Shown here: in pieces, positions 1-64,000 of the stretch
Layout of the letters: the number at the start of each line of letters is the position of its first letter
Position numbering within the stretch: the first letter of the stretch is position 1
DNA from: Hypanus sabinus
Lineage: Eukaryota
Length of the DNA stretch: 64,000 nt
Assembly (NCBI RefSeq): GCF_030144855.1
Contig: NC_082714.1
Coordinates: forward strand, 135,036,001 to 135,100,000
Direction of reading: 5' to 3'
Program-made: the position numbers and the translations under genes
The notes under the pieces: generated by a model
What the model was told of the DNA's origin: nothing
Database searches by the model: none
The model's input: only the letters and a program-made list of their open reading frames with translations

Positions 1-3000
1 ATTTTTCAGATGGAAGTATCGTGTTTGAGTTAATATTTGATAATTAATTAACAGAATATCCTACGATTGTGAAAGCAACTTTCTGAGAAGATGATTGTTG
101 CTCCAAAGGTACCTTTCAATGATTCATATAACATGATTACTCTGAAAAAATGAAATTAAATGAATTAAATGTTCTACCCTGTTTATTTAACTATATTAGG
201 AAATATAGGAATGTATTTAACTAGTTCTGTTTTTGATTTATCCCAATGTTGGAGTTGTTGAGTCTACACCATGGAGAAACACTTTCATAGGTGTTCATCA
301 TTCCAGATGTCTATACTAATGAATACTAAAGCAGCACAATGAACTGATAGACATGAATTAAATGTTAGCTTTTTCCTCTTATGGATGACATTTTGTTCAA
401 TTTGGTATAAAATCTATGAATAAATCCTTTTTATTGGTGCCCATGTTCTGCTTATTGTGTTAGAAAGCTCAAGGTTCATGCCAGATTTATACACTTAAAG
501 AAAATACATCTGATCAGGGTGCTATAGTTGTATTAAACAAAGAAACATGCAAGTGTTGAGGATTTGCTCATCAAAATAACAATGGTTTCTATAAGCAGAC
601 TGTCAAAATGCAGGGAAAATAAATGCTTTCTGCACTGAAAACAGTCTTGCTTTGCCATATTAAATGAAGGGTCTACTTCAACAATCCTTGTTTTGATGAA
701 ACCACACCCTTTCTCCTTGTAGTTGCAATAGAATTCCACCCATCCTCAGGTTCTAGATTTACAGCACATTAACTTGCGTCTTTGCTAAATCTGTTATTAC
801 GGAAGGAAGAGTTGATTTATAGACATGAATTAATATCACAGTGTTAAAGTTGTTGTAATAAAAATGTTGTTTTATTCTATGTTTAATTGATGATAGGTAG
901 CATAATTACGATACAACATTTTTATTCATACATAATTATTCAATCTCTGATACAGTATATGGTATTGAACCAAAAACATCATAAAATAATGCAAAGTATA
1001 TTTAAAAGAACCTTCTAAATACATGAAGATACTTTTCATAAAGTTAGAATAGGAATATATAGTTACTTTCTTAATATTATTAATAATTAATTGGGTCAGT
1101 TTGAAATGTGTACTTTTAAGAGTCATAACAAGTAAATGAAAGTAAATGAATTCCTTTTGGAATTAAGCTAACCTCTTGGCTATTGTAATATAACCTAATG
1201 ATGCAAACACTTTTCTTTCCCACCTTCCTGCATTAGGCCACATTCACCTGTGTTTTGACATAGTGATGTAGCATTGTGCTAACTGGGAACAGAGGATGTG
1301 ATCACAGCAAAGAAAAATCATAAACCTTTCTCACTGCTGATCTCACTCACAAGTTCAAAGATCACTGCAGGAAACATGTACAGGGTGGAAACCATGACAG
1401 TTAAATGCAGCAAATAGAAATCGAAATACTTAGTATACTGTGGTCCGTAATGGGATACCTGCATGCTTTTATTTGCAGTGCTAATTCCAAATTAATCTAA
1501 TTTCATGACACTAATTTTCATTACTATGTGTTTTAATAATTTCTTAAATGCATGCACATGTTATTTCTACTGTTATTTGCTTTTTAGTAATCATTTTGGG
1601 GGGGCTACTGTGTTAAAAATACACAGCATTTTGCTTTAGATTTTTTAAATCTACGATGAGAAATTGAAATTCTTTATTCTAAGTCTGGATATCCTTACAA
1701 TCTGAACATTGTTAGTTTACAACGTCTAATGCAAACATTAAAAATTGAGAAGAGTGCCACGATTTTAAAACAATTTTAATTGTTGATTGTAATGTCATTA
1801 ATTAAATATCACTGCTGTATAAGAAGGACAAAATATTGATTTGTCAACACCCATTCTATATGAATAGGTATTTATTCAAAAACATGTTCACATTCTATCT
1901 TCTTCAGAAATGAGTAGAGGGGTTCAAAATAAAGTATTTCTAAAATCACTTAATCGGCTGATGGTATCCAGTAACTAAGCTATTTACTACTAGACTTTTA
2001 TTTTCAATTTTAGACTAATATGCTATTCCGTGGCATCAGCCCTTTTGATCCATCTCGTAGAGGTACAACATCAAAATGCCATTATTCTGTGCATGGTCAA
2101 TGCACATGGCCAGATCCTCCAGAATTACAGAAACGTCATTGTTAGGACGTGTTAGCGAAAGGCATTGTTGAATCTCCCGAAATCGTGTGTAATTTTATTC
2201 AGCTATATAATGACAAAAGCCATGTGATGTAAAACTTGTGAATATTGTTAACGCGAAAGACAGCTTCCTTATTTAATCAAGTTTCTCGTGTTTAGGCCAA
2301 CAGCATCAAATAAAAAAAAATAATTATAATGAGGTCCTGATTGAATATGAGAACTATTGCACGAATTCTATAATAACAGGTCCATTAACCCCTACGTGGA
2401 AGATCTGCGACCGTTTCACCTGGATGACAAAAATAGATTTTTTGTTCTAAATCAGCTTTAGAGTTAACAACGCGTTATTCTGTATCTATTAAATTCAGCA
2501 AATATTAACAGAATCATAAAATAAATTGTATTTGAGAGCACCTTGAAAGAGACCACAATTACATTTTGGGTTCTGAAGAAGGATGTACTTCTATCCTTCG
2601 TGATGAAGTTTCTCGGTTAAGTATGAAATATACCTGAAAAAGCCCAATAAGAGGTAAAGTATTTTTCATCTACTGCGTGCGAATTTCTCCCGATTGATCT
2701 GTTTCCTTATTTCGTCTGCTGAATGTGAGCGCAACATTATCAAGTGCTTTGCTTGATCAACTTAATTTGAACAGACGGCAACACTCTGCTGGATTGTGAT
2801 TGTTTAAGCAGGTGCTGTACAAAATCTTCTCACTTGCCAATGTAATGTTTACATGTATGGGTTTCCTTATAGGCCATGGACGCCAAATTGCTGCAGCAAA
2901 TCAGAGAATCAGTGCACGTTCTCTGACTGGCTAAAGGTAAATTTGTTTATGGGGAGCCGCGTCCTGCATGATGCCACTGGGCAATCAATGTTCAGCAAAT

Positions 3001-6000
3001 TTCCCCAACTGCTACTCAATTTATTTCTTTTGGCGTTTCAAAGAGATGGAGCAAGAGGCAAAGCACAAGAATATATATATTTTTTCCAAAAAAATAGCAA
3101 TAAAACATAAGATTTCGTGAAACTGTTTAGTCTGGTTTTGGATCAAATCGTTGTTGCCCTGGTCTTATTTAGTCAGAGAAAGATCAGATCTCATCCAAAG
3201 AAGATATTGCACCAATAAATATAAAGGATTCCTTATAGTTTAATTATTCTGCCCAAAGTTTCTAGTAAGCTGCTCACAGAACTTCTAACTAATTCGGAAT
3301 ATTGATCGAAATGTGTTAAGTTTCCCAAGCTCTGATAGGTTTCATGTGTCCTACGTGAATCATATGTGGAAGTAACTAAGTTTATTGAACTTTATCAATA
3401 TAGGAAGCTACGCCGAATTAACGCTAGGACACGCTTGCACTAAGTCACTTTATCGTAATCATATGACGCTCTGAAAACCTAATCATTTCCAAACCTTCAC
3501 AATATTACCTTAGATAAAAGACTTCTCCACGAAAGATGCAGGAATGGGGCCTCCTACCCGAAAACTGGCTTTATCAAAGCCAAATCTCGCCCTGTCCACA
3601 GTGCTTAATAAACAAACTAGATACTGTATTCCTCCTCTTTGAATGAAATCATACATCGCATGTTGAACCTGCTGCTCCTGACAGTGAAAAATACTATTCT
3701 CGCCCATCCAGATGTAAGTCATATTCTTTAATGCAGTTCCTTTCTGATACAATTAACATGCCACTTAACCGCGTGCTTAACAGAGTTTTCAAAATTCTGG
3801 AGTCATATGGGATAATAATGAATACAGTCCTATCTTGACAAGGTGTATAAAAGTAATCTTTGAAGAGAGGCCTTTGTGGTGGGTAGACCAGTACAATGCA
3901 GAGGCAGGAATGCGAGCCTTTCTTACCTGAAACTGACAAGATTTCAACATTTCCCGCGGGAACTCAGGTCGGGTGATTGCCTCAAAATCAGCCTAAAAGC
4001 AACATCCAAACTCCAGTTTGGTCCATGTATATTGCTAAATAATACAGAACTCAAGTTAAAAGTATCTGTGGTCGCACTTGGCCTGTGCCTGTTATGGGGT
4101 GTAGTGACCGATGGCCACAAGGAATGTGGCCCTATTACCATTTTGTTTTGTCCCATGCTGAAGCTGGCCCCCTTTCACGGCTCTCCATTCATTCAAATCA
4201 TCGCTCTCACTCTTTATTGTAAGAGACGGGCTTTCAGGCCTTGAATTGTTCCCTCTTAACAATGAATTCTTTTGTTTAAGTCTTTCTTTTATACTTCACG
4301 ATAATGCCAATGGTACTTCAGGCTCGGGTCTCTGCAAATGTTTGCAAAATTATACATTTATATCTGAAACTCAGAAACGGCACTCTACAACAGACGCCAA
4401 AACATTTAAGCCCAATTTGTTTGCGAAACTGTAAAATGTATCAAAGGACACTGTAGCGAAAGACCATTTCTCATTTGGGCTGGCGGATAGTTAAAATGCG
4501 TTAATAATATGCAACATACATTTTGATTGTTAAAACAATACCTTGTGGAAACAAAGCTAATTGGGATTAAGAAGAATAGGAATAAATTGATATATAAACT
4601 GGACGGTGTGTTCTCTTCCTTCCTGAGAACAATTCTTTCTCGCTTTAATTATATAAGGTGCGATCAGGACAAGCACAGGAAAATCAAACGAATGTAAGGA
4701 AATGGGCAGGCATAAAATCCTTCAAAATCCAGAGAAGGACCCTGCAAAAAATAAAATGAGGTAATCTAATGGCGTGCTATCAAGTTAGTCTGCTGTGAAA
4801 TATGATTTGATTTCAGCTGTAAGTCAAATATGACTTTTGCAAATTCAGGAGAAGTTGTATCTATTTTAGTTGAATTGATGAATGATTTGTCAGGCACATG
4901 TTTCCCGCTGTGATCGTGAACCCGTCACTCGCCAGGAATGTAGGCATGATCTCCCCGGACAGCAACAGCAACAACAAAATCAGTGACCACAGCATCTGAG
5001 CGATTCCCAGGGATGGAGAAATACATAGCATTGTCTTCAGATGCAATGACGGGACAAGTGCTAAGCACACCAATATGAGGCCAGGTCAGATATTTAAAGC
5101 GCGCTTCATAGGGTAAAATTACCATATGGCACAATCAACACGGCCAGGCCTAAATTTTATGCCCCCGCCCCCTCACACACAACTAGTTATGTAAAATATT
5201 AAGCAAGGGGAGGTTAACTATGTATTGTTTCATTTAAAGGAGGTTGGTCTGAGTGACCTATTAAACCAATCAACTGGGTATGGTAAGTTCTTTTCCAGTC
5301 TATTGTAATTGTGTTCACTGCTTCTAGGACAGATACCTTTTCAAGAATCTATATAAGCCCAGTGACACATGAAAGGGAAGTTTTTACTTATCTATACTGA
5401 CATATCACTTTTAAGTATTAATAAGTCAATGATTTCTGCAGGCAAGTTCGGATTCCCGTGGACAAATATTGACGTTTTCTGACCTCATTTTTTAAAAATG
5501 CGATTTTTTTTTCAGATCTATGTGCATAAGCATCTAGAGGTTTAGTTTCCAGGCTGTCACTGTTCACTATGGAACTTATATAAGCAAACGTACCAGGAGT
5601 TAGCACACCTGGTTTGACATTTTAACTCCACAGACGGATAGAGTTTTGAAAATAACTTGTTTACCGTGAGTTGATAAAGCTGCCTTTTTTGGAAATTATT
5701 GTAACATTTTGGTATTGTTTACACTGAAACTGAAATAATTCTACAGTGTGTTGGGATATACGGAGCTTGTCGCTCCGGTTGCATGTGACTACCTATGCTC
5801 ACTCCCATCTTCAAAGGCAGATACCTTCATCGCTTTCTTTAAACTGAACATCTTTCAAAAAAAAATCAAAATAAGCCTACTTGGATTAATATATATGGCA
5901 AAGAGCGGAAGATAAAGATATTGCAGACACTCTTTAAAACTAAATTATACAAACAATCTAAATTAGGAATATTATAAGCTTTGATGTCAGAAAACAATCT

Positions 6001-6908
6001 GCAACCAATGTTTTACATGTTATGATTACTATTGCTTTCCCTGCCATTAGAAATAAAAGTTTACCTGACCACCTTGGTTTTCCTGTTTAAATTATACAAG
6101 ACATGATTTAAATTGCATTGCACAGTCGGAGTGGACAGCAGGTGTATTGGTTTGATGCAACCGCACATCGGAGGTAAGACAATAGAGCTTGCGGAAATAT
6201 GCCGAACTCTTTAGCTAAAGAATTGTTAAAAGATGCATAAAATATCGTGCTGAAGCTTATAGATTCCTTAAAATATTAAAATTGCACTTCCAGCAACCCT
6301 GAGACTCAACCTTACACACTCATTGTTAAATAATTTCCGATTGCAAAAAGAAAACATTGACAATCTATTTTATGGTAATCGTTCGATAAAATAGTTCTAT
6401 ATCTAATATCGTCAAGCTTCAACACATCCTAAATGCCCCCGTGCATTGAAGTTAAGAAGTGTGGTCGGATAGTGGTTAAATTTAACACTGATAAAATATT
6501 TATTATCTAAAACATCTAAATTGTTTTCCGACTTCATTTATGGGCCGTTCTGCTGTAAGGTGTGTCCCTCTTTTTTACTGCAAACAGCTTTACTTCCATG
6601 GATAATTCAATCACCGAAAACAGAACATACACCCTGACAATAAAAATGAATGAACATCAAGTGGTTTTCGCATTTCAAATGATAAGTTCAAGTGAAAATA
6701 TAGTGGGAATGTTTCTAAATTTTATTTATAATAAAATCCCGATTGTAATTTGTCAAAGTTCCCACTGCAGATCCTTACATAACTACCTCAACAATAAGCA
6801 ATGCTTGTATGCAGGCTATTGAAGAATGTCTATGGAGGCGTGCAAAAAGGTTTTTGACCCCCTGATGGTGTTTATTTGCTGCTTAGGCCAGGGAGAGAGC
6901 GAGAGCAA

Positions 6909-6952
6909 GGGGGGGGGGGGGGTTGGAAGGGAGGGGGAGGGGTGGGGTGGGA

Positions 6953-6987
<35 letters not shown>

Positions 6988-7033
6988 GAGAGAGAGAGTG
7001 AGAGAGAGAGAGAGAGAGAGTGAGTGTGTGTGT
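6909..7033 (+). repeat. Poly-G/G-tract array followed by (GA)n and short (GT)n microsatellites
   Basis: G14, then GGGAGGGGGAGGGGTGGGGTGGG, then ~70 nt of GA dinucleotide repeat. Confidence 0.95.
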
Positions 7034-7048
7034 CATTGTAATGCAAAA
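7034..7048 (+). promoter_or_regulatory. Sox-Oct (POU) composite element
   Basis: CATTGTAATGCAAAA is a Sox site directly abutting an octamer-like site, fitting the canonical composite motif. Confidence 0.5.
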
Positions 7049-8879
7049 GGCGCAGCTTCGTTCAGATGGAGATTGAAAGGCCGAGAAGCCGACAATCCGG
7101 GACATCGGCGTATAACGTTCAATTTGTCCCCAGCATTGAATGAATTTGCCAGTAAAATATCAGCTTCTTTTACAGATATGAATCATGAGAAATGAAGAAA
7201 CCTCTCGTCTGAAGGTCGAAGTGACCGCAATCTGCACATGAAGCATATCCAGGCTAGTAACTTTGCTGGTTAATGTAGCGATGCTTGTCTAGCGCATTCT
7301 CAAACATCAGTTTGCGTTTGAGCTATTAATCAAGATTAAAGGTCACTTTATTTTGATCTGTCATAATAGTGTGTGGGGGCTTAGCAACAACAATTTTGCG
7401 GAAATATGTATATTTTTACAAGAGCCGGCCAGAGAAGGTACGGCACGTGGGCCTCTGAGTTCCCTCCGTGTATTAAAAAATTCGTCCCTCGTCTTGCTTA
7501 AAATATTAAAATAGTCGCAAAACTTGAAACGCGCGTGATTCTGCATTGAAAAGCCACAGTTCCTCACTAAATATATTCTGCGTTGTTGAGAAGGAAGCGC
7601 GGCTTCATTGGAGTTCGCTGTTTACGAGATAGGTTGAATTCCTACTAGTACATGTGGCTAGGATGTGCCCGAACAGATTTAGCTGTGTAAATATTAGATA
7701 ATATTTTCATCTATGAATAGCATTAGATTTAAAGTTAAATACAGGCATTTGGAATGTTTTTTTGTTAAAAGAAAGCGCGAGGTAGAATGATCAGAAAAGC
7801 TTCACATATCTCGGTTCTTTGTCTGATTTCTAACAGTGGGTGGTAGGAAAGAGAAAGGAAGAAAATGGCGAGTAGCGGTCGTTTACATTTTCTTCCGGTA
7901 TTTCAATCGATTTTGCCTGCACGCTATTGCGTGTTGTAATAATTGAAGTGCATATTCACTCTTCAGAATATGTGCATTAAATGAATATTTTTATTGGAAA
8001 CATTTAAGTAACATCACAAAAGTCTACGAAAATAATTGATTAGGCAAAGAACAGCCAAGTATCTTTTGGCGCCTTATATAAAATTATTGTAAACTCTATG
8101 ACCAGGCCTGTTTATTTAACCTATTGCTCTATAGGAAACCCGCATTCATATTAAAATCTACCGCCACGTTTTATTGCAAACGGCAAAATGCTTACAATTC
8201 GTAATTGGCTGTACCTTATACTCAAACATATTTGTTTGCCCATACATTGTATTTATATATTTCAAAAAGACAAGCTGTATAGAAAGGCTTGCACGTCAGA
8301 ATTGGTGGAATTAAATATTTTTACATAAATAATGTATCATTAACTGCTGTTCTTTTTTAAGATGCAGTTTAGATATTTTTCATTATACACCGATTAATAT
8401 ATTAAGTTTTCGGCTGCCTAAGTGTATACCACAATTTGAAAAAGCGTAATCCTAGAATAGGATTATCCCTGTTATCCCAAATTCGTTCCTAAGTGGTTAA
8501 ATAGCAGAGAAATACATTCAAAGCTATATGTTGTAATCTATTCGTAACTTAGAAGACAGTGCGGTTCATTTAAAATGAACTAGTTGAATGGTATATAAAT
8601 GTATTATATAGTGGTTTGATTCAGCTAGGCTTATTAGGCTTTCAATCATAAATTGTTTTACTTAACTGCAGTTTGCATCCTCTAATTTAGCCTAAACACT
8701 TCATGCTTTCGATTCATATAAACGATTAATGCATCCCTCTGCAACCAATATGTTTCGATGTACGTTAGAGGTCCCACTTGATTTCATAGCCATCAGAAAT
8801 TCAGCACTGTCAGAGATGCGTTTGGATTAAGTAACAATGAGGTCACCCTCACAGGTTTAAAAAAAAAGTGCTGATTCGT

Positions 8880-8900
8880 TTCAACACCATGGACAGCGAT
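8880..8900 (+). promoter_or_regulatory. RE1/NRSE (REST-binding) element
   Basis: TTCAACACCATGGACAGCGAT versus consensus TTCAGCACCnnGGACAGCGCC. The 2-nt spacer is canonical, the GGACAG half is perfect, and there is one core mismatch. It lies ~1.6 kb upstream of miR-124. Confidence 0.75.
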
Positions 8901-9435
8901 CTATCCGCTCCAAACTGTTAGTAAGTCATTTATCGCTCGCCGCCTCGCTCTAGCTTTAACAACGAACAATTATGAAATATTAATTTCTCTTAATACTTCT
9001 AATCATTGAAGTTAATCTAAAGTCAAAGAATCTATACGTGGACAATGCTGAGTATTGTGAATGCACAACCCCAGGGTTACATGTTCAGTATATGAGACTA
9101 ATGAGTAATGCCTTATATATGTAATCGTGAAATGTTTAAGACAAAGAGTGGGTAGATGGTATTTTTTTTAATCAAAATACGTAGTGGAAATTGTTGTTTT
9201 CCAAAACTTCAGTCGTCCGCTATTGTATCAAATGTGAACTGTTTATTTATAAACTGAAATGGGCCTATGGTGAGACCAGAACTACTTTGCAGGACGGGGG
9301 TTTACTGATCCAGCAATACGTCAATTGAAAGAAACTGTTTACAAGATAGCATTCGTTTAGAATTTCACTCCTTTAGTTTCAAGGACATCCTGCTGATCAG
9401 GATTTGGTTAATGGAGGAGAACTTCTGTCCCACGA

Positions 9436-9543
9436 ATGACGTCATGGGTCCAATGTAATCCTCTTGTGCTGAACCCAATCAGCAGATGTGCCGCTTGTCT
9501 GGATGGAGAGCGATTAATCCGTTAGACTGGATCAGATCAGCTG
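9436..9543 (+). promoter_or_regulatory. Putative pri-miR-124 promoter/proximal enhancer cluster
   Basis: Palindromic CRE ATGACGTCAT (9436-9445), TAATCC (9456-9461 and 9515-9520), CCAATCAG (from 9475), and E-boxes CAGATG (9483-9488) and CAGCTG (9538-9543), all in CpG-dense sequence ~1 kb upstream of the hairpin. Confidence 0.5.
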
Positions 9544-10065
9544 CACGCTAGGACTGGACCAAACTGCCTCTAGTCCGATAAAGAGACCGGATAAATTGTA
9601 GAAGCTTTGTCGCCTCTTTAACACTCTGGGATGGAGGAGAGGAAGAGGAACGTTGTTCAGCTGATCGCAGCTCTAACTGTTATCTGCGATTCCTTCTCGT
9701 CGATATTATATAACGAGATGATCACGAAAACAGAGAATACCGAGAGATCAATCGTATTTTTCTCTTCACACCGCGCTCTTCGAATGAAGCAAAAAAAAAC
9801 GCAAACGTATTTGGAGTTCGTTAACAATGGATGTGTCAGGGACATTTTCTTCTGACGCAGGGGCTATCCGACAATGGAACCGGTAAATCTGCTAAAGGCT
9901 AGAGGTGCTGTACACAGTAATTATGGGTTTAGGTGGAATAATGATGTACAATGTCCTGGCTACACTGTAATTTGGGAAGAAAAGAAGGATTTTGCAATCG
10001 ATCTTAAAAGGCTGCTCTTGACCATGGAGATGAACTGGAAACAAGAGCAAAAAAGCAATATTCTT

Positions 10066-10221
10066 NNNNNNNNNNNNNNNNNNNNNNNNNNNNNNNNNNN
10101 NNNNNNNNNNNNNNNNNNNNNNNNNNNNNNNNNNNNNNNNNNNNNNNNNNNNNNNNNNNNNNNNNNNNNNNNNNNNNNNNNNNNNNNNNNNNNNNNNNNN
10201 NNNNNNNNNNNNNNNNNNNNN
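10066..10221. other. Assembly gap (156 N)
   Basis: Run of N. Confidence 1.
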
Positions 10222-10451
10222 TAACTTTCTTTAGCAACGGCGAGGGTGGGGGCGAAGGGCACGGAAATACGATAACGAACAATGAAGGTTATGTTGGTTT
10301 ATGTTATATATATATATATATATTTGTATCCAGCCACTTCGTCACTATGGTTGTTTATAAGAAATAAGAATCTGGATTTCTTAGCTATTAACATGCAACG
10401 TTTAGTTTGGCACTTACAGTCTAAAGGAGAGTTTATGCTATTTGGTGATAC

Positions 10452-10545
10452 TGACTCTTGCTCTCCGTGTTCACAGCGGACCTTGATTTAATGTCCATAC
10501 AATTAAGGCACGCGGTGAATGCCAAGAGAGGGGCCGTCAAACTTC
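10452..10545 (+). ncRNA. MIR124: miR-124 precursor, probable miR-124-3 orthologue; 5p arm 10466-10487, mature 3p arm 10504-10525
   Basis: Exact miR-124-5p CGTGTTCACAGCGGACCTTGAT and miR-124-3p TAAGGCACGCGGTGAATGCCAA, with loop TTAATGTCCATACAAT. A basal UG lies at -14/-13 (10452-10453) and a CNNC (CTTC, 10542-10545) at +17. The paralogue assignment rests on synteny with YTHDF1. Confidence 0.98.
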
Positions 10546-13104
10546 AGTTCTAATTTAATTGGACGCAACAGCCTGTTAAGCAACACAACATCACTAATTT
10601 ACGCTTATTTAATCAAATAGGGCATGTCTTTTTAAACTAATTTTTAAAAAGGTGCTTTAGTAACACCAATATTGAAAGCATAGTTTCAGGCTATGTATAC
10701 CCTTAAAATGTGAAATAAATACAGCAGAATATGTAATAGATTTAGTCAATTACATGCAGAGATTTATCGGAGACGTAAGACACAGAGAGTGAAATAGTTT
10801 ATAGTTGTGTGATTTGTTAATTCCTTTTAAAGACCGGCTTTTTTTTCCTGATCTGTATCACATTGTATCTGTACGTGCCCGGCTGTTGTAAATAGAAAAG
10901 CTTGGTAGATCATGTACTTAATTCATTTTCCGCTAGATTAGCCGAGTTCTCTTCTGTATTTCTTAAATCCCTACTATTAAATAACATGTGTTTCACAAAA
11001 ATACTCTGGTTTCAGCAGTTGAAATTATTTTGTGTTCGTATGTGTCTCGATAATGTTCCAAAGAGCCAGAAGCAGAATGGACGCTATTCACTTATCTGAG
11101 CCCCAGGTTAATGCCAATCGTCCTTCATTGCTCAATGTCATTTGATAATAAAATAATGTCATGAAATGCTGTAGGGTTCTGAATAACAGATTTTGATGGG
11201 AGCATAGTACCAGCGGAACCTCGTGCCAGTAATGTTCAAAACTAATATCTTGTTCAGAAAAAAATTACAAAATTACAGATTTTCAAATTGTTAAGTCTTA
11301 TTCCTTTAACAAAACGTCCCTAATCTAGTTTTGATTAAATCACATTAATTTCTTCAGTCTTTCCTCTGGGACTGTTAAAAATAGAGTGTTCGCAGTTGTC
11401 AAAATGCAATCGCACATATTACAAGATTTCATTTTAAGCGGATTATTTAAGAGATACAGAAATGAGCGATATGATAATTGCCATCTGTGATGGTAAAATT
11501 GAGGATTTTGTTTAATACGTCAGTATTTTTTATGAGCTGTTTCGCGCTAACCTAGAATTCAACAAAACAACCTGGACTTGATCCGGGTTGAAAAATTTAT
11601 CATATACTTTGCTCCTTCTGACTTGCAGAATAGAGTTAGTTTAAAGTGTGTTAATGTGCTCTCGTTGTAGGGGTGTTGCTTGTTTGTTTATTAAAAAGGT
11701 GTACATATTGTCCTCTTTAAAGTATTAGTTAAAACCGAGTTACTGAAACAAGGTTTAACACCATCTATTCGTACAAAGCAGTATAACACATATTCACTAA
11801 TTTTAACAAATCGATCCAGTGATATATAATTGCCAGCTGATTCACATCATTATAGGTGAGATCGCCACCAAATCATGCGGTTGGTTTTAAAAACGAGATC
11901 GATAGGAATTAATTCAAAATCATATTGTTTTGATTGGGGCCGTTTCCGTGTTGTATCTTCATATTGTGAAAAGCATTTCTAGTGATTCAAAGTGTTCTCA
12001 AGTCTTTAGTGCAGTACTGCGTACCACTTCGGTAAGTATAAAAGGGCTCGAAAGGACAGGGTTCTCTATTCCGCTGTGTGAGACACGCCTGGAATTGGTG
12101 CGAAATTGTAGCATTGCGTTGTAAAATGTACAATTGTTGCGGGATATACATCTAATAGAATGTAAATTGTGTTTTGTATGTGTGCAGATGGAGGACATCA
12201 ACGAACAGGACGCACAAGAGTGCGAATTGAATGGTCTTGGATACTGGACCAATGCAAAAAGAAAATAAGAAAACGAGCAATAGTATTAGATCCCCTTAAA
12301 GATTCCGAATATGACATTTTGGCATGATTTTTATTCTTACAGTTTCATTTGTCAAATCTTGGATGTTCGTGATCTTCTCCTCTGTCTGTTGGTTAATAAA
12401 ACCAAAGTATGCCAATATAATCAATTAACCACGTGATTGTTGGCTATTGGTGGAAATAAATGGCTGTTTTCTTTTATGGTCTATGCTATTAACAAAACGG
12501 TTCCTTCGAAGGAGGCTTCTTTATCGTAATTATACGATATACCTAAACAGAATTTGTCGCAAAATCTCCATGTCAATTTTATCCGGAAGAGACTGCATGC
12601 GGCTTTTCGAGATTGCGCTGCTGTCCCCACTGCACGAACTGGGATAATGCGGTAGAGAATTGGCGAGCAGTCTGACTGCAGTGCCGGGTGTCAACAGAGC
12701 GCCCCCTTCAAGCTTGCACCCCAACTTAACGAGCCTGGAAAGTCCAACGATTGGAACCAAGATTTTTATGCTTATCTTTTTGCTAATGATATTTACGATT
12801 TAAAACATACAGTCTCCCAAATAATGCAAACATATGCTGGTGTAAAGGAAACAAGTTCAGCTTCAAATAGTCCCTAGACAACACAGAATTTCATAAAATA
12901 CGTCCTTGTATATTTTTTCCGCAGCTGTAAATGTCGCATTCAATGTGTAAAGCTGGCAATCCTGAAAACATCTCAGAATGGGCTGAAAGGTTCAGATTAT
13001 TTTTTTTCGTTTTAGGAGAGGTTGATTAGCCTTAACCAAAACAATTCTGCTTTTCTGAGTTTACAATCTCGCATTCTTCTGAGCAACTTTACATATTAAT
13101 GGCA

Positions 13105-13260
13105 CCTTGGCTTAATGTTTCATCCCAATGACAGCATCTCCAACAGTGCAGCACTGCAACAGCCTTGCACGGGAATGTCATATTAGACTAAGCGTTCAAA
13201 TCCTGGATTAGGGTTGAGTCGACAATATTTTGATTTGGCGGTTGTATGTTCAACGCTGAT
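13105..13260 (-). mobile_element. Degraded DeuSINE (AmnSINE1/SacSINE1-like) fragment
   Basis: cttaatgtttcatcccaatgacagcatctccaacagtgcagcactgc...gaatgtcatattagactaagcgttcaaatcc resembles the reverse complement of the recalled DeuSINE core (TTTAACGTCTCATCCGAAAGACGGCACCTCCAACAGTGCAGCACT...). Confidence 0.65.
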
Positions 13261-16200
13261 ATAACGTTTTCGAGACCATTAGTTCATGTAGATTACTAAA
13301 TAGGGGCACGTTGCGGTAAATCTTGGATTTATAAGACGATTAAGCAGGAATGGTGGGGGGGGGGGGAGACTGGATTTCTGAAATGAAATGACGACAATAA
13401 TCATGACCATGACTAGTTTTGATGGCCAGGTAAAACGTCGCAAGAGCAGAGCGCAATACTGACATTGTAACATATTCAGTCGTTCCATTTTCCAAGTCCA
13501 TCTTTTATGGAATCAGATTCACAGATTTTATATACACTTTTGTTTTCACAATAGATTCGAAAATGGACATCAGAAGAGTAGGATTAAAAACACAATTCTA
13601 AAAAATACAAACTTGTAAGATATTTATATTCAGATAAATATTCAAAATGATTGATCGTTCTGAAGCAGATCAATTAAATGCATTCCGGTGCATTTTAGCT
13701 CCACTGCTAACAGTGGCGTCAATCTTCCTCTGAATGAAAAAGACACCTTCAGTAACCCATAAGAGTTCAAGTTACGTTAATGGTGTTTAAGTTTCCGCCG
13801 TTAATATCCTGGAAATTGAGCCTGTATTTCTCAGTAATGGGTCACACTCGCCGATTTATAAAATGTCAATATACAGTATAAAGCTTACAGTGGGATAATT
13901 GATCCGGCGCCACACTTCGTCTCCATGGGTCATTTCGAACGTAATGATGAAGTTTTACGGTTAGCACGGTTTAAGCTCTGATTGTTCTCAAAAACTTTCA
14001 TTTATTTCGCAGTGCCTTTAATAACCCAACGTCCATGCGCAACTCGCAGGAATTTTTGGCCATCTCAAAAATAGTCCAGATACTTCAACAGGGTGAAATT
14101 TAAGAAAATCTAAAAAGAGAGTCGAAATACTTAGGGAGGGAATTTCAGAGCTGAAGGTCTTGCCAGCTGAAAATATGGAGGCCAATGGTGAAACGATGAA
14201 GAGCGCAGATACGTAGGAGACTAGAACTGAAGTAGGTCAAGGGCAAGCACCGGAGTAGATAAGGAAAACGTTCATTGAAGCCCAACCCATTATTTTGCAA
14301 TACCAAGGTAGCGGCAGTTAATTCGAAATTTACTTTTGAAAAGCACCGTCGAATTCTTATCAAAGTAGGAATGGATTATCCGTAACCCTTTATTAAGAAT
14401 ATCCCATCAACACCCAATGCCCTCCCTCCTGCAGTGTATGTTATGACAAGAGATTATTACAATCTTTCACGAAAAGCAAAGGGAGACATCCGGTCCTAAA
14501 TAGTCTGCCGTAATATGCGAGTTCCGCCGTTAGATTGACAGCGACATTTATATAAAATAAACTACTAGGTCTATTATTAGGTTTTAATGGAATTAAACAA
14601 ATCACAGTATTCTGAAATGCTTAAATGCTGGAAATACACAACAGGTCAGTCAGTGGTTGAAAAGAATAGAATAAAGATTAAGGGACGGAGCTGGTTCCCA
14701 ATTTAGATTAAAAGTTTTCATCCCAAACATTAACTTACTGTGATTGTTTTGGTTTTATAAATTACTTTAATGTACATTGTAACTTAGTGTATTTCCAATC
14801 TGTAAACCCTATTATTTGTCTAATTTCTATTCGAACTTTACTTTTTTTAAAAATTATTCGAAATAACGTTCGCCTTTTATATATAGGTTTGTTTATTTTG
14901 TTTAATCCTTCACATTAAATCTTTCTCGTCTTAAATAGAACTAAATTTGTAGCTTAGCTTCTATGAAAATAAAGAATTCATTTTATATCAAGTCCTAAGG
15001 GTAAAATCAGTTGATGAATAATACTGTTGATTTGGGTTTGATTGTATGTGTGCATACAGATGTGGCGTGTGGGCTAATGGTGGGCTGATAGTAAAACTTA
15101 TCAATGGATGAGGCCTCTGATAAACCTTGAGAAAAATTAAATAAGTAAGATGAAATTCAAGCTTAGCTTGCCGGTTAAAAATGTTTTTTTACTCCTCAAA
15201 CCACTGTTTACAACTGATACTCAAACCCTGCCAAGCCGATAGATAGAAAACCGTGAAAGCTCCTGTTTCCGGTAGTTCAAGGTGTTTTGAAAAACACTAG
15301 TACAGTGTTGGATAATGGTTGTCAAGTTTATATATAAAATATATATTATACTCTGGTGACACTCATAATGGACTGCGATGACGAATAGATAGGGATTTCG
15401 AACAATGCTCTCTCCCTTCAGAATTGACAGCTGAAAAACCCTATACTACGTGTTTGAGAGGGCACAGTTAGCTTTAAACAAACATTTTAAACAATTTTCT
15501 TCATTCATCTTTCGCTCAAATTTTACATTGATTTTAAAATATATTCAGTGTATGCCACAGGTTCAAGATTTCATAGGATAATAAGAATAATTGAGGAAAT
15601 TGATGGCTATGCAGAGTTGCTGCGATGACATATTATTGATACTTGTGTAGCCTGTTCCAGATTATGCTCATGTGGAGTCACAAAATATACCTTGCTTTTC
15701 AATTTTACATAGAGTTGTCTGAAATATTGTTCAAAATCTAGTACAGCCACCATCAAATTATCAATTATCAGCTTGCACTGTAACAATTTCCTAACTGGAT
15801 CTAAAGACTGGTTAAAATAAAATAATGTTACATGGAATCTCTCTGACATCCAACATCCACAGATTATAAACAAAATATACGCCCGAACACGGACATAACA
15901 CTTTCCAGAACTTGACAATAACTTCCATTTACTTCCCATATTACATCTTTGCGTCTTTGTTGCCTACATCAATATACTGTATATCAGTCTACTTCTAAAG
16001 GTCGGAATGCTGCGGTATCGCGACCAAAACACTTCCGTTGGGTTCTCGCAATATTCTGACCATAAAGCGATTTGATATTGCTCCACATTTAAACTCAGCA
16101 CGTTGGGGGTCACGCTGTGAAATCGGACAAGGAGTGCAATGAGATTCTTGCCTTATTTTTTGATTAAAATGTGTCGTTTCTCTATTTTAAGGCTATCAAA

Positions 16201-18699
16201 CCTTAAAGAATCCTGCTGTTAAATCCTCTGACTGATCTAGTCTGTACCATGTGACTGCGCACAGCGGAATGACAGAAATGTCGAATTTCTACATCCTTCC
16301 TGCTGTTTACTGTTGCCGCAGTTTTATTATTGCTTTCTGCCTGTTTTAGCTTTAAAAGTCTGGAATTATCTTTTAACTTCCTTACCGCCTTCTATTCATC
16401 ATTCAGGTAATATTTTATACTTCTATTTATTTCTCTATTTTCACGAATCTTCGAATTAATGACAGCTCATTTTGTCAATCCAATCGTGGTTTCGAATGCA
16501 ATAAACCCCTCCGCCCCCGCCCTAATACTTCTCAAAGCAATACATTAGATATATGGACCCAGTTCCATAGACAGATAATTAATTTATCGTTATTTTATAT
16601 AGAAATCGCTTTTAACTCTGTTCTGAGCAGAAAGTACATTTGGACAGGAAGTGATAGTAGTAAAACCATTGGGGTGATGGGGGCGGAACAAAATGGAGAA
16701 GTTTTTTTTGGTACCAACGCTGCAGCAATTAGCTCAGATTCATGATGTTTACTTAATAGCTTCCTACATCACTCTGCAGAGTACTCAACCCACACTGCCG
16801 AGTTAGCTAAAATGTGTGATCGACCATTCTCTTTCTTAGAATTTCGTGGACCTTATAAAACGGAAATGCACCATTGGGTGCATCCAGTCCGTCTTGGCGT
16901 TTATCGGACTGCAGAGCTTTCACATGTTAGGCACGTGCCCTTATTAGTCGAGTCCTCATACTTCTTTGTACCATTCGGTTTAATTTTTAAATAATGATGA
17001 AATTTACTTATGTATATTTTATTGGATATTTTCAGGTAGTCCCTATCATAGCCCATGCCTTCATTACAGTTTCTCTTCCACAGAAACTGTTACAATTCAA
17101 GTGTTTATTCATAATATATTCTAAAGTGTGGGATTTTAAAAACTGCATTCAACCTTAAATATTATACTGGAATACCTTGCATTCTATGATATTGCACAGT
17201 ATCCTATTTTATTTAGTGCTCTGAGGTTTGATTCTAAAATCCTTTGCACCAAACTGTGAAATTCCATACATGAAGCCACAAATCCCATTATATTGCTAGT
17301 TTCACTTTCAGTGCCTTATCTATCTGGAGAACAGGTTTTCAAAGCATCTTGCAAGTGTAACTCTTTGAATTGCACCATTTTTTCCACCATCGAAATTTCT
17401 CTTTCAAAATATTACTGCATTTAACCAAAAGATCCCATTTCACCTGCTGATATTTAACTCTACTTTTTAACCTTTCCGCAGTACAGTCATTAGTACTGAT
17501 TCATTTGGCCATTGGAATTATTATTATTATACATTCTATCTTAGTATCCCCTGCTAATAAGAAACTTCTTTAACCCCATGCCTTCCTCAGACTGGTACTG
17601 ACACTCAATTCCATGAAGTCATTACATATACTTTCCCATTTCTCATCTTTCTCTAGCCATTAGTAACCTCAATTACTTCAACTGATTTTCACACAGGCCT
17701 TACTATTTTTTTTGTTTGGAGCTTCATTCAAAATGTTTCTGGTTGTTCATGAATACACCATACACTGAAATTCATCCATCTGTTTTCTGACTACAAGACT
17801 TAAGTTCGGTAAGCATGGCCTTTATCTCTGATAAAAGTTTATTTATATAATATCTGCATCTGTATGTAAAACTTTATATTTTGCATTTATTTCCTTTTAT
17901 GCTACATATGGGAAGTCTGGGGATAGGATTTTTAAAGAAAGTATAATTAGAATGTTATACAAATGAGGGAAGTGTGTAAGTTGACATGTTTCAATTAAAA
18001 AAGTACTTATACATGGCTAAGCAATAGTGCATGTAGAGTCTATTGTGGATTCATTTATCTTCAACATATAAGTTAAATGCTATTTGTTGCTGTATAAAAC
18101 CAGTAGGAAACAACTCATTTTCCAGCTCTCTCTAAATCATTATATTTCTGATAAAGTCTTAAAATATGTGCGTGGAAAGACAGTTGTGTTTTAAAATGCA
18201 AATTACTAAAAGATCTAAAGTTTAAAACTAATGTCTTGCAATGTAGATGTGTTTCCATTTAGAAATGAAGATTCTTATTGGCAACATTAGCAGATGAATA
18301 GAATATTTGCTCAACCAAAATCTGTATAAAAGAATGAAATTAACTACAGCACACCATGTTCTAACATCATCATCCTTGATCAAAATAGTGATATGGTCTC
18401 AAAGTAGTGTGGATTAAGTGAAGGATATAGGTAGGAAATCTTGTAGATATTGATTGATAGCATAGCTTGTTGATGTTATATTGCAATGTGTGCGGAATTC
18501 TGACTGAATGAGACCAACTCCTAGACAGAATCGCTCACATCTTAGTTTAGTAGTTTTTGAAGGCAGGGAAACAATCATATTATGGACTTATATTAGATCT
18601 TTCACTTTACCAGCATCTTTCTCAGTACAGCTGCATTATTCCATAGGATTACATAAAGGTGTTACATGGAAAGGGAATATATTGAATTACATGACTTCT

Positions 18700-19830
18700 T
18701 CAGATTTAATTTTTTAGCAAATGTTTGATGATTTAATGAAGAGTGTTGATAAATGGTATGCAGAACATGTCATCTATATGGACTTTCAGAAGGTACTTAA
18801 TTACTATCCCATACAAACCCCCAGCCAGCAGAATTGATTTACAGGGTCACGTATGGATAGATCTATTTAAAAAGGCAGAAGGCAGAGAGTAATAGTAAAT
18901 GCTTCTTTTTCAGATTGGAAGATGGTAGGGAGTGGTGTTCCTGTCTAGTGAATACTGGGCTCATTGTCTTTTGATATATGTTAATAACATGGGTGTGTAA
19001 ATGTTAGTGACTTTTCTAAATCTGCAGTGGCACAAATTTAGGAAGACATGTATAGACTGTCTCAAGGGGCTGACAAATGACAAAGATGAAAGTTATCATA
19101 GTATTTATAAATTGTAATGTATTTATATTAAAGTAATTAAAATCAAAGTAATTAAAGTAATTATAAAGTATTTATAAATTGAGAGACAGAACAAAGTCAA
19201 AGTCAAGGTTATTGTCATATGTACATGTATTACATGTATGCACAGGTGCAATTAAATACTTGATTTGCAGCAGCATCACAAGGATAAAGCATCATGTAAG
19301 CAGCATTCGTAAGAAAAAGATAAATACTTTTTATAAAGAAGCACAATTGGAATGAATAAAGCAGCCTATTTTAATACAACGTGGTCAAATTGTTAAACTC
19401 TAGTCATTAAGGTCAAGGAGACAAAATAGGATTTAAGATATTCCTTAGGATATGTAGAAATGGAGAGTCTTATGGAAAATCCTTGAAGGTGGCTATCATG
19501 ATGTGGAAAGATTAATAAAGCATATATTATTCTGGGAATTATTAATAGAACCATATAATACAACAGCAAGGAAGTTACAGTGAATGCACACAACCACTAA
19601 CTTGTACTCATCAAAATGTAGGAAATACTTCAGGTTATGATCTGAAATTCATGACCTCTAAAACTAGTGAAAACATAATCAAGTGCTTCAATGAGGAACT
19701 GTGTAGGTCATTTAGACAGAATGCTTAGCAAGGCTAAAGGGAGAGAGCCCAGAGGAATGGGGTTATAAGGATTCTTTTAATAGCATTCTGCAAAGATACA
19801 ATGGACAGAATGGTCATTCCCCCACTGCCA
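18700..19830 (+). mobile_element. Highly degraded CR1 LINE fragments, interrupted by an opposite-strand LINE tail at ~19195-19330
   Basis: tctatatggactttcagaaggtactt (IYMDFQKA-like), gtaggagtggtgttcc (SGVP), and CR1 3' region motifs. Confidence 0.6.
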
Positions 19831-22286
19831 CAATTTAAAAACTGCAAAGTTACCTGCTGAATTTTGAAATAATTAGTAAATGTGACTGGTTTTTATCAGT
19901 AATTGTATATATTATATTTACATTTTTCCAGTAAATACTTTCAGTTTCTTTATGTTTTAAAATAATAAAATAGAACTACCTTTACTTGGTAATCTTCTTT
20001 ACACTAACTTTCTCCTCTGGTCTCCTAAAGGTAGTGGTACATGCTGGTCACAATGTCTCTTCCTGAAATATGGTTCTACAGGCTTCTGTATCTCTTTGAT
20101 GTGAACATTCTTCTTATACAAGTCTGGATTGTGAATAGAGACAGACTAATAGATAATATAAGGTATCAAACAATTCCTTCATCCAACAGCTTTCATAAGA
20201 TTACTTGAAGGTCACTAATTTGCTTCTTAGATTATGATTGATTTTTTTTGTCTTTTGTCTCTTCCCATTTCCAAGATAAGTCAGACCGACTTCCAACCAC
20301 AAGTAAAATTGCAGTGGCTATTTCAGCACACTTGGGGATTCAATTTGAACCTGGCCTGCATAAGTTCAGCAGTACATTAGAAACACTGAGGGACAGCAAA
20401 AGCCTAATTGGCATTGGGACTCCCTCCAAAGACACTTATTAAATCACAAAGGAATACAGTGAGTCAGTCAACCCATATTTACCTAATTAACTTTACCTAA
20501 TTATTTACTACATTAACTTTTAATGCATGGAATAAACAGAATATAACATGAAGACCTTGGGGAAATTATTTATTTCACATGACTGATGCTTATCATCAAT
20601 CAGAGTGAATGAAACCATTGTCGGTTATCAAGTCAGGACACACTACAACCAGCTTCTCACTTGTCACACTGCCTGTTAAATGCAATTGTGACTTTAGGCC
20701 TAGCCCAAAAAAGATGAATGTTTTGAGTTAACACTGTTGGAACAGAGTTTTATGCAATGTTGGAATAGATTAGAAATTCAGCATTAATTGACAGCAAATC
20801 ATCCAGTCTGCGAAAAGAGCATGCTGTCTTTATCCCCTAAGCCCCATTATATACCTGAATCTTACAAGGACCTTACACTAGGGATACTAAATGCAAAATC
20901 AAACCCAATGGGTACTCGTAGGCTGAGATTTTTTTTAAATGAATACTCAAGTTTATTATTCATATAATGAATCAGGAAAATCAGAACTTAACTATTAGAA
21001 GCTTGATAATTTAATCTTTTTTTCTAAAATGTGTTTAAGTAATATCATGCCTGCTCACTAGAGAAGTTTTGAGTCACATATCACAAATTTTATAGTTTAT
21101 TTTGGGCTGTTTTCTACTTTTTAACATATTTGCTGATACTTCTGTAAATGCAAGGATCATATTTTGTATTAGGAGACACTATATTTACAAGAATAATCTT
21201 CTGATATTTAAAAGTGAAGTATAGAGCCTATTAAAATAAATACATATTTTGTCCATAATATTTGCACATTAAATTGATACAGCTTTTAAATTTTGCTCAT
21301 TTTTCAACTTTTACAAAGCAATGTCCCTCTGCCTAAGATGTCAATACCTTATCCAGCTCATAATTTTCTGTTCTTGGGGTTAGCTATAAGAGATGTGAAG
21401 AAATCACTTACTGGTTAGTAATTTTTTGTTGGAAAGTTCAGTGGAGACTCATGATGTAAAATGGAGGTCACCACCAAAGTTTTAAAAAAAGTAGTGAGTG
21501 AAGTCAAAAACAAAATCAAATCATCATCATATTGATTTAAAAAAGAACTTAGTGGCAGGTAATAACAAAGAAAGTTTGATTTTTGATGGAAAGGTTTAAT
21601 TAGAATAGCATTTAAACCTAGATTTTGGATAATTAAGTATTAATCAATACAGATTCCAAAAAGTCAGTAAAGCCACATGAAAACAAGGAAATAATACCAA
21701 AGAAAATAAAGAAACACAGAAGTACAAAAGGCAAAAATAAGTCAAACCTTTAGAACTAATTTAGAAATTCAGTATATTAATATTGCAGTAATAACTACCT
21801 TATACCTTTATGTCAATACAAAACACACTGTTTAAAAATAACAGCCTTGGGAACACATATGCTCAAGATGCCTACGCTCTAAGATTCAGATTTACAGAAC
21901 AACATTTCAAAGCAAAAAGCTTAAATATCATTAAAGAATTTCATCTTTATCCTATTTGTTCCAAGATATACATAACTTGTTTTCCTCATCTCAACCTTTC
22001 ATGTAAATTCTTTCCTAAACCAAGCTAAGGCTATGAAATTATTTCCAATGTGTGGTACCTTGAACTGAACATAAAGTTAAGGATGGACTTTATCAAAGGG
22101 TTAGCAGGACATCATTACTTACGTGCTCTTTGCCCCTATTAATAAAACCAAAGATCCATTTTAATCACCCCACCTTGTCCTGCTTATTATTCATGCTTTC
22201 TACCCATAAATTTTATCTAGCATTTCTCCAGCGTTTTCATGTCCTCTAGGTAGGCAGGTAACCTCTCTATGGCTTCCTATATATAT

Positions 22287-23412
22287 TTTTTAAACAAAAT
22301 ATGCTTTGTTCAAAAATAAAATTATGTACAATAAACCATTCAATGACACTCAATCCTTTACAAATGTTTCCATTAGTCTTTACATTTCCATACTTTTTGC
22401 CACCCACGTGGCACTCTGTTATTCCATATTTACATACCCTTCTGAGGGATATAAACCCCGCTCCCTACCCCTCAACTCCCACAGGAGAAGAACCCTAGAC
22501 TGTGGTCCTTCCCCACCGGGCCTTTGCAGTGGCTGCACCAAGTTTCAGTGTGTCCCCCAGCATGTACTCCTGCAGCTGAGAATGTACCAGTCGGCAGCAT
22601 TCTCCCACGGACATCTCAGTGTGCTGGTAGACCATCAAGTTTCGGGCCGACCAAAGAGTGTCTTTCACCAAGTTGATGATCTGCCAGCAGCACCGGATGT
22701 TGGTCTCCATGTGCGTCCCCGGGAACAGCCCGTAGATCAGAGTTCTCTGTTACGCAGTTGCTGGGGATGAACCTCGACACTGTCCCTTTCATCCTCTTCC
22801 ATGAACCCACCATGTGCAAAGAGGTGGGTCACCGACTCCTCCTCACTGCAGTCCTCCCGTGGACAGTGGGATGTGGAGATGACGTTCTGGGCATACAGGA
22901 GGGATCGGACTGGGAGGGCCCCTCTCACCGCCAGCCAGGCAAGGTCTTGGTGCCTGTTGGTGAGGTCTGGCGATGAGGCATTTTGCCAGATGAACTGGAC
23001 TGTCTGCTCAGGGAACCACCCCACTGTGTCCATCACATCCTTCTCCTGCAGTGCCTGCAGGACCTTATGTGCTGACCACTGCCTGATGGCCCTGTGGTCA
23101 AAGGCGTTGACCTGAAAGAACTTCTCTACAAAGGACAGGTATGGCGGCAACGACCAGCTGACAGGGGTGTTGTGCAGGAAAGGGGCCAGACCCTTCCTTC
23201 GTAGCCAGGGCAACAGGTAGAACCTGGGCACATAGTGGTACTTGGTGCCCACATACCTGGGATCCACACACAACCTGATGCAGCCACACACGAAGCTGGC
23301 CATCCAGGTGAGGGCGACATTGGGAACGTTTTTGCCCCTGTTGTCCAGGGACTTGTGCATGGTGGCCCGTCTGACCTGCTCCATCTTGGATCCCCAGACG
23401 AATCTGAAGATT
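22287..23412 (-). mobile_element. 5'-truncated Tx1-clade (L1-like) non-LTR retrotransposon, ORF2 C-terminus with frameshifts
   Basis: ORFs 22737..23438, 22616..22819 and 22495..22710 give IFRFVWGSKMEQVRR...HQDLAWLAVRGALPVR...CPREDCSEEESVTHLF (zf-RVT)...CWQIINLVKDTLWSARN. The block is GC-rich and has an A-rich 3' tail near 22287. Confidence 0.88.
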
Positions 23413-25574
23413 TCTGTTCTTAATCTTGCTACAGACATCCCCTTTAGTTCTTTCCTGAACCACTTCCTATTCTCAACTCATTGTATATCTGAGCACTGTT
23501 AACCGCTTATGAGTTCCACTTTGGTTTAAGATAACTGGCCTACAAGTTAAGTCTGTTTCTCTCTCCACAGATCCTACAGGACATACTGAATATTTTAAGA
23601 AGATTTAGTTTCTAACCTCAGTTTTAAACCCAGCACTCGCCTTAGGTTGGTACCTCATTTTCATTTTGTATAGTGTTGTGTTTTACTAGTGAGAAGAGTG
23701 GATCAAATGAATGGTTGTCTTCAGATTCGTTCTACAAGCAATTGTGTCTGATTCACCATCAAATACAAAGAGAATATTCCGCCCTTTTATGAGAATATAA
23801 ACACACTGGCCTAGTACACTATGAAAATTAATTTAGGAAGCTGCAAAAATACTGGAGTACATATAAAACTAGAGACAATAGGAACATTAATGGTTAACTG
23901 CTGTACAATCAGAGAGTTGTTTCTTAAATCGTCAATCTATGATCTGAATGCTAATTCCCACCAATCCTCACTATCAAAAGCAGCAGTAAACCTAGATCAA
24001 AGTTTGTCAAGATCTTTTTCAAGGAGCATCACCGGCTTGGCTCTTAATATTTACTTTGAAAAAAGAAAACATGAATGGGCAGGTATCAGCACAGACTAAT
24101 TTAAGTAATGATGTCAGGCCGCTTTAATGAATGTACCAATACTGGCTTGAAAAAAATATCAAGTGCTTTAAACTACTTCAAGCAAAGGCAAGGGGACATG
24201 GAAAATCTAAGCACAGTTTAATCACTAGAAACACAATGTTGGAATATGGAGTTACAAAGAAGCTGCTGAAGGAAAGTAGCAAGTTGAGCAGCATCTCTGT
24301 TTGGAAATGAATTGTCAATATTTCGTTACCAGGACTGAGACTGGAGAGGGGAGATGGCCAATATAAAGACAAAAACTGAAGCAATGATCGGGAGTCTAAT
24401 GTGATTAGTGGAACGTGCAGAGATGAATACTGGCAAGTTGCACTTGGTAGGGGAGTGGGAAGAGGCGATGGGTTTGAGATACAGTGGCAGTGGCTGAGAA
24501 GTTGGTTGCAACAGCAACTACACTGGAATTTAGCTCTTAGAACTTTGAAGTTGCACCAAGTTGGCCAAGCAGATTCAAGGATTTCCCTTTGAAGTGTGAG
24601 AAATTGAGATGTTCTCTGATTTCTTGCCATTATAGCACTCTAGCTTCATCTATGGAATCCAGGAGAGCTGGTGCTCTGTCCAAGTGTTGGGCATCAAAAT
24701 CTGCCAACACTGTTTTTCTCTCCTGGGATCAGCATGACATGTGTTGTCTAACCATGTGGTAGCTTACTGCAGCTCAGAGTTGGAAAATGTCAAGTAAAGC
24801 AGCTAATGAAATTCTCGGATTGTTTCCTCAATGTATTTATGAATGTGGGTTTTTAAATCGTTGGGAGGCTTCATCTTAATTCTGTGGTTAAAATTATAAT
24901 CATTTCTGGCAGCTTCACATTGATGACAGTACTAAAATTACCAATGTAAATAGCCAACTGTAATGAAGAAACAACAGTGGTCTTCTCAAAATACTTTTTT
25001 AGCTCCCATACCTAGATGGATACAGACAGGACTATTTTTGGCAAGCTCATCAATGGAAACAGGGGATCCTTACCATTCATTGGTTGGGTTTGGAATAAAC
25101 CTACTTAAAAACATTAATCTTCTGTGTACTAAGATCTTTTGATAGAAGTTCACACTTTGATCCAGACAGGCCCCTAACATTAAGTTGATAGATGCAATGC
25201 TGGCCCATTGTTTTACATGATTTTTTTTTGCTGATTCTTTGCTTTCCAGACTGGGTAGCTGTTTATGGACATTTATTCATATTATATTAAATAATAACTT
25301 CTCAATTAATTGATGCACGGGGAAAACATATATATAGCCTACCGTTAGCTATTCACCTCAGCACTGAAATTATGCTTAATGTAGTCTGTATTGGATACTA
25401 GGACCTTATCTCTTTCTCTATTTGAAATTAGGGTTAATCCTTAAAGTGTAATCTATCCTAGAACAGTATATTATATCTGCCCTTTCTGGCATGCTAACAT
25501 TCAACATCTCATGAATAAATCAAATAACTCAACCTTGTCTTGCATCATTACATAAATAATAAAACACAACATAT

Positions 25575-26480
25575 TCAGATCATATGACATAGGAGCACAA
25601 GTAGGACATTTAGCAATTTAATCATGGTTTATTTGTTTTCCCTCTCAATTCCATCTTCCTGCCTGCTCCCCATAATTCTGTCTTAATTCTGTGGTAAAAT
25701 TGACTATTTTATAATAATTTTTGGCAGCTTCACATTGATGACAGTACTAAAATTAGGATGTGGACACCATAGTAAGGGTGCAGAGGAGGTTTACAAGGAT
25801 GTTGCCTGGATTGGGGAGCATGTCTTATGAGAATAGGTTGAGTGAACTCGTCCTTTTCTCCTTGGAGTGACGGAGGATGAGAGATGACCTGATAGAGGTG
25901 TACAAGATGATGAGAGGCATTGATTGTGTGGATAGTCATAGGCTTTTTCCCAGGGCTGAAATGGCTGCCACAAGAGGGCACAGGTTTAAGGTGCTTGGGA
26001 GTAGGTACATAAGAGATGTCAGGGGTAAGTTTTTTTATGCAGAGAGTGGTGAGTGCGTGGAATGGGCTGCCAGCAACAATGGTGGAAGTGGATACGATAG
26101 AGTCTTTTAAGAGACTTTTGGATAGGGACATGGAGCTTAGAAAAATAGAGGGCTATTTCTAAGGTAAGGGACATGTTTGGCACAACTTTGTGGGCCGAAG
26201 TGCCTGTATTATGCTGTGGGTTTTCTATATTTCTGTAATATTCTTAACCCTTACTAATCAAGAACCTTTCAACCTCTGCTGTGAAGATACACAATTACCT
26301 TTCTTCCACAGCCTTCTGTAGCAATGAATTCCACAGATTTACCATCCACTGGCTAAAGAAATTCATCTCTGTTTTAAATGGATGTCCTTTTATTCTGAGA
26401 CTGTGCCCTCTGGTCCTAGACTCTCCCTACTGAAACATCCTCTCTGCTTCCACTCTAATCAGGACTTTCAGTATCAACAA
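25575..26480 (-). mobile_element. Older CR1 3' end, split by a nested insertion (pieces ~25575-25680 and ~26240-26480)
   Basis: catatgacataggagc...ctccccataa resumes as cccttactaatcaagaacct...gaattccacagattt after the insert. Confidence 0.7.
25756..26235 (+). mobile_element. CR1 LINE 3' fragment nested in the older CR1
   Basis: ORF MRDDLIEVYKMMRGID...TRGHRFKV, preceded by RVQRRFTRMLPG, with a ttctatatttct tail. Confidence 0.9.
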
Positions 26481-26739
26481 TTCAGTAGACAACAATTTTA
26501 TTTTCTAAATGGTTGCTTCCTCAGAATTTTTGTTTGTTTGTTTATGATAACCTACTTGAAGCTGAACACAAATGTAAGATCAGACTACTTGTATCAGGTA
26601 GGAATCTGGAGATACATTAAATTAACCTTTATTGAATGTAATGCATTAAATTGCATAAATGTGCTGATGCTTTGTGATAGTTCAACTAAGCTAAAAATGT
26701 TGATAATTTTCATTTGTACTCAGTGTCTGAGGCTTCTGT

Positions 26740-27275
26740 CCAACAATAATCAGCCAGCATTGATGGAGTCCAGTTCCCCTAATACTGTTTCTCCTTGACC
26801 ACAATGTCCTGGTGAAACCGTTCACCTTGTTTGTCACCGAGAGCGACAAGATTTGCAGGGAAGTCTAACTGGGAATGCAGAAAAAGAATCTTTTAGTGAC
26901 ATGTTTCACTTCATGTTTTTATATGCTGGAAGCATATTGTCAACCAGCACACGTAGTATAGTGCTCTGAAGTTGCCAAGAAATTTTTCAAAGATATCCTT
27001 GAATGCCTTCCATGCGATTTTTTCCAGTTCCACTAGAAGTTCGTCAAAATGCCTGTCATTGATTATCTGCTTTATTTGTGGACCAACAAAAATGCCTTGC
27101 TTAATCTTGGCACCGGTTATTCTGACTTGAATTATGAATGGAAATAACAAATATAGGTGATTTCAAAAAACGGTGCATGATAGGGAAATGTCATGGCGAT
27201 TTTCATGATCAATAGCCCAAAATACATAAGATACACCCAAAAGTATTCAGGAAGCTAAATCTTTGTTATCCGGTG
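26740..27275 (-). mobile_element. Internally deleted Chapaev3-like (CMC) DNA transposon remnant
   Basis: Minus-strand peptides AKIKQGIFVGPQIKQ...AWKAFKDIFEKFLGN and GDKQGERFHQDI...WTPSMLADYCW. The terminus CACCGGATAACAAAG lies at 27275. The superfamily name is from recall. Confidence 0.7.
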
Positions 27276-27367
27276 TATTCAATAAATTTCTGTAAGATCC
27301 TCCCTCATCCTTCTAAACTCCAGCAACTACAGGCTAATGCTCCTGATATATTTGCCTTTTCATTAGA

Positions 27368-29690
27368 GCAAAAGATAAGGGAGCAAAATTAGGGTCATCA
27401 AGTCTGCTCCACCATCAGGGCTGATCCTATTTCCCTCTCAACCCCAATCTCCTGCCTTCTCCCTGAATCCCCTCATGCTCTGGACAATCACGAATCTTTT
27501 AACCTCTGCCTTAAATATACATAAAGACTTGACCTCCATTGCTGCCTGTGACAAAAAATTCCAAAGAATTCACACTCTCTGGCTAAAGAAATTCCTCCTC
27601 ATTTCCATTCTAAAAGGATTCCCCTCTATTCTGACACTGTGTTCTGGTCTTAGACTCTCCCACCATAGAAAACATCCTCTGCACATCAACTCTATCAAGG
27701 CCTGTCACCATCTGATAGGATGAGGATGACCTCATTGAAACCTAAGTCCTTCTGTAGCCTCTCTACTTCTTCAAAACCACCTGCCCCTCCATCTATCTTG
27801 ATAGCGTCTGCAAACCTTGCAACAAAGTCATCATTTCCATCATCCAAATCATTGACAAACTGTATAATGTAAAAAGAATCAGTCTCAACTCAGACCCCTG
27901 TGGAACACCATAAATCATCAGTAGCCAACCAGAAAATACTCCCTTTATTCCCACCTTTTGCCAGCTGTCAATCAGCCACTGCTTTTTCCATGCTAGAATC
28001 TTTCCTGTAATTCCATGGGCTCATTGCTTGTTAAGCAGCCTCATGTTTGGCACCTAGTCAAAAGCCTTCTGAAAATCCAAGCATACAACATCAACCGATG
28101 CTCCTTTGTCTGTCATCTGTGGAATCATTCTCATTTACCTCCTTTGAACCATCTCCCATGCCAGCACATCCTTCCTGATATATGGAGCCCAAAACTACTC
28201 ACAGTACTCCAGCTGTAGCATGACCAATGCCTTACAAATCCTTTATATTCTAGTCCTCTCAACATGGATGTTAACATTGCACTTGCCTTCCTTACCACTG
28301 ATTCAACCTGCAAGTTAACCTTCAGGGAATTCTGCACTATTACTCCCAAATCCCTTTGCATCTCCAATTTCTGAATTCTCTCCCCATTTAGAAAATAATC
28401 TACACATTTATTCCTTTTACCAAAGTGCATGACTATACATTTCCTTATGCTATATTCCACCTGCTACTTCTTTGCCTATTCTCCCAATCATCTAAGTCCT
28501 TCCGCAGACTCTCTGCTTGCTCAACACTACCTCCCTCTCCACCTATGTTTGTATCATCTAGAAGCTTCGTCACAAAGCCATCAATTTCATTATCTAGATC
28601 ATTAATATGTAGGATGAAAAGTAGTGGACTCCACACAGGTCCCCATGGAACACCACTAGTCCCCTCCATTCAACCAGAAAAGGCCCCTTCTATTCCCACT
28701 GTTTGCCTCCTGCCAATTAATCTATCTTTTATCAAGGCTTGTACTTCTCCTGTAATACCAGGGGCTCTTATCTTGTTTAGCAGACTCAAATGAGGTATCT
28801 TGTCAAAAGGCTTCAAAAAATCCAAGTAAACACAATCTACTGCCTCTCCTTTGCCTAACCTGCTTGCTATTTCTTCAATTCCATCAAATTTGCCAGGCAA
28901 GATCTCCCCTTAAGGAAACAATGACCATTGTATTTTATCATGCATTTCCAAGTACCCCAAAACCTCATCATTAATACTAGACTCTAAAATTTTACCAACC
29001 ACTCTTGTCTGGCTAACCAGTCTATATTTCCTGTCTTTTGCCTCCCCCTCTTCTTAAGAAGTGGAGAGACATTTGCAACTTTCCAGTTCTCTGGAAACAT
29101 TCCTAACTCTAGCGATTCTTGAAAGATCACTACTAGTGTCTCCACAGTCTCTTTAACTTCCTCTTTCAGAACTCTGGGATGTAGTATCCCTGCTCCAGGT
29201 GACTTACCACCTTCAGACCTTTGCGTTTTCAAGCACCTTCTCTTAGTAATAGGAACTACATAATAGTAAAAAAAATTGTGTGCCCTCTCTTTTGTTTTTA
29301 CACTGTCTTTGACTTCAAATGCCAGCTATAGGTACCTCATCCACCCCTTAGAATGCTGTTTCTTCTTTAGGATGAAATTATCCTACACTTTCTGATTACT
29401 CCCAGGAACTCCTACTATTGCAGTTCTATTGTCATCCCTGTTAGGATCCCCTTCCAATCAACTTTAGCCAGCTCTTCCCTCATGCCCTTGTAGATAACTA
29501 ATATTAATGCATCCGAGTTTAGCTTCTCAGTCTCATAATGCAGAGTGAATTCTATCACATTATGATCATTATCTCCTAAAGGTTACTTTACCTTAAGCTC
29601 CCTAATCAAATCTGGTTCATTGTACAACAGCAAATCCAGAATTGCCTTAATTGCCTTTTCTCTTGTGGGCTGGACTACAAGCTGTTCTAA
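27368..29690 (-). mobile_element. Cluster of CR1 LINE fragments (3' ends, RT domain, endonuclease-adjacent part)
   Basis: Peptides WKVANVSPLLKK, VDCVYLDFLKPFDKIPH, SGVPWGPVWSPLLFILHINDLD, LLDDTNIGG, KCIVMHFGKRN and QRDLGVIV. The segments 27745-28090 and 28490-28830 are paralogous copies. Confidence 0.9.
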
Positions 29691-30174
29691 ATATATTCGC
29701 AAAAAAGAGGAAAATAACATGTTTGTCTGTTAATTTCCTTGAAGTGTGGGTTCATCTGGTGGTTCATCTTCCTGTTCCTTGGTGTAGCCTAACGCAGAAC
29801 TGATTGGTAAAATCATTGCAAAAAAGGTGCTCTTCTACATGTAAAAGCCTGAATGTGGATGGTGCCAATGGCAAAGGGTCAGTCGTAGGAAGATTAATAT
29901 CTTCCTACAATATTTCACTGGGGAAGTGCTCCGAGGGATACAACATGCCTGGCTGTTCTGACAAAGTAGTTTCAGGTATGCTGTTGTGTTGGGAATTTCT
30001 TTGCATTGACCAGCACACTTTCATCGGAAGCAATGATTGAAACAAGGAGGAAGAGCTGCAATATATTATTTAAAAATTAATATTGGGACAAACAAAATAT
30101 TATTACAGTTGTAGAAAGCTGTGTGAAGACAAAAAAAAACTTTAGCATACAGACCTGTGTATGTGCTTCATACT

Positions 30175-30567
30175 GCAAGAGGACCACAACCTTGTCATGG
30201 TTTGAAGGCTTGTGTGCCTCAATGACCTGGAGAGCTATTTTGGCTGGAGTCAAGGCTTTATGCTTTAGCTCTTGGTAGAGCCAAAGGGTAGAGGGCAGAC
30301 TAAGAGTGGTCCACCAGCTTTCCATGTTCAGGGGTTCAGCTCTGGGCTAACAACCCTGACTGGTAAGCAAAATAGTTACAGAAAAAGCAATGAAGAATCC
30401 TTCTATGTCTGAGTGCCTTGGTGTTACTGAGTCTCCACCCAGAACTTGCATGACTCACAGTGGTGAAAACAGAGGAAGCTACTGAGATGATGAAGGAAGC
30501 CTTGAACAACGCCAGAGATGAAGGATGTTCATTGCTTCCCTAACCTGCAACGCTGTGATAGGCAGTG
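30175..30567 (+). mobile_element. Non-autonomous RTE-derived retroelement (5'UTR joined to 3' end)
   Basis: accttgtcatggtt...gcttgtgtgcctcaatgacc is an RTE 5'UTR-like start. The end resembles an RTE 3' terminus (gccagagatgaagg...ttcattgcttcccta...ggcagt). Confidence 0.6.
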
Positions 30568-30829
30568 GGGAAAAAAATGCTTAAAGCATCAACCCATTTG
30601 CTTTTTTATTTTGAAGGTATGATTCTGGTTTATTTTCTCTTTACTTTTTAATCTAATTTATTAGAAATTAGGAAGAATTTTAAAGTGAGAGGAAATGTAA
30701 AAATCTAAAGGAAAATTCAAAGCCAAGAGCAGTCTGGTAGTTTGGGTAATGATAGGCAGAGAGTAATGGAAGGCAGAGAGAATTTAATGGCAATAGTGAG
30801 CTCATGAGAAAAAGACAAAACTCAATCAA

Positions 30830-31560
30830 AAAACATTAAAGCCATTTTTGAATGCATGAAGCGTTTGTTATGAGGTTAATGAGTTAATGACACAAATTGA
30901 GATAAATGGGTTTGATATAATAGCTATCACAAAGGTATGATTACACAGTGACCAAGGTTGCAAACTGAATATTTCAGGGAGCAGCATTTTAAAAAGATAA
31001 CAAAATCAGAAAGATGGGGTGAGTAAGCCCTGATAATAGAAGATATTTCTTGGAAACTTACTATTAAGTTCAGCATGCGCTATATAGTTAACAGTTCAGC
31101 ATGTTTAGCAATATCATCCATGGACAAACTTCGAGCCAGACATGAAGACAATAGTAGAGAAGATCAGGTTGCATAATCATTCTATAAGGATAAGAAATAA
31201 TAAATGAAAAGGCTCGACTTACAGGCTCCCTATCAACAGACACATGCCAAGAAAGGAGAAGAGTTGAAAGAAACTATGTAGTAAACATGATGAACTTTGA
31301 TCTTCATATAACTGCACAAATCAAATCAGAAAAAAAGTATTTTAAATATTTTTGTGTTCATTGCAAAATATTTCCCAAGAGATGAGAATATCTGGAAACA
31401 ACTATGGAATCAGGTATTTCCTTTTATATCTTGTTCTATGCAGTAAGATAACAGTAATTAATAGTCATATGATAACGAATAAAACAAAATAAATTTCACA
31501 TTTAAGTCTGATGGGATTTAGTAAAAGTCTCAATCTTAAATAAACCTGATTGCACTGGTA
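30830..31560 (+). mobile_element. Degraded CR1 ORF2 endonuclease fragment
   Basis: aatgcatgaagc...gttaatgagtta...tttgatataatagctatcaca encodes an NARS...VDEL...DIIAITE-like motif. Confidence 0.6.
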
Positions 31561-33199
31561 GGAAATTTTTAGCATAGCAATAATTTAACTGCTACCTCAT
31601 ATAAGCAGCTCGTAATTTGGAAAGCAATGTTTATTTCCGAGTCTGTCCTTGTAGTGTTGTAAACTGAAAAATGACTTTCAGTGGCAAATAAAACTTTCTT
31701 TTAAAATGTTACTTGGCTAATTTCCTGATTAATGGGAAGAGAGAAAAGGAAATGAAAGAAAAAGAAAATGGATGCAGAAACACGATGGTGAATATTTGTT
31801 AGATGCAGCCAGATACATAATGGAAGATCAATAAGTTCTATCATCATTGTGAATTAGACAGGATCAGATCATAATGCATGGAATACTTGCCATTACATTA
31901 ACAATTATGTACAATTTCTTATAATTTTTGAACATAAAATTGTCCATTTTCCCTTTTTCCTACCCAATTCATAGACCCCTGCAGAGTAATTGTCAGTTGC
32001 CAGGGTAACAGGATACATTAGAAATACTATCAAAGAGCTGCATAGATTTACAAACTTGTGTGGTATATTCCTATATTTAGAATTATTCTTCAGTTTGGAT
32101 TCAGGGATTTCTGTAACTGTTTCCTTTCTGCATGTTTTATTTTTAACTCTACATTCTTTCCCAAAGTTAGTCATACACAGAGAGATATAATTCGACATTT
32201 CAAAAGGCTATTCTGTAATTTCATCCAAAATGTTATTTTTTGAGCAAGACCACATTAAGCTACTGGTCTTTACACAATCCGGCCCTCCCTAAGTTCACAA
32301 GCAGTTACACTTTAAGCAGGAACACAGCAAATCAGGCAGCATTTTTAGAGTTCCTCCAGAATATTGCGTGTTGCTCAAGATTTCCAGCAACTGTAGAATC
32401 TCTTGTGTTTATACTCAAAGCAGAAATTGTTGGCTAACGGTTAAGATCAAGTACTTCGGTTGATAATGTTGTACCAACACCTTGTGGTACCAAACCCAAC
32501 TTTTGTAGCAAAATTGTTATTGAAAGATTGATACAGCACAGAACTAGAATTAATTACAAGATTTTCCAAGAGACAACCTCTAAAAAAAACTTTATTTCAC
32601 AATCAACTGTGTAGTTATGACTTAGAAATTCATCACTGGAGAACATTTACTCAGTTGAAGAGATCTGAAGAAGGAAATTACAGTTCAGTTCTTTTGCATT
32701 TATAATGAGTAAATACCTAACAACTTTGTCATTAAAACCATAAAGGCCCACGTCAAATGATAAAGACAATGCTAAAGAATAATGACCATGGATTTGGACA
32801 AAATTATTTAAGTAGCTATAATTTACCCAATATTAGAATGTAATAGTCCTACAAACTGTATATGTGGGCAAAAATTGCTTTCAGCAGAGAAAAAAAATGT
32901 ATGGACAACTGTTTTGCTATCACACCATTTGTTCTGCTTTCCAAGGCAAATTTATACCATCAAGTTTTTAAGTGATCAGTGGAATAAATATGAATTAAAG
33001 TCAAGAAAACTGCAGATACCAAATATCTGATATAAAGCAGAAACTGCTGTGGAAAGAGAAACGGAGTTAAATTTTAAGGACAAAGATCTTAAAGGGTCCT
33101 CAATCTGAAATGCTAACTCTGCTTCTTTTTACACAAATGTTGTCTGACCTGCTAAAAGTTTCTAATATTTTCTGAATGATGCAAACAAGACAAGAAAAG

Positions 33200-34090
33200 C
33201 TAAGATCTATGAGACTGTTATCTCCTGACCCACCTTCAGCTATTGACAGGATCGGGTTTTTAAAGGGAGTTTGGCATCGATGAACTCAATGGGAACTAGA
33301 GGAAATCCTTTCATTGGAGGCAGCCATATCTTGCACAAAGAAGTATATTAGTGCTGAAGGTAAATCTTCTTAGGCAAGGGATGTCTTTGAAAGAATTCCC
33401 TAAGACTTTGACCCAACAACCCTCAACCACTTTTCAGTTATCACCCCTCTATCCAAGGGTCAGAAGTGGCATTTTGTGATTTCTTCACAATTCCTCAGAT
33501 GATGATGTAGACTGCCACTGCTGCACCAAGATCCAAATAAGTCAGCATTTGTCTGGAAATTGCCAAGTAAATTTTCATTGCACATTTTGATAATGACCAT
33601 CTCCAGCAAGAATAAGTTCAAATATTTCTCTTTAACATCCAAAAGCACTTCATTGTTAAATTTACCCACTGCCAAATTTCTTGGTTGATAAAGCAAGCTA
33701 TTGATCACCACTGATCATAAATTGAACCAGACCAGCCATATAATTACTTTGATTAAGAGACCAGGTTAGAACCTGTTTACTTTGTGCTGAGAAATTTAAC
33801 TTGTGACTTTCCTAAACCTTTCCACTACTAACAATGTAAAGTCAAGAGTAAGCTGTTATGCTAATTACCTTGATGTGTATCACTCTAACAACACTCATCC
33901 ATCAACACAATCCATAACAAAGCAAGTTGCTTGATTAGTGCCACATTACGTTTTCTTAGAAATTCACTCTTGCCACTAACAGAAGGCAGCGCTAGCATTG
34001 TGCAAATTCCATAAAATGCTCTGTTGCAGCTTGCCAAGATTCCTTTAACAAATCTCCAAGATCCATGACTTTTACGACCTTTTTAATGAA
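33200..34090 (+). mobile_element. Highly degraded LINE (CR1/L2-like) fragment
   Basis: The sequence loosely follows RT-to-3'-end motifs of common chondrichthyan LINEs. It has no intact ORF. Confidence 0.4.
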
Positions 34091-37000
34091 ACCTGAATAT
34101 AGGGGTGGGTATGCTGCGTAACCAATGGCAAGTTCACAAGGTTAAGGTGATTGAAAGTCTTGCACCAAAACTTATAGAAAACACACAACATTGGTAATGT
34201 TTATATTACTGAGAATCAGTAATAGCAACAGATAATCATTTCCACAAATTACAAAACTGTAAAAAAGAGAGGCACATTTTAATATTGGAGTGATGGTCCA
34301 AGAATAAAATCGTTCGTGGATTTTGGGGAATGAAGTATTGGTGTAGGTGAGATATGTGATGCATTCCAATTGCTTGTTGTTTGCTTCCAAATGACCCTTT
34401 ATATTATAAAACTTACTTCTTAACCTGAGTTATAGATTCTTGGTTTGCACATTATATTCTTCCTTATAGCTTGCAATCATTTATTGAGTTTGCAAAGATG
34501 AACCAGTTTAAAATGCTTCCTCAAGCTCTGCTGCCATCAGAATGCTTTTTAATTTTTCTTCCATAATGACACAAAAATTCCCATGATTATGGTGGTACAC
34601 TGTGTTTAAGTTACTGAACTAGACTGGAGTCATAATTCAGTTGCATAAGTTTGATCTCACAGTGGAGATTGGAGCTTAAAGGCAAGCAGTGAAGTACATT
34701 TGAAATAAAAAGGTAGAATTGATAATGGTGACCAAAATCACAATATGACTCAGTAAAGGAGCATCTAGTTTACCAACATCCTCAAGAACAGGAAACCTCT
34801 CATTCTTCTTTTCCGTACGTCGATGATTCCTGGCTGTCTTCTGAAATGACTCAATGTTATTCTGCAGAAGTGCTATTTACTGTTGGACAATTATGCCTGC
34901 ACTTGCTAGCGATGGCTACATCCTATAAACAATTGCCTTGAACGAGTGAAAGTAATAATATATTTTTTAAAATGAAACTTCTCTTTATGTAGTTTTGTAG
35001 CCTTCTCCACTGAAATCCAGGGTAATTCAGCTGAATTACAAACAGGCCCAATTTCAAAAGATTCCTGAAAATATCATGCCTCCTTGCATAAAATAGAAGA
35101 AAGAGTTTAATGACATACTATGTTAAAATTATGGCTTAGTCCTAAATGCCAAATTTTATGTATGAGGATTTTAGATAAGTTATTCAACATTTCACTTTTT
35201 AAAATATATATTTCAGTCTTTATCTTAATAAGAAGCATATATGCCAATCTTTTAGCAATCTATACATATTTTAAAAGTAAACTAAAAGAAAATACTTTAT
35301 TGCCTATGAGAATGTTTTAATGTGACTGTTTCTTTTTATTCTTTATTCATCAAATTTGGGAGTGTTGCTGGCAAAACCAACATTTGTTTGTGTCCCCATA
35401 TGCCTTAGCTTTCTGGAGAGCAGTTAGGAGTTGACCATTTGACTGCAGATCTAGAGTCACAAATAGGTCTGACTGGGAAAAGATGGCTGCTCTCCTTCCC
35501 AAAAGAGCAAAATTGATTTTCTTTTTTTTAAAACATTACAGAAAACTTTTTAAATTCAGATTATTTGATTAACTGAATGTAAATGTCTAATCTTCTTCAA
35601 TGGAATGTAAACCTGTGCCCCCAGTTCTCTACGCAAGTAGTTCAGTATAATAACCATAGAACTACCATTCCACACTGATAATGTTTGCTGCTGACACCAA
35701 GATTCAGGCAAAAAGCATGATCAGTCGAGGTTTCTTCTCAAATGCATGATATACTTTAATTGGAACTATTATCCAGCAAAAGTTCATTTTTAAAATAGTT
35801 ATTTTTCAGCCCAGTGTTGTTGCATGCATCCTCCTAGTTGCCTATATGGTCCACCTTATTTTCCCTTAAATCCTTTAACCCCATTAACCATAATTTCTTC
35901 AGTTCCCTTGCCTCCATTCTATAGAGTTCCTCCACTGAATATCTCCACCTTGAATTCTTAACTTTCGGAGGGCTCATTAAAAACAAGATTTATTTTTCTT
36001 AAAACAAAATGAATTATTTTTTCAAATAAAATATGTACAACTGATTTCTGGGTCAAACTAGGTTTCTACTAATTTAATATGGAAAAATATCCAAAATTAT
36101 TTATGCCAACCTTGAATTTTCAGTGAAAATTTCAGTTCCTCTTCCCTCATGCATGATTATATGCCATTCTTGATTTGGTTTCTTTTGAATTACTGATAAT
36201 TTTATCTCATCTTTTATATTTCATAACTATAAATACAAAAAATGAGATAATTTAATGTTTTCTACCACTTATTGCAAGCCCTTTATCAGCTTTCTTGACA
36301 GACAATTGTTAATTACTAACCTAGATGAAATGGATTTTACCTATTGAGGCATGGTAAAGCCAGCAATACGGGCTTCTGTAACAATTTATATCCTCATTGT
36401 TAAATGCTCCACCCCCCCCCCCCAACTGCCAAACGGTAAGCCATTCCATTGGCAACTTCATAGCCCTAAATGATTTGGAACTAAGTGTGATGATCCCAAA
36501 TATGTTGTATCACAAATACCATTCCAATATGGATTACTTTTATAAGAGATCAAAGGCAAAGGAGGGGATAAAAGGATAACAAAATACTGGATATAATGGA
36601 AAGCTTAAATAGTAATATGAAATACTGAAGATGCATAGATAGTCACTGAAGAGAAAAATTGAATCAACATTTCAGATTGATGACATTTCAGCAGAACTGG
36701 AACAAAACACAGTTTAACAATTTTTAAGTCACGAACAGTGGTTGAGTTAGTAAAAATAAGAAGGGGAAAGACAGACGAAAAGCAGTAGTGATTAAAGAGT
36801 GAAAGGGAGTGGTAAATGGAACAGTAAACTAAAGATGTGCCGAGAGGAGCAAGGATAATGACAACACAACCTCGGATGTTATAATTCCTCAAGATTAAGT
36901 GTTCATTGGTGCATTATGAGGCTACGAACAGAGCAATTATGGCATTGGACATGCAGGTAGCAAGGAAGAAGACAACAGAAACAAAACCTTACCACAGGTT

Positions 37001-38917
37001 TTGGTAGAATATGGATAAGAAATGAAGGAAGTAGTCAGGAAAATGGGATGGAAATGGCCGATGAAAAGTAATAACAGTAGAGACCTTTCATTAACTGAGG
37101 GAAACATCATTAAGGAAGCATTGATGTGAAAGGCTGTGTTTTCAAACCAGTAATACATAATGAGAGAAAGTGGAAAATTGGCAGTTTGGAAGGAAGCAAA
37201 CCACTGCTGCTGAGAAAATCAATTGGCTTATAATGCTTAATAGATAATCCACCAGAAACCGAAACACATATTGGAGATGTTTTGAAGATGGACAAAGTAC
37301 AGATGATGAAAGGGTGAAAACTGCAACAAGAATTGATGAAATTTGCATTTTAGGGAAGACAGCCAGAAGCACTTATACAATTATCAGTATATTCCTAAAT
37401 ACGATGGAAGGGGATGCAGTAAGAACAAAAGACATCCCAAGTATCTGCAAAATATAAAGGTTTATACAATATATAAGGGTTTCCCTAGCACCATCTTTTA
37501 TTTGGAAGAAATCCAATCCAAAGTTTTTCAATGTGAGATTAAATTCAGCCAGAAAGAGTTGCACTCATCATTGGGAAATAGTTAGACCTTAATTCAAGTA
37601 GTAAGTAGAAGACCCAAAAACACATCTAGGGGGATTGAAGGTACAGTGGAGAAAATGAGCTTGTTAAGAACTATTAAAAAGCAAATTGCACAGGTAAAAG
37701 AAAGGAAAATAAAGTTAAGTATGTCCACATAAGGAAGACGTGCCAATGTCACAACACACTTAGTCAAATTTATGCTGTGAAATAAGTGTATTATAAAATT
37801 CTATGTATCAGACCTACTGCACCAATATATATGACATTCCATATATGGCGCTTTGGAGATAATTACACAAGAAAGAGAGAAGTCAATGACAACATCGTAT
37901 TCTCTCAACTGTAACACATTTAGTCTCAAGGACTACCATGATAGTTGCAGAGAGAAGTCAGAAATTTAGTATTTTGCAGCTGCACTAAAATTGTCTTTTC
38001 TGATTGCAGTGCCTTTGATGTTTTGCTGTTTCAGCAACTCGGAGCCTAAGTAATTTCACACTGGGACTAAAATGGCAGCACATTCAGTTTGCAAATGATC
38101 GATGACTATTATAACCTACAAGTCACGTAAGGTGTCCTAAAACAAAACAATTATTGATCTGATTCTGCGTATTTGTATCAGTTTTTGTTGAATGAAGCAA
38201 ACTGAAACAGATTAATTTAATGCCTCATTTAATTCCAGTATAGTATGCTGCCTGGTAACATTGATGGCAAAGGAATTTTATATAGTGTAAACCCTTTCAC
38301 TTCCCAAACTTAATCTCTTCCACAGCAGACCACCCTTGTCTCTCATCTCAGATTATATCATGGCACATTTTCAGCTAAGAGACTGCGTCAACATGGAACA
38401 GAATTAGGACGGCTCAAGCATTGCTTGTACTCTCACAAGGAAGACGGTGACCTATGAGTCTAATTAAAGGGCTATGTCCTTCATTCATTTGAACAGCAGT
38501 TGAAACCATTATGTAAATTACACAAGCGGTGGTACACTTTTCAACGGAGTTCACTTGCAATATCGTTGGCCAGAGCAGTTAACAATCGAACTTAATCATG
38601 GGTACTCATTTAAGTGCCTATGTTTAAGACCTAAGTCTATAAACAAATTAGATCCCAAGTGCCAGAGGACTTTAAAATAATTCAATCACAATTTTAAGAT
38701 TTGAGTGTGGTTTAAGGACAGGAAAGTGCAGAGGTTGCCTCTAATATTGTAGAGACAGTAGTATAGTTAATGCTTCAGGTCAAGATCTTACATTAGTCCT
38801 TCACAGATGCTGCCAGACCTGCTAAGTTTCTCCAGCAGTTTGTTTTTGCTCCAGTTCCGTCTCATGTCTCCTTTTGTCTAATATTTAATGAGGAATATGG
38901 CTGCCGGATTTGCATCA

Positions 38918-38936
38918 TGCTACCATCTAGTGGCCA
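38918..38936 (-). promoter_or_regulatory. Candidate CTCF site
   Basis: Minus strand TGGCCACTAGATGGTAGCA, close to the CTCF core TGGCCACYAGRKGGCRSYA. Confidence 0.5.
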
Positions 38937-39349
38937 TATTATGAATGAACGAGTTCCCTTCGAAAAACAATCCCTCATGAGTTACTGTTCACAAATGAGC
39001 TGTTACCTTATAGCAGGGTTGCCATGCCATTTTGCCAAATTGGCGATAATCTTCTAAAAAAAAATTCTCATATGCCAGAGATCATTCTAAATTAGTAACG
39101 ATAATTATGGATTTTGATGTAAAAGGATGAGTCATGTTGCTTACTTACATGAATTCAATGTTTTATATTAATAGAGATTGATTGAAATTAAGCATTTTAG
39201 AAAACCTGCCTAAGTTAACATAGTAATCTTTTGAAAAGGCAACTAAAAAGCAACATCATTTCTAAATAATACTGATATTGTATCTCATATATAAACTGTG
39301 AATGTGAAATTATAAGCATTGGCACATACAAAACAAACTAAACCCATTT

Positions 39350-40870
39350 ACTCTTAGTGATACTTTCGTTGTTGCACTGACCGATATCAGTCTTGTATTT
39401 ATCGATTTGAGAGCTATCCCAGTAGCACTAGTTTCATCAGTCAACTTCCATAATTAGGCATAACCAAGTTCATCACTAAAAACAAAAAATGTCAATGAAA
39501 ATAATGTTAATATTGGTATTGTAAGATTTTTTAGACAGAAGTTTCAGGAATGGAATTTCAGTGTTTCAGAACCTCACTCTTTGGACTGTTATGCTTTGAT
39601 CCAGTCACCAGCCAAACTCTTTCAACATTTTTTCATTCAGTTCCTAACTCGACAATTTTTTGCCTCCAATTTAAAATGTTTTCTAAATCAGTTAATTGTA
39701 TTTCAAAATTAACCTAATTAATCCTCAGCAATATTTCTAAATTCAGTTTGTCTAATGTCACACAACATAATGAACTTTGCATTTTCTTCAGATAACTTGA
39801 GATTAATGAATCTTAAAGAAAATTGTTCGGTACAAGTGTTGCTCAAAAATTGCATTCATAAGCCCTGAATGTGTCTTTGCAAGAAATTCAGTATATGGAG
39901 AGTGTTTCTTTATGTTTGGGAAATATTTCAAAAGTGCTATTTTCAGCATCATGTTTAAATACTTAGTTTGATTTCAAAGGCCTTTGTATTACCAAACATC
40001 AAGTGTGTCAGATCCCGCTAACTTGGTATTCAAGTAATTTAAATCCGAGGAGAAATCTGCAAAAATAAAATTCAATCAACAAATCCATGCAATGTCATAT
40101 AGTTGTGAAACAAAAAAATTTTATTCATTAAAAAGAGATAAATTTCATCTGAACACTCAATGAATTGCTTAAGGACAGAACATCTACTAAGCTAATGAAC
40201 ATTGTTAGACATAAGTAGTTCTTTGTACACCTAATTCACTCCGCTCAGTAAATTCTAAAATTGTCTTTTTTTCCCCAAAGCATGACAGAAAATAAAATTA
40301 ATTACCATTGTTACAGTTTTCATCACTTCAAGGCCAGCTTTTGCACTCAGAGCCTCCCTGTGCACTATACTATGAACGCCTTATCAGTGGATGTCCCAAC
40401 ATATTTTACGGATTGACAAAAATCTTCCTCTTATCAATCATGCTGGGTGCACCATCAATTGTCACAAAACTGTTTTTGAAAGGTTAACTTGAAGACCAAT
40501 TATTTTATTACCGCCTTACACATTTCAACCTCTTTACCAAGTTAAACAGTTCTTCGCATATTTCATCATCTCTACAAAATGGAGGAGTAATGGCAAGCCT
40601 GGCTGATGAAGTAACATCGATGCTCCCATCAAGATAAATGGAAAGAAATTTACATGAATTAATGTCTTTTGTCAGTTGTTCTGCTACGATTGTTCACCCC
40701 TTATTAATGTTCTATCTTTTACTGTGTTTCTGCTTACTGGTAAATCCTTAATATACTGAATATTTTTTTCTACTTTCTGGAAAACCATCTAAAGAAAAGC
40801 ACACTTTAACCATGATTCTTCAACAAATTCCCTACCATTAAGCAGTTTTCCACATTGAGCAACGTCCTTT
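39350..40870 (-). mobile_element. Fossil hAT (Charlie/SPIN/GTF2IRD2-like) transposase
   Basis: Ordered minus-strand remnants: LPVSRNTV, FLSIYLDGSIDVTSSARLAI (cf. FSLALDESTD), VTIDGAPSM (cf. TTDGAPSM), VHSIVHREAL (cf. HCIIHQEAL), and NVH*LSRCSVLKQF (cf. EVRWLSRGKVLKRF). Confidence 0.75.
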
Positions 40871-40899
40871 AAAACCACAGAATTATATCTATGTACTTA

Positions 40900-41165
40900 C
40901 AAGATACAGTGCAGGATAGGCCCTTCCGACACTTCAAGCTGTGCCACAGAGCAAACCCCAGTTTAACCCTAGCCTAATCACAGGACATTAACAATGACCA
41001 ATTAACATACTATCCAATACATCCTTGGACTGAGAGAGGAAACCGGAGCACCAGGAAGAAACCCATGCATTCAATGTGGAGGATGTACAAACTATTACAG
41101 AGGAAGCGGACTGAACTCCGAACTCAGAGATGTAATAGCATTCTGCTAAATGTTATGCAACCAAG
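40900..41165 (-). mobile_element. HE1/V-SINE-like tRNA-derived SINE
   Basis: gaggaaaccggagcaccaggaagaaacccatgca...tgtacaaact is the reverse complement of the V-domain, with a CR1-like tail at the low-coordinate end. Confidence 0.75.
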
Positions 41166-41459
41166 ATTCACCATTAAATTTGAAATTAAGTTTACCAATT
41201 GAACTTAAATTATCTGGTTCACAAGAAGGGGTTTGAATCTGTACTTCTGGATCACTAGTTCTGTACAAATCGCCACAATTCTCTGCCTAATTGGATCACG
41301 TTATGTGCCCTGTTTTAACCCTTTGCCTCACTTCATCTGCATCTCACTCTCCCTCTTTGGACAATCTATCCGCTCACCTCTTACTAACACCTATCCAGTA
41401 TAAGGGAGAAGCCCCCCCCTCCCCAGAACTTAAGCCCTCTGTCAATTCTTGGTGTGAGT

Positions 41460-41640
41460 GAGGAGTGTTTGCTGGAATCTGGAGCAACAAAGATCCACTG
41501 TAAGAACTCAGCAGATTGAGCAGCATCTCTGTGAGGAATTGTTGATGTTTCAGGTTGAAAACTGGATGTCAATAATTCCATTCCTCCCAGAGATACTGCT
41601 TCACCTGGTGAGCGTTTCCAGCAGATTCTTGATTGCTTGT
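41460..41640. repeat. Palindromic short interspersed repeat (chondrichthyan family; related pieces near 14620, 23565, 32330, 33010, 38720, 53335, 57227 and 57885)
   Basis: The arms ctcagcagattgagcagcatctctg and cagagatactgcttcacctggtgag are imperfect reverse complements. The shared motif is cagatgctgcc.gacctgct.ag. Confidence 0.65.
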
Positions 41641-42519
41641 GAAAGTTAGGGAAGTGATCAGTTTAGCAACTAGTTATCTGTGTTGCCAGTTACAAACATT
41701 GCCCATGCATTAAAATCCTCTCACTAGATTACACTTTTACTTTTTCTTCAATTTCACCTTCAGGAAATCTCAAGCCTTTCTCTCCTTGATTCTCTCTTTT
41801 GTTCCACTGTCCACAAATCCATAACACAAACCAACTTGGAACTACCTGAAATAAAGGTCATCAAATATATAGGACTATATTTTTAGTCGATTCTTGTTTT
41901 GCTCTTGCTGGCTTTTATTGCCTTGCCATTTATGAAGTTTCATTATCCCATTTAAACGAGGAAGACCTGCAGATCATTGCTTCCAAACATAAAGTGCCTC
42001 ATGCTTTATCACTTCTTTTAGTCATGCCAAATCTTTCACCCCAACTCCCCCATGGGCAGTCCCAAACTCAACTGTGAATGAAGGCTTGGGCATGTGGTTA
42101 GAAACCACATCCCTTAAAAAACAAGGGCAACAGAAACACCGCAGAAGCCCCAGAGACTTCATCACTGGGAGAGGAAAGATCTTTGCCTAGATGGGCTACA
42201 ACAGCAGATAACTTGAGAGTTCAGCCCAGGGCAGAGGACTCTGCTGAGTAAGTAAATCTTTCACTCAACCACTCCAGAAAATCCTTGCTGCTTCTCTCAT
42301 CATGTGAACAGTTTTGTTTCTTTACTGGTGTATCTGCCATTCTGAACAAGCTGTAAAGGGTAAACACAAACTTAAAAATATCTTACTGATAAACTTAAAT
42401 GACAATTTTAGTAATATATTTATAGCAAAAAATATTCAAGGCAGCTTTAAATTACATACAGCATTTAATGCTTTAATCACTAAATATCTAGTGTTCACTC
42501 ACAAACACAAGAATATACA

Positions 42520-43382
42520 AAGAGATCAAAGATAGGACAAAGGTGCCCAACCGTTTTCTAACCAAATACTGCAAGGATTTCACCATCAGAATTTCAGATG
42601 GTGTTAAGGAGGCATACAAGAGCAAGATAGACCAGCTAGTTGAGTGGTGTAGCAACAACAACCTTGCAATCAGCATCAGTAAGACCAAGTAATTGTGGAT
42701 TTCAGGAAGTGGAGTTTAATGAATACACACCAGTCTTCATCAAGGGATCAAAAGTGGGAAGGGCGAGCAGTCTCAAGTTCTTGGTTGTCAACATCTCTGA
42801 AGCTCTATCCTGGTCCTAACATATTGATGCAGCTACAAAGAAGGCATGACAATAGCTATATTTCATTAGGAATTTGAGACATGACATGTCACCAGACACC
42901 TGCAAAGTTCTACAGATGTACCATGAAGAGCATTCTAATTGGTTACATCACAGTCTGGTATGGAAGGGCCACTGCACAGGATTGGGAAAAGCTGCAGAAA
43001 GTAGTGAACTTAGCCAGTTCTATCATGGGCACTAGCCTCCCCATCAAAGACACCTTGAAAAAGTGATGCCTCAAAAAGGTGACATCCATCATTAAGGTCT
43101 CCCGTCACCCAGGATATGCCCTCTTCTCATTGCTACCATCAAAGAGGTGGTACAGGAGCTGAAGTTACACGTTCGACATTTTAAGAACAGCTTCTTCCCC
43201 TCCACCAGATTTCTGAATAGACAATAAATCTATGAACACTACCTCACTTTCTTTGTCTCTTTTTGCACTACTTATTTAATTTTTAATATACTGTGAAACA
43301 TCTTACTGCAATTTGAAGTTTTATTATCTAAACAACAAATTTCACAACATATGCCAGTGATATTGAAACCTGATTCTGATTC
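42520..43382 (+). mobile_element. Degraded Rex1/Babar-type LINE 3' portion
   Basis: WCSNNNLAISISKTK, FYRCTMKSILIGYITVWYG and HPGYALFSLLPS, with tail aaacctgattctgattc. Confidence 0.8.
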
Positions 43383-44754
43383 ATTGGTTTGGAAAGTACT
43401 GCTGGAATATCCTGGGAAAGTAACTGTCGTGCATTTTATGGTTAGTACCCTACACAGCAATTATGCACTAATAGTGGTGGCAAAAAAGAACTCTTGGGGT
43501 ACCAATCAAATAGGCTGCTTTATTGTGGCTGGTTTTGATAGTTACTTGTGCTGCTCTTATCTAGTTAACTGGAGAATATTCCAACATTCTCCTGATTGAA
43601 ATCTTATCGGTGGCAGAAAGTCTTAAGGCTGTCAGTAGCCAAGTCAAATCACTCACAAACTAACCTTGTCCTGACCTACTGCTGTAGTCACGGAGTTTAT
43701 ATGGTTGGTTCAGTTGAGTTCATGGACACGGTGACGACCAGGTTATTGATGGCAGGAAGCCAAGTGATGATAATATCACTGAATGACAAAGCTGATTAGA
43801 TGCTGACCACAGAGGAATTCCCAGGCTGGGGAGACAGCATCACCCACTACATCCAAAAGTTAATAAGACATTAGTGCCACTGCATATTGCCTCAATTGTC
43901 TATATGCGTCCAAAGACAAGGCAATGAGATCTGTTAACCATTTGAATGCTGCAAGATTTGAGCTCTCCACAACATCCCTGGTACAGCAGCAGAGGACAGG
44001 GACTTTTAAGGTTTCCAGCAGTCAGTACAAATATCTTCACTTCAATACCACTGCCACTAGGAATGCATAGTCCATTGGTTAAAAAATAAAATCCAGTCTT
44101 TTTTTTTTGGAAACCAGAACAAAGTAATTGAATATTATTATCCATTTTGAACATTTTCACCTATTCAAAACCAGCCACAAAAGTATTGCTTGAAATTCAT
44201 TCTACCCATAGTGCATCAACAAGTGTGCCATGCAACCCATAGATCTGTAATGAACTTATTATTCAAACCTGCTCACCTCTTTTAATTAAAGTTGTTAGCC
44301 CCGAGAAATGGGGATTAAAAAAACTCATGCGTGAACATATATCCAACTGGGGTACCAAATTCTGGTCAGTCGCCTTATCTTCAGATATACAACATCTACA
44401 TATTCATCCCATGACACAGCATAGGTAAATTATCAGACAAAATTCAGCATCACAGGAAACAAACTCTGTCAACAAGCAAGATTTTAATCACCTTTTAAAG
44501 AGAAAGATGAATGAATCTAAATTTAATCTGAGGGTTGTAGTAAATAAATGTTAGGTTAACAAACTCAAACTGAAGGATCAGGGGAACAAAATAGCACATT
44601 AATACACTTTTTTTTCCTAAACTACACTTCTATAGACTACTATAAAGTTTGTTCCAGCTGAAGGTTATTGCTTAAAATAAGGTAATTGCTGTTCAGTGGG
44701 CTTCAGTCATCGTGAGCAAATATTTGGTTTGGCAAGCCAGCGCAAGATCTGTGT

Positions 44755-44778
44755 GGGGGCGGGGGGGGGGGGGGGGGG
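44755..44778 (+). repeat. Poly-G tract (another at ~53529-53548)
   Basis: Direct reading. Confidence 0.9.
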
Positions 44779-44899
44779 AGTGCTTTCAGGACTTTTCAGC
44801 AGACTTCAGTTATCATTACTAATGGCTTAATAAATTAAGGCTAATAAAAGGTCTAGTTTTACCTGAGTGTTCATCATGAGGAAGGCCATAGCGTTAGTA

Positions 44900-47800
44900 G
44901 ACAAGGGTTAAGAGTGGAGGCTTTGAGGCTACAAAGCACAAGGCTGAGGCAAAAAGGGGAACGTTCCTATTTTTCTTTATTAGTGTATAGCTAGTGCAGT
45001 GAGAATGCGTCCAGGGTCAGTAGTGTGTTCTTCCTGACTAATGTGGGAATTCTGGGAGACCTCCAGTCTCGTTGATAACTACATCTGCTTGAAATGCATC
45101 CAACTGCAGCTCCTCACAAATAGTGTTAGTGAACTGGAACTACAGCAGAGTAATCTTCAGCTTGTACAAGTGACTGAGGAAGTGATAGGTGCTACAAGGA
45201 GGTAGTCACCCCTTAAGTTGCAGGGGCAGTTTGCTGGGTGACTGTCAGAAAGGGACAGTGCAAAGTACCCCTGGGGTTATTTTCCTCAATAACAAGTATA
45301 CCACTTTGAATACTGTTTTTTGTGTGTGAGGGGAAAGAGAACCTACGAGGCTAAAGCTAGTCTCTGGCGCTCTGGCTCATAAGGGAATGGACAAGGAGTG
45401 CAATCATGATAGGGAATTCAATAGAAGATACAGTGGACATGATGATATGTAGACTCCCAGGTGCCAGTATTCTAAAGGGGGAAGGTGAGCAGCCAGCAGC
45501 GATGGCACACATTAGTACCAATGTCAAGGGCAGGAAAATAGATGAGGTCCAGAAGAGAGATGATAGTGAGCTATATAGAAAGCTAAAAAGTAGGAAATCA
45601 AAGATAGTAATCTCAGGATTGCTGTGTGCCATACACCGGTGAAGACAAGAGTAGCATGATCTGTAAAATGAATGAGTGGCTGAGAAATTGGCTCAAGGGG
45701 CAGCATTTCAGATCTCTCCATCATTGGGATTCCTTCTGGGGATGGTCTGAACAAAAAGAATGGATTATCCCGAGGGGGAATATATCCCTGTGGGTAGATT
45801 TGTTAGTTGCGGAGGGTTTAAACTTGTTTGGCAAGGGAATGGGAGCTGAAGTGATAGTTTGAGGATAGGGCTGTTTGAATACAGGTAGATACACCATGTA
45901 GAGTCTGTGAGAAAGGATAGGTAGCCGATAGGGCAAAATTGCAGTGGTATTGGTTGAAGTGTGTGCATTTTAATGCAAGTAGTATCAGGAACAAGGATGA
46001 TAAACCTGGAGCATGGGTCAGTACATGGAACTACAATGTTGTGGCCATTAGAGACTTAACTGTCACAAGGGCAGGAATGATTGCTGGTTATTTTGGGGTT
46101 TAGATGTTTCAAAAGGAACAGAGAGGTAAAACTGGGGAGCATAAATTGGGAACAAATGTAATTGGGGAAATGCACAATAGAAATGTAAAGTTGTTTAGGG
46201 AGAACTTGCTGGGGCTTCTGGATAGGTGTGTCCATTGAGGCAGGGAAAGAACATCAAGTCAAGCAGAAACAAGGTGGTCATTTTAGGTTTAGGAAGCAAG
46301 AATTAAACAGGGCTCTAGGGAGTTCCAAGGTAGCCAGGAGAGAGGTGAAGAATGGACTCAGGCGAGCTAGATGGGGCATGAGAAAGCCTTGGCACGGAGG
46401 ATTTGAGAAAAGCCCAAGGCATTCTACCCATGTATGAAACACAGGATGGCCACAGTGAGGGCAGGACCGATCAGAGAGAGTAGAGGAAACGTATCTGGAG
46501 GCAAAGGAGGTGGGAAGGATCTTTAATGAATACCTTGCTTCAGTATTGATCAGTAAGAGGGACTTAGATGATTGTGAGAACAAAGTATGCTTGAATATGT
46601 TTATATTAAGAGGATGTGCTAGAGGCTTTGAGAAAACATTTAGTTAAGTCTGCAGGGCCAGATGGGATACACCCCAGTTTACCCCAGGAAGCGAGGGTTG
46701 AGATTGCCGTGTCCTAGGCGATGATCTTTGCATCCTAATTGGCCACGTGTAGTATCAGATGAGGGTGCTATTCCTTTGTTCAAGACAGACATATGGGATA
46801 ACCCTGGGAATTTTAGAACAGTTTTACTTCAGTAGTGGGCAAATTAGTGGAGAGGATTCTTAAGAGACAGGGTTTACAAGTACTTGAAGAAACAACCTGG
46901 TTATGGATAGTCAGCAGGGCTTTGTGAGGGGCAGGTCATGCCTCACAAGCCTGATTGAATTGAGCATGTGGTAAAAGTACATTAATGTAGGTAGACCAGT
47001 AGATGTGGTGCATATATGACTTTCAGTAAGGCGCTTAATCAAGGTTGGCCATGGTAGGCTCATTCAGAAAGAGGGGAGGCATGGGATCCAGGGAAATTTG
47101 GATGTATGGAAACTGAATTGGCTTGTCCACAGAAGGCGGGGTGATGGTGGTAGTAGATGAGAATATTCTGCTCCGAGTTTGGCGACCAGTGGTGTTCAGC
47201 AGGGATTCCTGCTCTTTGCGAGATTAATACATGACTTTGAAAACTAAGTTGAAGTTTGCAGATGACACAAAGGTTGGTGAAATTGTAGATATTGTGGAGA
47301 GTTGTTGGAGGTTGTAAGGGGACAGTGACCAGATGTAGAGCTGGGCTGAGAAGTGGCAGATGCAGTTCAACCCAGAAAAGTGTGGAGTGCTTCATTTTAG
47401 AAGGTCAAACTTGAAGGCAGAGTACAAGTTTAAAGGCAGGATTCTCAACAGTGTGGAAGAACAGAGGGATCGTGGGTCAATGTCCATACTTCCTTAAAGT
47501 TACTACACAAGTTGATAAGGTTGTTAAGAAGGCATATGGTGTGTTGGCCTGCATCAGTCAGGGTACTGAGTTCAAGTGCCACGAGGTAATGTTACAGCTT
47601 GAAACCCTGGTTACACCACATTTGGAATCTTGCATTAATTTTTTGTCACCTCATTATAGGAAGGATGTGGAGGCTTTAGAGAGAGTGTAGATATTTACTG
47701 GTATGCTCAATGAGAGAGCATGTCATAGGACTTCACTCTTTGGAGCAAAGGAGGATGAGAGGAGACTTGATTGTTGCGTACAAGTTGATAAGTGGCATAG

Positions 47801-48120
47801 ATAAGAGTGGATAACTAGGAATTTTTTCCCAGATCAGAAATGGCTAATACAAGGGGACATAATGTTAAGATGATTGGAGGAAGGTACAGGGGGATATAAA
47901 AAGGTAATTTCTTTATACAGTGATGGATGCTTAGAATGCTCTGCCAGGATTGATGGTAGAAGCAGATACATTCTGGGTATTTAAAGAACACTTAGATAGG
48001 TACATGGATGATAGAAAATGGGCAGTTATGTAGGAAGGAAGGGTTAGATTGATCTTAGAGTATGTTAAAAGGGCAGCACAACATTGCAGGTCTGTACTGT
48101 GCAGTAAAGTTCTAGGCTCT
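44900..48120 (+). mobile_element. Near full-length but decayed CR1 LINE (ORF1 zinc finger/esterase; ORF2 endonuclease and RT)
   Basis: VVCSS...WE...YICLKCIQLQLL, IGNSI, VISGLL, FNASSIRNK, SAGPDGIHP, SQQGFVRGRSCLTSLIE, KFADDTKVG and WQMQFNPEKC occur in order, ending in a 3' tail. Confidence 0.9.
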
Positions 48121-48239
48121 GTAACAGGAAACTGAATACTGTACAGATGTAATACAGCCATGACACCGACTAAGCCCACCCACCAATTATAAAGTTCTTG
48201 ACTATTTCAGTTATTTGACATTACTTTCAAGAGAAATTT

Positions 48240-49322
48240 GCAAAACTCGAAGATTCAGAATTTAATGCAATTCATGTATAGGTATTCATTGCACATTTTT
48301 AACAATACGGTAAATCCAAACATAAATGGAAAGAAAGCTGAACATAACTTAATGGAGCCATGAAGAAGAAATCACTTGTGCTTGCTAAACAGATATTGTT
48401 TATTAAGGCTTGTATTCTCCTAGAGGAAAGAAAATCAACCCAATGATGTTCATTTACCTTACAGGCAATATTCCATAGACATAACTAAAATTGTCTAAAT
48501 AAGTCTAAATGATAGTTTATTTCTTTAAATTGAGGTCCATTTTTATAACTAAGTTTAGAAGAGTTAATCGTTTGCTTCCTAATGATAGTAAAGTTCCTCT
48601 ACAATAAACACGTGCAAGTTTCTGTGAACTAAAGCAACAGGCATGAGCACCGTTTCATGCTTTATCCAGTCTGCAGCAATTTCAATGGTTCCCTCATTTC
48701 ACAGACAGTACAGCAAAGTACAGCTTTCGGACAGAAAATGAATCAAAGTATTTCATTTTGGAAGAATCAAGAGACGTTTGCATCAATTTATATTTTTTGA
48801 GACATCAACCATCATTTCCACTATTTGTTCCTACATTAAAGCTTAGCTTTACAGAAGGAAAAATAAAATGGCCGTGGGATTTTCATGAAAGAATGCAAAT
48901 TAACAGCAGCTTGAAAAAAAGCTCAAAGTTAATGCACATCACCAAAAACTAGTAACGCTGAAAGCATCACATCATCCAAACTACAGAAGGCTGATGCAGT
49001 AATATTTCCTATAAAAAGGAGCACAGAGTGCTCATCTTCCCAGGATTGCTAAACAAATGCAAGCTAAAGCTTCAGTGTAACAGAAGTTACCAGTGACTGC
49101 TACAGCATTTAGGTGCAAAATTACAAACAAAATGCAGACCAGTCTGGGCAAAAACAAAATCAAAAAACTGAAGAGTATTAAAAACATGATATAGCTTAAT
49201 TCCCCTGCACATAAAGATATCACTGGAGCAGAAAGCTTTGATTTTTCATTCTGATGCTGGAATCACAGCACCAGCTTTTTTCAGTTTTTTTTAAATAATT
49301 CATCAAGTCAAATGTTTTCTTA
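48240..49322 (-). other. YTHDF1: YTHDF1 3'UTR (end approximate), with candidate poly(A) signals AATAAA 48516-48521, AATAAA 48399-48404 and ATTAAA 48261-48266
   Basis: Unique U-rich (minus-strand) sequence lies between the stop codon and the 3' end of a CR1 at ~48120. The hexamers were read directly from the sequence. Confidence 0.7.
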
Positions 49323-49346
49323 TCATTTGTTTCGATTCAGGCGCTC
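49323..49346 (-). CDS. YTHDF1: YTHDF1 terminal coding exon (ERLNRNK*)
   Basis: The minus strand reads ctttttctttctctgcag|GAG CGC CTG AAT CGA AAC AAA TGA. It has a strong pyrimidine tract, is phase 0, and matches the human C-terminus ERQSRNKQ. Confidence 0.93.
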   Translation of the reverse strand, partial: ERLNRNK

Positions 49347-51852
49347 CTGCAGAGAAAGAAAAAAGTTATTTTTGTAAAGGCAAAATGAATCCTTTTCTTT
49401 AAACCTACATTTCATACATACTAACAATTCTGTTAGATTTTCAACTGTATTTCATAATCCAGCAACAAAAATTGACTTTTCTTGTCCTCTTGCTTACCAT
49501 TTTAAAATACAAACAGCAATTCTTGTCACTATTTCAATCAGTTTATAATCATGCATTAATTCATAGTATTACAAAGACTTGTTTTAATCAAGTTCATTTA
49601 ATAATTTGCTGGAAAGTGAAAATAAGAACAATATACTGCAGTTGACGAACTCTTGTCAAAAAGAAAAACACAATAGGTTGTGAACCAAATCTCCAACTCA
49701 AAAGAGTAAATATGTTTAGCTAATCCATATTCAGATAATGATCCAAAGCCAGCAATGCTTGCAGAAGCAGTTCACAGGATGCCAGTCCTTTTCAAAATTA
49801 CTCACATTACCAATTCTAATATGCTCCTTCTTACCTACCTTGTGCAATGTGAAAATCCCACACCATACATCTCATCAGCTCTTTACAATTTGCAGATTCA
49901 ACATGCTTCTAAAATAAACTGCATAGTAACCCTTATGTTCTCATATCAGTACAGCCCTACATAGGAACATCACAAATTCACGAATGTGCTGAAGCTGTAT
50001 CCGCATAATTATTATCAATTAAGATTGGGCCAAAGGAAGAATATGCAGCTAATAAGTTTCAGTTCCTTGGTGGATTCCACAGCAAAATTCGTTTTGTTTG
50101 GGACAACCCTACATGCAGCATTATGTTGCCCTTTACCTCCCAAATTGGAGCATCAGAGATGTAATGAAATACCTCAGCAAACCTCTTAAAGGTTATGTTA
50201 TCATTTATAAAGTTGACTAAATACACTTGGAAGTCTTGATATTTATTTGCAATATACTACTATAGATTTAGTTTGCACTACACGTTATTTCAATATGAAC
50301 ATTGGGGAATCTTGACTGAGATATGCATAGATCAATCAACAAGCAAGTCTGTAACTGGGCTATCCTGGCCATGCCCAATGCACACCAAGCAGTGCCAATT
50401 TCTATAGATTTCCAGCTATCACTCTGGGAAATATACTGGCTGAGCCCACACTAAGTATGATAGTCCCTTGCAACGGATGGAAGAAATCAGCTGCTGGGTG
50501 AAAGCCAATCAGGGTTATTAATTTAACTTGAATACTTTATTTTTATGATCAGAATTTTTACTATTAAAAAGTAATGCATATGTATTCTGTATGTTCTGTA
50601 TACTTAAAAATGTCAAGGCATTCATATTAACAACAATGACTTGATGTGGGGGTAGCAGGCCTTTTAATCAGGGCTGCTGGCCAGTTATTCTGGAAAAATC
50701 CTCTGAGTGGAAGACTACACCCCAGATGAGAATGTTGTAGGAGCATGGTGTAGAAGCATACAGCTAATGTTTTTGGTATTTTCAGAAAAGCCACTGCATT
50801 ATAAAATAGATCACAACTCTGTGGGGAATAAATTAGCTTTGAATATTTCCCCACTAAAATTCCAATCTGCACCGAATACACAGAAGGCCAATTCCCACCG
50901 AATGTATAATACAACAGTGGGGAAGGAGTTATCCCTGTAACTTTCACAGATCTATCCAATTAAGCAATTGGGGCCACACCACCTGAAGATGATGAAGTGC
51001 AATCTAAGCATTGCCGAAAACAATTTGACTCTATAAATAAATCAATTATTGTGTGCCCAATATATAATACATAACTACAACATTAATTTTAAATGTCTTT
51101 CTATCCCAAACAAAAGCCTCAGATTTGCAGTTCAAGGTTAAAAATATTTAGGATTACAAAGGAATTGGAATTTTTTGCCTTGGAGTAAACAGCTGTTCTC
51201 TCCACAAGATTTTACATCCATATTCTCTACTCCATGCTCCCCAAGGCCAAATTAACCCTTTACCTACTCCTGCTCTTCTAAGACTCTTTTTCCATTTTTC
51301 TAAGAGCAAAGTCCTCCTACCGCCAAACTAGAAGTAGGTGAAAAGCCAAATTTTAAGGGTAGAAATAGTGTAGAAAACTTTAGTGTAATCTTTCTGTTAA
51401 ATAAGCATTATTTCAAGAAAATTACCTGCTCTGCCAATTATTACCACTGGATTATTCCCACTGAAACTCTCAACTGGAATGATTTATGAGAAATGAAATA
51501 TTTGTGATATTAGAACATCTTCCCTTTCTAAAACAAGAAGGGGTCTATCACAGTGGAGATTATACCAATATGTTTTATAATTGTGCTAATACGTGATTTC
51601 TTGAAATTCTCGGTACTTTTTAAGATAGAGATAAGGGATAGAGATGAAAAAGCTGTCAAAGCTTCAGTTTTCTTGTTCTAGACTATAACAGGCAGAATAA
51701 GAGCAAATACCATGTGTGGTTCAAAAAAAAATAGGGTAGGGTTGGAAATTAATGCAATCATAAATGCAAGAAGGTGGCACAGGGAATAGGCTGTGGAACT
51801 CAAGTTAAAATAAAAGGGTAAAAGACAGTGGTGGAGATATTTTGGCTTGAAT

Positions 51853-52712
51853 TGTGATATGGTGCAACTCAAACTACCTGCGTCTCAATATCACCAAGAC
51901 CAAGGAGATGGTGGTGGACTTTAGGAGATCTAGGCCTCATATGGAGCCAGTGATCATTAATGGAGAATGTGTGGAGCAGGTTAAGACCTACAAGTATCTG
52001 GGAGTGCAGTTAGACGAGAAGCTAGACTGGACTGCCAACACAGATGCCCTGTGCAGGAAAGCACAGAGTCGACTGAACTTCCTCAAAAGGCTAGCGTCAT
52101 TCAATGTTGTAGTGAGATGCTGAAGGTGTTCTATCGGTCAGTTGTGGAGAGCGCCCTCTTCTTTGTGGTGGCGTGCTGGGGAGGCAGCATTAAGAAGAGA
52201 GACGCCTCACGTCTTAATAAGCTGGTAAGGAAGGTAAGCTCTGTTGTGGGCACAGAACTGGAGAGTATGACATCGGTGGCAGAGCGGAGGGTGCTGAGTA
52301 GGCTAAGGTCAATCATGGAAAACCTTGAACATCCTCTGCACAGCACCATCCAGAGACAGAGAAGCAGCTTCAGCAGCAGGTTGCTGTCAATGCAATGCTG
52401 CTCAGACAGGATGAAGAGATCATTACTCTCCAACACCATTCAGCTCTACAATTCAACCACCAGGGGCAAGACATGTTAAGTGCCGGGGTTAGGACTGAGC
52501 TTAAGTTACCACTCAATGCACTTCAGTAAACTATTTAAGAACTTTTTAAAAGCTATTTATTAATGCTTTTTGGGAGGGTGATTTTAGATGTATATCATAT
52601 TTATACTGAGTTAAGTACTGTATGTAATTAGTTTTGCTACAATAAGTGTATGGGACACTGGAAAAATGTTGAATTTCCCCTTGGGGATGAATAAAGTATC
52701 TATCTATCTATC
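51853..52712 (+). mobile_element. Relatively young 5'-truncated Rex1/Babar-type LINE in the YTHDF1 intron, antisense to the gene
   Basis: ORFs WCNSNYLRLNITKTKEMVVDFRR...YKYLGVQLDEKLDW and FYRSVVESALFFVVACWGG...HPLH, with a single frameshift. The tail is aataaagta(tcta)n. Confidence 0.9.
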
Positions 52713-55700
52713 AAAACCCTGTGAAGAAGACCATAATAGAACACAAACCAAGAATTTCTCACTGTTCCAACCGATTTAATAAACTTAGCCCACAGAATGA
52801 TAGCAAGCAGGGAAGTATAGAATATAGGAAACAAGTACCATATTAGTTTCTTAACCCCATCCCATCAATGAAATCATAGTAGGTTATTAACTTGATTTCA
52901 CTGACCTCCCTTTGCTTGGAATTTTGAGGTCCTGGTTGATATATTCTACCTTAAATCTGTGTAAGGAACAGTGTCATGACAAAATTAAGACACCATTGCC
53001 AAAACTTTAAAGATGTTATCTAACTATTTGTACAACATCTGTAGTCTTTAGAATGATGTGCCCCTACAGAAGCCTAAAACTGGTTGGAAATGTCTATCCA
53101 GCCATGTGCCAAGATGCAGCTTAAATTTAAAACCAGATTTCAGAATGCCCTAAACATGGAAACTAGGTTATAGCTTACTGTGTTCAGCATACTTTGACTT
53201 TTGTTTAAATTACAAAATTCACACTTTGTAAATGAAATATTGCTCAGCTGTTTTAATAAACTTACTATAAACTCTGCTCACTTGGGAACTAATGTGGCCA
53301 ATAAAGAGTCGCAGACTTCATGCTGTTTCTACTTTCACAAATGCACTTCAATCTTCTGGATTTTATTTCAGATTTCCAGCATCCGGAGTATTTTATAATA
53401 TTGCTAGATTGAATTGTCTAAATCCTATAGAAATCTGTGGTAATCAGACCTTTCTATTTGCTGGATTATTTATGTTGAAACATAAACCAGTTTTCCTTTG
53501 TATACCTAATTATTCTTTTTGGAAATTTGGGGGGGGGGGGGGGGGGGGAGCTGTTAATTCAATGCCTAGGTCAAAAATCAACATGCTGCTGGTTTCAGAA
53601 AAGTTGCTTCATTTATACTGCTCAACAATGCCCAAATGAGAGGCAATTCTACTACAATCCATCCTTATCTAGCAAATCAATTGAGCTGTAAATGCCATTA
53701 TTCTGTCCTACTAGAATTCAATTTAACAGAAATGTTTTTTTGGGGAAAACTGAAAAGGAACTGGAATGGAAGCAAGATGATAAAATGAAAGACAAATGTA
53801 GCAATATTAATACATTTAAAATAGCGACAATTTCCTATCCTGCATCCTACTTTTTAAATCTGTGAAACAAATATAGCTTTATTTCCTAGTGCCTGAAAAT
53901 TGGCATAGGCATGTCCTCTTCTTTAGATTGAAATTAAATGTCAATGCATCCAGAGAATGGGTCAAGATATTACACAGCTTTTCAAAAAAAAAGGGTTATT
54001 TGCTAGATTTTACGCTGCAACGAGTTCAGCTGCACCAATTATGTACATAACCCACAAAAACCCCAAGAAAGTCTTCGACAAATTGACATTTACTTCGCAT
54101 CTTTACTGTTCTTGGGAACTGGCTGTGTAAAGCTCCAAAATAATGGAAACTCTTTCAAAAGATATATAGATAATGCCAAACTATGACTAACATATGCAAA
54201 TTTTATTACATGGTGTGTGAGGTCTAACACACTAATTTAGTGGAAAACAGGAGCAACCATTCCAATTTTCCACAAGTAGCTAGGCAAAACATAGGGTATT
54301 GAGTTTGTTCTCAGTCTCCACCTTGGCACCTAGTTGGAATTTATCACTCTGATTGATGAATCCTTTGTTGCTCTAGATTAAGTTTTCTATTGACGCTTAC
54401 CAGAGATCTTTGGAGCAAAACTTGAAGAGGATGAGGACTGATGCAGCCGTTCTGATGCAGCTCATTCTCCCTGAAGCTTGGATGACTGTGCCTTCATAGG
54501 AACGGTGGCTGGAAGGGGAAGAGGAGTGGGATGACTTTGAGCACTTGCCGGCCAGAGGCAAGTCAGACACTGATGCTTCAGCCATCTTGGATTTTGTGAT
54601 CTAATGCAATCTTTGAACCATTTCCCAATTTTATTTCCCTTGGAAAGTTTGACAGTTCACATGAGGCTACATTGTGGTCATGTAATAATAGTGTAATAAT
54701 CACTAAGTTCAATGAAAAGCCAGAACAGAATTCATTAGAAATAAAGCCATGGCCACAATGCCAAAGACAGATGGGCATGGTACAATCGATCCTCTCACAC
54801 TCATGATAGTTGCAAAATCATACCAGTTTTCAATAGAAGAAAGAACTGAGGAGCAACAGCGTGGGGAATGAAATAAAGGATATGAAAACAAAATGGGTCA
54901 CAAATGGGACAGACATCCTAAAACTTCCCACCATACGAGTACTGGCTTTGGATCATTACTAAATTTTATGGAGGAAACAATAATTAACCTTATTTTTCAT
55001 ACTTGTTCATGATCTGAATATTGTTATATCAATACAAAAGTTAGCTTCAATAAAACAAAAAGTTTATAACCAATGTTGAGAATGCCTAAAATGTCAGTGT
55101 AACCAAAATCAAAGTTTACAGTGCAAATACGTACAAATATAGTGATTATCTAAGCTTTGCATGACAAGATTCAGATATAACAATTCACAGAAAATCTAGT
55201 TACTGAATTGTGAAGAATAACACTGCTGTATTTTAACCATAGAAATGCAGAGAAGCATGTATGTAACTGTACTAGGTAAAGGAATTTTATTAAGATTGGT
55301 AAGTACAATTGCACAAAGAACTTACTAGAACATTTATGCTTCATAGATTGGAATAACAGGGTAAAAATTAAACATTTCAATGTTTTATTCAAGAATGCTT
55401 ACAGCAAGCTTTTGTTCTCATTCTTGTTTACTGGTTCTTATCTTGGTTGCCATTTTAGTCACATATTCAAAGACATAATGTAAATCTGGCCCTCAGCTTT
55501 TTCTTTACAAGAGAGTGTAGCACTCTAGATCAATTTGAAATCAGACTTTGACCATGTAAGATTCTAGGCAAAAACCCCAAATTATACTTTGCACTGGCAG
55601 AGGCCATAGGCTTGGTGCAAGGAAGAATGATAGTTTATTCTAAAATCATCTGACATTATCATAGCACAGGCAAGGAATATAGTTTAGCAGCTAGACATGG

Positions 55701-56859
55701 TCCAAAAGATACCAAAACAATAGGAAAAAAGAAAAATATGTGGCCAGATTTGCAAATCAGAAGCATGAACTCAAAGAAATGTTCAAAGTATAAACAATTT
55801 TCTTATTTTAATGTTTGAAATGGTTGTATGTTACATTTCTTTATATGGTAACTTTTATATGGGATCATTTTATACTCATCACTCATGTGCTAGCTGTTTT
55901 CCTAAATCTATCCCAAGCCCTAGGCAGTCTCTAAGTTTCTACAGTCTGGTCTGAGTATGATTAGCTTTTTGTTACAAAAGGTATATACATGTAAACCAAA
56001 GCCACCAAATTACCACAAGTTTCCCCCCAAAACACTAATAAATTCTTTTATAATATTTACCTTGTAAATAATGAGAAGCCACTGGTAGAGAAACCTTGTC
56101 CTGAAAATTTAAAACAAAGAGGCAATATCTATTTGATTTGTTAACATACTATTTATGACAGAAGTAACATGTTAATTCACTCGTCAATGCAAACCCCCTC
56201 AATGAATACTCATAACACTAAACTCCCAACAGATTCTCTCTAAAAATGCCTAAGGAATTCAATAAAATGCTATTACAGGACCAAATTAGGAAGAAAGGGA
56301 AAACCCTGTATTGAGTCACTGTGGGCCAAATGGCTTCTTCCTGTACTGAGTCATTTTACCATATTATTATTTTGAATTAATGCATTATGTTAATTTAAAA
56401 AATGGTAACCTCCCACTTCAAATTCGCCATCCTGATGGGAATTAATATTTTCATGAATCAGAATGGATACACCACCCATAGGGTCAGAGTCAATATGTAA
56501 AGAAAATCCTCTTAGATGATCCAGCCAGGATCTGCACATTGCTAGCAAAAGGGACATAAAAGTTTAATATTTTAGTTAATCAAACTCTGATAAGTGAGAA
56601 GGATGTGTTTTAAATTCCTTTAAATTAGAAAATAAAGGAAACCAGGGTCACTACAATCTCTACTGACTACATTTTAATGTCAAATGGCTGTGACCACCAG
56701 AATATACTTGTTTTGCAATAACCACTTTGTGTACTCAAGTGAGTAGCACAGCAGTTAGTGCTGTTCCCTCAAAGCACGACACCCAACTACAATCCAGAAT
56801 TTGTATGTCTCCACACACTGTTCTCCACATGAGGCATCAGCAAGAAGAGGCAGAAGCTC

Positions 56860-57800
56860 TCGGCAAGTTTCTTTCTTTGTCTATTGGTGCAGTAAAAAGG
56901 GGTCCAGTCAGTGGTGTGTTCTTTATGTCAGATGTGGGTGGGAAGTCTGGGAGACCTCCAGCTTCCCTAATAGTGACATCTGCACGAGATTCATCCAGTC
57001 ACAGCTCCTTACCGAATGCGTTAAGGAACTGGAACTGCAGCTGGATGACCTACGGCTCATACAGGAGAACAAGAAAAAGATAGATAACACCTGCAAGGTG
57101 GTAGTCACCTTTAAGAAGCAGGAGGCAGGTAGCTGGATGACTGTCAGGAGCAGGAAAAGGAACAGGCAAACAGAGCAGAGTACTTTTGTGGCCATTCCCT
57201 TTCATAAACAAGTATATCACTTTGGAGGAAATCTGCAGATGCTGGAAATTCAAACAACAACACACACAAAATGCTGGTGGAACACAGCAGGCCAGGCAGC
57301 ATCTATAAGGAGAAGCACTGTCGACGTTTTTGATATCACTTTGGATACTGCTTGGTAGGATGATCTGCTGAGGGAAAAACACAGCTATCACTAGCAGGGT
57401 CTGGCTCTGTAGCTCAGAATGTAAGAGTTTCAGATTTCTGGGATCTCTTCTGGGAAAAGTATGACTAGTACAAAAAGGACAGGTTGCAGCTGAACTCAAG
57501 GGAAACCAGTATCTTTACAGGAAGATTTACTAGAGCTGTTGGGGAGGGTTCACACTAGTTAACCAGTGGGGTGGGAACCAGAGTGACAGGTCAGTTCCCT
57601 ATGGAGGTAAAGCCTGTCACTGGGAAATGAAACAAAAAGCCTTATGTATGTTTGAGGCAGAAGTTGATAGAATCTTGATTAGCCAGGACATAAAGGGGTT
57701 CAGGAGATTGGGGCTGAGAGGAAAAATGGATCAGCCATGATGAAATGTCAGAGCAGACTCCATGGGCCAAATGACCTAATTCTGCTCCTATATCGTATGG
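56860..57800 (+). mobile_element. Internally deleted CR1 (ORF1 zinc finger region plus 3' end) containing a nested 106-bp insertion
   Basis: WEVWETSSFPNSDICTRFIQSQLLTECVKELELQLDDL, followed by the CR1 3' end ggatcagccatgatgaaatg...gggccaaatgacctaattctgctcctatatc. Confidence 0.8.
57227..57332 (+). mobile_element. Short repeat insertion flanked by a 13-bp target-site duplication
   Basis: ATATCACTTTGGA at 57214-57226 and 57333-57345 flanks ggaaatctgcagatgctggaaattcaaacaacaacacacacaaaatgctgg... Confidence 0.85.
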
Positions 57801-60800
57801 CGTTAGATCTCTGCCCCGCATACGAATTTCTCTCAATTCACTTCCTATGTACTATGAGCCTACTGTCATTTAATCAAAGGTAAAAACACACAAAATGCTG
57901 GAGGAACTCAGCAGGCCAGACAGCATCTAAGGAAAAGAGTAAGTAGTCAATATTTTGGACTGAGATCCTTCATCAGAACTGCTCATTTAATCAAACATTG
58001 TTTCTAATTGTTACAAATGGCAGGAGGGGAATATGAAGAGAAGCTTAAAAAAAACAAACCACACAAGAAGACTGGTTACCACTAGGAACCCCTTTTCCAC
58101 AAGGTGATGAAAACAGGAGCCAATCAAGGACTTCAAAGCAAAATTGGAAAAGTGCTTGATCACAAATAATTTTTGGGTACTGAGGAATAAGCAGGCAGAG
58201 TTGATCATTCAAACAGCTTTCTGTGAGGTGATGATTCTATGAAGTCATTCTTTAACTGCTCACAGGTCTACAATTTGCAAATATTTATTATCATCCCTAG
58301 TTCTAGTTTTCTCAACACACTTCACCCACTCCACTTGCTGGTCATTACATTTGAAACCTGTGGAATTCCCACTCTAAACCTTCCCTCATTTTCTTATTGA
58401 AAACTATTTCATTCAAGATGAATTATTCCTACACATCAATGGTCAATTTGTATTTAGTTGATGTGAAAGCAACTGCCAATAAAATTCAACTCAATTTTAT
58501 ACATCAACATAAATTTTATAAATCAATAAAATTAAATAAATTGCTCTGCAATTTTGGACAAGAAATGAAAGACCAAGTTATGTCTCAACCAAAACTGAAC
58601 AGCTTATCTTAGTCAGGCCAGACTGCACCATCAGATATTCCAGCATCGTCTATTCTTGTGTCAGACTGCACGTATACTTTCATTTGGATTCATATTGTTC
58701 ATTAAAGAATTTTCTTAAAGCTTCAAAAACTCTGATGTTATTTTTAATTTATAATGATCAATAACTTTTAAGAAGCAAGTCCAATCAATGGTTTTCGTAA
58801 ATTAGTAATCAGGGCAGAGGTACGAACCTTACTCTTGGCTTTTGTACTACACTATTGCAAAGTTCGTTTGTTATGTGCCATGTCGTGTGACATAGGCAAT
58901 CATGGTGTTTCCACGACCATGATTGTTCTTGGCAATTTCTTCTACACAAGTGGTTTGTCACTGCCTTCTTCTGGGCAGTGTGTTAGTAGATTGCAAAGTA
59001 GACAACGAAAAACAAAAAGCTACACTTTCAAACTACTCAGTGAACATCATGCTTGGAAGGCACAAAAAAGGCAGCTAATTCAAATATTAGGGTATCATCA
59101 TACAACTGTTTACAGTGAAATAATTTAACTGGCTGAACACATACTTTGATCTCAGAAATCAGAAAATTTAGATGCACACCACAATGTTGGTTATGTGCAA
59201 AGATCAGCTGCATGAACAGTGCAAGCATGGGCCAAACAATAAACTATCATGTCCATCCGCATGGCAACCTGGACATGTCTAAATTTGTAAGAAACAGTGG
59301 ACCAGATGTTCATCTTCACCATCTTCATGACAATGCACTGGATCAGTCTAGACTACATTCCTTTACAAAACCCTAACACAATATTCAATGAAGAGATGTC
59401 CAGGCACTTTCTCGGAAAGAGTGGCAAACCACTCCTAAAGATTAATGACCAGATGAAGGCAAAAGTATGTTCCAATGTTTCAAAACACTTCCATCATAAA
59501 AACATACCTAAGCACAAAGATTTTATTACTGTAGTTGAGCATGTACAAAATAGATGCAAGTAGTTCACCCAAATGTAACAGCTTTTACTAGTAGGGTGAG
59601 GGGAAAGGACTGCTGATGAAAATTCACTAGAATTTGAATACCATAATTGACCAAGTTTTCATAGACTAATCAATAACAGCTACTTAACATAATACTAGAA
59701 AATCCCCATATATGGGAAAAACAACTAGAGTATCCAGAACTTTAAAATGGGTATTGTGATTTAGATTGTGGTTTCACAATTTCATTTATTCACATTTAAT
59801 CCATTTAAGAGGTTTCAGGAAGTGGGGAAGATGGGAGGTGGAGATGGGTGCTGTTCCAAACAATCCCCAATGGACACAGTAAATTGTGTATAAGTTAAAT
59901 ATTCTCAGTTGTTTCATCTTGCTTACTATTGGACAATCAAACTGGATTCTTACCTCACAATGCATTTTTAAGAATTTTCCTCCAATGAAGGACTGCATTG
60001 TTAAGTTTATTTTTGTTATTTCCCCATACCCACTTTTAAACATTGTTAAAAATTCCTAGAGTTTATCTGATTTTAAAGAAACAAACGGGGAGAAATTTGT
60101 CTTTCAACAGAAGAGCTGTCCCACTTGAACTGAAATTGTGGCATCAAGTGTAAGCGGCAGCTAATACACTTACAGACTTAGCTCAACTGACCAAATGATG
60201 GACCTTTAGAAAATTACTTAACCTACATAGCCGAATGGATGCACTTTCTAAACGTGGCCAATTTAAGAATTATGTGAATACATTAAAAAGATGTTTTAAT
60301 GTCATTGATTTTTAAAGCTTTTGCAAATTATGTACTATCAATTCCCACAAACCCAAATACAATTTTTATTCAGTATGAACAGTGTACTAATGTGACAGAG
60401 TGCAGCATTCATGTAGTTATTTTTGCATCTACTGACAACTACTCAGTTGAAGCAATTAGGGTTTATCTTCCAAATGGCATCCATCCAAACAAAATGTTAG
60501 TATTAACAATATACCAATAATATATCTTAGGTGATCACATTCTCCACTCTGAAATCAAATCCACAATAAAATTATTGGGATAGGGGAAAGAATAGGTAGG
60601 GCGATAATGTTTCTTGCCAACTTATGCAAAATAGCAGAAGATACACTAATCATCTTGCATATATACTGAATGACAACACTGGCCAGAGTGTTTTGATTAT
60701 AATTGCACGCCAAATTTATTGGTAAACAGTTCTGTATTATTTTTCGTCTCTACAATATCGTTCAGTGAAATGTATATAATAGATTCAATGTTTACAGCCC

Positions 60801-60864
60801 AAGAGTAAGTTTACTGGCATTTGAAACAAAATCATGTGCGCATAAATACCCCAACAGGACTCAC

Positions 60865-62394
60865 CTTACGTACAACTTCCTCCTCTTCCTGGCGCTTTTC
60901 ATAATGTGAAAAGTCATCAAAAATTGAGGTGGTATGCTTGTAAGTAGCAATAATTTTGAGCACTTGCTTGGCTTTTTCTAAAGGAACCTCCTGTGTGTCT
61001 CGAGAGTTAGTGACTGGCTTATTATCATTGTTTTCCAAACGGATATGCCTCAGCTGGTTATTAGGCACATCCTTTACAAAGATCCACTTAACATCAAATT
61101 TTCCTTTCCACTTGTCCTGTGACCAAACTCCAGCACATGTGCCATAGTCCACTGCTGATTTCATTTCTGCAACTCCACAAAAATGTCCACTGCCATTTAC
61201 ACTGAATAGTAAGTAAACAGGACCCTTGCCAGCCAGCGAGCGATATGCACTGTCCAAGCGTTTATTGCCATGTTCTGTACTGCACCAAATGGAGTACTTG
61301 ATAGAACGATGGATGTCATCCTCAGAGTAGCTCTTGATAATAAACACTCGACCATTTTTGACATTCCAGTCAAAGTCTTTTGGATTATAGCTGTAAGCAG
61401 CCTTCAGTTTTTCAAGGACAGGATGAGTCTCATTGCTTGGTGGAGAGCTAACTGGTACATTACCCAGAGAGTTGTTTTCATTACCAGGTCCATTATTTTG
61501 ACCAAATGCTGCACCTCTGTTGCGAGGGGCTATCCAACGATTCTGTGGGGGTTGCTGAGGATTCTGAAATGGTTGCTGTGGAATCTGCAACTGCTGAGTT
61601 GGAGGGGGCTGAGTCAATTGCTGCTGAGGAACTACCTGAGTAGTAGGGACCTGATTAGGTGGAGGAGCTTTTGCTACAGGTCCTTTATTATCCCACGTAC
61701 CAATATCCATATTGTGTTTTATAGGAGGTGGAGGCAATGCAGAACTTCCCACTGCTGCTCCAGTCTTTGGTTTTAGTTTTGGTTGAGGCTTGGCTGGTTT
61801 ACTTGCAATGGCAGCCCATGACGTTGGCTTTGGAGCAGATACACCCACTGTTGAGCCATTTCCAGGTGCTGCATTAGTTATCCCTGGGCTATTCACCACA
61901 GACCCCACTGTCTTCACACCTGATGAGGTCACAGCTCCACCAATCTTTAATCCAACCATCCCTTGTTCAATGCTATTCATGCCTGGGGCTTTATTCAAAG
62001 TATCATTTGGAAACCCTGCCTGTCCATCTACTATTGTCCCACCCAAAGAACTAGGTGGGTAACTATAGCTACTGCCATATGCTGAACTTGGTGTTTGTTG
62101 TCCCTGAGACCCGCCTGTCCCCCAAGCAGAAAACCCAGGATTTTCAGGAAAAAAGTTGAACCTATGCTGATTTAAATATGGAGTGCTCCCTAGGCCCCCA
62201 GGTTGACCAAACACAGCATCATGCATGAAATGATGGTCTCCGTTGCTCAGTTGTCCATATGTTGTTAAGTATGGAATAGGAGGATCACCACCAGTGGACC
62301 ATGGTGCTGCTTCACTAAGAGAATAGGAAAATCCAATGGAAGGAGCATAATAGCTTGACAGATATGGATCAGTCATTGAAGGATAGCTGTTATT
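60865..62394 (-). CDS. YTHDF1: YTHDF1 large internal coding exon (P/Q-rich low-complexity region plus YTH m6A-binding domain), 510 codons, phase 0/0
   Basis: ORF 60832..62436 reads [16 protein letters not shown]...[16 protein letters not shown]...[34 protein letters not shown]...[13 protein letters not shown], which matches vertebrate YTHDF1. The acceptor is ttttttttaatcaacag|AAT at 62394 and the donor is AAG|GTGAGT at 60865. The ORF's extra N-terminal ([14 protein letters not shown]) and C-terminal ([10 protein letters not shown]) residues are intronic. Upstream exons were not found in the window. Confidence 0.97.
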
Positions 62395-64000
62395 CTGTTG
62401 ATTAAAAAAAAAGCAAAGATTATAGATCCATGCCACAATCCATGCACTTAACTATTCTCCCATTTTAACTTCACTCAACTTAATCCAACTGATTAATTTG
62501 AAGTTCTTTAAGATTGTAATTGGCTGCAGAATTTAGATTTTATTGAACATTTGGATAATTAAAAAAAATACTATTTAAAGATATAATTAAACTTCTGACT
62601 TTCTATCATACCCATCACCAGACTGCAGAAATACACCGGCTTAGTACTAAAAGCACATAGAATTCGCTAATGTAAAGAGTTTAAATAGCAAATCTGTGAT
62701 TACGTTTGACTTCTAAATGGAAAGGAGCTATAATAAAATAATGCAACACATCAGTAAAGAGTCTCCGGAAATAGTTAATGTTGTTCATCATATCCTGACC
62801 TCAAAATCCTCTAATACCTTAGAAAATTAACACATGGAGGAAAGTGTGAGTGAGAAAGTTGATAGCCTTTCACCCATAGATTCAAACTCAACCATAATCC
62901 ATAAACTGATTATCAGCATCTGGCTCTCTGGATGATGTTTTTCCAGGCTTTCTTTAAACTTGATCGGTTCATTAAAATGTATAAACTAATACGTAACATA
63001 AGAAAATTAAAGATGTATAGGAGTATTAATCAAAATAGCAGTTAATAGTCCTAAAAGATCTACCAGTTGAGCACCAATGTCCTGAGAAGGAGGTGCCACT
63101 ACAAGTAACATGCCAAACAAAACATCCATTATAAAAAATTCTATTAACTTAAGAAATTGGATGGACGTCACTTATTGAAAATACAGGTGAAAAATCATTT
63201 ACAACACAATAATACTTTCAAAATAGTTGAGCTATCATTAATGACTCTAATTTCTCTTCGACAGGGAACATTTGACACTTAAGAAATATCAAGATCAAAA
63301 TTATTGTATCTACATCCAGGCCTAATGTTTTAAAAATTATAAAAACCAATGAACATCCAATCAAATACTGACCAGCAGGAAAGGATACACACACACACAC
63401 GCTTTGATACAGTTAAACCAAATAATTTTAAGTAAAAGCCTAGTTGATTTTCCACCAATCAAAGGCATTAAGATTAATTCCCCGACTAGGATCAGCACAA
63501 GGGCTCAAATCTAGTATTTTACAAATTAAGATGGTTTAGCAAATGTTAAGAAATATAATAAAGTATCATATACACATCTGTCACTTTTGACAGATTACTT
63601 GTCCTCCTTCAGTAGCAACATGCTCTATCTAGGTAAATTGAGATCACAAATAGATAGTATTTGCTCAGGATACATTGTGCTGATGGAATACTTGGTCAGG
63701 TGTAAATGAATTTGTTTATTCAATTTTTGCCCTATATAAATGACCATAAAATACCAATGACTGTCATACAAATGCAAACTGATACAGTATTGTTAATTTA
63801 GAAAAATCATCTGTTATGGAATCACCAAAACTATGAAACAGAAGGTAAACCATTTGGACAAATGTGCCTCTAGTAGGGTTAATAGTTTAACAGAAAATAG
63901 TTATTCCATTTTCATTTCTCAGCACTTCTTGTTAATCTCTTAAAGACATAAAATAATCATCAATGTTTTGAAAATGATTTTACATAGCCTTATGTTAAAG

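Follow-up and report, generated by a model that had tools for sequence, protein, structure and literature searches.

An AT-rich, CpG-retaining domain around mir-124 in the stingray Hypanus sabinus as a probable germline-unmethylated regulatory domain

The closest described counterparts of the domain reported here are broad non-methylated islands, methylation valleys and the mammalian mir-124 loci. Zebrafish non-methylated islands show a high CpG observed/expected ratio (o/e) at background GC, and the broad ones are Polycomb targets; broad islands in mouse and frog are also linked to H3K27me3 and Polycomb (PMC3583005). Since GC stays near background in cold-blooded species, CpG-island predictors fail on such islands. 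Conservation across vertebrates and low deamination characterise methylation valleys, which extend over at least 5 kb (PMC5806489). Regarding mir-124, hsa-mir-124-3 has three CpG islands and a bivalent promoter, as seen in both ES cells and fibroblasts of the mouse (PMC3123655), and in humans each of the three mir-124 loci is situated in CpG islands, which acquire methylation in cancer (PMC3847369). In cartilaginous fishes, methylation pervades the genome but spares active transcription start sites (PMC5437953).

We analysed a window of 64,000 nucleotides of the H. sabinus genome. Its segment 1951..17000 is probably a broad non-methylated island or methylation valley around the self-transcribed gene of the neuronal microRNA miR-124, the counterpart of MIR124-3, and would have been unmethylated in the germ line for a long time. 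This reading as a germline-unmethylated regulatory domain around miR-124 is supported by tests on the sequence and its relatives, and all tests run agree. It represents the cold-blooded version of a type of regulatory domain that is already well known: both AT-rich non-methylated islands and bivalent mir-124 loci with multiple CpG islands have already been published (PMC3583005, PMC3123655), and current understanding is not overturned by the stingray domain.

The stingray domain shares with the broad non-methylated islands of Long et al. (2013, PMC3583005) a multi-kilobase extent, a raised CpG o/e and the presence of a developmental regulator. However, those islands come from an experiment, CxxC affinity capture, that covered seven species and no cartilaginous fish, whereas the stingray domain is known from a sequence footprint and a substitution pattern; its gene is a lone microRNA, while that of the published islands is a transcription factor. 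With the methylation valleys of Li et al. (2018, PMC5806489) it has in common a length of 15 kb, a lineage-specifying regulator, sharp edges and few repeats, and a small substitution sample suggests low deamination inside it as well. In contrast, a valley is recognised by its measured methylation, and valley sequences are reported to be highly conserved, while the right half of the stingray domain diverges nearly at the rate of its flank. Neither Mir124 nor Ythdf1 has an entry in the mouse, human and zebrafish valley supplementary lists of PMC5806489 that were searched, and a literature search pairing DMVs with mir-124 brought up only unrelated virology papers. The mammalian MIR124-3 locus carries the same microRNA family and has the same neighbour, YTHDF1, but mammalian mir-124 islands are GC-rich and called by standard criteria, whereas the stingray domain has 37.5% GC. 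Finally, it resembles a classical CpG island in an o/e above 0.6 across nearly its whole length and differs from one in its GC.

Extent and composition of the domain

Two-boundary maximum-likelihood segmentation of CpG density set the bounds of the domain at 1950..17000, a length of 15,050 nt. Its 14,894 read bases contain 411 CpG (2.7 per 100 nt), with an o/e of 0.785 at a GC of 0.375. The o/e is 0.218 in the left flank and 0.201 in the 47 kb of right flank, where GC is 0.373 (flank GC, 31-37%). CpG is retained about fourfold over the surroundings at a like GC (likelihood-ratio chi-square 338, p ~7e-73), and an o/e clearly above that of the surroundings (0.785 against 0.20) with GC near background is the property that marks a non-methylated island. 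The initial annotation had described CpG as frequent from about 2 to 17 kb despite low GC, and the fitted bounds and ratios bear this out; its manual counts (19 CpG in 9601-9900 and one in 17101-17400) are exact. CpG o/e in 1-kb bins is far from uniform, and the two sets do not overlap: 15 of 15 bins inside (minimum 0.50) lie above 48 of 48 outside (maximum 0.40). The dinucleotides differ strongly between inside and outside only for CG and its decay product CA/TG, the others being similar. TpG+CpA is overrepresented in the flanks only (1.27-1.35, compared with 1.13 inside), and the GpC o/e is about 1.0-1.2 throughout, inside and outside the domain.

The right edge is sharp. The dense run of CpG ends at 16976 and the next CpG is at 17391, a gap with a chance of 1e-5 at the inside rate, which confirms the sudden fall noted earlier near 17.0 kb. 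Beyond it lies a CpG-poor flank (17001..18700) with an o/e of 0.12-0.15. The left edge is softer, at about 1400-2030. The domain contains an assembly gap of 156 N (10066..10221), located 238 nt upstream of the mir-124 hairpin, and CpG density is elevated up to both edges of the gap. Methylation canyons have a minimum length of 3.5 kb. The whole segment passes the 5-kb length minimum of a valley, and the parts on the two sides of the gap, each at least 6.8 kb long, are high in CpG on their own (1951-10065, o/e 0.74; 10222-17000, o/e 0.85). Because each part qualifies alone, the finding of the domain is independent of the gap. The presence of this gap could be taken to favour an artefact, either contaminant or misassembled DNA or local GC-biased gene conversion or recombination, but such an origin is extremely improbable: GC inside matches that of the right flank (0.375 versus 0.373), the dinucleotides match except for CG and CA/TG, a canonical vertebrate mir-124 lies inside, and the contigs of four species are collinear over 12701-18697, boundary included. 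For the right half an artefact is refuted, and an unjoined 1951-10065 would change only the stated length.

The domain is nearly invisible to GC-based callers, as had been predicted for methods that demand more than 50% GC. The Gardiner-Garden and Frommer criteria (GC at least 50%, o/e at least 0.6, at least 200 nt) recover 1,051 nt, or 7% of the domain, in pieces of 203-290 nt (4903-5105, 6863-7144, 9390-9679 and 12523-12798), and no part of the domain passes those of Takai-Jones (55%, 0.65, 500 nt). It offers a worked example of how such domains in AT-rich cold-blooded genomes escape these callers, and a simple change-point in CpG o/e delimits such a domain to about 100 nt.

Internally, the domain is tiered. 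A left edge block (1951..2750) has a high o/e of 0.95, a block of intermediate CpG (2751..7000) has 0.55-0.57, the high-CpG core (7001..14750), which contains the hairpin and the assembly gap, has 0.88-0.94, a second intermediate block (14751..16000) has 0.60, and the right edge block (16001..17000) has 0.92 up to the sharp boundary. Taken together, the two intermediate blocks are distinct both from the high blocks (p=2e-5) and from the flank (p=9e-18). Three blocks with an o/e of about 0.9 are thus linked by two of about 0.57, an arrangement that resembles clustered islands whose linkers are protected in part. Because blocks 2751-7000 and 14751-16000 reach only about 0.57, protection appears non-uniform, and block 2751..7000 possibly undergoes partial or intermittent methylation.

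Gene content and identity of the locus

The mir-124 precursor hairpin lies at 10459..10530 on the forward strand. It matches Rfam RF00239 over the full model (1-72), scoring 85.9 bits where the gathering score is 49 (E=1e-18), and its mature arm in the Rfam alignment reads UAAGGCACGCGGUGAAUGCC. The hairpin supplies the developmental or lineage regulator that a methylation valley contains. The domain had been described as centred on miR-124; the hairpin does lie within it, but about 1 kb to the right of the midpoint, leaving 8.5 kb of the domain on the left and 6.5 kb on the right. An Rfam search of 1500-17500 with E up to 1 returned nothing besides mir-124, none of the 11 in-domain ORFs tested has a Pfam domain, and ORF 15607-15939 (110 aa), the longest in-domain ORF in the homologue search, has no protein homologue. 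We assigned the whole 15 kb to miR-124 because nothing else was found in the domain.

The 8.5 kb upstream of the hairpin, the tiered blocks and the gap at 10066-10221 in mid-domain would also suit a valley around some other gene that went unrecognised, whether a protein-coding developmental gene or one for a long non-coding RNA, with miR-124 as a passenger, or two independent islands misjoined at the gap. The searches made would miss long non-coding RNAs as well as exons below the ORF cut-off. Nevertheless, we consider this explanation unlikely, given the eleven ORFs without a Pfam match, the 110-aa ORF without a homologue and mir-124 as the sole Rfam match; regarding a misjoin, CpG is dense to both edges of the gap, as expected for a gap inside one domain.

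The neighbourhood identifies the locus. A large coding exon of YTHDF1 lies at 60832..62436 on the reverse strand (Pfam YTH, E=1e-49), 50 kb downstream of mir-124. It is 100% identical to a YTHDF1-like protein of Hemitrygon akajei, and its best matches are to YTHDF1 (86% in elephant shark and 83-84% in tetrapods), compared with about 70% for YTHDF3; among the YTH domains of the PDB, YTHDF1 is first by a marginal lead only. In humans, MIR124-3 adjoins YTHDF1 in convergent orientation. Linkage to YTHDF1, which distinguishes MIR124-3 from MIR124-1 or MIR124-2, is present in the stingray, so the mir-124 beside it is the counterpart of mammalian MIR124-3.

Divergence, substitution pattern and repeats

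Contigs from four related species (X1, X10, X12 and X16) were aligned over 12701-18697. They are collinear and each spans the 17.0-kb boundary in one piece; thus, the boundary is not an assembly artefact. The flank 17001..18700 is orthologous in the four species, and the fall in CpG is therefore not the edge of a recent insertion. In three species, divergence inside the domain, measured over its right part (12.7-17 kb), is 4.6, 7.1 and 5.7%, compared with 5.7, 8.3 and 7.1% outside, a ratio of 0.80-0.86; none of these drops is significant by itself (p=0.06-0.18). Rather than forming a conservation block, the domain drifts near-neutrally, at about 0.8 times the rate of the flank across the four species, and CpG retention here is uncoupled from sequence conservation.

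These values bear directly on purifying selection, acting on dense conserved non-coding elements around miR-124, as the keeper of CpG in place of absent methylation. In mammals, the surroundings of mir-124 loci are indeed rich in conserved non-coding elements (PMC3123655), and divergence inside the stingray domain is 14-20% below that of the flank in the three species. However, the drop is small at the individual p values above, and differences of 4.6-7.1% in 12.7-17 kb leave most sites free to vary. The YTHDF1 exon serves as an internal control, since it is strongly constrained and yet has a CpG o/e of 0.20, and CpG is gained no less often than it is lost. Near-neutral divergence inside the domain indicates that selection is not the cause of CpG retention; selection is thus largely refuted for 12.7-17 kb, and for the domain as a whole we hold it to be very improbable. 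Near-neutral divergence without CpG decay argues for upkeep of an epigenetic state, not of the sequence.

To describe the direction of change, we polarised 40 sites among 732 differences on the terminal branches of the reference and X1, a sample confined to 2 kb inside the domain (12701-14734). In this 40-site sample, transitions occurred at one of 248 CpG site-lineages and at seven of 1314 non-CpG C/G site-lineages, a rate ratio of 0.76. Over the same 2 kb, a CpG/non-CpG ratio of at least 10 is rejected (p=0.003), as is one of at least 5 (p=0.04), and there were six CpG gains and three losses. A root on the reference branch would lift the pooled CpG rate ratio to about 2.6. The small sample suggests that CpG is not hypermutable inside the domain. 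Unpolarised, transition differences at CpG are 4.6 times those at other C/G positions (p=0.02). This excess, together with the two blocks at an o/e of about 0.57, which suggest partial decay, would agree with a domain that became methylated only recently or is unmethylated in some germline stages only, so that the footprint records a past state. The polarised changes speak against it: in the two latest lineages, which have each diverged by about 0.5-1.3%, a single CpG-to-CpA loss stands beside seven non-CpG C/G transitions, and gains of CpG outnumber losses. Moreover, valleys are stable through the mouse germ-line cycle and conserved to zebrafish (PMC5806489). We give such a recent change of state little credence and favour lasting non-methylation.

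Regarding repeats, pairs found within the window cover 0% of the domain and 6.3% of the right flank. Both the sole reverse-transcriptase-related ORF (zf-RVT, 22737-23438) and every repeat family are located outside the domain, and high-copy sequence in 12.7-17 kb is limited to bits of about 35 nt. A Pfam scan of 31 ORFs outside the domain yielded one zf-RVT match and the YTH exon, with no further transposon proteins, and a search for tRNA or SINE heads found none. The initial annotation had contrasted a transposon-poor domain with transposons abundant outside. The first part is partly borne out, as the interior has no within-window repeat pairs; for the density outside, the evidence consists of just the one zf-RVT match and the within-window repeats.

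Proposed mechanism and candidate control elements

We propose that germline methylation covers the remainder of the genome, which would have lost about 80% of its CpG by 5mC deamination, whereas the domain would have escaped methylation in germ cells for a long evolutionary period. Such lasting non-methylation would bring CpG in the domain near the equilibrium of unmethylated DNA while the composition stays AT-rich. By analogy with other vertebrates, CxxC-domain proteins may read the unmethylated CpGs, and the silent locus may carry Polycomb H3K27me3 or bivalent marks in the germ line, embryo and non-neural tissues; these marks, together with TET activity, would exclude DNMT3. The promoter of pri-miR-124 and its proximal elements, possibly with a REST site, would lie in the domain and allow it to be switched on in neurons, and transposon insertions would not be tolerated or not be retained there.

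With these observations, the rule that large germline-unmethylated domains occur at key developmental regulators would come to include a batoid cartilaginous fish as well as a locus with only a microRNA. More tentatively, and at somewhat less than even odds in our judgement, the MIR124-3 valley may be an ancestral gnathostome feature more than 400 million years old, a self-contained, unmethylated and transposon-excluding unit of 15 kb that serves a lone microRNA and whose sequence mostly drifts near-neutrally. If so, inheritance and selection would act on the epigenetic state with its boundaries rather than on the bases, and CpG o/e alone could give a sequence-only map of germline-unmethylated regulatory domains in elasmobranch genomes, which evolve slowly and are pervasively methylated.

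For annotation, the domain is the place to seek the pri-miR-124 promoter and the control elements for REST and Polycomb. For example, an RE1/REST-like core motif lies at 8882..8896 on the forward strand, with one mismatch to CAGCACCNNGGACAG; it is not significant alone, since 15 of 100 shuffles yield at least two matches at up to two mismatches. No CTCF-like motif lies at the boundaries of the domain, and the whole window has only two, at 25968 and 38920. Lastly, Tandem Repeats Finder located a G-rich tract followed by (AG)36 at 6907..7024 on the forward strand, where the intermediate block meets the high-CpG core.

CpG footprint and its boundaries

We calculated the CpG observed/expected ratio (o/e) in 1-kb bins across the 64,000 bases of the window. 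The ratio is 0.21–0.25 in the first 2 kb, 0.50–1.07 at 2001–17000 and 0.05–0.40 in the last 47 kb. A two-boundary likelihood scan sets the limits of the CpG-retaining domain at 1950 and 17000, with a likelihood-ratio chi-square of 338 (p ~7e-73). The 14,894 read bases inside contain 411 CpG (2.73 per 100 nt, o/e 0.785, GC 0.375), compared with ten in the left flank (0.51 per 100 nt, o/e 0.218, GC 0.307) and 330 in the 47 kb right flank (0.70 per 100 nt, o/e 0.201, GC 0.373). These values bear out the initial annotation, which described CpG as frequent from ~2 to ~17 kb despite low GC. CpG o/e is not uniform along the window, and the inside and outside bins separate completely (minimum of 0.50 for 15 inside bins versus maximum of 0.40 for 48 outside bins). 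Window-wide, GC remains at ~31–47% and GpC o/e at ~1.0–1.2. The decay products TpG and CpA show a greater excess outside (1.27–1.35) than inside (1.13), and the other dinucleotides are similar on both sides.

The right edge is sharp: the mean CpG spacing is 37 nt up to 16976 and the next CpG is at 17391, an interval with p ~1e-5 at the inside rate. An abrupt drop near 17.0 kb had been noticed earlier from manual counts of 19 CpG in 9601–9900 and one in 17101–17400, and our recount gives the same numbers. The left edge is gentler (~1400–2030). The footprint is also tiered. The blocks at 1951–2750, 7001–14750 and 16001–17000 have a pooled o/e of 0.91, and the intermediate blocks at 2751–7000 and 14751–16000 have an o/e of 0.57, which differs from both the high blocks (p = 2e-5) and the flank (p = 9e-18). 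At the junction between the first intermediate block and the high-CpG core (6907–7024), a G-rich tract precedes an (AG)36 microsatellite; GA repeats are frequently mentioned in connection with Polycomb-bound regions.

The domain contains the single N run of the window, an assembly gap at 10066–10221, located 238 nt upstream of the mir-124 hairpin. CpG density is high up to both edges of the gap. The CpG finding is independent of it, since the left part (1951–10065, o/e 0.74) and the right part (10222–17000, o/e 0.85) are each blocks of at least 6.8 kb with high o/e. ORFs spanning the gap (9874–10282) were rejected as artefacts of the N run. As had been predicted, CpG-island callers requiring GC above 50% would miss the domain: only 1,051 nt (7%) reach a GC of at least 50% with an o/e of at least 0.6, and nothing across the domain qualifies under the Takai–Jones criteria. 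An o/e-only criterion recovers 1650–17308 nearly unbroken.

Genes inside and next to the domain

The mir-124 hairpin at 10459–10530 (+) matches the full Rfam model with 85.9 bits (threshold 49) and carries the canonical mature arm; it is the sole Rfam family at gathering score in the whole window. Rfam gave no other match in 1500–17500 at E values up to 1, a tRNA search found none, Pfam identified no domain in eleven in-domain ORFs, and the 110-aa ORF at 15607–15939 has no homologue in a large protein collection. mir-124 is the only recognisable gene of the domain. An RE1/REST-like core, CAACACCATGGACAG, with one mismatch to CAGCACCNNGGACAG, is located at 8882–8896 (+) within the high-CpG core, 1.6 kb upstream of the hairpin, and is not significant by motif count alone.

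The neighbouring gene is YTHDF1, of which a large exon at 60832–62436 (−) encodes a 534-aa ORF with a YTH domain (Pfam). Its product shows 100% identity to Hemitrygon akajei XP_072917914.1, which makes this stingray, or a species very close to it, the most likely source of the window. Other YTHDF1 proteins reach 83–86% and YTHDF3 ~70%, and among solved YTH domain structures YTHDF1 ranks first only by a narrow margin. The mir-124 of the window is the paralogue linked to YTHDF1. We take the human paralogue adjoining YTHDF1 to be MIR124-3, convergent with YTHDF1.

Collinearity and divergence in related species

Twenty public runs with eleven organism labels hold parts of 14001–20000, and contigs of four related species (coded X1, X10, X12 and X16) were aligned over 12701–18700. 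All are collinear with the window. Single contigs of all four span the 17.0-kb boundary (X1, 12701–18697; X12, 12701–17490; X16, 16576–17205; X10, 16816–17772), which excludes an assembly artefact at this edge. In the related species, the CpG-poor sequence at 17001–18700 is orthologous and aligns as a single collinear unit, so a recent insertion beginning at the boundary does not by itself account for the fall in CpG. Just beyond the boundary, X10 lacks 35 nt at 17016–17052, and further out 82 nt at 17490–17573 are replaced by 83 other letters in X12. Both are small structural differences in a presumably methylated flank.

X1 diverges from the window by 2.5% over the whole aligned stretch. Divergence inside and outside the domain is 4.6 and 5.7% for X10 (ratio 0.81, p = 0.10), 7.1 and 8.3% for X12 (ratio 0.86, p = 0.18) and 5.65 and 7.1% for X16 (ratio 0.80, p = 0.06). 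With ratios of 0.80–0.86, the right half of the domain is not a strongly conserved block. Sequence selection as the cause of the CpG was rejected on this near-neutral divergence and on the YTHDF1 exon, which has an o/e of 0.20 despite strong protein conservation.

Regarding the substitutions, we polarised all 40 differences between X1 and the window in 12701–14734 (124 CpG positions, 657 other C/G positions), a small sample, using X10, X12 and X16. The terminal branch of the window carries 26 changes, including one CpG transition loss (CpG to CpA), one transversion loss, five CpG gains and three non-CpG C/G-to-T/A transitions. The X1 branch carries ten, with no CpG transition loss, one transversion loss, one gain and four non-CpG transitions. 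Over both branches, gains (six) are not fewer than losses (three). The polarised CpG to non-CpG transition rate ratio, which refers to the inside of the domain only, is 0.76; ratios of at least 10 (p = 0.003) and at least 5 (p = 0.04) are rejected. A ratio of 10 or more is expected in methylated vertebrate DNA. Unpolarised, transition differences are 4.6 times commoner at CpG positions (p = 0.02), largely owing to three that count as gains on the branch of the window. With a root on that branch, the pooled ratio would become ~2.6, although the unequal distances (2.5–7.3%) argue against such a root. CpG hypermutability is not detectable in this sample. The transition:transversion ratio between X1 and the window is only ~0.8 (18:22), and the branch asymmetry (26 versus 10) may come from unequal rates, errors in the reference or the shape of the tree.

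Methylation reading and transposon content

The simplest reading of the sequence is that 1951–17000 has long been unmethylated in the germ line and that methylation covers the flanks, gene bodies included; the low o/e of the YTHDF1 exon is consistent with gene-body methylation. This reading agrees with published methylation patterns of cartilaginous fish, non-methylated islands, methylation valleys and mir-124 loci. Cartilaginous-fish genomes show pervasive methylation, in which transposons are hypermethylated and active promoters are left unmethylated (PMC5437953), and skate methylomes contain hypomethylated regulatory elements (PMC10115646). In cold-blooded vertebrates, non-methylated islands combine high CpG o/e with GC near background, so CpG-island predictors fail; a broad class lies over developmental regulators and preferentially carries H3K27me3 (PMC3583005). 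Methylation valleys (at least 5 kb) stay hypomethylated through the germ-line cycle, are conserved to zebrafish, and show low deamination and upkeep aided by Polycomb (PMC5806489). All three human mir-124 loci lie in CpG islands (PMC3847369), and for hsa-mir-124-3 three CpG islands are recorded, together with a promoter that is bivalent in mouse ES cells and fibroblasts (PMC3123655). The domain is real and cleanly delimited, and both phenomenon and locus are already known in other vertebrates; its one mildly interesting aspect is that, in a cartilaginous fish and at a locus with only a microRNA, CpG is retained independently of sequence conservation. By analogy with other vertebrates, CxxC proteins would read the unmethylated CpGs, and while mir-124 is silent, Polycomb or bivalent chromatin with TET activity could exclude de novo methylation. 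REST might contribute to repression outside neurons. The domain would contain the pri-miR-124 promoter and proximal enhancers, and transposon insertions in it may be selected against.

The initial annotation also called the domain transposon-poor, which is plausible but only partly verified. Repeat pairs within the window occupy 0% of the domain versus 6.3% of the right flank, and all repeat families of the window lie between 24 and 58 kb. The sole reverse-transcriptase-related ORF (zf-RVT) is at 22737–23438 (−), in a GC-richer stretch (22001–24000, 46% GC, o/e 0.34), and additional ORF scans outside the domain found no more transposon proteins. Together with a repeated unit at 25853–26144 and 47731–48018 (translation LFSLE.RRMRDDLIEVYKMMRGID), this stretch represents remnants of LINEs, none of them within the domain. 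Judged from the related species' contigs, high-copy sequence in 12.7–17 kb is limited to ~35-nt bits. For example, ~33 nt at 14623–14655, AAATGCTGGAAATACACAACAGGTCAGTCAGTG, have matches in many unrelated contigs of each of the four species, with a summed depth of 95–430 against a baseline of 5–18 and loose ends on both sides; this suggests a remnant of an interspersed repeat present at very high copy number in elasmobranchs. Lastly, a near-consensus CTCF-like motif, CCACTAGATGGTAG, at 38920–38933 (−) falls in the only outside 500-nt window with an o/e of at least 0.6 (38905–39404), surrounded by mildly raised CpG (38.0–41.2 kb, o/e 0.30–0.40). The segment 38905–39404 could be a short unmethylated element, either an insulator or an enhancer, in the interval from mir-124 to YTHDF1.
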